Source: Chrysomallon squamiferum (taxonomy: Eukaryota > Animalia > Mollusca). From it: DNA of 64,000 nucleotides. Below the pieces are notes generated by a model. The model saw only the letters and a list, made by a program, of their open reading frames with translations, was not told the origin of the DNA and did not search any database. Position numbers and translations under genes: made by a program. This document shows, one piece after another, positions 1 to 64,000 of this stretch (within the stretch, counting starts at the first letter, position 1; each line of letters opens with the position of its first letter). Where the stretch lies: NCBI GenBank assembly GCA_012295275.1, contig CM022665.1, forward strand, positions 6,572,001 to 6,636,000, written 5' to 3'.

Positions 1-21
1 GAGCCGGCAGACGAATATTGT

Positions 22-53
<32 letters not shown>

Positions 54-348
54 CAGCAATAATCGAATATAACTTTGAAATTGTATTGCTGCCAGTGTGA
101 AACAAAATTACCTTGAACAAGTATATTATGTTACGTTCATTATCACATAACCGGAGCAGGTATTTGATCACGTCAATATACTTTGATTGGCGTCGACGGC
201 ACAATAGCTAAGTTAATTATCATTCAGTCGCAGAACGAAGAAGAGGTTTTTCTTTTGACAGTTTTACACGAGGATGGTAAATGAAATAATTTATACTATT
301 ATAATTTTTTTTTTTGTTTTTTGTTTTTATGTGTTTTAATTCACCTAC

Positions 349-478
349 CTGTGGGGTCGGACAGCGCTCGAGTGCTAGTGCTCGGATCCATGTTGTACAG
401 GCTGGTAAAATCGTCGCACTTTCTCTTGTCTCTCTCGTCGGTGGTCGTGGGAACCCTCTGTTCTGCAAGAGCAGCCAT
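349..478 (-). CDS. Probable first coding exon of an unidentified gene continuing off the left edge (MAALAEQRVPTTTDERDKRKCDDFTSLYNMDPSTSTRALSDPT-G)
   Basis: ATG at 478-476 in strong context (aaaATGG). The open frame ends at a consensus donor CAG|GTAGGT (GT at 348-347; a second donor GTGAAT lies at 344-343), followed by AT-rich intron-like sequence. The exon is in a CpG-rich patch. There is only a faint resemblance to p160/NCOA N-termini (MSGLGE...DSRKRK), so identity is not established. Confidence 0.55.
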
Positions 479-1376
479 TTTACCATCAAATTTCAGATGA
501 AAATTACTGATCTGAGAGTTATCAGTGAAAAAATTAAACTGAGTAATGAAATTTTCTTTAGCGTACATTTATACCAATTTGAGCAATCCGAACTCGTGTT
601 TACAGTCTTGGCCAATCAAATCTTAACAATAGTGGGTATGATTCCTTTTCTGAAACCCAACTCATCCCTTATCGCTGATTGGTCGAGTACGAGATCCCCA
701 GTGTCGTCCATAATAAAGCAGGCGTGTCCGTCGCGCGCTTGTGGAATTTCTTATTCCCAGAACGACCGAAGGGAAAGTCTGGCTGAATCAATAGGACAAG
801 GTTATGCTTGTAAATGACGGTAATCACCGAGTGAAAATTAGGCCCCATGACAGTACCAAATGTCGTTAAAATAGAAAATGTAACAGAGCCCGAAGCGTCT
901 TCACGTCCTCACAGTAAATATATTTAAACACAAACATGATCCGATGAAAATTCATAACTAAGATAAGAAATGAATATTAAACTTCCCCCAAAAAAAAAAT
1001 TTTTTTTTTTTGCATGTTCAGAATCATTTTTATTTTATTTTATTTCATTTGGTTTTATTTTATTTTATTTATTCATACTGTGCAATCCAATACAGATAAT
1101 TTTAATTATCTTTAATAATAATAATAAGAAGAAGAAGAAGAAGAAGAATAAGAATAATAATAATAAAATTCTTGCCGAAAACGAAAGTAGAGAGAGGGAA
1201 ACGTAGAGAAAATCTATTTATGTTTTATTAATTTTACTCCTTCGATTGTTTTCTTTTATCTTCTTTTATTACATTAAAAAAATTTACCGTTTGATCTTTG
1301 TTCTTTCTTTTTCTTTTCTTTACTTTGCTTTTTATTATATTTTATATTTTATTTATTTATTTATTTATTTATTTTA

Positions 1377-1380
<4 letters not shown>

Positions 1381-1431
<51 letters not shown>
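1381..1431. repeat. (ATT)n microsatellite
   Basis: Pure trinucleotide run read directly; source of the poly-I/poly-L spurious ORFs. Confidence 0.95.
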
Positions 1432-1733
1432 TTCTTCTTTTTATTTTTTAGCCACATGGTATCATTTTGTATTGGTCATAGATTTCCATAATTCTGTTGT
1501 TTTATTATAATGCGTATTAATGAGGCGTTACTAAATAAAAGTCTCAGTTTTTGCTGATTAAGCTAAGCGAAATACAGAAGAGAAACAAATAAAACGCCGT
1601 TTAATTTTATTTTGTACTGCATATCAAAATATCTCTATTAAAAACAGAATCAACACGATTAAGGATAATTAATTAAAAAAATTATTGATAATAATTAATA
1701 ATAATATTAACAACAACAACAACAACAATAACT

Positions 1734-1781
<48 letters not shown>

Positions 1782-2929
1782 GTAATAATAATAATAATAA
1801 TAGCAACAACAATATTCTGATAATTATTTACAAGCCCGGACTATAACAACGAGAAAAAAACTTTTAAGATGAAATTAATTTCATTATAAAATAAGAATAA
1901 ATAGTTTGTAGAAAATTAAAAAAAAAAGAAAAAAGAAGAAGAAAAATAGAGAAAGCGAGCGCACTGGGATCAGTCTGCTTACACAGACAGAAATAATAAC
2001 TCATCGATGTAGATATCGAGTATACGTACTGAAATCGATTTACTTCAGTAAATCAGTCGCGGGTTTTCGTTACGTATTTCATCTACCTTAAATGAAAATA
2101 TATGGAAAAGAGACGTCAATATACACTCTGTATTATATATGTATTAACTTACGAATTTTATTTTAATGCTCAGATAAAGAAATAGGCTTGCAACTATCTG
2201 GGATCTTGTACGTCAGATTGTTAAGTCATTAGTTTGAAAGTATTGTCTGAACGTTACGAGTTATTTTTTATATGATAATTCTTTCTTTTCTACGACGATA
2301 TATAATCCTGACATTTGATTAATTTGTCAAAAAGACAAATAAATGATTTTAAAAAGTTATAATAATAATAATAATTATTATTATAATTATAAAGTCTTTG
2401 AAGGATAAATTGCAGAAAATATATGGCAATGAAAAAAATGAAAAACATTAGGAATAATTAAATATTTTTATTTCTTAATAAATAATTATAAAATTGTTAA
2501 AGTGAATAAAAATTTGAATTTGATTAAAAAAATAACAGATGAGTAAAAAATAATACAACATACATACATACATACAAAAATACAAAATTATAAAAGAAAA
2601 GAAAAGAAAAATAATATATTTTCTTTATAAATTGTTTACGTAAAACGGAGATATGATGACATTTTTATTTTTATAATAAATTTCTGATGCTTAAATTTTT
2701 ATTCTAAGTTAATTACTATTCAATTTATTTGTTTATTTATTTACTGAAGTTCATTATTAAAATCCTTGTCATCTGTTCTGAGCGGTACATATGACAGGAT
2801 AAAAATATCATTATATCTTTAAGACAACAATGTCGATAGAAGGTGATTGTTTTTATAACAGATGGAGCGACTGAAAAGCTCGACAGCTGGGAAATATTCT
2901 TGTGAAATAATCTTACACTGGAGTTTAAA

Positions 2930-3420
2930 TGAACAAGGAGACGATTTTCAGGCCGGGACATCTTCAATATTAGGCAATCTGAGTGCAAATCACAGAGGCG
3001 TGAAGCACGTATTAAAGACGGGTGGGAGGACCGAGGGATAATCAGGTACCGACACTCCAAATATCTCTTTGCCCGCCGTAGGGCTCTCCGCAGACGATAG
3101 GCCAAGTCACGTGACTTGTTAGCAATTTCGTGCTACTTCGCAAAACGTTTAGTTAACAATGTTTAAGAAAATGACTCTTAGTAAGAAAACAAACTGGCTT
3201 TGTTGAGGCACAAAAGAAGTCAATATAAGAGTTAAGCGGTGTCATGTTGAAACATACTTAAAGCTTCGTCGTCCGTGAATGGGCACGCGCCGCCATAATG
3301 GCGAAGCATCTGTGGTGTTAACCGGGTGGAAAAGCGTAAGATTAAAGCAAAGTTTGTGATTGTTGACACGCGAAATCGGTGAAAAGGAAATTATTTTTAA
3401 AGAGTTCTTTGATTATCACT
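2930..3420. promoter_or_regulatory. CpG-rich promoter/enhancer-like element
   Basis: Locally high GC and CpG. Perfect 16-bp palindrome CAAGTCACGTGACTTG at 3103-3118 (USF/TFE-type GTCACGTGAC E-box) and a palindromic double YY1-like core CGCCATAATGGCG at 3291-3303. Function is inferred. Confidence 0.4.
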
Positions 3421-3617
3421 AACACGTGTGATGACCATAAATAATGTAGCACTTTCAATTTCTTTTAAATATGTTCATCTTCTTTTTATGTCATTAAAGT
3501 TATTTCATTATTTGTAAAAAATAATTTTTTTGAAGCCTGGTTTAATTTGCGATTTGTATACTTGCTTATTTTATTAAATGATACCTGTAATTTTAAAGAA
3601 ATCTAATCTATCTAATA

Positions 3618-3680
<63 letters not shown>

Positions 3681-3980
3681 ATTTAACATTAAATATTTAA
3701 ATTATTTTAATTTTTGTTTCAAATTCACAGTTGATAGAAATATAAGAAAAAATCTTGAACATACACATGAAACGAAATTCAAAAGTATTATAATAAATTA
3801 ATGAAAAATTAAATATTTGTTTAACAAATTTTTTTTTAATTATTATTTATTTATTTATTTATTTATTTTTTTTAATTTTAATTTTTTTTTATTATCATTA
3901 TTTTACTGTTTATTAGATACGTTACATGTCGGTAAATATTTGCAAAATAATTAAACCAAAAAACAGAGAAATAATAATAA

Positions 3981-4015
<35 letters not shown>

Positions 4016-4534
4016 AGTAACAAACAAACAAACAATCAAACAAACAAAAAAAAAAAAAATAAAAATAAAAAAATTGGATTTATCACCGACTAACAGTAAT
4101 ATATTCGTTCTTTCATTTTCTGACTATAGACGATATTTAATGTTGACTTTTACTAGAAATGCGTCGTTTTCCCACTGACAGGAAAACACACACTACGGTT
4201 TTTATGAACTAGCCATGCGGAACTAAGTGGAAGGATGAACCGTTGAGTAGTGAAGCCACGACCTATCATGTACCAGCGCCTAACGTCGATTTCAGTCCAC
4301 TTAAAAAAAATTAATAATAATGCAGAAAATAATAAAACACGATTAGAAAAAAGTAACAGCAAATAATAATAAGCTGTTATATAATATTAACTCACAGTTT
4401 TATTTGATTTTATCTTTAAGAGTTATTTTACAGTCGGATCATAAACAGAATATAATTTTTATTATTTGTAATTTAATAATAATAACAATAACACTATAGT
4501 ACTACTAATAATAATAAATATGTTTTTATTTTTT

Positions 4535-4601
4535 ACTATTATTACTATTATTACTATTATTATTATTACTATTATTACTATCATTACTATTGTTATTATT
4601 A

Positions 4602-4690
<89 letters not shown>

Positions 4691-4691
4691 G

Positions 4692-4733
<42 letters not shown>
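4535..4733. repeat. (ATT)n microsatellite with ACT/GTT interruptions
   Basis: Read directly. Confidence 0.95.
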
Positions 4734-4734
<1 letters not shown>

Positions 4735-5718
4735 GAAAAAAGAAACGACTGACTGTAACATAACTAACACTTTTTTAATGTAAATAAATAAATGGTATTC
4801 AAATTATATCAGCTTACACTAAGTTTAAAATTTCATTATATAATTTTCAGGAAAAAAACAAACCCAGATAAATTAATTAACGAACATTTCAAACATTTTA
4901 CTTTTTGTTAACTAAAACAGAACTAATAAACTGTTTTAAACGTTAAAATAAAATCCAAAACTTTTTTCTTCTAAAAAAATTCGATGGTTTTTTTCTTTTA
5001 GTTTTCCAAACATGCTACACTTTGTAATTTTGTCCTCTCTTTTACCTCTACATCCTCCTTAACCCAAAAATTTCTATTTCAAAACTTGTTATTCATATTT
5101 AACTCTATAAATCTCTCGATATATATATATATATATATAAAAAATGTCTTCGTCTACTTCGGGTAAACATTCATTTTTTTTCTTTTTTTTTCTACAACTC
5201 TTTCTCTTGCGCAGTCGTAGTTAATTACGGCCGAACGTGTTGCGTAAACACGAAAGCGTGTGATCTCTTGTTCCTAATTACCCACACAGTAGTTTCATTT
5301 GCATGAAAATAAAGTCCATAATTGAAAACCCTCACAGATTTTCAAAGCGTCAGAGCGAAAAATTACGGGTCAAAACGATTGACCATGAAGAAATGAATGG
5401 AATCGACCGAGCCGAGTTGTGGCCATCGCTGAACGGAGAAGAGGAAAATTAAATTTCAGTGGCATAATCTTTGCTGATTTTGTTACCTCATCCCAATTCA
5501 ACTGCAGTCATCGACTGTCATAAAAAGAAAATAAAGAATTGCAAATGAAAACGTCAACTCGAGAGAACGGCGAGCATTCCAATACTATTTCAAGTTCTCA
5601 GAAATCTTTGAAAGCGTCGGTTTTTTTTTTTGGTTTTTTTTTGGTTTTTTTTTTTTGGTTTTTTTTAAACCTTCGTTTTATTTTGTATTTTTTCCTATTA
5701 TTATTCTTATTAAAGTGC

Positions 5719-5751
<33 letters not shown>

Positions 5752-6014
5752 AATGAATGAAAAGATTTCGATGTGGATATTAAAGAGACATTTTTTAAAA
5801 TGAAGTAAAAGAGTTATTTCTTTTTCTTTTTTTTTTTTTGGGGGGGGGGGGGAAGTGGGCTGATAGTTACATTTTTAGGTGGGAATTTCAAGTAAGCTGT
5901 ATTGCCTATTTATTTCTGATATCTACCTAATTGCTAATAACCAAGAAAAGAAGTTTCATTCTGAATGGTTTTGGAATATATTAATGTATACATTCATACA
6001 TACATACGTAGATG

Positions 6015-6016
<2 letters not shown>

Positions 6017-6080
<64 letters not shown>
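6017..6080. repeat. (AT)n microsatellite
   Basis: Read directly. Similar runs occur at about 3620-3674 and 19391-19433. Confidence 0.95.
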
Positions 6081-6083
<3 letters not shown>

Positions 6084-6485
6084 GTTTGTAAGTAATTATG
6101 TTATGTAATTAATTTTTGTAAAAGACTGCAAACTGATAATAATGACGATGATGACAGTAATAATTTTATAGCATTATCTATTCTATTTCCAATTAATTAG
6201 TAGTTGAATATTAAAGTAATTTTACAGTTTAATTTTATTTATTTTTATTTTTATTTTTTATTTACACACACATACACACATATATGTATTTAGAATTTAG
6301 AAATATATATATATATATATTTATTTATTTATTTATTTATTTATTTATCCTGCAATCAGTGTACGTAATGGAAACATATGTTGACTAGATAAACTATAGT
6401 TTTTGGGGATGGAACTATATTTACTTCGATAAATTATTTATTACATACATACATACATATGTATGTGTGTTTGTGTGTGTGTTTG

Positions 6486-6531
<46 letters not shown>

Positions 6532-6736
6532 GTGTGCATATATATATATATGTATGTATATGCACACGCACAAACTGTTTGGAGATACTTCTTTAGTATT
6601 TAACTGCTGGTGTAGATCTTAAAAACTTATTTTGAAAATGGTTTTCATTTAAAAAAATAGCAATTAAATTGTTGTTAGTCAAGAACTATTTTGTTTTGAT
6701 GGTAGCCTATAATGAAATAAATACTTGTGAATTTAT

Positions 6737-6739
<3 letters not shown>

Positions 6740-6816
<77 letters not shown>
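6740..6816. repeat. (GA)n microsatellite
   Basis: Read directly. Confidence 0.95.
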
Positions 6817-6817
<1 letters not shown>

Positions 6818-7467
6818 AACCAGTTTCTTTTAATTTTTTGTGTTATTTAAAACTGCAGGATAAAAGAAAAGTTGTTACTTATATCAGCATTATCCTGCTA
6901 TAGTTGAATATTGAATTCGGCATTCTATACAGTCAGGATAAAGCTGATATCTTAAGGTAGTAATCAGTTATTTCCTATATTTATATATATATATATACTT
7001 GTTCTTAGCAATCAGTCTTTTTTAACGTAAAAATAACAGTAACAAGCTGAAAACGAAACGAGAAAAAGTCGACTTCTGTGTATCATTTATTCTGATTTTC
7101 TGATTAGTAAAGACTGGCGTGAAGAAAAAACAAAAACAATTACTGGTAGTCTGTATTTAGCCTACATCTAATACATTAAGAATTTTTACGAATTACATAA
7201 AAAATTCGACCATTTACCAAAATTTATCATCTGGCAACTCCTATGTTATTTTTACTGGGCTGAGGAAATGAACTTTTTAAAAATTTTTATTTATTTTCCA
7301 TTTCTAGCAGTGACATATCATTATAAATTTACTATTCCTATATCTTTTGCTATAAAAAAATAATAATAAAGAAATGATTTTTGTTTTTCTTGCCCTATAA
7401 TTATTTTAGATAAATTTATACTGTAATATGTTTGTTTGCACTTATTAGATATTATTATTATTTCTGT

Positions 7468-7527
7468 TACTACTACTATTATTATTATTATTGTTATTAT
7501 TATTATTATTATTACTATTATTATTAT

Positions 7528-7604
<77 letters not shown>

Positions 7605-7625
7605 TTGTTGTTGTTGTTATTGTTG
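7468..7625. repeat. Compound (ATT)n/(TAG)n/(GTT)n microsatellite
   Basis: Read directly; the (TAG)n core is at about 7528-7603. Confidence 0.95.
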
Positions 7626-10600
7626 TATATTTGTTTTTAGGAAAAACTTTTTCACCCTCAAAATACTGAAAATCTTTCCTTCTCACCAACACAAACTTCT
7701 GATATCACCTTTCATATACGCGTCTATGAAATTTGAAATGAATTCAAGGATTTGCGTTCAATGCCAGCATGTTATTCGCATGTCACTTTTTGCACGCAAA
7801 CCATTAATTTACGCGATAAAATAAACATAAAAATAAAATAAAGTAGAATAAATCAGCAAAATGTATATTTTTTTTTTATAAGAGCCAATTTTGGTTATTC
7901 CTGGTTCATCAGTTGCATGCTATTGTGAATCGGCAATTAGGTCATGATAAATACTAATAGGAAAACAACGAAACAATTATTAGCTTGTATTTTACATTAT
8001 AAAGGATAAAAAAAAAGCAACTAATTTTCTCGATAAATTTTCTAATAGAATATCTGACATATTAACAAGTTAACGCAAAAATAAATGCCCATCCCCAAAA
8101 AAACCCACAAAAAAACATAAACAAACAAAAAAGAAAACCTAGCAACAAATCAACAAATAAATAAATAAATAAATAAATTTAATAAAAAAATAAATAAATT
8201 TAATAAAATAAAATAAATAAATAAATAAAAAATAAAAGACGTGACTAGCAATTGTTGGTGGAACTAATTTGATGCTTACTTTTCTTTCAGAAGGCAATAA
8301 AGCGAAGATTTAGCATATTATATCTAAAACCAATTACTGTGTTAATGAACTACATCTTAACAAATAATACTTTCCATACACATCATATTTAATTGGCCAA
8401 AACAGCTCCTTTGAGAAAAAAGCAAAGGGAATTATCAGAAATTTTATTTCTTGTTGTCACTTACTTGAAAGGGTCATCTGCCAATCACCATCAATGCAAT
8501 AAAATCCTTTGTTAAACGCTTACGAGATCTGATATGTGATCTAAACGTTGTTCATCAACAATAAGTGTACCATTACTGCAACACGGTGTATGATAAACAT
8601 AAATACTATTAGGAAAATAGAATCAGGCACAGAAATGAAATAATGCCCCATATCAGATTAGCACTGTCAAAATGTATTACATTTTCTCAGTAATAAAACT
8701 CTCTTTCGGCAAGAAACGTTAAATAACGCTTTACAAGAAATATTTTCTAACAACGAAAAAGTCAACAAAATGAATAGAAAGAAAAAAAAATTATAATAGA
8801 AAGAAAATTAAAATTATAAATAATACTTGCCTGCAGGTGAGGTCCTCTAACAACAAACTGGTCTCTGCCTTAAAGAAAAATATTACAAGTATTGAAAAGT
8901 TTGAAACTTGGTGCACATCTCAGATGCCGGCCGTTCTGTGATTAGACCGCAGATAGAACAGTAACCAAGTTTGGAATGATTACGACGATAAGCAGACGAA
9001 GATTAGCAACGAAATTGGGAGGATAATGACGTTGTGGGACAGGATTGGACCAATCTCCCCTTGGGCGTAAATCACGACCAGGACTACCAAAATACCGCTT
9101 TAAAAGGCCGTCCGTAATTGCCAACATTTGTACTTCATATTATTGAAATGACAGCTACAAAATAGATTTTCCACCCAGAATGAGCCATGTCATTTGGAAA
9201 AATGTGGTCAATTTGTCAAATACTGGTTTCCAATGGCAGAAAATTGTTTTGATGATGGACCAGTTGTGGACGAGTGAAGCCAATTATTGTCGTCAACTAG
9301 AAATTCATCGAAGATGGGCGAAAGCCGTCACTCTGTTCCCTTTCCCTTTGCCCAGATTGACAATATGAAAAAGATGCTAACTAGAGATGAAGAACGGTTC
9401 GGGTAACTTGGTTACTGCTTGCAAGGTTTTGCACAATGAACATTCATTGCAAGTTTGGCATTTGTATCGAGTCTCATCTTATATGATTAATAAAGCTTCA
9501 ATGGACTTTAATTCTCATTAAAGAGTAATCGTCGATCAGGCTAGTGATGTGTTAAACAAAAAGTCTTTCTTTTTTTTATTTCATATCACGAAAATTCACC
9601 TAGAATAAATATTGGTAAATATATTACACGTTTTCACTTGTATTATATTAGAAAATATGCAGTTTGACTTAAACAAGAACATACCTTTTCACGTAGTGTA
9701 TAAGATAAGTTCATCTCATGATATTAAATAACTTCAAGACTTCGAGATAATGAGTAAGATTCATTGCCTAAATGAGATGTCCTTAGTGAGAAGAACGGAA
9801 CTTTAGAAAATGTTTTCAGTCTTTATAGTTTAATTTAAAGCAATTTAAAAGTGAAATTTTCACGGACTGTTTTTTAAAGCGATGGCTTTAATTGAAAGAG
9901 TTGTTTTGAGTAATTTAACGAAATACATTAACAGTTAATAAATGTTCTAATTTTACCGATTCAGGTTGAATATTTTAACTAACATAATAAATTATCTTCA
10001 AAATCGCTTAACGGTATGAAGTCAAAAAATATTTGTTATAAATTATAACAGTAGTTAAAAGATGTTCATTCATTTCTGACATAAACAACTAATAAAAATA
10101 ATATTAACAATTCTGTAAATCTTTTTAAATTATCAACTAATACAAATTAATACAAATATTATTTAAAATATGAAATTAAAAACTGTTTATTCTTTACTTA
10201 TCCTTTTTTTTTTTTTATTTATTTATTCTTTCTTTCTTTTTCTTTATTTTTTTTTTTTTTTTATTTTTTTTTTATTAAAATAATTTTTTAACTTTTACTG
10301 CATATAGTTTCTAAATATTTAAAATTCTAAGCGCAAACAAAATAACATTTACCATTTTTTTTTATTAAACTAAAACATCTCATATTACATGCTTAATATA
10401 TATACATACACACATACATACATTATATATATATATGGTTAATCAGGACGTTTAAATATCCTCACGGCAAATATGAACTAAAGTAAACTGTAATTTATAT
10501 ATCAGTAAAATAACTAAAAATAACTAAATAAATAAATAAATAAATAAATGAACGAACGAACGAACGAACGAACGAACGAGCAAACAAACAACAAATAAAT

Positions 10601-11831
10601 AAATAAGTAAACAAACAAACAAAGGAACAATAAATAAATAAATAAATGAATTATTTCAGAGGAGTATATTACTTTTTACGTATTCTTTTCTAGTTCAGTA
10701 ATTTAAAAACATTTTCAAAATTTCTGTCAAATTTACATGAACTTGTTTTTAATAATTTGTATCACATCAGAATTAAAAAGCATCTTATTAATTCCATACA
10801 AATGTACAAAAATTTAACGCATTTTAAAATCCAAGACAGTTACTTATTTCAGAGTAAGAAAGTTTGTTAATCCTGTGGTATAAATAAATCATCATAACTT
10901 TAACAAGAAGTTTTTACCTTGTTGAGAAGTATTCTTCAATAAAAGGAAGAAGTGTGTGAACTTCAGTGATTGTCAGATGTGTTATAAGTAACGATACAAT
11001 CCTGATTTTTATTCATAATTATATATTAATATTTAGAAAGTCTTGTTATCAAATTATTACTGAAGTGAATAAATGTGAATTCTCGCAAATTTAGAATTTT
11101 TTTTTTTTTTTTTTTAATATACATTTTATATATCAACTGTTATACCAGGTAAAAACAGAAGTTTATTTTTTCACAGTTCATATAAGATGTTATAAATATG
11201 TAAACTGGTAGATACAAACATTTGTAACTAGAGAAACGAAGATACCATAATTATTTCGTGTAAAAAACAATTTAATTAAAAACGATTTTCTACTTTTAAT
11301 TAACTGTCCTTTATCTTCAATATTTGGTCTTTTCAAAAGATAGTTTTTATTTAATGTTTTTTGTTCTAATGGTTAATTAAAATACAAATTTGTTTCATCG
11401 TTTGATGCGTTATAACTTTTTATTTCAAAAACAAATGTTGCAGATTTTTATGTAATATAATTCAAAATTTTTTAAATTCAAATTTATTTTAAATGTTCTA
11501 TTTTTTAAATTAAAAGGTGAAACTGTATTATTATATAATATAAATTTTAAACAATTTGAAAATTATTAAAATTACTTCTACCACTACTACTCGTAATAAT
11601 AAAAATAATAATTTGATAAAAAGCACCTTACTTAAGTCCTATTATTTCAGCGATGATCAGTATTTTTCTTGTTCATTTTGAAAAAATTCTCATGCAGTTC
11701 TGTAAAAAAATTGAATTTTAGGTGCATTTATACGTGCGAATCATTTTAAGGTTTTTATTTTCACTCATAATAATAATTTTTAGATACTTTTTACAGTTCT
11801 TTTCTTTTTTTTTATTATTATTAATTTTTTT

Positions 11832-11882
<51 letters not shown>

Positions 11883-12185
11883 TAAAACAGATGTTTAATT
11901 CTATTGCCTGTTTCTGTTATTATTTCGCTAATATAATTATTTAATAAGAAAAAAAAAAAAAAAATTACAATATGATGTGAAACCAATAAATTAAAATAAA
12001 TAAATTAAAATATTTGAAGTCTTCAGTGAAATAACAGATTAATGGTTTATCCGTAAATATTTATCATTATCATAATAAAATTTCTACGTGGGATAACATG
12101 TAAGTTATAAAATGGTGTATACGCATTATTAGACTTATGCCATCTATTGTGAACCCCGGAATGAGAAAAAAAATGATATACATGG

Positions 12186-12250
12186 GTGTATGTGTATGTG
12201 TGTATGTGTGTGCATGTATTTGTGTGTGTATGTATGTATGTTTGTATGTA

Positions 12251-12298
<48 letters not shown>

Positions 12299-12345
12299 GC
12301 CTTTGGTTCCTTATTTAAAAAAAAACTTTAAATGAAATAAATAAA

Positions 12346-12376
<31 letters not shown>

Positions 12377-12388
12377 TAAAAATAAAAA

Positions 12389-12418
<30 letters not shown>
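12186..12418. repeat. Compound (TG)n/(TATG)n and (AAAAT)n/(AAAT)n simple repeats
   Basis: Read directly. Confidence 0.9.
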
Positions 12419-12419
<1 letters not shown>

Positions 12420-13352
12420 TACGATTACAATTTGTACCTCTGTCACCGAAAAAGCGACGAACAGGAACGGGGAAAAAAAAATGATTGCATCTGAAACAAA
12501 ACAAATATAGCAACACTTGGATTGAAGCAGTTCCTCCCATGGGAAGTTGTGTAACTGCGATTCTGCTGTAGCTAAATAAAGAGAAAGGGCTAAATGCTTG
12601 AACTTAATGTACAAAGACATTTTATTTTCATTTTATCTGAATAGTCAACAGAATTCAGTTCTGTTAAAATATTTATAATTTTTGCTTGTATTGCTGATTA
12701 CCAGCTTAAATAAAAGTATAAGGAGACGACAGCAATAACTTCAGTGTTTATTTTGTAGTATTTATTTTATTTTATTTAACTTATTTGTATCTTTTTTTCT
12801 TTTTCTTTTTATGTTGTTTATATTCTATATAAATCAATTAAATAAAATAAATACAAAAACGCTAGTAAATTATTACTTTTAACTTACTTCCAGTAATCTG
12901 GATATTTATTTAATGTGATTCTATATTATACATCATTTCTTTGAACTATATCTAAATATGTAGGTCTGATAAGATAGCATGCAGAAACAAATGTGTATAT
13001 AGTTATGTGCATGTGTTTGTAAATATATATATATATATATATTTACAAACACATACCTACGCACATAACTATGTACACATACAAACACAAACACTTTGCT
13101 AAAAAAAAAAAAAAAAAAAAAAAAGAAATGAAACTATTAATACACAGAGATAATAAATTTGAAAGCACAAAATATACATTTTCGGATTTATGTGTTCCAA
13201 GCTTATTTGCTACCTTATTTTCAACATTTTCAACGATTGCTTCATGTACTGTCTTTTTTCTTTCTTTCTTTCTTTCTATTTTTCATTTAATTTTATTTAT
13301 TTATTGTTTTATTATCTTCTTGCCATTTGTTCCATTTATTCGTCATTTTTCG

Positions 13353-13358
13353 TCATCG

Positions 13359-13403
<45 letters not shown>
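13353..13403. repeat. (TCA)n microsatellite
   Basis: Read directly. Confidence 0.95.
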
Positions 13404-13404
<1 letters not shown>

Positions 13405-14029
13405 TTTCTTCGTCTTCTTCTTTTTATTATTATTTTATTTTTATTTTTTATTATTATTATTTCCCAACGTTAGTACAACAATACAATAATGTAGATGAGC
13501 CCCGCGTGTTTATGTATGCTTTATTATTATAGGATGTCATGTTAAGGCAACTTTGAAACATGACAAAATGAAACTTGCAAAATTACCCATGATTAGTATT
13601 TGTAATTAAATGGAAAAATTACAGAAGGTTTCATAAAGAAATCAAATTATTTCCATGTTAGTCAAAATAGTTAATTCATTTAAAATTAGTTTTAAACATT
13701 TATTTTATGAACAAGAGAGTATATTTAATTTGAACTATTTAGTTGACAAAGATGTTCACCTATGGAGAGTAAATCTTTGTTCGGTTTCGTTTTGATGGCT
13801 TTCGGTAAGTGTCGATAAAAAAAAAAATATTTGGTGACTCAGTTTGTAAAGACTTTCTGCGGCTATTGAAATATTTCACTGCAAGTAATTTGCCGAATTA
13901 TTAAACATAATTATTTCAGAAGATATTTTTTTCGAAAGCTTTGGATAATATTTGTTTTCCAGTTTCTTACCATTGTAGATAGCATTTATTCGTTTTAATA
14001 CTATTACAATTATTGTTGTTGTTGTGCTG

Positions 14030-14092
<63 letters not shown>

Positions 14093-14299
14093 TATTTATT
14101 TTATTTTATTAATTTTTTACTTTTTTATTTTATTTTTAATTTTATTTTTATTTTTTTTTTTTTTTTTTTGTTTTGTATTTGTTGTTGTTGTTGCTTGTTT
14201 GTAACCCCAGCTCTGTAACGGTTTTATGCGAAAACCTACGATGATTGCCGAGTTATTTGTTGAGTCACATGATATGGCACATGATCTGCGTTTCAAGGG

Positions 14300-15650
14300 A
14301 TGATGGCAACTGACAGTGCTGACCACACTGTCCAGTCTGAAAATACGAAAGAACATTTGTATAAAGTTTTAGTAATTGGAGAATTTGGTGTCGGTAAGAC
14401 TTGTACTTGTCAGTGCATAGTCGATGGTAGTGTTAAGATAAGCTGACATTATGTGAAATTATTATTTTATTTTTATTTAATGTCTCGTACATCGATTATT
14501 AATAGTATTTTTGTATTAAACATTTTTTTTATTATTATTATTTTTTTTTTTTAATTTATTATAAATTTCTTAATTTTATATTAATTTTTTTTTTTTAATT
14601 AATTAATTAATTTAAATTTATTTTTCAATATTGTTTTAAAAGTTGTCTTCAGTATTAACTTAAATTTTCGTCCAATTTTTCTTCTTTTTTAATTTTTTTT
14701 TTTCCTTTTATATATATATATATAGTGATCAAAAAATAATAAAATTAAAAATTAATAAAATAAATAAATAAACGATACAATTTAAAATTTATTATTAGCT
14801 TTATTGCAGAATACTGTATATGATTATTAAAAATATATTATTATATTATAAAAACCTAATGTATACAAATTGTACATTGATCACTTTTTGACAGCTTTCA
14901 TCTGTGTTAAAAAACAAATTCTTAAATTTTTTAAATTATTCTTTGAATTGAGAAGGGATAATAATTCTTAGGTAAAGCCTCTTTTGATGAAGGATGAAAC
15001 ATAGGATCTTATTTTCAAAATTTAAACTGAATATTAATTTTAGATTTCTAGTTTTCCTATTGTTTTTAATTAAATATAAACAAATATTTACACAATTTAG
15101 TGTTTAGCTACAGGACAAGAAAAAAACTTTTGTGCAGCCATTTATTTTTGACATGACAAAGATCAGGATAATTTAATGATAATTTTTTTTGATTTCTGCT
15201 TTGTTTTATCATTTTTTTATTTTTTTTTTATTTTTAGTTATGTTTAAATTTTTTTTTTTTTTTTTTTTTTTTTTCAATTTCTTGATCATAAATTGTTGTC
15301 CTTACATAATTATATACATTAATGTTAACAACCCCCCCCCACCAAAACCCCCAAAAAGTTTATAAAGGTGAAACTTCTGATTTTGCAGGAAAAACATCTA
15401 TAATAAAGAGATACACTGAAGGTAACATGAAATATTTGATTAACTTTCTTCTGCTTGTTAGTAATAACAAATGTTTAACCACCTTGTTCTTTACTTATCT
15501 TCCTATCTGGAAACACATGCTCAAAATATAAATAAATTTTTGATGATAATAATAATAATAATAATTAAAAAGTAAATTTTTTAAATTGAAAAAATCCCCA
15601 TAAGGTCTCATTTGTTTTAACCTCTACATTTTTCAAGCATATTTAATTTA

Positions 15651-15682
<32 letters not shown>

Positions 15683-18600
15683 TAATAATCAGTGTTAAAA
15701 ACCATAATTATCAAATTTTATTAGTATTTATCAGGATTTATGGATCATAAAACTGATGATGCTGTTTAAATCTGATTGTAAATTGTTACTTGCTGATAGT
15801 AAATAGGAAGTAAATTCAGATAACAATAGATATAATTAAATAAAGTTTGCTTGCTATCAGCAGCTGTAGTTTACTGTGACATCTGTTTCAATTAATAAAG
15901 TATTAAACAGTTTTAAAAGAGAGAGAATATTATTTTGCCATCACTAAAGTGAAATATTTTTCTGGTGGTCGGTTGGATGGAGGTAGATATTAATATTTGA
16001 ATCACTTTTACATTTGTACAACACTTCAAAGCTTATATAGCATTTCTTTTTTTTTTCTTTTTTCTTTTTAAAACTTGTTTAATGTTTTTGATAAATTAAT
16101 TTTGGATATAATGTGGGTTTGTGGTATTTGTTTAATTCTAAATTACTTGTTTTATTCAAAAGTCTATCGTCAAGTGTATACATGTATATGGGTATGGCTT
16201 TTTGACTGCAGGAAATTTAATTTTCTAATTTTGTTAATTTGCCTAACAAAAAACTAAAGAAAAAAAAATATCAGCATTTCCTTAGAAAAAATTTAATTTA
16301 CACAAAATAATAATAATAATCATCATTTTTGAGTGAAAATATCATTTTTTAAAAAGAAATACATCTTTAATAGTTGTTTGATATTCCATTGCACATGTAT
16401 GATGATCATACCCAATAATAACAAAGACATCAAAATGTGTATAATTTATTCAACAGTTTTTATGTAATTTCATTTTATGCAGGTTTTTTCTCACCAAATT
16501 ATAAACTGACAATTGGTGTTGATTTTGCTATCAAGAATGTAGACTGGGATGGAGATCTTAAAGTCAGTTTACAACTCTGGTAAACAATTGTTATACAGCT
16601 GATATTTTAGAAATTGTACACTTTTGACCGAATCGATCACATATGCTAACATCATTTATTTGGTTTTTGTATTATTTCCAGAAATGTTTTATGAATTATA
16701 TTAATGAAAGATGTTTCAAGAATCTATCAGTTTTATCAGTTGCATCTCTAAAACTATTCCATCCAATATTTTGATACTGATCTAATAAACCTTAAAGATT
16801 TAACTTGATCTGTCGTAAAAGGTAGTTCTGATTATAGAAACATTAATTATTTTTCAGCTAAATTCATTATCTTTCAAAAAAAACAATTCTAAATTGCAAC
16901 AGCAATGAAATGATTGTTTATTTAAAATAAAGTAAATTTTAGATTTCAGAAAAAATTATTTTAGTACTAACAGTAAAAACAGCTGTATATTTCATCTTTT
17001 TTTATTTTCATTTTGCAGGGATATAGCTGGTCATGAACGATTTGGTCACATGACAAGAGTTTACTACAAATATGCGTAAGTTTTTATTTATATCCAAAAG
17101 TGAACAAAACGGAAAGAACAAAAAAATGTCATAAATTTTAATTTTATTTTCTGTCTTTTATAAACAACATTTAGGTTTTACAATGAATATTTGTGGCAAG
17201 TCACCAACATAAATAGCAAATACATTTTTAAACTGATAAATAAGTTGTATCCATTTCAAATAAAATAACAGTACTTGCTAATTTTTTTACATGATTATAA
17301 TTTTCTGTTTCATATATCCTTTATTTTGTATTTTGATTTGTAAAATAAATAAATGATTGATTTTCTTAGAAAAACTATTTTAATATCTAGTAGTACAGGT
17401 AACTTTACCAAATAAATTGTGTAACTGTCACATGTGTATCCATTACTTGTGTTTTCTTTGTAGAATTGCTGCAATAATATGTTTTGATCTGTCTAGGTAA
17501 GTTAAAGAAATTTTAAATATTTATATATTATTAATGATGAAATGCAAATAAATCATTTTAGATCGCTTTTAAAAGGTATCTACTAGCCATGTTTTAATAA
17601 ATGATTTCTCATAGACAAATTAACAATGTTCTTTAAAATAATTACTTTAATTTCAGACCAGCTACATTTGACTGTGTGTTAAAAGTAAGTACGTACATCT
17701 TGATCAGTGAACTGTTTTACCAGCTACTATATTCATCATTTTTGTGAAACTGGAGTTTTTCTGTATCCCATATTTGTGGATTATAGATACTATAATTTGG
17801 AATGTAATGAAAGTAATGAAGTCTATAAAGTTATGCCAAAGTATGCATTAAAAACAGTTGGTGATTATATCAAATATAAAAAAAACACTATCACCTTTAC
17901 AAATTCACTTCCACTTGCAGTTTAACTTCAGAATGTTGATTTTTAAAATGTGATTGTAGTGGCTGAATGATGTTAACTCCAAGGTGATGTTAGCTGATGA
18001 GAAACCTGTCCCCGTCTTATTACTGGCAAACAAGGTAGATTACTCTTCTTACAATCATTAAGATTTACAGTAATCAATATATAAGAATAAATTTCATTAC
18101 TCAAATGTTGCTTATATTATATTACAGATTTAGAAAAAAAAAAAAAACCCCTAATATTGTTTTTAAGATATTTATTGTTTTCCTTTATGTAATATGCCAA
18201 ACATCCAAAGACTATGTTATTTTTGAAAAGTACATTTTAGTTTAAAACATTAATAATGTTTTTCTTCAAACTCAAACTATAATTTGAAAACTAATGTAGT
18301 CTATAAGCCATTTCTGGTTAAGTAAAAATTATATATGTTTCACAATTTAAAAACCAGTATGTTTTTCCTTATTTCTCATTTACAGTGTGATATTGAAGAT
18401 GTCTTCATTGATCATGAAATGTTGTCCAAGTTTTGTAAGGATCATAATTTTATTGGTTGGTTTCCAACTTCAGCAAAAACAGATACAAACATAGGTAATT
18501 CTGCTTCATGCGGACATTTGTCTATTAAACTGTATTTAGCATACCACTGAAAACAGTCCAATAATAATGGTTTTAATGAATGTTATAAGAAAGAACAGTT

Positions 18601-18903
18601 TAGAAACAGAAACCAAATTCGCTTGTTTCAGCATGAGTAATACAGTATGAACAAATAAAAAGTAATATACAGTATATGTTGTAAAGAAGATATTATATAT
18701 TTTATTATCTTGAGTAGATATTTCACATTTATTAATTGTTAATTTCAGAGAAAGCCATGAATTTCCTTATAGAACATATCCTAGCTCTTCCCACTGATAG
18801 TAAAAAGCCAGCAGAAAATCTTGATTTGCAGTCATCACCAATTCATGTACATGAAGCATTTCAAAATGAGGAAGACAGAAAAAGTGCCAGATGTTGCAGT
18901 TAA
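14300..18903 (+). CDS. RAB32: Rab32/Rab38-family small GTPase, 226 aa, 9 coding exons (possibly the Rab32LO paralog)
   Basis: Exons 14300-14393, 15389-15421, 16483-16579, 17019-17075, 17464-17496, 17657-17684, 17960-18034, 18386-18494, 18749-18903. All are GT-AG with consistent phases and total 681 nt. Translation contains EHLYKVLVIGEFGVGKTS (P-loop), YKLTIGVDFAIK (switch I), LQLWDIAGHERFGHMTRVYYK (the WDIAG form typical of Rab32/38/29), LLANKCD, TSAK and a C-terminal RCCS prenylation motif. Confidence 0.92.
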
Positions 18904-19385
18904 CATTTTTGTGTGTCATCACTAGTGTAATTTTACCACAAAACTATCAGTGAATGTATAAATATTATTTATTACAGGAATGCTATTTAATAATGTGAAT
19001 ATGCAATCCTTCTTCCAAACATTATTTATTAATAAAGTGGTGAATATATCCTCCATGCTACATTTCTTTTTGCTAAAATGTTTTTAACTTCTGTAACACA
19101 AATTTTGGTAAAAATAATTATCATAAAAACTTTCATTAAAGCAATTTTAAAATCTCTAAATGAGATATATCATAAAGAAGGATGTTAAAAACCTGTCATA
19201 CAGGTTATTACTGAATTCTTAGTATGAGCTGTGATAGTTTGAGTTTATGTTTGAAACCACTTACTCATATTTTGTTATTTGAAAAAAATTTCTTCAAAGA
19301 TGACATTCAGGTTGTTATTGTTACTTTTAAAAATGTAATCAATGTTTTTAAATGCTAATAGTTTGGAGAAAGTTTTATTTTTGCC

Positions 19386-19436
<51 letters not shown>

Positions 19437-20919
19437 TTAAGTGCAAAAATGAGTTAGCTATTTAGTTTAGGGGCTTGAAAATATTTTATTATAATTACTT
19501 TTTAAATTTGTTATTGTTATTTATTTAATATTATTGAAGTTAATGACTTCATGAATGCCTGTGGCACATACTACTTTGTAATTAATAATTTTTTTTTTTA
19601 TATGCATGCAGTTTTAATTAAATTATAGTTTTATTAAACAGTATGTTCAAACTATTAGTCTTGTTATTTATTAATCAAATATATTTAATAATTATTATAC
19701 CTTTCAGTAATTCCAGTACATATAAATTATATGGTAATCTTAATTTTGTTTATCTTTATTTCAGCATATCTGAAAATTATAACCTTTTCAATTTATATTT
19801 AAAAGATTTTCTTGATGTTTTAATGCTTTCTTGTAAGAAACTGTAAACCAATTTAATAAAAAAAATGTAGTGTTGTTCTTGTTTGTATTTATCTTGACTG
19901 TGTCATGAATGTAATAATCACATAATGTTTGTAATGTATTGTATTTATTACTATCTAAAATCTCAATGTGTGGCAAGAGGTCAAGGGGAGGAGAACTGGA
20001 AGAAATGAGATGACTGGACAAAAGGAAAATTATAATGTTTGATATTTATAATTATCTATTGATAATCATGGCCATCCAAACTTCACATTGGAAATAGAGA
20101 ACCATACAGTGAATCACTTCACAACTGTATTTTTAATACGATAAAATAAAACCTCTGAATTGTATCCAATTTTCAATCATTTAGTCAGGGTATATTTGAA
20201 CTTGAAAGTAACATTTTTTTTTTTTAAATATTTTTGTGGGTTACATTATCACAAATGACAAGCACAAGAAATCTGTGATGCTAGTGTCTGCTGGAGATGA
20301 ACTGAACAATATCATAGAACTAATGCATGTGGAAGAAGGTAAATTGGAATTTCAGAAAATTATCAAGGCTCTTATGTCATACTTTAATCAAAAACTTAAC
20401 TGAGATTGCCATAAATACCGTTTTAGACATGACTCAAAAAAACAGACCAAAAAGGGAAAAAACTTGGGGAGAATAATGAAAATAAAAAATGATAAAAAAC
20501 ACTGGCACAAAGACAATATTTCCATTATCTACTGACAAACATCATAATCATTTGTTTTAATAAAACAATTAAATAATTAATTAAATGATATTCATTTCAT
20601 GGCTTGTGAGAGATTTCAAATAAATTAATGCTAATGAAAATTTGTTTCATAAATATTTTAAAATTATATAACAATATTCAGTTAACATTCCCTGGTGTTG
20701 GTTATCCATGAAGCATTGGTGGAATGCACTTAAAACTATAACAACAGAAATCATTAATCTCCAAGATAATTATTAGATATTCTCCAGTTAAACACATCAT
20801 ATCTAATAATTAATTAATTAAATAATTAATTAATTTCTATTAGTTATAGTACAGTTTGAAACATTTAAATGCCTAACAGTAATTTATGAAATTACTGATT
20901 ATTTGTTAGTTGCCTCTCA

Positions 20920-23626
20920 TTACCAGTTATCAAGGAAATCGAATCCTGTTCGAGGAAGGTTGCTCTGAAAGAAAAAAGTGAAACACTTTTAGAATAAATA
21001 TTAACATTATATAAATCAAAATAAGGAAAGTGAACAAAGAAATAACAATATTCATAGTTTTTAAAATACATTAGGTCTGATTTTTAGAGTACATACAGAT
21101 ACAGTTATGAAATATAAATAAACAAAATAAAAAATGAATTTCTTAAAAGTGTTGTACAAGTCACAGAATATTGTAAATGATGTCATAAAGCTAATTTTAT
21201 TTTTGCTAAGTACAACTTGTAAAATTGTAAAATCTTTCTTATGAAACACAACAACTATTTTATAAGCTTTAATACATCTGTTTTGCAATTATCACTGGAA
21301 GAAAAGAGAAAAGAAAACACATTTTTATAATCTGCTGATTACCTCTGATTCTGTACTGGTAACAGTAACAGTGAGAATTTCTTCTTTTTCTGCTTCGCTT
21401 ATTTTTCCATGATCTAATAGATGTGTGGTATGGTCAGGTGATGTTTCAGTTGAATGGTCACTGGCTATCAGATGTGAAGCATGATCTGGAGATGATTCAC
21501 TGGAATGACTTTCATGACTATTACCTCTGTCCATTGACAGATTTGGTGGCTCATTTGTAACATAAGAAGCAGCTGAAATAGAAATTTTAAATAACATTAA
21601 TAATCCAAAATGTCACAAATCTTTTCCTTTCACTCATATTTGACTTACTTAAGCTTCAGAAATGTTTCAAATTATTCTGCATGGATATTTGTCTAAGAGA
21701 TTTTGCCAGATTTATATTTTGCAAATTAAAGAAAATACTATTATCCTATTGATTTTAGTTTGTGATGGGGACAGTAACAACTAGTTAAATTAAGGACACT
21801 CAATGGGATATTTACATTTGATTTAAAAGAGAAATCTCTGTATTTGATAAAATAATGAAACAAATTATAAAACAGAGCAGAGTTAACTATGATACCTGAT
21901 TTTTGTACATGAGATTCCTGTCCAACAAATGTGGACCACTCAGTGACTACTGCTGGGTTAGAAAATGCTTGCTTTGAGTCATCATTATCTTTTGTCAACA
22001 CTGGAGTTGTATCAATATTGTCGTTTTTGTTGAAAGACTTGGACTTTGCAATCTTCACAGGAGATTTCAGAATTTTTGATTTCTGAACTGACTGTAAAGC
22101 AAATTCATTTATGTTAGTAGACTCAGTATTTTCTAAAGATGACTGTGAAACAATGTCTTTCTGACTCTGGCAAGTTGAAGAGGCTAGATTCTGAACACTT
22201 CCTTCAAAGGCTTCATTCACCTCTTCAAGGGGGCTAGTAGACCTTGACCTTACAATTTCCTTGTCAAGGTAATTTCTAACTTCAGCCAACATTGCATCAG
22301 TCCAAGTCTCATCTTTGTAGATAAATTCTGGAGAAGCCATTTGATCTTGATCACTGACTTCTTTCGTTTTCTTTCCTTTGAGTGGAGGTTTGCCAATGAC
22401 ATCTGGTTCAAAATCATCCAGTGATAAATCCTGTTGACTCTGACAAAAAAATGTGATCAGACTGAGAAAAACTCATTTAAAAATTTGAATTTTCTACTTT
22501 AAAAGATTATTTAGGTGAAAATCGTAACAAATGTATACTTAAGAAAAGAAAAAAGTAAGAATATATATCAACTCTTTCACAGTATGATAGTATCTTTCTT
22601 CTGTTTGTAAATAACATTTAACTGAGATTTGACATTTGAAGTAACTGAAGTGATATTTATTGTAAATCATTCTTTTTTGATTTAGCTCCCAATCATCTTC
22701 AGATGTTTTTAACTCTAATCCCAAAAATTATTCTATTTTTATTGCAATCTTACTTTGCTCTTCCATGAAAATGGTCCTGAGTGTGCATCTTTCCATGTAC
22801 GCAGCTATAAAAATAAGAAATATGGTTACCCAAATGATATATTCTTTGTAGTAACATTCAAAACATGGCACAAAAATGATAAAATTATTTATAAGTTAAT
22901 GTTAACAGATAAAATTATGAACTTTCAAATTCCCTAGAAACTAGTTAGAGATTGACACACACACTCACACTGCTGAATACCACTAACTGGATATAATGGG
23001 AACCACATCAGTTTAAACCTTCAGTCAAATACACATATCAAAATAAAATAAAATTACAAAGAAAAATGGTTTTCAAATAAAATATTAATTTATTTTGTTC
23101 TATTATGTTTTTTAACTGTCAAAATGTTTCTACAGTGAAAAATAAATCTCTAGATTGTTTAGAAATGATTTCCGAATGGAGTAATCAAGGCCTTAAATAG
23201 CATCGTTGTCGTTAAACAAACTGAATCAACATAATTTGCAGCAACCGGGATAGTAATTTTTACATCCAGTTAAAAAATATTTGAGAAGAAAGGAAAAAAA
23301 TTACGCACTTATATAAAATCATCTTAATTAAAAAGGAGATAGATACTTACATCAGTTTCGTCTACCATGATCTTTTCACCCGAAGGAACCATCAGCTTCG
23401 GAAACGAACACGGATATTCATTTACGTTTGTTTGTTTGTACTTTTGTCTCGTATCTTTGTCTACGAACCAGTAATCAATTAATTCATCTTTGCTTCCTGG
23501 TGATAAACTGTCCAACCTGTCTCCTAAGTAGAATTCTAAGTCATGCACTTCTTTCGTTATTTTGCGAACGGGAAAGCTTAAAGAAGAGAAATAAGCAGCA
23601 ACTTCGCGATCCATTTCACTTGACAT
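20920..23626 (-). CDS. C1orf198: Uncharacterized protein C1orf198 homolog, about 381 aa, 5 coding exons
   Basis: Exons 23626-23351, 22804-22754, 22439-21896, 21572-21343, 20964-20920 (1146 nt, phases consistent). Motifs YFSSLS..RKI, FPKL..PSGEKI, TWKDAHSGPFSWKSKSQ and terminal PRTGFDFLDNW* match recalled human C1orf198 (YFSSLSPMARKI, TWQDEHSAPFSWETKSQ, KTGFDFLDNW). Confidence 0.88.
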
Positions 23627-23909
23627 TTCTGAACTAAAATGGAGTTATCTCTGGTTAATTATATGTCTACAATAGAGTTACTTCTCTTCGACCGCAGCTC
23701 TGTACATGAAATAAAACGTTTTAAGCAATAACTAATCAGTTGTGAGGGGAAAACAGACTAAGAAGTCATTATAAATAAGAAAAAATAAAAATAGGCCAAA
23801 CATAAGTAATGAACTCCTTCCACAAAATAAATTAAGAAAAAATAAATAGAGCTGTTGGATAGAATTAACCGATTACTGTTATTTACGAATATCTTAAAAT
23901 TTAAAGGAT

Positions 23910-24221
23910 GGGCCATTCTGTGTCAAATTACCCCCCCCCCCAAAAAAAAAAATCCTTGTCATATTGCCTTTTCAACAATACCAATTTTATGAAGATTGGC
24001 CCAGTAGTTCCTTAGATATGAGGGTTCAAATGTTGGTGGTCACGCCCATTTTTGCCCAAAATCTCAAAATTCGGTGGGCCATATCTCCCACACCACTGGT
24101 CGGATAGGGCTAAAATTTCAGATTTGGTGCTGTGGGATCCCAGTCAACAAGTGTACCAAATTTCATAAAAATCTGAGACGGTCGGGTTTAACCCATTGGG
24201 TGATTTGACACGGAATGACCC
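23910..24221. mobile_element. 312-bp non-autonomous DNA transposon (MITE), Sola2-like termini
   Basis: 24-bp TIRs: left GGGCCATTCTGTGTCAAATTACCC (23910-23933) versus reverse complement of right GGGTCATTCCGTGTCAAATCACCC (24198-24221), 3 mismatches. Flanked by a 4-bp direct repeat GGAT (23906-23909 and 24222-24225). GC-richer than its flanks. GRG...CYC ends with a 4-bp TSD fit Sola2; the superfamily call is inference. Confidence 0.85.
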
Positions 24222-25142
24222 GGATACATCTGAAGTGATTTTTGAAACATTTAAGATGTATTAAAGGTATGATTCTTACGAAACTAATGTTATAAACAGG
24301 TTAAACAGAGAAACGTTATATTTTAAGAATAAAATAATTTGTTTTATAATATGATTCTCAGCAATAGGAAAATATTAAGTTCATTATTAAAATCTTTTCT
24401 TTTAATTTTTTAATTAATTGTATAATTACTTTCAACTCACTTGAATATCGTTAAGTATAACAATGTAAATTAAAACTTCTTGTTGTATTTAAATATATCT
24501 GCTTCAGTTACTTTATGTTCTGAGTTTTTTGCTCTTTTTTCAGGTTTATGCTCAGTATTTTGTACAGAATAAATGTGTGTTTGTTGATGGGTACTTTGAT
24601 CCACAATTCAAAATGTAAAAAAGAAATACATTTTTTTCCAAAGTTGTACTTAGACCTTTGTTATTAATGGTACAAGAATTTAGCCTCTGTTTTTAATTGT
24701 ATTAATATAAGAAACTGGAAAATTTTGTGTTGCCTTGTAATATATAGTATAATTTTAAAAATCATCTTCATCTTGCATTATCTTTTTCATCAAAAATATT
24801 CTCTAAATAAAAACAAACTATTATGATCAGTTTTATTTTATTTCCAAATGGAACTTTGAATATGACAGTTCCAGTTATTACATTAATAAATGATAACATA
24901 TGATGTCAATGTATAAAAAAAAAGTTTCAGATACATCTGGATATAGCATAATTATATCCATGTTCTGTCTATAAACACATCTAGAATTACCAGTGACATA
25001 TTACATTTTATTGCACAACCTATCTGTCCATACACACTGCTCTTCATCCAAATCATATGACTTTTTTAACCATACATCTGAAGCTTAGTAATCATATCTT
25101 CTAAAAGAAACATCAACTATATATTGTGAAACAAAATAAATG

Positions 25143-25894
25143 CTATTTTTGTGATGCTAAGTTTTGAACAGTAGCAGCAGAGTCAGACTGTGTCATTTGA
25201 TATTCTTGAAACCTCTGAGAGATTCTTTGAGTCATTTTTAAGTATTTTTCCAAACAGTTTAAGGCACAGGTGTTCTGAAACAAAAATAATGTTTTATAAG
25301 TTATAAATAATTCACAATAAAGTACTTTAAATGTTTTATAAGTTATAAATAATTCACAATAAAGTACTTTAAATGTTTTATCATATATCATAGACTAATG
25401 AATTTAATTACATAGATAAATAATGCACTTGACTGCTTTCTTAAAAATTCCAGGAAATTTACAACAGTAAGATTATAAAATATTTTTTTATAAATCATAT
25501 TTAGATTACTTCTTTTATCCCAAAATAAGACTGTAATATGAAGTAAACATTGTGAAAGAAATAATACAAACCTCTGAATCTAATATTTTTCTTGTTGTGA
25601 AATCATTGACACAATCCATAAAGCACATTTCTGATACTCTGTTGTATGAAGCTAGAAACTCTTGAAACTGGAAAAAATAAAGAGAAGACTTATATGATAC
25701 AGAAAAGAAAAATTAGTGTGGTCATTTTATAACAAAATTTTACAAAACAATTTCTGGTTCCAGATTACATGTTTATATATTGTTAGTATATTTATAATAA
25801 AAATAAAATGAGATATTAATTTAATTTGTTTTACTTGTTTTACTGTACTTTCTGGATCCAATTGAAAAGGTTGTGGTACTGATGCTGATGACAT
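25143..25894 (-). CDS. TIMM9: Mitochondrial import inner membrane translocase subunit Tim9, 95 aa, 3 coding exons
   Basis: Exons 25894-25835, 25667-25572, 25274-25143. Protein: MSSASVPQPFQLDPESTVKQ|FQEFLASYNRVSEMCFMDCVNDFTTRKILDSE|NTCALNCLEKYLKMTQRISQRFQEYQ... with twin CX3C motifs (CFMDC, CALNC) and the Tim9-typical KYLKMTQRIS.RFQEY. A likely 5'UTR exon ends at 26784 (donor GTGAGT) and splices to the acceptor before 25917. Confidence 0.95.
25288..25381. repeat. 42-bp perfect tandem duplication (about 2.2 copies) in a TIMM9 intron
   Basis: Unit aatgttttataagttataaataattcacaataaagtacttta at 25288-25329 and 25330-25371, plus a partial third copy. Confidence 0.9.
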
Positions 25895-26783
25895 TTTCTA
25901 TTCTAAGAAACAGTTCTCTGAAAAAATAAAAATAAAAATAAAAAAAATAAAAATTATATAAACATGAGTACATATGATATGTGTATGTTTGTGTGCGTTT
26001 GTGTGTGTGTTGAAATAAAATAAGTATCCTCACAAAAATGTGACATTTTAAACAACAGGCACTGATTACTTCTGTCAAAGATAACTATGTACAGACATCA
26101 TGTTTATAATAAACATGCAAAGTTACAACACCAACAGTAACAAAAAAATAATAAATAAATAAATAAATAAATATTTAAAAAATCAAAATATAAGAAAAAA
26201 TATTAATAAACATTAACAAATAAATAACGGTAAACTGCACGACATCTTTATATTACAGGCCAAAATAATTATTAAATGTGACGTTTGGATTACTGGCCAA
26301 AACGGAAAAGGCTTAAACTCAAAGTCATGGTAACCCGAGAGCACAATCTGAATCTTGTACAAGTTGTAGCCTGTGCATGTATCTAGCTTGAACTTCAAGT
26401 GAACATGAGATCAGTATGTCATTAAACTAGTTTGTAAAAAAAATAAAGAACAACTACTAAATTTAATATTGCTTTATAATTCTGAAACCATTTGATTTGG
26501 CATGGGACTTGTAATACATACTGAATCACATGATCTAAGCTCTACTCGTTGCGATTACATCTAATCCGAGGAACTGTCACGATCATTGCTGTAACTTTTA
26601 GACACAATCAGATTAGGACTAGGAGTCTACTTATATCAATTTGTTGTTATTTCAGTTATATCCAGAGTACATTTATATTTAAAAAAAAAATATTAGAACA
26701 AAGATGCTATTTTATTACTTTCATTATTATTTTATACCTTTTTATTATTATTATTATTTAGACTGAATATTTGCATTACTCAC

Positions 26784-27100
26784 ATGTTCATACATGCAAT
26801 TTTTTACAGTCCGAAAATCGTTCTCTAGTCACCGCGACATAAACCAAGCTTTTTCATTGGTGAATGCCTGTTGTCGTAATAAAAAACATTGTTATAAAAT
26901 TAAAACACATGTTTTCCTTTTGGAAAATGTGATTACAATATTTTATAACTAACACATAAACATATAATTAGTTACCATAGTATATTAATAATATTACGAC
27001 AGAACTAATTGGCCAATCAACAAACAGATAAGGTGTCTTTGACATTCTTTGCAAAATGGCCGCGGGAATGTGAAAACTTATAATGGTTACTATGTTAAAC
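26784..27100. promoter_or_regulatory. Putative bidirectional promoter shared by TIMM9 and TALPID3
   Basis: CpG-retaining patch between divergent genes. CCAAT boxes in both orientations (ATTGG near 26856, ATTGGCCAAT near 27008-27017) and YY1-like AAAATGGCCGC (27053-27063). Partial RFX X-box-like half sites (GTTACCATAG near 26971, GTTACTATG near 27086) are weak. Confidence 0.55.
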
Positions 27101-27617
27101 AACTTGGACTGATTCTGACATACACAGTTATTAAAAATATTTAAAGTAAAATATATGAACTTGTTATTATTTTATTGTATCTATTTTATCTTTCCGATGT
27201 GTATTAAAGAGCAGTATGCATTGGCTAAGTGTCATCTCCAGTATTAATTTACTAATTGGGCTTAGGCTACTTAATTTTTTAATCGCACTTGTGAGAAAGT
27301 ACAAACGACTGACTGGCAGAAGTAATGGAAGAAATAAAAATATATAAATATCAATATATTGTCTATAACCAAATGAAGTCATTGGTTAAGCCGAAATTTT
27401 AGGAAATTATTTGAAATTTGAAATAATGTGTAAATTATCTAGTAGTTATGTCTTTTATGTCAAGTGTTAATTCATTTTAGAATTATTTTAACTAGTCATA
27501 TTTTTTCATTGGTAATTAAGCAGACATATTATTTGCATTAATAACATATTAATTAAATACCAAATAACTTTTTTTGTTTTTTCTTCTATTTTCAGCTTTC
27601 TTGTAAGTCCTGGAAAA

Positions 27618-30600
27618 ATGGATAAGAATGCTACAGAAATTGTCCTAGAAAGCAGCATTCTAGAATTGCTGTCAGTCACAGATGCAGCTGTAAAGGCTTT
27701 AGACAAGTCTTCACGGTCACACAGCTCAGAAAGCAGCAGTTCTTCTACATTGTCAAAGGGAAAAGATTCGCCAAAATCTCTGCTTAAAAGTAAAGATTTG
27801 TCAGAGCATCTGAATACTGACAGTGGCATAGGTAGAACAGTTTCTAAAGAAGAGAATAAAATATCAAACTGTGCTTACACTGATGCATATAATAATGAAT
27901 CAGACCAAAGTACTACAGCTAGTGATGTTTTAATAAGATCCACAATTGTAGAACCCAGTGAGAAAAGTAATGAAGGTCAGAAAATTTTAGACTCCAGTCA
28001 GATATCTCAGTCAAGGAATCTTGAAAATTTTAACATTACTGGTGCTCATAAAGTTAAAATATCAAAGAAACATTTACATGAAATTTTGTCACCACCAACA
28101 GCTGATCATTCAGACTTGATGAAAAAGGGTGACAGTTTTGTATATTTAAATAAAAGTAATTCAGCAAAACCAAATTACTTTGAAAGAAAATCTTCAGTGA
28201 TTTTAACAGAAAAAGGTCTCCTGGATTTGACACAACCATCTACAATTCCATCTCATGCTAAGAAAGAAAGTAAACTTCATTTGAAACAAACCAAAGAAAC
28301 AAGTTCTACTTTTGAATCTCAAGCAGAGAAAAATGAAGATATTCAATCAAAAAAGGTTTCTAAGTTAGTATCACATAATTATAAGGTCAGCAATGGTTCA
28401 TCAACGGTTTCATCAAATTCAAAATCTCAGTCAGAAAGTGATAAAATTAATATAGCCTCAAAATTAGATAGTTACTTGAAGCCTGAGAAGGATAAACCTG
28501 TATCAACAGCTAATAGAAAGGAATCTTCATACAGTTTTCCATTTGGTGGATCAAGACCTAACAGTGGAAAGTCCAGTAATAAGGCTGTAGTGTCAAAATC
28601 ACAAGCTGAAAGAAAACCTTTGTTAAATCAACAAAGTTTATCAAAATGTGATTCAAAGCCATCAGTATATGAAAATGAGTGTAAAACAGAAACAAGACCA
28701 ATATCTGTGAATCAGAATGAAATTTCTTCATTCCCTGTAGAAGATCCGAACAGAGCTCAGACTACAGAAGAATCTAGTGAGATGAACCTAGAAAAAGCTG
28801 TAGCTGATCCTGTGCTAAAAGAACAAACTGAAAAGCAAATTCAGGCAACCAGAGCATCACAGTCTGTTGACGTTTCAAGAACATCAGAACACTCAGAATT
28901 TGAAGGTAAATGCAGATATATATGGTTAAGTTTATTATGATAATCCGTTTGATTAAAATCTTGTCTTGTTCTCCATATATATATCATTATTCATTTGTAA
29001 AGCAATTTTATTAAGTACACAGATTTTTTTTCACAGTTGATTTTCAGGTGTTTAATGCTGATAATCCATTTCCAAGCAGTTTACTAAAGGTATCATTAAT
29101 TGCAGGTAATGTTAGCAGCATCAGCAGCTCTCAGCCAGAAATAATCACTGTTCTTGAACAGATTGTCACTGTGTCAGCCAGACAGTCATTGCCATCTGAA
29201 GATGAATCACAGAGTAATGATATACAAGCTCAGCCCCAAAAGCTACCTCGTTTTATGCCTGTGAATAGAGTAAGTGATACTTTAAAGTGCAGCAGAACAT
29301 TACATGTATAGCTAAATACATGGTAGGTAATGAAATTAACACATCATTAAGTTCACAAATTTAGATTATATTTTTTAACAAAAAGTGTTAATCATTTAAT
29401 TTATCTGTAGTCTGTATGTGATTGAGAAATAAGATTTTTAATAGAATATCAATCCATGTGCATAGCCTGTGTTTTGATTATAATTATTAAGTATTATTTT
29501 AGTTACGTGAGTACATTCATTTGGTCAGAAATGAAATATGTTTAACTTTATTGTTTAACATTTGCTAAAATCATTTATTTTTAATATTATTTTCAGCAAA
29601 CAAACAGCTTAAGACAAGGAGCTTTGGCATGTGGAGTATCTACATATGATAAATTTTCATCAAAAGAACAAATCCATATCTCAAAGTTTTCAGCAGAAAA
29701 CAAACAGAAAACAGCAAAAGAAGCTTTGGCAAAAAGGTGTATATTGTGATTTGAACAGTAGTTAAAATATGTAGTATTTTGATAAAAGTTACCAATGCAT
29801 ACATCTAGTAGATCTTAATTGTGATTTACATTCACTTACATTTTAAGCATGTTTTTATTTGCACTAATAACAGGGAATGGCTGTTGGATGTTTTAAATAA
29901 AATAACTATTTTGCAAGCAATTTGTTTAATGTTGGGTTGTGAACTTCTTTTTTATAAGATCCACTGCGAACGGTCCAGTTAAGAGATTTGTCCAGCCAAA
30001 GATTATTAAACATACTAATGAAAATAAATCAAGGGGAGACTGTGAACAATCGACAGCAAAATGTTCTGAGAGTGTTACTGCTGCTGTTGCTGCCACTGCT
30101 GCAGTTGCAGCCACGCAACCATTCATTAAGGTATTGTATTCATTCATTTTTGATTGAATTTAAATAGATTGTTTAAATACTGCTATTGGATCAGTATATA
30201 CAGTGTTGAGAATAGAAAAATAACTTTGTTTTTGGATTTTTTAGAATTCATTTTAAATACTTTGATATGGTTACTGTTTCTGATCCATGTCTTTAAAATT
30301 TCCATCAGTTAGCATTGTTTGTGAATTAAAGTCTTTAGCTTTGGTTACCTTTCAGGCTCAGTGTGAGTTGGAATCTCGTATGAGCAAGCTGCTTGACCAC
30401 ATCAGTGGCCTTCAGCAAGGATTTCTAACTAAGCAACCAACCAGTGCTGAGAAATCAGATAGAGTATTGGAGTTGGAACGTCAGGTCTCAGATCTAACGG
30501 AGAAAAGAATTGATTATCTAGAAAAACTGCAGCAGAAACAGCTGGAGATTCAGGTTGTGGCTTAGACAAGATTTTGAAAAGTTTTTATCATAAGTTCAGT

Positions 30601-31375
30601 ATCCAGATTTGCAAATGAAAACTGTTTGAAACATAACATAATTTCATTTGTTTTGAGTATGTTTATTTATTGATTGAAAATATTTAAGACCTTTTTTTTC
30701 CATTCTAGTACTCATTATTATTTACATTTTCATATTCATTTTTGTAAACCATTTCTCATTATTGTAGTCCCATATTCTTATGATGTCATCCAAAACAACA
30801 ACACCACAAGTTTCTAAAGGACATTCAGCAAGTCCACCTTCCAAGAATTCTGGCAGTACTCCCCAAAAAGCAATCAGCATAACTAGAATGCAGCAGCCAT
30901 CACCTTTCATTGGTAAAGATGTCAGTTACCACAGTCAGTTATCAAAATATCAGTCAGAAGCAGATGAGCTGAGAGCTCATGATACCCCAGCACCAAGATC
31001 TCGACCACCAAAACCTGCAATTTATGAGTCACAGCCTCAAAAAAGTAAATACCATCACTTTGATTGGTTTTACAAGTATTTTGTTTTGTATATATTTATT
31101 TATTTAATACATTTATAGTTTGTTTAACTTTCCACTTCCACACCTTTTAGAAATGAAAAGATCATAACTTTGAAGTACTAAAATATTTTAGACTATGTTT
31201 TTTTTTATACAAAGGCAAGTTTGAAAAATGATATATCTGAAATACATTTCTCTTTAGATCGAGGGCTTTTAGAAGAGATTTTAGCTATTCAGGACTCTCC
31301 TGTTAACCAGTACAAGCCATCATCTGTAGCACCTCATTCACCACCAGTTAGACTGAGAGAAGATTCATATATAAG
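27618..31375 (+). CDS. KIAA0586: TALPID3/KIAA0586 centriolar ciliogenesis protein, 5' block of 7 coding exons
   Basis: Exons 27618-28905 (acceptor before 27596), 29037-29269, 29597-29736, 29959-30130, 30356-30553, 30768-31044, 31258-31375, phases consistent. VTAAVAATAAVAATQPFIK|AQCELESRM matches recalled TALPID3 [26 protein letters not shown], followed by a coiled coil, TPAPR and RGLLEEIL. A 14-nt upstream coding exon (27056-27069, MAAG-I) would also be in frame but has a weak donor. Confidence 0.85.
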
Positions 31376-33599
31376 GTTAGTCAATAAATAAGTTAAACCA
31401 GCATATCACTTTCTTACCATTCTCATATTTCTATCTTATAATTCTTGAGCTTGGAAGTTCAGTCATTAAAATGTGTTTAAGCAAATGAGGTATTCCATTA
31501 TATTCTTTGGTTAGGATTTCCTTTTTTATTTAAATGAGTGTACAGTGTTTTAATTTTGATGTAACTTACGATGATTTTGAAGATGTTTAACAGTAGTAAT
31601 TACCATACAAGATGATAGCAAACATGCAGTTCTTCAACATCAACACAAAAGCCTGTTATGTCATTGAAGATACAATAAATATATTCAGACTGAGTTAATA
31701 AATAAAATACCAGACTTTCTGCTATGAATTAATATGTTTATTTCCCTTATGAAATAAATGTTTAACATTCAGTGGTCATGGTTACACTTTCATTTGGTTT
31801 TTCATTTTAAATAATGTATTAAACAAAAATCAAAATATATAAAAAGATTATTCAAATAAAACAACATTGAATACGAGATGAATGATTTACCATGTTGTGC
31901 TGATAATCTAATTAACCAGAAATAATTGTTAATAAATTCTATAATATTAAACAAATATAAACAGTGACTAAGAAAGAAAAGAAAAAAAGAAAAACTTTGA
32001 TCATAATCAGTATCAGCATGAATTCATAGAGATTTGTTCCATTAATTACCAAAATCTCAAAAAAAAGTTGAATTAATGAAATGCCTTTCACACGATACAG
32101 AAATTCATTGCAGATATACCATATAGCTATAAATTTGTATATTTTTTAAAATTCTATTTCTGTATACAAAATATGTTATAATACAAGAAGAAGAGATACA
32201 TAGGAGTACAGTTACACCAATGTGCATAGACATAGAAATAGCCAGTTTGTATGTTTTCCACCATACATGATTTCAGCTGGCCAATTTACATTCCAAATTA
32301 TATATTAGTGTAAATGTTGCATATATTCAACATAAAATTTTAATAATTTTTGGTACATTCTTACAAGTTCCTGAATCAAGAGCAGTTGAAATTGAATAAG
32401 TGATTCTTAAGATGTATACATCTTTAAAAAAGTACGTTACATATTAAGGTTCTTTAGTGGACTTTATTTCAGATAACTTAGTATTGTTATGACTAATGGA
32501 AATTTACAACACAGATCAAATTGCAAAATTACTCATCCAGTACTCCTGACTGCATTTGACACAATAGCCAAGTTGGAGATTTGTGCATGACTAAAAATAT
32601 AAAACTGTATGACATTTTAAGAGTTTGCAATACATAACATAGTTGTCATTTGGAACAATGTGCTTATAGTGGTGTGTAGTTGAATAAATGAACAGGTTGA
32701 TCCATGTTATATTGTCTGCTGCTCAGAGGGTTAACTCATGCAATATTACTGTCTTAGGCTGACTGATTTTAAAGGAAGAGACTTGACAGTATTAGAAGAT
32801 TCAGATGAATTAAAACACCTTGTAATGCAATGTTGCATGGTCTTTAAAATAAAAATGTAGTTTTTAAACTTACATAAATCACTTGCCTTGAAGTTTACCC
32901 CTTCATTAATCAAACTGTTTTCTTAATGATTTGTTGAATGAATTCTGGGAAGTTTGTTATATTAACACATTTTAAGTATTAGTCACATTTGTTGTGTATG
33001 ATAATGTGAGAGAAATCAACTAGCAGCAAGTAATATTTTATATATACTTTCCCATAGACTGTAAATTACATATGACAGCTTTGAGTTGAACCATTCATAG
33101 GCAGTGACTGGAATGGGAAGTAATCCAGTCAGTGTGGTGCGTAGAATTAAACACATGACCTATCATGTGAAGGGCCAAGTTTTTAAGCACAGAGAAACCA
33201 CTCCTTACCAGCAAACAATCAGAAATGTGTCATCAAAAATTGGTCTTTTTCTGTTTTAAATCTATTAAATATTAGAAATATGATTTTTTTTTTTTCATTA
33301 TATGATACAGTATATCAATATATCATTTGTTTTCAGCACACTCCATAGATATTTCAAGTACCTGGTCATTAAACAATACTTTGCTACTAAACATTTATTA
33401 ATATTTGTTGATAATTTTTTAATATTCCAATTAGTAAAATTAAAAAAAAATTAAAATAAATACTAATAAATGTTCAGTAGCTTATACTACTAATTATAAT
33501 AATAATAAAATAAAATAATTAATAATAACATTTAAAATCCCATTTAAAAAGAAGGGGGAAAAAAGACAACTAAATGAACAGATATTGAATCTAATCTGA

Positions 33600-34928
33600 C
33601 TTCCGAGCAATTCAGAGAAAATTAATCAGGAAACACTATTACAGTTCAATCGTTGGCGTCCTAATTGTAGATGATTTACATATAGATCAGACAGGAGCAA
33701 TTTATGAAAACGCAAGTGTCCCTTATCAGACCTGAAATGCACGAACAATGGTGTATATTTCATTTATAGTTCGGGCTTCATGAATGCTTCACACGCAACA
33801 AATACGTCAATGCCATTTGCCGAGATGGGTTTAGTCACGCAACGTTCGTGTGGGACCCGCATCCATTTCAAACATGCTTCGATTTTTCATACACATAAAC
33901 ATAAAAACAATGTTCTAGTAAAACAGTAATTACATACTGCGCGTTTGTTGAAGTTAGAAGTGTATACAAAGCATGCCATAGCGCGAGATGATTCATGTTT
34001 AATATTAAAAGAATAAAAAATAAGTTTCAGACGTTATCATTCATTATGAGACGTTTGTTTTCCAACCCTAACTAGATTAAATAAATAAATAATCTTATTT
34101 CGTTAAAATGCGGAAATGACAAAAAAAAAAAAAAAAAAAATACGTTAATACTAAAATTAATGATTTTGAAATTCGGTTTTGATAATAGCTTTTGTGTATA
34201 ACGTAGATAGAATCCTTTTGTTAAAATTTGTATCTGTTAACGTTAATCTACCGTGAAACTAATCGAAAAATTGATTTAAAACTTCTCGATATAATAGAAA
34301 CGACACTAAAACAAAATTAAAACGTTTAAAGCACATTTTTAGCCAATCTTGTACGCGCATATGTAAATAATTGTCTCCTGCAGATTTTATTATTATTAAA
34401 ACAGAAAAAAATTAAAAGAAAATTACGAAAAGTAAATCAGTTATATCCGCCTATTCAGATATTCACCAGAAAACAAACACGTGCCGCCAGTAGATTTTTC
34501 ATGCTCAAGTTGCAGAGACTGGGACTAGCCTTTGATTGAAAATGTTGGCACAGCACGAACATGACGTGGCCCAGGGCGACTGGTGCGTGATTTCTTCTTA
34601 TTACAAAGCCCTTCGTTTGTGTCGCCAAATTACATTATAAAGTCGCACGAAACCTTGGTATATCAAAAAATCCTTCTCATATGACAACTCGGTAAATGAA
34701 AATAAAGGATGACAAAAAAGTAATCTCGTTGAGATTGTTAAAATGTGGCTTCGCACTGCTGGAGATATTATGCAATGAAATGTTAACATTGCATGTTATT
34801 CAAGATTATTAATTTGAATGGACTGGAAATGCAGAACATTACACGAACAAGCAGGATTCGCCTGACCTACCTTATTCTAAATAATAGTATTAACAAACTG
34901 AACGTTGCTCGATCACTTTAATTCTTTT

Positions 34929-34963
<35 letters not shown>

Positions 34964-36212
34964 TTACTCTTTTTTTCTTCTTTTTTTTTAATTACCCTCT
35001 CCCATTTCAAAGCTGTGCTGTAGAAATAGTGAAAAGAAAGGATTATTATTACTAACAGCTGAATGCATGGTTATCATTTTTATTTTATTTATTAAAAAAA
35101 AAAAAAAAAAAAAACAGTAAGAAAGAAGGAAAAGAAAAGAAATAAAATACATGGTCTCTGGTCTAAATAATCCCAAAACATATATACACGTATGAATGTT
35201 GATGTACTCGTCAGGCTGTGTGTTTAAAAGTGATGAGAACTGAGAAACAACTAATCGATTTTCTTTCAGAAAACGAAGACAAATAAATGTTCGTGCTCTG
35301 TTCCATACAATATTTTATTTCTGAGTCCTTAGGTAGTTTTATTGATGTCCTTCGTTCGTGCCATTCAGACCCCGGCGCCCGGTTAATTTCTCGCCAATCG
35401 GACGGTAAGTCACGAACACAACTTGGCGCAAAAACATGCAAATTACCGCAATTTAATGAGATGCGAACGGATAGCACACTGGCGGCACGCAAAGCTGTCA
35501 GAAGGCAGGCTCGTCGTCTTCTAGACGTCATTCTTTATAAATAAAAACGTCTGTTTATCAGGGCTGTTTAACCCAGGTACCTGCGTATTTTTAAGTTCGT
35601 CTCGGAGAAAATTCCAGCCTTGCAGGTAACGATCAACATTCACAATACACAAAACAGACTAGTTTAATAGCACCCTGGTCCACAACCATCAGCGTCGTCT
35701 GATCGTGACGAGGGAAAAAAAAATTGAAACAAAAGTATTCGCATAAAATGCAGTGTTCAGCATACACACACACACCCTTTCACCCCCATTTCCATAGTGA
35801 TTATCATCATTACCATCACTGTTACTAATTATTTCAGTAAAATAGTTTTTACTGAAATTCTAAATTCTCTCCCCTTTTTTCAGTCTTTAATAACTGTGAC
35901 ACTAATTTCATACTAGTTTTATTGTTGTTGTTTTTGTGCGTTTGTTTGTTAATGTTGTGATGAAATATTTCAAATTTATTAGAAAATATTAATTTTCCAA
36001 GAAAAGTTTCCTGTGGAACCAGATGTGAAACAAGCATAAAAGTATATATATGAAAAAGATATTATATTCGTATTCAGTTAACAGGCATATACAACATATT
36101 TTAAAAATTGTAATAATAATAAATAAAAACAACATATATTTTGAAGAACATACAATCCAAAAATATTTAGGTCTGTATTTTTTATTTATTTATGTAAACA
36201 TGTTGCAATATG

Positions 36213-36253
<41 letters not shown>

Positions 36254-37011
36254 ATATCAGTTGTTAGAACAATAAAATATTTAAAGCAATTTAAACGTCC
36301 AGGTTAAACCCTATTTTATATCTGGACACAAATGACAGCAGAAAAATCATATCATATTATTATCAATAAATTAGACATTACATACGTTTTTCTATTCAAG
36401 TTTAAAGCTGTTCAAAGTTCCACTATTCTATTAAACTATACAAAGCCGTTTGATAATCTACCCACTTTTAACTACGTGACTATACATATATGTTAAGGCT
36501 TTTATAAAATGTGATTTTGATGTAAACATAATTTTTAATGTTATATATGTGATATGTTTATACATCTGTTAAATTTTAATGAATATGCAACTAATACAAT
36601 ATTGAACGTAATGCAGGTACCACCGATAGTTAATTTTAGCATAATGGCAGTTGAATTTTCTATCGCGGGGTGGGGGGTCACTTCTGAGCTGAATATCGTA
36701 GCAGTTTCCTCAGGCCTGATACTGCTATCGAATTCCTCGATAATTTACCTCTCTGTTGTATATTGCGTGATCGAGAAAAAGCACACGTGAGTTAACCGTA
36801 GCTAGAGGGATTCGTTTACAATAATGTACGCATGCGTACTGGCGAATAGGTTTGGTCAGTATGATTTCAACTGGTTGGCGGTACAGTGTCAAATGTGATC
36901 GAGCGTAGGAAAGATGTGAGTCGAGTAAGTTACGATATCTGCTGTGTTGTGATCTGTAACTGATTTTTTTTTTTTTTTTTTTTAATTAATTGATACCAAC
37001 TAACACAACAG
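33600..37011 (+). promoter_or_regulatory. Intronic CpG-rich promoter/regulatory region of the nested IRF2BP gene
   Basis: CpG reappears abruptly inside an otherwise CpG-depleted gene body. E-box CACGTG at 36784-36789 and perfect 14-bp palindrome GTACGCATGCGTAC at 36826-36839 (NRF1-like), about 180 bp upstream of the ATG. Probable short 5'UTR intron 36925-37011. Confidence 0.6.
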
Positions 37012-37013
37012 AT

Positions 37014-38816
37014 ATGTCAGTGCCGCATAGGACTCAAAGACAGCACTGTTTTTTGTGCGATTTACCCCGGACTCCGTGGGCTATGTTACATGATTTCTCA
37101 GAATCAGTGTGCAGGGGGTGTGTCAATTATGAGGGACCAGACAGAATCGAAATGATAATCGAAACAGCACGACAGATGAAGCGTATACATGGATTTCAAG
37201 AACGAGCCGCGATAAAACCGTCACATGGTCATAGTCATGGGGGTAACGCACGTTCTGGTTCGCATGATTCACAAAACATGGATCCGCCCCGAGCTCATAA
37301 CGGACCCCCATCACTGGAAAGATTTTCTCTTCATGACGGTCAGCGGGGACCAAACGTAATAGATTACCCAAGATTTCCTAATGGATTACCGTTAGGACAC
37401 AGTATGCATCGACCAGATGATTTGTTGACAGATCTACAACGTAGTAGTCATCTTCCGCGTGGTATAGCAGGTCTGCATCCCATGCCTGCACCGTTAGCAC
37501 GCCAGGCACATCTTGTGGGCACAAGCTCTACGATCCATCCACCCATTATGAATGGTAAACGCACATATCACGAGGATGACGAAAGTTCTAATCATTCTTG
37601 TGGTGATGATGCCAGGAATAAACCAAGTTCACCTGAAGATGCAAGTGGAAGACCATTTCAGGTAAAAGATACTTTAAGTATACTGGCAACTATAGTTCCC
37701 TTTGAAATACGATTTAAAAAAGATATGTCATTGTGTGGACGTGTTTTTTCATTTGATGTCAGTACCAAACATCCTTCAGATTATGAATTAAAAATTTATA
37801 TTGAATACCCAAGAGGATCAGGAACAATCTATAATGGTGCTTCTGGTGTAGTAAAACAGATGTATTATGACTGTGTCAAAGATTGTGGTAAGGGACTATC
37901 ATCAGGATTTAAGTATCTGGAATATGAAATGAAGCACAGTGGTGGTGACTGGAGACTGTTAGGTGATATGCTCACAGAATCTGTCAGATTGTTTAAAGAA
38001 CCTGTAAATCGTGAACTGCTTCCCACTCCATATGTTGACAGTGGTTTGCCAACACTTCCAGGACCAAGCATACTTGCTAGAGGACCAACACCAAAGGGTT
38101 CAAATATGATTCTTTATTATGATGGACGAAAGAGAAAAAGTTCACCAGATGCTGATGTTGAAACTAGTGGGAAGATGACTGAAGAACAACAGAAGAGACA
38201 GCGATGGATACAGAATCACTCAGAAGCTCTGCAACTAACTGTGTCAACTGCATCAAGTGGTTCAGGTATGCCAAGTTCTACTTCAATGTCTCCACTGAGT
38301 AATAATGCATCAACACCACCTGAAATAGCACCAGGTCATGGTGGACCATCTCCACTGGTAGCAGGAAGGAATGTCACAGATAATCAGTGCTCACCAACAA
38401 ATGTAGAAGAAGGAAGCATTAAAAATGTTAGTGGAAGACATGACAGTGCTTCACCCAGCCATCTTCTACTGTTTCAAGGACGTTTTGCTTCCACACTTGG
38501 TCCTGTTTCTGATGCTGGTGTTGGAAGTACTATGCCTGAATCCACAGAAACTTTGCGATGTACTCTTTGTCATGAAAGACTAGAAGATACCCATTTTGTT
38601 CAGTGTCCATCTGTAAACAGCCATAAATTCTGTTTTCCTTGTTCCAAAGACAGCATTAAACGACAAGGTTCTGGTTCAGAAGTGTACTGTCCCAGTGGGA
38701 AGAAGTGTCCTCTGGCAGGATCTAATGTTCCTTGGGCATTTATGCAGGGTGAAATTGCTACAATTTTGGGAGATGACTTCAAAGAAAAAAAAATTAAAAA
38801 GGAAAGAGATGCTTAA
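37014..38816 (+). CDS. IRF2BPL: Interferon regulatory factor 2-binding protein family member (IRF2BP1/2/L; Drosophila Pits), 600 aa, uninterrupted CDS
   Basis: First ATG at 37014. N-terminal C4 zinc finger RQHCFLCDLPRTPWAMLHDFSESVCRGCVNYEG, central conserved domain (PFEIRFKKD...GFKYLEYEMKHSGGDWRLLG), RKRK NLS, C-terminal C3HC4 RING CTLCHERLEDTHFVQCPSVNSHKFCFPCS...VYCPSGKKCPL...PWAFMQGEIATIL, and terminal KIKKERD. Probably the single pro-ortholog of the three vertebrate genes. Confidence 0.97.
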   Translation: MSVPHRTQRQHCFLCDLPRTPWAMLHDFSESVCRGCVNYEGPDRIEMIIETARQMKRIHGFQERAAIKPSHGHSHGGNARSGSHDSQNMDPPRAHNGPPSLERFSLHDGQRGPNVIDYPRFPNGLPLGHSMHRPDDLLTDLQRSSHLPRGIAGLHPMPAPLARQAHLVGTSSTIHPPIMNGKRTYHEDDESSNHSCGDDARNKPSSPEDASGRPFQVKDTLSILATIVPFEIRFKKDMSLCGRVFSFDVSTKHPSDYELKIYIEYPRGSGTIYNGASGVVKQMYYDCVKDCGKGLSSGFKYLEYEMKHSGGDWRLLGDMLTESVRLFKEPVNRELLPTPYVDSGLPTLPGPSILARGPTPKGSNMILYYDGRKRKSSPDADVETSGKMTEEQQKRQRWIQNHSEALQLTVSTASSGSGMPSSTSMSPLSNNASTPPEIAPGHGGPSPLVAGRNVTDNQCSPTNVEEGSIKNVSGRHDSASPSHLLLFQGRFASTLGPVSDAGVGSTMPESTETLRCTLCHERLEDTHFVQCPSVNSHKFCFPCSKDSIKRQGSGSEVYCPSGKKCPLAGSNVPWAFMQGEIATILGDDFKEKKIKKERDA

Positions 38817-40358
38817 CTTAAAAAAAAAAATATATATATATATATAGAAGATGGACATATCTTGAAATAAGTTTTTGACTTTGTTGACATATTTGGCATT
38901 TTTATTTTTTTCCATTGACTTGGAAAAATTTTATTTGTATAAATCATCTTTCATTGTGAAAGTTTTTTAATTTTTGTTGAGTCAGTTATCGGATGTGAGA
39001 CATATTTCATGTACAACTGTAATGCCCTGAGTGAACCTTAGTATCTAGAAAAAAACAACAACTTTATTTTTGTCACTCTGTTATTTTGTGAATGACATGT
39101 CAAGCAGGAAAAGCACTGCTTGAACTAGGCACATGAAAATCCTTTGAAAGTGAAAATCAACAGACAACACGTTCTGTACATGTCCACAGTCAGTGGTTTG
39201 AGAGATTTTGTTGTTACATTGTTTGTTTGACCTCTGACAGGGAAAGGTAAATAATGTAAATTATTTAAACCAGCACTGGACTAAATGTCAGCTTTAAAAA
39301 AAAAAAAATTGTTTTATTTTATGATCATTCATTATTTAATTACATTGAATAATCCAGATGGCATACTTATAAAATAAATGACAACCATCTGAATTGTGCT
39401 CAGCATTGTGACTCACAACATGTATCAAAACATAAGCATTTCAACATTAAATGAGTTAAACATTATCTGGTAGTTTAATAAAGAATTGTGAGTTAAGGAA
39501 AGGGCATTCTGAGTTTATTAAGGACAATTGTTTTTTTGTTTTGTTTTTTTCAAGTTGATAATGGTACAAAAAACATCTCACCTTTCAAATTTCTAGTATA
39601 GCTTTTATCATAAATGCTACAATTTTTCCATCAGCACAGAGTAATGGAAGAAAACTTGGGGTTCGTAAAAGTGAAATGTGAAATCTCATTTGAAAATTCT
39701 GATTTGCTTTATGGTAGTAAAAGAACCATTATAAAAGTATAATATGTACCTGAAAAGAGAGGATTCTCCAATACAAATGCCAGTGTGTGCAGTTTAAAAA
39801 TATAACAATGTTTATATCCTGTACAAATGTCATGTTTCTTTATAATATTTAAACAAAATTAACTTTTATTTTTTGTTTTTACTTTGTGGAATTTAAGACT
39901 TGGCAATATAAAATGTAGGTAATCAAGTCTGTAGTGTATTATTCTCCATTACTCTACACTGAAATTTGTTGTGTAACATTTTATGGTAAGGGAGCTTATC
40001 TATTTGAAAAACAGTTATGAAAAAGAAGTCTACCAGTTAATTGTTAATAGTGATTTTTATTTTTGTTTATTCATTAAAACATACACTTCATTGTAGATAC
40101 CCTTGTAATTTGTCAGTCTGATTCCCTTTATGATGACAGAGATTAAGATGTAGTTGCTAAGTATTCAACTTGTGAATTGAAAGCATGAAAGTGTTATTTG
40201 AAGATTTTTTTTTTATATTAAAAAAAAAAATTCAAATTCACTGTTCTACAAATTTTTTAAAAATAATAAATTAAAAACTTATTGTGATTGGTCTTGTACT
40301 TGGTGAATTTACTAAAGAGAGTAGTATATTTCAACTGTTACATTTTAATTATCAATAG

Positions 40359-40408
<50 letters not shown>

Positions 40409-41913
40409 TACACACATATTTATTTTATTTATATATTTATTTATTTATTGAAGAGACAAACAAAATGATTTGAACAAAGTATGTAATTTTGCCACAGTTT
40501 TAAATATTTTTGATGTTAAATGTGTTTACTGGGTGAATAACTGGCATACACAAGTACATTTCAAAACATTTAAAAACAAATAAATAAATAAATTAGAAAA
40601 ATGTTAAAATGTTTGATTTTTATTGTGTAATTGATCAAACTTTATTTTTTAATGTTTTTTAATTGATCATTTCACTGATAGATTTCTGTTTCTACTGTTT
40701 TTGAAAATGAATAAATGTGTACAATGTACATGTCTGTATAGATTCATACTCTTTTGTCTTCATTTAGTGGAGATGTGACTTTTGTATGGTACTATTTTCT
40801 GATTTAAAACAATATTTTTTTTAATCTTATTATTTATTTTTTATCTAGTATTTTGATATGGTAATAAAAGTAATGTCTCTTTCAACTATTAAAAAAAAAT
40901 GTTTGGTTCTAAATTTTTATTTGTGATCTCTGATACATTGTTGAACAATATTACTAGATTTAGTTATGGAACTTTTATGTCACAAGTTATTGGAAATACT
41001 AATGATATAATGATGACTAGTAATCACTAAGTCATTGTCTACTCATTAATTAAACATGTTTGTTGGTATTTTGTTCAAATACTTAATGTTTTATACATAG
41101 TTTTTCTAAATTTCATGGTTGGTTTGTAATGATGCATAAAACATGCTACCTGTGCATAATTTGCCTTCACTGACAGGAGCTTTTTCAAACAAGTTATACC
41201 TAAATATTACTGTAATGTTGACATATTTTTTTATTACATACAAAATACATAGCTGTTAATTTTGGTAAATGATCTTTATAATACACTCCTTATAATGCCT
41301 GTTAACATTTGTCACAGTTATTTTATTTATATATATATATAAAATCAGATATATGTACACACATACATACATATATGTTCAGGACTTTTAATGAAAAGTA
41401 GATTTGAAATATGGTTTATCCATAGAGAATAGTTAATAATTAAAAAAAACACACAAAAAAAAACACCACAACAAATACTACAAATATACAACAAATATGC
41501 ATTAAGAACTGGCTCTGTGAGTGTCAGTTCAATTTGTTGACCATGGATGCTACTAAAGAAAACTAAATTGAACTTCTTTTTTCTCCCATAAAAATTAAGA
41601 ATATCTGAACAGTTATACAGAAGTTTCACTTAATACCTCCACAAACGAAATGAGTATGATTTTGTTTTCATTACTTATTTTTAGACTAACAATATAGGAT
41701 TAGTTTAATATGATTTTCTGTCACAGTACTTCATGCATCATGAGGGAATATTAAAATACATTGAAAGAGAAAAAGGAATATAATTATAATGTTAATGCAT
41801 GAAATGTTCTTGCTTCAAGCTAATTCAGTGTTATTTTTAAAAAACAAAATGGCTTCTTCATAGTTAAAAAACAGAAACAAATTGTGCTTATTGATTGTTC
41901 TTCTTCTTTACTT

Positions 41914-41954
<41 letters not shown>

Positions 41955-42517
41955 GATAAACTGCCTTTATATTTTGTTTAATTTATTATTCTCTTTTAAG
42001 GAGCAACAAACAGTCTTGTTACTTTTCCATTTTTATGGTGTTTGAAATGTGCATCTATAATTTTGCTTACTTGTCAAATAACAGTGAAATATATATTTGA
42101 AAAAAACAAATGTTTTTGTTTTTTTATTTCTTACTTACATGTCATTTTCATGTTTTAGTAGTTTTCTTTCAGTTGATTATTTTTAAAACAGACCTGATGC
42201 TTTATATGTCAAGTTCAAACACTGATATGATATTTGTAAGTAAATAGTTCAAGTGAGTTTAAAGAATATTTTGATAACTTTTGAATTATCATTCCAGCAA
42301 TTTTTATTATGATGAATGTTTTTTTCTAGTTGCATGAATGTATTTAGTTGATTTGCATAAAGAGTTTATTTGGGGTATTGTGAGAAAAAACATTTTATTT
42401 TCATCCAAATGAAGAGAAATTTTATATAGCTGCATTACATGATATTTTCTCATTTAGTTTATAATTAATATTCTCCACCTACTGTTCATTGATTTCTTTT
42501 TTTTTTTTTTTTTTTTA

Positions 42518-42520
<3 letters not shown>

Positions 42521-42572
<52 letters not shown>
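42521..42572. repeat. (CT)n microsatellite
   Basis: Read directly. Confidence 0.95.
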
Positions 42573-42575
<3 letters not shown>

Positions 42576-45500
42576 AAGAAATAAAAAGAATTAATCAATT
42601 TCAGTGTCTGCTTTGGAGTTTTGTTAAGTCTTTCAGCAGAGGATGTGTCGTGACTGGTTGTGATCTGCATTAATTATCAGCAGAGGTTCCTTAAATGTAG
42701 TGCCATGATCACTTGATAAATAACTTTGATGCAAAGTATGCATGAGATGAGGCCATAAATTGCCACAGCATAAAGTCGGTCTTGAGCTCAATCCCCTAAT
42801 GTCATTGCTTGCGTGACAGAGCTTTTTCAAATTCACGCACATCTCAGAGACAGAAGCAATTAGTGACAACCATGTAATTAACAACACTAGACTTGTTATT
42901 GCTATGAAACACAGGTATCTGGGCAGCAGTGTCTGATTTATTTCCATATTCTGACATGGATAGATTAAAATGTGCCGATTTGTTGGTTGAAAGTTTGCTT
43001 TTTGCCCACAATGAATCCATTATCAATAAAGGAGTTCGAATGTGATCTAAATATTAATTACAGCGCTGGTATAGGATATGATTGTCATAAATTTTATCTC
43101 TTAGAAACCAGAACATTTTATCATAAAGCTGGTTAAATCATGTAAAATAATTATATTAACCACTGCTATGGTAGAGAACTGGATTCATTCACATTGTCTT
43201 GATGTGTGTAACAAAAAATACAGTCTGAATTATGTATTCTGATTAAGAAATAAACTAAAAATTAAAAATGATTTATTTATAAAAGTGAAATATATACAAC
43301 TAAAATAAATAAATAACCAAAGTTAATCTTAAAGTGATCAGAATCATAAAGAATAAATAGACAATACAAATAAATTAATATTGAATTACTTGTAATGTTA
43401 GTTTACGTACAAATAAGTTCAATTTATTTGTGGTTTCTATGAAAAATAGAAAACTACTGTTGCTAAATTAAATTATTTGTTATTGTCAGAGAAAAAAAAA
43501 ATTAAACTAAAAATAAAAGAAATGCAAATCCAGAGGATCTTGAAAAAATCTGGCTGCAGGATCAAAATAAGCTAGTTTTTAATCAGACCTTTTTCATTTC
43601 TGACTTTTGTCAGTGATTTGTAAAATTTCATAAGATTTGCATTTTGAAGCCAATGAACTGCTGAACACATTGAATTAAAGGATACAATAAACAGAATGCA
43701 GGCCACCTGTGTCAAAATTCATGAGTCATCAGCAGATGTAGGCCTCCCTCTATACATTACATTGAATTCAGTGGTAACTTTTCAAACAACTAATGGAATT
43801 TGGGCCAAAGAAATCATGAGTTCATCTGCATAATAATTATCTTAAAAAATATTTTTTTTAAAGGGAATGACATTTAAAAAAAAAAAAAAAAAAAAAAAAA
43901 TACTAAGAAATAAATAAATAATGGACCGTGTACTATGAAAAGAAAATCATTAACAGATTAAACATAGTTCACTAATAATAACAAATAATTTTTTTTTTAC
44001 AGTAAGCAGTCATTTTAATTAACAATAATTTTTTTTTTGTTGCAAATGTGACTTAGAATCCAGAAAGTTAATGAAAATTTGATGTAATTCTTCAGAACAT
44101 AAACACATGGTTGTGTTTCCTAGCAGTTTATTCAATAATTTCGTGATATGAAAATTTATCAGTCCTCAAGTCCAGTGCAAACAACGTAAATTGTATCACT
44201 CAGTGCTGTTGATAGTGTCAAGGATTGGTGAGGAATCTTTCTTGTTGAACAGTTACCTGTCACACCCATTGTCTTCCTGTACAGTTAAGAAAACTAGAAA
44301 ATAACAAAAAATAAATCTGTAAATTTTGTCAGTTGCTAGAACAGAAATAATAAATCTTTTGGATTAATTATAATACAATTTAGATGTGTTTTGTGTGTGT
44401 GTGTGTGTGTTTTTATTTCCTGTACATCTAGCTGATTTGTTTGTAATATGTGATGATGTGTAGGTATGTCATTAACATGCCTGTCACATTGTACTTTGTT
44501 TCCTATGTGTCATTTCAGAAAATGTCAGAGGCTATGTCAAAACAACTAAAACTTCATCCAATTAAAATAACACAGTAAAAAGACAGATGTGTGAATGGGA
44601 ATAAAACAGTGTGTAAATACAGAATGTAAACAATAGCGCTGTGGTCATACATGCAGCATGTGTAAAATAATTGTGTATTATATATACTTGATAACAGTTA
44701 TGTTTCAGATGCATTGTTTGGTCTACCTATGTAAAAGAACCTTTGTGTTTAACAATAGGTTTCTTTTTTTTTTTCTCCACAATGAATTCATGGTAATCCA
44801 GAAAACCTCAGCATTTTTGTTATATCTGAATATGTATTAGGGGTAACTTTTGAATGTGAAAAACAGGGTATTTTTGGGGGGAGGGAGGTGGGCTTTGTTG
44901 GTGTAGGAACATATGAGAATGAAATAACAAGTAAACCAAACAACAGCTTATGTCAAACTGATGGTAAACAGTGGGATTTTTAAAACCAATGTTTTGTTGT
45001 ACATTTTGATAACTTTTTGTTATCAGCTTTCTTTACTGAATGTTTAACTGCACCTCAGCACAAACAGTATAAGCTGTTGGGTGTCACGTACTGACTGATA
45101 GGTACCTAATAATGATGTAAAAATAAAAAAGTTTAATTGCAACATTGCAGACAGATGTGCAAATATAAATATATAAAATAGGTCAAATCAACTATTTTAA
45201 AAGTGCTAATCACGGATTGCATTTATTTTCATTCCAACAATATTTTAGTGTATACAAAAACTGCAAATAAGGAGCAGTTTGATCAAAGCAAATTATAAAA
45301 CAAATTTAAGACATGAAAATTCATAACTTCACTGGTGCTGTTGCAGAATGAATTTCTCATCTAAAGTAAATTTATCTGTATGCCATTTTGAATGTATTTT
45401 CTGTTTCTTCTGGTACAATAGTGTTGTGGACCAAACAGCAGTTATTTTGCATTCCTGTCATGAAGTGCTGTGCCATCTTACACAGAAAAATGTGAAATTT

Positions 45501-47498
45501 GATCTTACAGCAGTATCTGGTCGTTCAGTTGCCTGAGAAATTTATCGTGAAGTGCATGCCAAATGACATTCAAGCAGGATTAACTGTCTCGGGTGTTAAT
45601 CTCCATGGCTGGCATGAGTATGAAGAAAATGCTCCCATCCATTCCAAATACACATTAAATTGATTTTACCAGTAGTCACTTTAAAAATCTGGGAAAAAAA
45701 TGAAAATGTGCAAAGAATAACAAGTAGGTAATAGATTGGTTAGTCCTTATTTATTTATGTGAAATATTCATGAATCTGAGTTTTGAAAAAATAAAATGAG
45801 GGAATGTTTCCATTTTACTTTATAGGAAATATATATTTTGTAACAACAGATTATATTACAGATTAAAAATAAATATGGTCATAAAGTTAGTTAACCAGGA
45901 AGCTATTTAACTGAAGATTCAGAAATCTGTTTATCAGTTTCTGCTAGTAACAGGGTGTGCCTGTTAACAACAGTAAAACTGTTACTGCAAAGAAAGTTAC
46001 AAAAAGAGCTAACAGTTTTTTCATCTAATAATAATTATTCTGAATTTGTTTTGCATCAAAGTCCTATTGAACATTCTTGCCTGTGAAAATATGAATTTAT
46101 TCAATATTATTTTCAAATCCCTTTCTAATTATTACAGAAAAAGAAAACATTTTTTTGTTCTTTGAAATATTTGTTTTTATATATATTTACCACCTACAAA
46201 TTAAACTTTCTGCACAACAGACATGGATCTAGTCCTAATACATCTTGTTTATTTCCTAGCATTTGGTTTGTTTTCTAAGTCACTAGTGTTTGCTAATTAG
46301 AAAATAACAAGCCCATGAAGATAAGTGAAGGAAGATATTTTCCATTTTGTTGTCTTGTTATTGTCTGATAGATTTAGGTATGTGCCTATGCAATTATTTA
46401 TTCAGTCTGGGTGAAATCATCAGTTTTAAAAAAAAAAAAAAAAAAAAAAAAGGATCCATTCATATTTATTGTTAAAAAGGTTGTTAGAAACAGATAAATA
46501 CCTGCTGAAATGGTAAGGGTTGATTAAGGTACATAACTGAATTGTATTTTAATCTTTAATAAAATACTGAACATACTAATAAATTTACCAGTGTGCTTTT
46601 GTAAAGAAATAACTTTTGAAAAATTAATTAACCATAACAACAAAGAAAAATAGTAATAATAAACACTATATAAAAAGCTTTAAAATAAAAAAAATTTAAA
46701 TCCATTTACATTCATCTCTAATTCTTTTATGTAATTACAGTTAACCTGCAGAGGGGGGAAAAAGAAGACACCATTTTTTTTTTGTTCATGTTCAATTTCA
46801 CGCACAGAATTGAACTCTTTACACTGACAGATTCTGTCTCCTTGGGTCTCCACAATTTCCTTTTCCACACTCCTTCTGTGTCACATGCATGACTGTACAT
46901 ATTCATCTGAAAACCAGAGCCAACATTTATATTCAAAAAATAAAACATACCGTCAATTCAAGAGGCTGTAAAGAAAGAAAAATTGTTGGTCCACCATAGC
47001 TACTTGAATAACAATGATATTTGAAAATAGATCTTATGAGATGATGGTATAATTTGCATGATCTGACATATTATAAATCATGCTGTTTTTAAGCAGCCTG
47101 TGACAGTGAATTGCTTATTAGGGCTGGAGTGATTATTGCCAAATATTGACCCATACTGATATTGGTATTCTAGTCAGACCCTTGCCACACTTGTGGGAGA
47201 TATTTGACTGTGTCCTTAACACGGCATTGACAAGGCAAAACCTTGTGCTTGGTGATGCTTTAAAATGTCTGGTGGATAGGATTACCAGAGAAATCTGCTG
47301 TTCACAGAACATCACATATTAGGATCTGTATCTGTCTGATATAAATGTATCAGTCATGATTATGCTGAATGATAGTGCACTGATTTGTTTAATATTTTAT
47401 ATCTGAGATTTCTTATGTTTTGTCACATTTGAACTGCTGTCATGTAATTCTATAACTAATAATTGAATTTATGAAGTTTTATGTACATTCATACAGTG

Positions 47499-47529
<31 letters not shown>

Positions 47530-48367
47530 TATGTACATACATATAAACACAAAATTTTGTGGATAGGATTTTGTAACAAAACTGGAAGAAGAGTAGATTA
47601 AATTATAGTAAATAAGATTTTGTTTCTTTTAAACAAAATTTTAAAAATAATGTTTTGCAATAAACAGGTGCAGATACCCCATTTAGCAATTTATTAAACT
47701 TTTGAGGGCCTTTTTTTATTTCACAATAGAAATGAATAAAATGTTGCTGTGACAGTGCATAAAATTAGAAACAATCCTACTGAGAACTTCTTTTTTCTTT
47801 TATAAATGAATGAATGATAATAGCAGTAACAACAACAACAAGAATTAATAATTGTTTATGCTTTTCATACTCTCACATCAGTCAATAAATACAAATCTTT
47901 GCCTAACAGTAACACGGTAAGAAAGAGAGAGTATTAATGTTTTACTGTACGGTGTTTGAACTAATGCAGTTCACACACACAGACAGTTGTTATGTGATGT
48001 TGGTGTTGTGTAAAAATGGCTACTTTGAAGCAATGTATTCCAGTCAGCGTAAAGCATGACATGAAAGGCCAGCTGTGTTACACTAATGAGCATGAGCATA
48101 CAAGGCTGTGTTTTGAATACCAATGAAGATGGCCAAACTGAACAGATTGGCCTTAATACCATTGTTTTTGTGTGACCTGTTAAGAATTGCTGGTAAATAA
48201 CGAGAGAAATTAATTGCTTGTAGATTGTGATAGGAATATATTTAGAAGATAATGAGGCCTATATTGGACAAGTTTCTGCTGGAAATAGAAGTAGATTGAG
48301 TTTCAAGTTGTATCTAGTGTAACAGTAATCACTATGAAAATGGTATGGGAGTAGCAGTTACTGATCA

Positions 48368-48520
48368 GAATTTATACTAGAATCTTGCTAATTTAAATGG
48401 AATTTGTACAAGATTTTTGATAATTTAATTGGAATTAATACAAGAATCTTCCTAATTTAATTGGAATTTATACTAGAATCATGCTAATTTTAACAGAATA
48501 TTGTTAATTTAAATTAAATT
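48368..48520. repeat. Degenerate 32-bp minisatellite, about 4.5 copies
   Basis: Units gaatttatactagaatcttgctaatttaaatg / gaatttgtacaagatttttgataatttaattg / gaattaatacaagaatcttcctaatttaattg / gaatttatactagaatcatgctaattttaaca. Confidence 0.85.
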
Positions 48521-49528
48521 TAATAAAATGCCTGAAGTAAGAGTTTTATCATGTTTTCTTGTTTGTTTTGGACAGCATCCCAATTTTTTGATAGATGAAT
48601 ATGTTTTATTTATTTTATATATTTATAGTTTATTAACCAGAATCAATTTGGGAAATATAATAAATTAACTGGATGAAGATCCTGTTGACTGAGAAAATTA
48701 ATTATCTTTTTTATTTTTTTAACTTTTTTTTTTAATTCTTTATTAATTTTGTTTATTATTTAAAAAAAAAAATGTATTATTATTTTATTTTTTTTCCTCC
48801 TGGATCTACAGGATAGATAATGAAAACTTGCTGTTGTTCTTCTTTTTACACAATCACACTCTGAACTGAAAAACCTCATTAAACAAACCGCTGAGATGTC
48901 ATTAAACAAATATTACTTTCCTTTCTGGTCACATACCAGTACGTGTGTATTGTGTTTGTAATAAAACATCTGTCCTTGCACTGTAGCTTCATGGCTGAAT
49001 TCAATCTTGGAAACCAGAATAGCATTAGAATTTTAACTTTTCGTTTTTGCTAACCAAATTCAAAGCTTAATTTTATTATTAAAATAACATATTATATTCA
49101 TTCATTTATTTTATTATTTTCTTAAATCCATTTAGCTTCAGACTAAACAGATTTTATCATCATTTTTATAAAGAAGTATATTATAGTTTATGTATTCTAT
49201 ATTAAATCTGGAGCTTTATTTGAGAAAGAGTTAGGAATATTGATATATCCAACATTCCGCAGTTCCTTATGCCATTTATGTCTTTATTGTTACATATTAA
49301 AACTAAAAAAACAAAGTCAGATACTCTGCAGAAATTTTTAAAAGAGACCAGTTTATATGCAGATGTTGTTAATTAATCTTTTAACTATCATTTAATTACA
49401 GACTGTCCTACAAAAATGATGATAGCAGCATATCAAAATACTATTAAATTATTATGTCTTCCTTTTTTCTGCTAATATGTATCTATTGGTATGTTAGAAT
49501 GTTATTCTAGAAGAGTCTTTGCTTACTT

Positions 49529-49560
<32 letters not shown>

Positions 49561-51092
49561 CATTCTTTTCTTTCTTTCTGTCTTCATGAAAGTGCAAGAA
49601 GACTTGTCATGTTAACATTTCCTTCAAGCTATAAGCCATCACCAACCATGTCTGATTTAAATCGATTAACATCACCAGGTGTCTCTAGTGTCTGCAGTTC
49701 TTTATTCTGTTAGCATTAAATATCATTTCTTTGACCATCATTGATCTTGTGCCTTCTTCTTTTTTTTTTTTTATTTTTTTTTTTTTTTTTTTGTGGTGGG
49801 AGGTTTTTAAAAGTGTTCAAAGTACCTGTATTGTTCCAGTTAATTGGGTCGAATTTGTTTTAAATTAAAGTTTTGAAATAAAAAATATTTGTTAAGGAAT
49901 ACGATAGATGGCATTATGTGATGACTGTGTATTCTCAAATTACATTCTTCATCTAAAAAACAGATCTGAAGAAAACTTTGAAAAAACAACTTTCATGTTT
50001 CCACAAACATATAAAAGTATTGAATAAATACATTTATTTTTTGGTTTTCATACTTATATCAGATAAAGTAATTAAATAAAATAAAAAAAAAAATAAGACC
50101 AAATAGAAATTCTTACCAGTTTTATATAGATAGATAAATGGAATGATAGACAAATATACAGATGAGACAATGACTGTAACTGGAAATATTTTAACATTTT
50201 CCCAACATATATCTTTTATCAGTAATCAGATATCCTTCACGTATTATGTTAAAGATGCTAAACATTTTCATTTGAAATATTTCTGTTTCTCTCCCCTGCA
50301 GTTATATAGGTATTAGTGTAAATAATTCAATTTATTTGGTTATACAAATAAACACTGACCAAAAACAGATATATATTTGCATTTCTCCTATTTGATTTTG
50401 GTATTTGTTTAAATAAATTAAAATATTTGGTTTGTCTACAGTAGTTACATTCTTTATGTTACATTTATGTAAACCAGTGATAGTGTCTGGAATCATGGTG
50501 CTTTGAGCTAGACGCAAATTGTTTGACATTTGCAGATTGATTAAGCTAACTGTAACTACCATCATTGCCCAAGATACCCTGTGAATGGAATCTAAAATTC
50601 CAATTACACTTTAACCAAAGTAATGCCACACTTGGAACATCTTAGCCTTAGGGTAGTAATAGAAAGACACATCGTCCAAGTTCAACAGAACCTGACAGTC
50701 TATTGCTATTCTTAACCATGTTTATTAAATATGTCATCAGGTGATTTCATTTCTTAACATTGGTGTGTTGTTGTTTTTTTTTTTTTTTTTTAAATAAAAT
50801 TAATTTTTAAAAATTTAAAAATAATATCAGATTACTTGTAGGTTCACTATAACTTCTTTGTGAAATAGAAATGTTAATGTTGATCTCGATGTTGTTTTCA
50901 GTGGGAATTTTTTTGTTTTATTTTTGTTTTTTTTTTTTTTCTTTTATTTTGTTATACCCCTTCAGTGACATAAAGAAAAAACTATTCTTGTAATAATAAA
51001 AAAATAGCACCAGTGTTGCTAGGCAAAACAGTCCTACTTATATCCATGTTTGATTTATGTTGATCACATTATATATCCAAAAAGTTATTATT

Positions 51093-51126
<34 letters not shown>

Positions 51127-53327
51127 GTATTCTTTCTTTTTTTTTTTTTTTTTTTTTAAACTAAGCTTTCTTTTAAAATCTAATTTATTTATCTAATAAA
51201 ATTAATTTAAACAGTTTAGTAAATTGCAAACAACTTTTGTGCATTCTGTATGTGACTGAGTATAGCAGATCTATATCTGCAGCTGTCAGTTTGTACTCAG
51301 TAATGATGTTTACATTTGTCGTAACATCTGATTATTGAACACGCTGATATTGTCATGATCATCATGATCGCATAACCCACAGCTTGTGTGAGAATAATCC
51401 ACTGTTAATTATTGAAGGAGACAGCTGCTGGACTGAGCTCAGTAATACACACGTATCACAGATTTACACAAACTTAAGTCATCGTCTTAGTTTGACTATG
51501 TCACAAGGTTACAAGTACAAATGTGTCAGAAAACTTCTTCTCGTAATATGATTTTCTTTTTTCATTCATCGTTAGAAAAACAGTATAAATAATTATAAAT
51601 AATATCAGTGATAATTGAGGTAAGATTAGGTAACACTTAAAATTTGGAAGAGTTAAGTCATATCCAGATAATTATGAATTTGATAGAAAAAAATTAAAAA
51701 TTATAAAAGTATTGAGAAACTAAAAAAACAACAAATAAACAAAAAAGAAAACCAAACAACAACTGTTAATAAATAAAAAACCCTAGACCCACCCAAAAAA
51801 AAAAAAAAAAAACGGGGGGAAAAATATATTATTTTTATATTTAGATCATCAGGTATACAGTTTTTTATCTCTTAATTTTTTATTTTTTATTTTTTATTTT
51901 TATTTTTAAATTATTGTTATTTTTATTTTGCAATGTATTAGTGTTAAAATTGATAACTGTTAATATTTATTAACATCAGAAGACATGGTTTGCATTACTT
52001 GTATCTTACTACCAATATATTACATATCACAAGTTATAACATTTCTGAAATAAAAATGTTCTTTATATTCAGATTTAATGCACAGTTCGTGTGAATGGTG
52101 CATGACAAATACTGAAATAGTCTTCTTTGTTTTCCAGATTTTATAGAAAAATAAAATAGTGGGTTTTTTTTGTATTTTGGAATAGATTTAATGGCAACTA
52201 ACATGCAACAGGCAAATTACTTGCATGACAATACGTAGTTGAAGTCTTTAAATGTTTGCATTATGCATACAGTAAAGGGTTATTAGATGGGCTGTGATGA
52301 TGTACAAACTTCACATTATCAAAATTAAGTAGAGGTGAATGTTTCTTACTAAGGTTAGATTTGATGTTAGATAAAACAGCTAGCTATACTGAGAAGCATA
52401 GAAAATATTTTTGAACAAAAGAAAGAAACCCCCTGTTCTATTTCAGGTAGAATGTAGATAAAATTGTCTTTTATATAAGAGCACATTGTAGCAGTATTAT
52501 ATAAGAATTGCCTGTGACAGCTTCGTACAAACTCTATGCTCTTGATAGATGAATTTGGAAGTTACCAGTTTCCTTATGTATTTGATATTACAAATAAATA
52601 ATGTAAAAGGTTCACTGGTATAATAGATCAATGAAACTTTTACATTATTTTGTTTATTTTAATTATAGTGTCTTCAGAGACAATTTTACAATAACCTAAA
52701 AAAAGTAATAATAACTTTATAATTATTATATTGTTACAGTTTTCTTTCCAACACCTCTTCAGTTAAGTAAATTATTGTTGAGTGCAAAAAAAAAGAAAAA
52801 GAAAAAAGATACCTGGAAAATTACCATGGCATATTTTGCAGTTTTTATATTATTATATTAATATGTTTACACTTCGGAAATATTTTATGGGGGCGGGGGG
52901 GAAATGTTTGTATAATAATTCCAAAACATTACTATTAAGAAATTAAAACTGCCATAACTTATCACCAGAGAATACTGAAAGAATCCTGATATTTTTTATA
53001 AAACAAAGAAGAAAAACAGGAGGCAAATAATTTGAACATAATTTGAAAATCAATTAAAATTATTGTTATGTAAACAAGATTAGAAATTGTTAAGAACTGG
53101 TCACCTAACACCTAACAAGAAATGCTCTACATAGACACAACATGTGAGAAAAAATATCTCTTTTTCTTTTAGCCAATTAAATTTTACACCAGTAAATTTA
53201 AAATGTCTGTACATTAGGTGACTGGCATCCTTCTAAGTAAAATCCGTGCCTATGTTGTTGTTGGATGGGTTTCTTTATGTGGGAGTTTTATTTGGTTACA
53301 AGTGAACATTTAAATTTTTTGTTTCAG

Positions 53328-54085
53328 AAGTCAGCGTGATGTGAGTCCTGTCCAACAAGCTAAACGACTGGAAGAAGAGTTGTCATCCATTAACCAGCAG
53401 ATGAATGAACTTGTCACTGTGGTTTGTATTCAGCTTGTAGCATTTATTTTATTTACAAACTCTGGCATTATGTCAGTCTTAATGTAACTATATTAATTTG
53501 ATTCTTGATTCCTGTGAAATACTCATATCCTTATTTAAAAATTATTTTAGAAACTTAACAATATTCAGTATAAAAAGTTTCAGTCAAGACATAACAGAGC
53601 TGAATTGAAATAAGTATATTTGGCACTAAGACTTAGTGAACAAAATTATCAGATTTAAAAAAAAAGCATCTACTCATTTGTGGTTTTTAATTTATTTTTA
53701 AAAAGCCAGTATTTCAATATTTCAAGACAATATTTGCAGAGTTGTGACCCTTTAACACCAGGACAATTAAACAAAAAACATTTCTGAATATGGACTTATT
53801 TATACACCTGCTGTCCATTAATGAATTATTAATACAATACAGTGATAATTACTTAATCTCTGAATAACAAGACAATAATAGGTGTACCTGTGTATTTTAG
53901 TTAATGTTAAATATTTTCCATTATTTTTAGACACCAGAGAAAATGAGAACAAGCAAATCAATATTGAAAGAGGTAACATTTTTATTTCACTGTATAAATA
54001 TTCCTTTAAACTGACTTTTTCATATTAATTTTAATTTTTATTATTATTATAGGTTTGTTTTATTTTATTTTTTATTCTTTTCTTT

Positions 54086-54117
<32 letters not shown>

Positions 54118-57100
54118 TTTTTTTTTTCAATATATAAATATTCTGTGTCAAGAAATTATACTTAGTTGATGAAATATTTCTTCCACTGATTTTTTTTTTT
54201 CTTCACATTTATGTGTTTGATGAACAAATTTAATTTGTGAAATTGAAAAATGTTTGTTCTGTTTTATGAATTGTTTTTTGATGTCATAAATAAACCATAT
54301 ACATATCATCTTGGCTTTCTTAATAGTTTGTGTTAGCTAGTTCATTGACAGTCAATAATTTGCTCTTTTTTATCTTTATCTTTGTAATCTTTATTAACTT
54401 CAGTAAAAATGTATAAAATAATAATTTAATAATGGTATTTAGATTTGTCGAGGAGACACTGAAGTAACTGATTTCAGACAGGGACCAGCTCCACTTGACC
54501 AGTATTTGGTGAGTTTGTCTTATTTTTCACTTCCATACCATATTTTATCAACAGTGTATTATTTAGTAATATTTAACATTTTCTCTTAATAAGAATGTTT
54601 GCTTATTATCTCAAAAAACTATCACCATCACATCAAATATTATTTCTTATTTTCCTACATTCTAAATTAATAATAAAAAGGATACTTAATTTTCAAAACT
54701 ACTAATTAAAAAAAAAAAAAAATAAAAATAAAGGAGGAAATAAACACCTATAATGTTAGCAGTTTATTTATTTTCTGTAAAGGAGAGTTATAAATTGAAA
54801 ACAAAATGTTTACAATTTTATTTTAATATGTGAAATGTCGTCACTACCTTGCATTTACAAAAAAATAATGTGATTCATTTCTGTCAGGACTTAAATTCAT
54901 TATTTATCAAAAATAAAGAGTTATTAAGTCATCCAGCCTATAAAATATTTTAAACAGAATACTGTTTTCTGACTGTTTAAACAGTAAAGAACAGTGGGAT
55001 TTTTGAAAGTTTTCAAATCTGAAAGCTTGTATAATTTGTAACAGGTGTTACAGTTGTACTAAGACATTCTGTTATTAAAAGTGTTGCCTTGGGATACAAG
55101 TATATTTATCACAGATTGAAATTTTTGAAATACATATATAACAAATTAAGGATGTCTCTCTCTTGGGCCAGTTCACATACAAATATTTGGAAAACAGCTT
55201 CTTTTATCATTTGTCATTACGTTTATTTTTCTTGTCAATTTTATTTATTCATTTTTATAGAAAAAAAAGTCATTACTAGAATCAAGTGAACCCATTTTTT
55301 AAAAATCTCATTAGTTCCTTTCACTCTGAAATATAGCAGTTTCTTCTTTTATACATTAAACACACCAACATAATTATTAATAGGTTATAAGTAATGATTT
55401 TTCTTCAAACTGTATTCTTCCTTCCTGGTTTGCAGACCAAACACTGACAAAGTCTTGTGTGGTAAATCTGTTCTGTTACAAAATCACATTTTTTATTCAG
55501 TTTTGTCCAAGTATTCTTGTATACATTTTCATAAATGTTCAGTTTATTAATAAATGAAAAATATTACTTATTAAATATAAAAAAGAGAGTATCAGATAAT
55601 ACAAGCTCTAAATAATTAAAATAAGAAAAAATGAAAACATACATGAAATGTTGCATATAAATTGGACTAAATTACTGTCTTCGTGGACTTTCTTCTTTCC
55701 TTCTTTTATTATTCGTATGTCAGTTTTGAAATAATATAACGGATATTTGTTATTTTGTAACAAAAACACTTTCATTCTGTAATCATCAATGTACTAGATT
55801 CTAACACAATTTCCTAACAATGAATGCTTAAAGATAACAACTTTTACATTTTTATTAGACATTTCACATTTTTTTGCCTGTCATGCTGCAGTTAGGTAAA
55901 AATTTTGTATAACCTATGATTCAGAGATAAAGAAGTGACATTTCAAAAAGAAAAAAAACAAAACAGATCAGATATTGAATTTGCTCATCATGATAAATAC
56001 ATGGTAATTACTTGTGCAACAATGCACTGAATGACACAAAATTCTACAAGGAGTTACAGTTACGGCAGTAATTTGCTTATGCGTAAATTGTCTTTGTACA
56101 ATTAGATGTGAACTATACTGGTGCCAGAAGAAACACAGATTCATGTGTGGAATACTGATTTTGTTATGTTTTTGTCGAGTGCATAAAGATCACAATAAAC
56201 ATTCCATGTCAGTGTATGACTGTGCAAATGTAACAAATAGTGTTTAGCAAAGATACCTATTTCACATTAGTGGCACACTGCCAAATATGGGTCTGATTTA
56301 ATAAGATACAATCATCCTACTAAAGGTCAAATGTTATATAATGTGTACTCAGCACTGAAACATTCAACCTGTTGTAGGTAATAACATATTTTATTATCTT
56401 GTTTTACTTAGAAGTGCATGTAAAAGTTATATATAGCTGAAGTTAGAGTCACTATTTATGTTAAGATTACATTCATTTTATAGGAAGGACATCTCAACAA
56501 CATGATTTATAATACTTAATCGATAAAACCCTTTATTATGTGGGTGTTTTATTTGCATTAAAATAACTTTATATCAGTTATTAAAAAACTAATTTTGTAG
56601 AAATACCCAGTTGGCAGGGAAACCAATCTGCAGCCCAAACTGAATGACGACAAGAAGGAAATGTCCAGTGTTCCTGTTCCTGACAGGTTTAGTCAGGCAC
56701 ACTGTTCTTCAAGAGGTTGAGAACTCTAGAACAGTTCTTGAAACCAACTTGAATAAAGTTCTGAGAAACTGGAATGACAAAGGAATTGGTCATCTTGTGG
56801 ATGACCTCTATAAAGACAGGTATACAATAACCAGTCAAGCAGAATGTTTTAAATTTAAAGGTTTGAGATGAAAAGAAACTTTTTTTCATACCATACGTAT
56901 TTTCCCATCAGTATTTTGAGAAAAATTACTTTAAATTAGCAACTAAAACTGATATAAATAGATACTTTACAAATAGCCTCTTAATTCATAAATTAATGTT
57001 AAACAACATCTAGAATACAAAAGCTGCATTGAATTTTTCCTTTTTAAAAAGTGATATTTCAAGAATTATGGCTGTTTTAAAATACTGTTCATGAAAAAAT

Positions 57101-60100
57101 AAATACTCTGTGAAATCAATTATTACTTTTCAGTACTGAAGAAGGAAAATCGCGAATCACCCACTTGGTTGACGGCTACATTTCTTCACTGCAGAATGAA
57201 ATAGATGTGAGTAAGAGTTAATACTGAGAAGCTTCAGTATTCACACTAAACAACTTTCAAATTGATCTCTGTACTTGATAACTGTTTTCAGAACCAGTCT
57301 CTACATCATCTCAGTGAAGTTTGTGCAAAAGAGACATTGATATTTTTTTTTGAGTGAAAAAAACATTTACTTCAAAAATAACTTCATATCATTTTACCAA
57401 AGTAAGCATTAGTAGGTAATTAGAAATTGGAGATTTAATATAATAACATAAAGACTGTTATTTTCTGTTCATCTGTTATTGTTAATCTGTATTCCAGAGA
57501 GAGGTGCAGTCTGAACTGGTTGAAATGAACAACACCAAAACACATCCTGCCTCTGTGCAGTCAAGAAAAGGCTTGAAGAATCTGCCATTGAGAACAGGCA
57601 TCAAAGTTCAAACACAGAAACAGTCTAGAATTGACACTGGGCTAAAAGAAAGATTCTGTGAAGACCAGAGTAACTGCAGGAAAGGGACCAACAATGGGAA
57701 AACCTAAACCTGTCAGTAAAGTATGTGCTTTTCATATACACATAATAAGTAGAATAATATCTTCATCTGATTTTTATATCTTTCTGAATTTCTTACCGTT
57801 GTCGCGATGGTGTTTGAATTTTAATTTATTACTTTTTTTTTAAATATTTTGTAATTTTCAGAAGTTTCAGGATGAAAGTTTTCTGACAAAGGTATATGGA
57901 AAAGCTGCTTATCAGAAAGGACGGACCACTGTAAAAGATCCTTACCTATTCTACAGAAACACTAGCAAGCCCAGACAACCCAGAACCCCAGCCACAGTAG
58001 AAGTGCCTGGTAATTTTCTTTAGAGTTTTTGCTATTTGTGTCCTTTGGTATGGAAAGGAGAAACAAAATATTGTAAAATCATTTACTTATAAAAAAAAGT
58101 AGTGGAAAGAACCACTAAATAAATGTTGTTTTACTTTCTGTTTTACATTTTTTTTTTTTTTTTGCCTCCCTTTTTACACGAATCCATTTAGCAGTTAAAA
58201 TGTAGATATTTAGAAATATAATTAATCATCAGTATAAATCCTTTTATTTTTATGAAAATCATTCATTTCAGCTACAGAAGTAAAATCATCAAAGACGCAA
58301 ACCTCTCCAGAAATGAACAATGGTGCAACAGAACCTTACCAATTTTACTTCAGTCCTAACACAGGATATGTGCCCCTGCATCCAGGAACATCAAGTAAGT
58401 ACACACAGAAGAATAAGATAAATCATATATAATTCTAATTTTTTTTTTTTCACAAAAGTGTAGTTTTAAAAAAAATCTTTCTTGTCTGTTGTTTTAGAAA
58501 AAGCCTTATCTTAATCTCATTACAAACCATGTCTTTTTTTTTTTTTTTATAGTTGTTTATAAAAATACTGAGATATCATAATGTCCCACTGAAAGTGTGA
58601 TACAATACATCAAAGCTTTTGTTGTAACTTAATGTACTGTGCATGCTAAAGAGGTTAATTTGTTAACAATATTTTGAATTTTCTCTATTATTTTGTTCTT
58701 TTTTATTATTATTATTATTATTATTGTTATTTTTATTTTTATGTTACAGCACCAATAGCAGGACAACTGATCCCAATGGCTGTACAACTGCGTGAACCGA
58801 GAATGGATCCAGGCCTTGTTGTGTCAAGAACTGTCACTCCAGTCACTGTGAAAGTAAAGTCACCTTCAAAGTCTCCACAAGTTACTGCTGCTGATAATGT
58901 GGCTGTTGTGTCCATGCCTACAAAAACTACCTCTAAACACCAGCCAGAGTTAACTAAACAGGTATTTGTGTTTATTTAATGATAATGTTATAGTAGGTAT
59001 TAAATTTAGGTTAATGTGAAAATTTTACACTAAGTAAGAGATTTAAGCTAAAATTTTAGACTTTGAATATACAATTTTAATATTTTAATAAATTAGGTTC
59101 TGTTTCTCCAATTAGAACATTTTGACCAGCAGCATCTGTATCTTAACAGAAAATATCTTAATCTACCAGAATGTATTTGAAAATAGAGTTCAGACATAAT
59201 ATTTAATTGTTCTCTTGACACCAGAATTGATGTTATTAACCTCCATTGTCTTATTTATAACTTCTAATGATATTCTAGGTTCTCCCATCAGTTGACATTG
59301 ACAGTATTTCAGAAACACCATCATCTGATGTACATATTCAACCTCCAGAAACAGCCAACAAAGTGCATTTTGATGTGTCCTATCATTACAGTTCAGAACA
59401 GGTGATCCATCATTTTATTTAACAGCATTAAACCATAATTTTTTTTTTTTTTTTTTTTAAATTACATATACTCTGTCAAAAAAGAAATAAATAAGGAAAA
59501 TATTCATGGAATTATCTCTTTGATACAAAGTGACGTAATTTAGTTATTTATGATTGTATCACCATAAAAATTTTGCATGAGTATGTGACAGTGTTCTTGC
59601 TGTGGACTGACTTCACTAAACAGCATCGTAAGAGGTTGCTGAAATCAGTATCTTGTATGGCCACCAGCAGCAGCAGCAATCACTTGCACAACAACCCCTT
59701 GGAATAGACTGAATGAGTCTCTGAATACAGGCATGTAGAATACTAGTCTATTCTTCCTGCAGTGCACCTGAGATTCTGGGTCACACTGGCATACACATCT
59801 GTTCAATTTGTCCCATTGATTTTCAGTGGATTTGAGATTTGTACAACAGCAAACATGTAAATGTGAAGTTCCACAATGTGCATTTAATTTCTTTTAGGCT
59901 GCCTTTGGGCATGCTATCCCATTTCAGGAACATTAACAAACATGGTAATTGAGCAGCATTGCTAAAAAAAACCCACCAAAAAACAATATTTTGAAAAATC
60001 AATTATTTCTTTTTTATTTATTTCCTATGCATTTCTTTTTTTGACAGAATATATATATATATGTGTGTGAAATTGGTTTGAGATATTTGGTAGTTTCAGT

Positions 60101-63100
60101 TTTTAAAAAAAATATATATACATTTTATTTAACTTATTGATAAGTATCATGTTTTTCCAAAACATGCTACAAAATTCCAAAATTTATAAATGTGTTCTTT
60201 TTTTTCTTTCTATTTTTTTTTTAATTTTTAAATATTTTTTTAAACAAATCCAAAAAAATATTTATCACAATTTTGACATTATATCATGTACACAAACAGT
60301 TCGATTTAAACATCAAAAAAAAAAAGGAAATGAAATATTGAATATTTTAATTTTAAAGGAAGAAGTTGAGAGTGATTATGAAGAAGATCAGTCGGGGACA
60401 GGTATTGCTCTACCTGGTCATGTGCCACCTGTAGCAGAGTACAATGGTCCAGATTTCCCCCCAGCTGCAGTGCCTTCCATGAACCCAGAAAAACCATTAA
60501 TTGAGCGTGAACCCACATCCGATGTGTTCATTGATGATCTGAGGAGGAGAGATCTTTTGGAACAAAAAGCTTTAGAATGGTACATGTTCCATTTTATTAT
60601 CTGTTTATATCTTAACATGGTCTGTATTGCCTTTTGTTTGTCATCATTTTGCCAATTGGTGACAAAAAATAAACGGATTACTTCTGAGGACATTCATAAG
60701 TGGCAAATGATTTTGAAGGACGCTGTCTTAGGTGTAAATGTTGTAGAATGAAATGTGTGGCTCAGGTCTGTTTATTTTCTAATTATAAGTATAAAAATAT
60801 TTTTTTATTTTTTTTTATTATTTCAGGATAGAGCAAGAGATAATGGCTCACGCCCTGACGACAATGTTTCCTCACCGTGCTGAAGAACACATTGCTCATC
60901 TCAATGTGAGTCAGGCTGTCTCAGAGGAGAGTTCACCAGAGGAGTCCCAGCTAGGTCAGTTAAATAGACAATAAAATACTTAGTTTTCAGTCCTGTGCTG
61001 TCTCAACAATACAAATAATCACACAGATAAATATTTTTTAAATATATTTTTAAATATATTTTTCTTAATTTTTAAATTTGTCAGATTTTGATGCCATTAA
61101 AATAGTTGTGCAATCATTACAGCAGTTTTTCTTTGTTTTTAAGTTATGGAAACGATAGGTCAGGATGGACTCCAGTTATTTGTGAATGCAGGCCAGCCTG
61201 TGGACAACACTTTAGTGAATGCTCTGGTGAAGGAGGTGATTTCAGAGAAGGTTATTAACATGCTGGGTCAGAGAACTGATGATAGGACAGAATCACATCC
61301 AGTGGTTCAACAGACTGCTCCTGCAGAGTCAGATAGAGATATTGATGAGGAACTGGATGATCAAGTTCAGGTACTATAAGTTATTACTGATAGTTTGACA
61401 GAAAATTATATTACCAGATACTGTAGGTTATTAATTTATTACTAACAGTAAGGTCAGATACAGCAAGATGATCTCTGTTCATAGTTTGATAGAAGGTAGT
61501 GTGATCACATATTTCATAGAACATAGAATGATTATATTATAGTCAGTTTTATAGAAATTAGTATTATCAGGTTATACATGATGTTACTAGCTGTTGATAA
61601 TGTACATAAAGAACTGATGTGCTGTAAAAATACTGGTGATGAATATTTTAAACTGACCAAGCATCACACTTCACAGATCTAAATGTTTTTTGTATTCAGA
61701 GGATGTGCCAGAACAATGTATTGTATCATAAAACTAACAAATTTAGGTTTCAAGATAGAACTTTTCCTTTTACAGCAGAAAATACCATCACAAAGACATG
61801 TAAGGACACCCGAACTAACTCCTAAATCAAGTCCAATTACCTCCCCTGCACGACGTTTGTCACCTTCACCACCACCAGCAACACCAGACAGGTCTGATGC
61901 AGAGGTGGAGGAGGAATGGAAACCTGATAAAGTAACAAAAACACAAATGGTTCAGACTCAGACAGAAATAGAGTCTGAAACTGAGGAATCAGCATCAGTT
62001 GATTTAAGTGAAGAACTGAGAAAACTTCAAAGTAAGAACATTGATATTGCTATCATCACTGTTATTATTATTTTCTTCTTCTTCTGTAATAACTTGATAA
62101 AAGTATTGATTGTTCAAATAATAATTAAGAAAAGACATTTTTTGAATTTTCAGCTGTTTTACTTCTAAATTATGCAGTAAAATATCCAAATAAACCAAAA
62201 TACTTTTTTCATGATACATAAGTTAGATATTTTGTTCTATTATACTGTCATTATTAAATTGTTTTATTTTGTTGTTATTATAATATTACACTTACCACTT
62301 CAGACAAACTGAAAGAAGAGGAAACAGGAGAGCAGATTGAGACACATCATGATGTGATCACTCCTGCTTTAACTCCACAGCAGTCTCTTTCTGAACCTCC
62401 ACCACAGCCAAGTACTACACCACCACCTTCACCACCAACCAGTGTCAAACAAGAAATTCAGCCCGAACTTCCTAAACCTCAGGAGGAAGCAGTAGAAGAG
62501 AAAATAACACCCAGTCCTCAGCCTCATTCTCCACCCCCAGAAGAACCTGATACAAGAAAACCTGAGCCAGAAAAACCTAAACCAGTGTATGATGAAATTT
62601 ATATAAGATTCTGCATTTTTTGTAATCATTTGGAAACTTTGTATTCGATTTTGAACATTTTTAATAAATGTTTAATTTCTAAAAACTAGTTGCAGCTGCA
62701 GTAATTGCTTCTGATGATGTTTTCACTTCTTTTGTATTAATAAATTGTCCATTGTAATAAATAATTGTTAAAACACAAGATCACTTTTTGTTTAGATTTA
62801 TGGGTGTTTTTTTCTTCTTTTCCCCATGTTTAAATTTTTATTAATTTATTAATTTCTTTATTTATTATATTATTCAGTGTTACGACAGTAGAAAAGGCTG
62901 TGGCAACTGAACAAGAAGAGCTGCCTAAAGAGACTGAGCCAAGCATTCCAGCTGCACTAGAATCATCTTCTGTTTATGAAGATGAAGGCAGTTCTCCTGT
63001 AACTAGTACTGTTGGTGAGAGTATTTCTGAAGGACAGTGGCTGCTGGATCGCAGTGAGGGTCAGGTTGCAGACTTCCCTCTTGATGAAGGTAAATGATTT

Positions 63101-63559
63101 TAATTTTAATCTTCTTAGTATCTAGGACTAAGAAAACCTGAAATAAAACGATTACAATTAATTAAAATGTATGGGTTTTTAAGTTGTTTTAATTAAATTT
63201 TTAATAATTACAGTATCTTTTTTGTACACAGACTTTATTTTTAACATCAGAAGAAAAAAATCAAATAATAATATATTCATTCTGCTATTATATTTATCAG
63301 ACGCTACTTATCCACCATATATTTTCATAATAGATAAACAGAAAAATTTAATCAGAAAACCAAAACATTATGCTGGACAAAAAAAAGAAAGCAAATTGAA
63401 TGTAATGTTAAATATGTTTAAATATAGCAGATATTACAGTTAATACTGTTGTGTTATATTTCTGTTGAAGCTGCTCAACACTGGATAGCCCAGAATTTAA
63501 GACATATTGGTGATACAAGCGCTGTCAGCACACTAAGAGATACAGAAGATTTAGATATG
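53328..63559 (+). CDS. KIAA0586: TALPID3/KIAA0586, 3' block of at least 17 coding exons; continues past the window end; two apparent frameshifts
   Basis: Exons 53328-53421, 53931-53972, 54443-54508, 56601-56819*, 57134-57206, 57498-57720*, 57862-58009, 58272-58394, 58750-58961, 59279-59401, 60359-60579, 60827-60954, 61144-61370, 61776-62031, 62304-62586, 62878-63089, 63471-63559 (* = frame broken). The first exon enters in phase 2, matching the exon that ends at 31375. Motifs VLQEVENSRTVLETNL, TKVYGKAAYQ, VKSSKTQT, GQLIPMAV, QVLPSVDIDSIS, LEWIEQEIM, LQLFVNAGQPV and SISEG match recalled TALPID3 blocks in the same order. Confidence 0.88.
59469..60051 (-). mobile_element. Internally deleted, decayed Tc1/mariner element (about 580 bp) in a TALPID3 intron
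   Basis: TIRs TACTCTGTCAAAAAAGAAAT (from 59469) and reverse-complement TATTCTGTCAAAAAAAGAAAT (to 60051), each flanked by TA. The minus strand at about 59850-59645 encodes broken Tc1 transposase C-terminal motifs: ENQWDKLNR, ALQEE*, IQRLIQSIPR, VIAAAAGGHTRY* (stop at 59647-59645). Confidence 0.85.
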
Positions 63560-64000
63560 GTAAAAATAACAAAAAATTGATTTCAGTTTAGATTAGATGA
63601 TTCTGTTGATTACTAAAAAATACAAGGGAACATTTGTGTATGAATGACAAAAGATCAAAATGTAATATTTTCAAAACTTCAACCTGATCCACTTTAGTCA
63701 TATTTCTAAAAGTAAATGTTATTTCCAGATATGTATCTCTGAGTTTTTAAATTAAGATGTTTTATAGAGACCACAACAAATGTGTTAACATTAGCAGATA
63801 AGCCTTTGAATGATTAGAATATGTCCTCCCCACATATTTTTGATGATCAGCTTTATATGATTTGGCAGATATTTATTTGCATATGGTGTTAAACCAAAGG
63901 AATTTAAAAAAAAAAAAATTGATATAGCAATAGAAAATTTGCAGATTAGGGAAAGTGTCTGAATGATGATTAGGTCATTCTGATTAAAAAAACGAAAAAA

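Follow-up and report, generated by a model that had tools for sequence, protein, structure and literature searches.

A same-strand, intronless IRF2BP gene inside a TALPID3 intron of Chrysomallon squamiferum: a nesting likely inherited from the coral-bilaterian ancestor

Nested gene pairs are usually poorly conserved: according to the parts of a mammalian survey that deal with conservation and orientation (PMC11694760), no more than 25-31% of nested pairs are conserved between human and mouse, and the bias toward opposite orientation is only slight. The first-pass annotation of the locus described here had started from the premise that most nested genes are antisense to their host, which is right about the direction of the bias and overstates its strength. 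The well-described ancient pair, Synapsin-TIMP, is antisense; as given in the portions of PMC2825198 used here, an unrelated protein-coding guest with several exons lies in reverse orientation at a conserved position in a host intron from Nematostella to bilaterians, and the pair persists in human. In genomic regulatory blocks or ancestral microsyntenic pairs such as Isl-Scaper and Otx-Ehbp1 (described in sections of PMC3514665 and PMC7530604), a transcriptional regulator is linked with an unrelated gene that has an exceptionally long intron, enhancers lie in the intron of the neighbour with the regulator beside it, and after the vertebrate genome duplication the host is single and the regulator multi-copy. 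Finally, nested-gene expression accompanies premature host polyadenylation at two imprinted mouse loci (PMC11694760, which in the passage concerned cites Wood 2008 and Cowley 2012).

In the window (i.e. the whole 64,000-nt stretch of C. squamiferum contig CM022665.1 that was analysed, positions 6,572,001 to 6,636,000), IRF2BP sits wholly between two TALPID3 exons that are joined in RNA, and is therefore a same-strand intronic nested gene (Table 1). As in Synapsin-TIMP, an unrelated protein-coding guest occupies a host intron at a position that appears conserved from cnidarian to bilaterians; in contrast to TIMP, IRF2BP is intronless and lies on the host strand (in the window and in two stony-coral contigs, L029 and L031), so that the TALPID3 transcript carries the whole IRF2BP mRNA and its 3' end, and this pair has been separated in tetrapods. 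The long host intron, the unrelated regulator, and the single host with a multi-copy regulator in vertebrates recall Isl-Scaper and Otx-Ehbp1, except that here the regulator itself is inside the intron and the intronic enhancers are putative. With the imprinted pairs (reportedly H13/Mcts2 and Herc3/Nap1l5) the locus shares an intronless guest in a host intron, a CpG-rich promoter of its own (putative here) and a possible effect on host RNA ends; the guests of those pairs are young mammalian retrogenes under imprinting, whereas TALPID3-IRF2BP looks ancient and its effect on host ends is a proposal. The best reading is likely an ancient nested pair of the Synapsin-TIMP kind, but same-strand.

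Table 1. Features of the TIMM9-TALPID3-IRF2BP locus (window coordinates)
Feature	Position	Strand	Details and evidence
TIMM9-like gene, three coding exons	25143-25894	-	Head-to-head with TALPID3; two exons above Pfam Tim10/DDP cut-off
TALPID3 5' block, coding exons 1-7	27596-31375	+	Open frame, GT-AG sites, RNA contig offsets, tblastn
TALPID3 exons 1-7	27596-28905, 29106-29269, 29597-29736, 29959-30130, 30356-30553, 30768-31044, 31258-31375	+	ATG 27618
TALPID3 intron 7, hosting IRF2BP	31376-53327	+	Phase 2, GT-AG, 21,952 nt; frame model and RNA contigs
CpG-undepleted domain, putative IRF2BP promoter/control region	33500-37700	.	CpG o/e; putatively unmethylated
IRF2BP CDS	37014-38816	+	Single exon, 600 aa; Pfam domains; X6 RNA contig 36998-38771
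Likely IRF2BP 3' UTR	38817-41906	+ (strand not given by contigs)	~3.1 kb or more; RNA contigs
TALPID3 3' block, modelled coding exons 8-21	53328-62031	+	RNA splice joints, Pfam, frame model

The host gene is TALPID3 (KIAA0586), as seen from its PF15324 matches and from colinear similarity to named TALPID3 on either side of the intron: the exons at 57862 and 61146 exceed the Pfam TALPID3 cut-off (exon 5 falls below it, E 4e-4), both blocks are matched by tblastn with two full-length homologs, and blastp of the model against Aplysia gives an E of 1e-142 across residues 434-1456. The model (27618-62031) has 21 coding exons and 1504 aa and is stop-free once 56699 and 57644, where the window differs in length from both RNA runs, are read as X; all 20 modelled introns are GT-AG, and seven RNA splice joints across 53421-58272 are present in both runs. 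TALPID3 extends past the window end (exon-like frames continue 3' of the model to ~63.6 kb), and among the modelled introns inside the window, to which intron comparisons refer, the next-longest measures 2,092 nt, so the host intron is 10.5 times longer, in keeping with the roughly tenfold excess claimed in the first pass. The in-frame, phase-2 junction 31375^53328, for which an RNA check had been suggested, is carried by RNA contigs from both runs compared (X6 and X7; two samples, one study), in which the letters preceding 53326 are those of window 31344-31373; the offsets of the RNA records, 2418 and 438, agree exactly with the summed exon lengths. Because TALPID3 is spliced in frame across IRF2BP, full-length TALPID3 pre-mRNA always reads through the IRF2BP promoter and 3' end, as the annotation had argued.

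IRF2BP is one intronless ORF, intact and in the orientation first reported (ATG at 37014, stop ending at 38816). The predicted protein is above the cut-off for all three IRF2BP Pfam domains (PF11261, PF25457, PF25454) and has the family layout of N-terminal IRF-2BP zinc finger (residues 8-59), middle domain (203-340) and C-terminal C3HC4 RING (514-585), with 62% identity to Haliotis IRF2BPL over its full length. IRF2BP counts as a cofactor and is not known to be a DNA-binding developmental factor; the family names suggest corepressor or E3 ligase activity. An acceptor-like site lies at 37011/37012, and a splice to it from TALPID3 exon 7 would throw IRF2BP out of frame; the RNA joints listed include no such splice. 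CpG o/e is 1.16 across 33500-37700 vs 0.16-0.20 in the flanking gene body, which suggests that this stretch is unmethylated and serves IRF2BP as promoter and control region; the CpG richness ascribed earlier to an IRF2BP promoter is thus there, in a domain wider than had been given, and the promoter role itself is putative. The 2 kb preceding IRF2BP show an identity of 0.84-0.95 between two corals, vs 0.46-0.78 farther up the intron. The window intron gave no non-coding match to 76 loci save one low-complexity hit.

Over the IRF2BP CDS, X6 RNA cover far exceeds the intron background, in contigs that give neither strand nor start site; X7 has no cover there, under a procedure that omits some conserved sequence. 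Further 3', X6 contigs cover 38856-40349 (depth 23.1) and 40866-41906 (depth 30.7), an X7 contig covers 40913-41906 (depth 10.6), and among the RNA pieces listed none bridges 40350-40865. The AATAAA near 40710 had been put forward as a candidate IRF2BP poly(A) signal. The hexamer is present, but it is one of 76 sense copies in the host intron (89 antisense), and RNA cover runs past it to ~41.9 kb, with a depth over 40866-41906 similar to that of the 3' UTR, so it is probably not the main IRF2BP RNA end. The stretch where cover drops, 41751-42579, is without AATAAA or ATTAAA, and the IRF2BP signal may therefore be weak.

We consider it likely that the nesting in TALPID3 intron 7 dates from the coral-bilaterian ancestor and that it has been kept by physical entanglement together with IRF2BP control elements in the intron: separating the pair would cut TALPID3, and control elements likely fill the intron. 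IRF2BP would fire from its own unmethylated promoter and end near 42 kb, and polymerases from the TIMM9/TALPID3 promoter would traverse it, ignoring its 3' end as they would the 24 AATAAA copies found over the intron's first 5.4 kb, after which the 22-kb intron would be removed by splicing. Either a break or early termination in the intron would lose exon 11, which encodes a conserved coiled coil, and both would be costly. The guest may, as a guess, have originated by retroposition of an intronless copy. Entanglement by itself is not a full lock, given how few human-mouse nested pairs are conserved and that tetrapods have separated TALPID3 from IRF2BP.

A different reason for the persistence would be that IRF2BP transcription or its poly(A) site shortens TALPID3 transcripts and so tunes ciliogenesis, a coupling we regard as unlikely. 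The obligatory read-through, the imprinted mouse precedents, a same-strand orientation seemingly kept in coral and mollusc, and the possibly weak IRF2BP signal are all compatible with it, and a truncated TALPID3 product would be without the exon-11 coil. However, no truncated TALPID3 transcript is seen in the X6 and X7 contigs; in X6 the contig is unbroken across the junction, with a depth of 19.4 in the spliced TALPID3 contig vs 2.6 in the piece entering the intron, a weak hint against heavy truncation in that run; contig depths are a poor measure, and contigs cannot show RNA ends. By the same poor measure, the X7 TALPID3 3' contig (6.8) is not lower than the 5' contigs (4.0-10.4). The hexamer at 40710 is not special, and the separation between gar and tetrapods indicates that the link is dispensable in vertebrates. 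Somewhat more doubtful still is the wider proposal that the unit of head-to-head TIMM9/TALPID3 with IRF2BP in intron 7 has lasted since the coral-bilaterian ancestor because IRF2BP transcription and 3' end set the amount of full-length TALPID3, tying cilia building to the cofactor; such a unit may still exist, overlooked, in gar, coelacanth and sharks, and would break TALPID3 gene models across invertebrate genomes.

Turning to other genomes, the nesting in TALPID3 intron 7 is very probably shared by Biomphalaria, where accession order strongly indicates IRF2BP in the same TALPID3 intron in two species. One contig of B. pfeifferi carries KAK0046545 (a 619-aa TALPID3 5' half), ...549 (IRF2BP) and ...551 (the 3' half), the order in B. 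glabrata is KAI8741069 (5' half), ...070 (IRF2BP) and ...074 (3' half), and in the full-length protein the halves join at residue 619/620, at most 5 residues from the window junction. IRF2BP and TALPID3 share one scaffold in 8 of the 10 species examined (judged by equal scaffold length), and in 6 of those 8 their accessions are at most 6 apart, an order that shows neither strand nor nesting for hemichordates, Littorina, Haliotis and Mactra. The accessions are far apart in Glandiceps, and the genes are on different scaffolds in Candidula and Nucella. The tree in this analysis is a quick version. Searching longer proteins with a single TALPID3 exon gave 0 of 121 candidates, and the full HMMER search gave 20. 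With 22 TALPID3 proteins as queries, tblastn matched none of the 76 loci; an HMM recovered the coral exons.

That the same intron hosts IRF2BP in a stony coral, and hence in phyla as distant as molluscs and cnidarians, is strongly indicated and in our view highly probable, on one contig with a weak exon-8 match. Contig L029, whose IRF2BP is identical to a named Orbicella protein, has on one strand the exon-7 homolog, IRF2BP and the likely exon-8 homolog; its five exons join stop-free with phases 0-1, 1-1, 1-2, a 10,841-nt intron with IRF2BP, 2-0 and 0-0, compared with 0-1, 1-2, the intron, 2-0 and 0-0 in the window. In L031, IRF2BP is preceded by homologs of exons 4-7 in the same orientation. 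We also considered that only the TIMM9-TALPID3-IRF2BP neighbourhood is ancient, the nesting being a mollusc or spiralian state and coral exon 8 a chance match. The weakness of the exon-8 similarity would fit this: the exon has no Pfam match, short HMMs of exon 7 and of exon 8 do not place the coral exons among their top 8, and in a position-score test devised after the exon was seen it leads the next of 225,644 windows by only 13.2 to 12.6. Full-length hemichordate TALPID3 models moreover have IRF2BP only adjacent in numbering, and no TALPID3 exon lies within 10 kb upstream and 7.4 kb downstream of IRF2BP in the annelid-like locus L007. Against it, in two coral contigs the last of the 5' exons is the exon-7 homolog and ends in a phase-2 donor, so that the remainder of TALPID3 must be downstream. 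Among 216 candidate exons, exon 8 of L029 scores highest (13.2; next distinct 4.5) and has the phases and the 94-nt length of the window exon. In addition, a chain of exons 7-9 matches 3 of the 5 homologs tried in colinear order over the junction (E 0.001-0.026), and the Saccoglossus TALPID3 model also begins at exon 8, on the scaffold of IRF2BP. We therefore hold the neighbourhood-only account to be improbable, and the first-pass question of whether the nesting is conserved is answered by gene order in Biomphalaria and by gene order and exon phases in a stony coral, both of which likely share it. Misjoins placing IRF2BP into the intron are very hard to credit, since two would be required and the same order recurs in independent Biomphalaria assemblies and the coral contig, despite the two small window length errors against RNA and DNA contigs over 27.4-47.4 kb that, as 1-2 kb pieces, are no proof of continuity.

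The Tim10/DDP-family gene head-to-head with TALPID3 is one we take to be TIMM9. This fits the synteny described for gar, where timm9, talpid3, irf2bpl and dact1 lie together (talpid3 and irf2bpl adjoin in gar and tilapia; PMC4236578), and adds a three-gene block TIMM9-TALPID3-IRF2BP common to mollusc and gar; the text of that paper on the locus reports adjacency, in vertebrates only, with nothing on nesting. A regulator and an unrelated gene are thus linked in at least four lineages (gastropods, bivalve, hemichordates and coral, known mainly from accession order and scaffold length) and in gar. To our knowledge, the human IRF2BP genes are not within KIAA0586. The vertebrate genome duplication likely freed extra IRF2BP copies from the TALPID3 host; irf2bpl remained by talpid3 and timm9 in gar, and tetrapods have separated the pair. 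In the part of the PMC7530604 supplement searched, IRF2BP appears as an ohnolog family only, with no KIAA0586 or TIMM9 entry found.

We found no literature report of the TALPID3-IRF2BP nesting, and the 795 conserved groups of PMC3514665 may list the pair as neighbours. A same-strand pair of such age would be a natural test case for how host transcription copes, over hundreds of millions of years, with a promoter and a functional 3' end inside the gene; a sea anemone or a snail would be suitable for studying it. Numerous invertebrate TALPID3 models break off at the host intron (exon 8 is the start of 5 of 10 N-truncated models), which makes the gene appear split or short in databases; reports of fish without talpid3 at this locus may deserve a second look.

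The RNA evidence consists of contigs from two runs of one study (X6 and X7; 2 of the 11 sequencing runs listed). In both runs, a contig entering at 53326 is preceded by the letters of window positions 31344-31373, and the splice offsets equal the exon sums exactly (2418 for X6, in a contig of 4,834 nt, and 438 for X7, in one of 812 nt). The 31375^53328 joint predicted in the first-pass annotation is thus present in both runs with exact offsets, and therefore exons 1-7 and the block from exon 8 onward form one gene, TALPID3 (KIAA0586), which is spliced over IRF2BP. Seven more TALPID3 splice joints are common to X6 and X7.

The features are listed in the table below. The host intron (31376-53327, phase 2) has 21,952 nt, and the second-longest modelled TALPID3 intron has 2,092 nt; all 20 modelled introns have GT-AG borders. 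The model yields 1504 aa without a stop, given an X at 56699 and at 57644, and TALPID3 extends beyond the window end. Compared with X6 and X7, the window is two letters shorter at 56699 and one letter longer at 57644, which breaks the TALPID3 frame; assembly errors are the likely cause, rather than a pseudogene. RNA contigs also contain 38-83 nt on the upstream side of 27596, and therefore an additional 5' exon, which likely sits near 27.0 kb. The IRF2BP protein has all three family domains over Pfam cut-offs, shares 62% identity with Haliotis rufescens IRF2BPL (71% with an unnamed protein) and was placed among molluscs by a quick tree. ORF, Pfam domains, exon model and RNA splice together bear out the earlier claim of a complete same-strand IRF2BP inside a ~22-kb TALPID3 intron. 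DNA contigs cover 30 of 30 bins over 27.4-47.4 kb, in pieces of 1-2 kb that are too short to prove genomic continuity.

Features of the TALPID3-IRF2BP region in the window and in the coral locus L029
Feature	Position	Strand	Remarks
Small Tim10/DDP-family gene	25894-25143	-	head-to-head with TALPID3
TALPID3 coding exons, modelled (n=21)	27618-62031	+	open frame, GT-AG introns
IRF2BP CDS	37014-38816	+	one ORF, 600 aa
L029 TALPID3 5' exons	155-443, 607-864, 1655-1742	+	last: phase 1 to 2
L029 IRF2BP	7484-9283	+	intronless, inside 10,841-nt gap
L029 exons after IRF2BP (putative)	12584-12677, 13263-13310	+	first: 94 nt, phase 2 to 0, matching window

Among 76 metagenome loci with IRF2BP, three (L007, L029 and L031) have more than 5.5 kb of upstream sequence, and in two of these, L029 and L031, TALPID3 5' exons lie on the same strand as IRF2BP (best E 1e-8). 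The L029 IRF2BP matches a named protein of Orbicella faveolata at every residue, and that of L031 falls in the same cluster; judged by sequence, both loci are stony corals. The coral-bilaterian split is more than 600 million years old. L031 contains homologs of exons 4-7 with phases as in the window (one window exon is split in two in the coral), and the L029 exons joined give 259 stop-free codons. The L029 exon-8 candidate was not among the eight best hits when 10,727 pieces were searched with a short HMM, and it had no Pfam match. After it had been picked by eye, it ranked first among 8,130 L029 windows (z 4.5) and among 225,644 windows over all loci (13.2 vs 12.6 for the runner-up) with an ungapped profile of 15 bilaterian proteins, it topped 216 candidate exons (65 acceptors; 13.2 vs 4.5), and the exon 7-9 chain gave an ordered alignment over the junction to three of five homologs tried (E 0.001, 0.013 and 0.026). 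IRF2BP is very probably nested in TALPID3 in stony coral, the exon-8 call being the weak link. In L007 (annelid-like in the tree, 1-19202), TALPID3 exons were not found within 10 kb upstream and 7.4 kb downstream of IRF2BP, either through a bigger intron or because this lineage has lost the nesting.

Among the proteins listed, ten species have both genes named. The two genes have equal scaffold lengths in eight of them (Ptychodera, Glandiceps, Saccoglossus, Littorina, Haliotis rubra, Mactra and two Biomphalaria); the lengths differ in Candidula and Nucella, each with a partial TALPID3 model. IRF2BP and TALPID3 accessions are at most 6 apart in six of the eight (exceptions: Glandiceps, with widely separated accessions, and Saccoglossus, with accessions from different releases), an order that beyond Biomphalaria informs on neither strand nor nesting. 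By accession number, the order is TALPID3 5' half, IRF2BP and TALPID3 3' half in B. pfeifferi (KAK0046545, 619 aa; ...549; ...551) and in B. glabrata (KAI8741069, ...070, ...074). In the full-length protein (1898 aa) the halves join at residue 619/620, at most 5 residues from the window junction in a poorly conserved stretch. The N-terminus is absent in 10 of 22 compared TALPID3 proteins (five start at the exon-8 position, four farther down, one farther up), and a newer Saccoglossus model likewise starts at the exon-8 position. To the question of conservation raised in the first-pass annotation, Biomphalaria answers with a split at the same junction, and coral L029 likely agrees.

CpG o/e is 1.16 across 33500-37700, as compared to 0.16-0.20 in the gene body on both flanks. 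Invertebrate genomes have mosaic methylation, and the CpG values fit a ~4-kb unmethylated control region in a methylated gene body. The CpG-rich IRF2BP promoter proposed earlier thus stands as a high-CpG domain with a presumptive promoter role. Within it, the CpG-rich block at 33500-35900 (1-3.5 kb before the IRF2BP start) has no protein match; it could contain enhancers, a transcription start farther upstream or the promoter of a non-coding RNA. Donor-like and acceptor-like sites are found at 36926-37011, right ahead of the IRF2BP ATG, where the X6 contig is apparently unspliced.

Contig depths in X6 are 48.7 (36998-38771), 23.1 (38856-40349) and 30.7 (40866-41906), and 10.6 in X7 (40913-41906); the other intron pieces among those listed have depths of 2.6-8. 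The AATAAA near 40710, previously named as a candidate IRF2BP poly(A) signal, does exist, but the sense strand of the host intron has 76 such copies and the antisense strand 89 (sense density 3.5 per kb, vs 3.4 per kb for the 2-kb intron), and RNA cover runs to 41906. The IRF2BP transcript therefore more probably ends close to 42 kb, with 40350-40865 unbridged among the listed pieces and contigs that carry neither strand nor ends. In P0212 (Haliotis rubra IRF2BPL isoform X2) the last 15 residues differ, which suggests, from the protein sequence, a CDS spliced out to a downstream exon.

IRF2BP would be driven by its own promoter, and TALPID3 polymerases would traverse it before the intron is spliced away. 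The host intron precedes exon 11, whose helix aligned in 15 of 15 proteins; we take this helix to be the essential TALPID3 coiled coil. That coil is described as essential (PMC4641851), and thus a gene broken within the upstream intron, or a transcript ending there, would likely yield a dead product. In the two corals, identity is 0.84-0.95 over the 2 kb ahead of the IRF2BP ATG (possibly partly 5' UTR) vs 0.46-0.78 farther up the intron; the mollusc intron had no match in the other loci compared. The best account, which we consider probable, would be an ancient same-strand nested pair held together by the entanglement of the two genes plus putative control elements around IRF2BP. Entanglement is no complete lock, because conservation is reported for just 25-31% of those human-mouse nested pairs that have orthologs (PMC11694760). 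The first-pass annotation had proposed that competition between poly(A) use and splicing could couple both genes, for which nested genes offer a reported precedent (PMC11694760); however, the spliced X6 contig (depth 19.4) exceeds the intron-entering piece (2.6), and because contig depth is a poor measure we keep such coupling as unlikely.

The nearest case is Synapsin-TIMP, described as nested from Nematostella through human (PMC2825198), but with TIMP in reverse orientation, whereas IRF2BP shares the TALPID3 strand. Genomic regulatory blocks (PMC3514665, PMC7530604), as described, likewise have a long host intron and a single host with several vertebrate regulator copies, and same-strand nesting per se is reported as frequent in mammals (PMC11694760). 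A literature search by title and abstract opening, with subscription journals mostly outside its coverage, found no account of IRF2BP-TALPID3 nesting. The nesting is real and, from Biomphalaria order and the coral loci, older than first supposed; its novelty is an ancient nested pair in same-strand form.

The Tim10/DDP-family gene is presumably TIMM9-like. In gar, talpid3 and irf2bpl are reported between dact1 and timm9, and in tilapia both adjoin dact1; tetrapods are described as having only Talpid3 at the dact1 locus, and coelacanth and most teleosts only Irf2bpl (PMC4236578). The window and the gar order therefore link mollusc with ray-finned fish through a three-gene block. A multi-exon gene at ~15000-23640 (minus strand) has a first exon matching DUF4706; the human family member C1orf198 lies on 1q42, as does IRF2BP2. 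A short, MITE-like element at ~23911-24221 has ~20-nt terminal inverted repeats.
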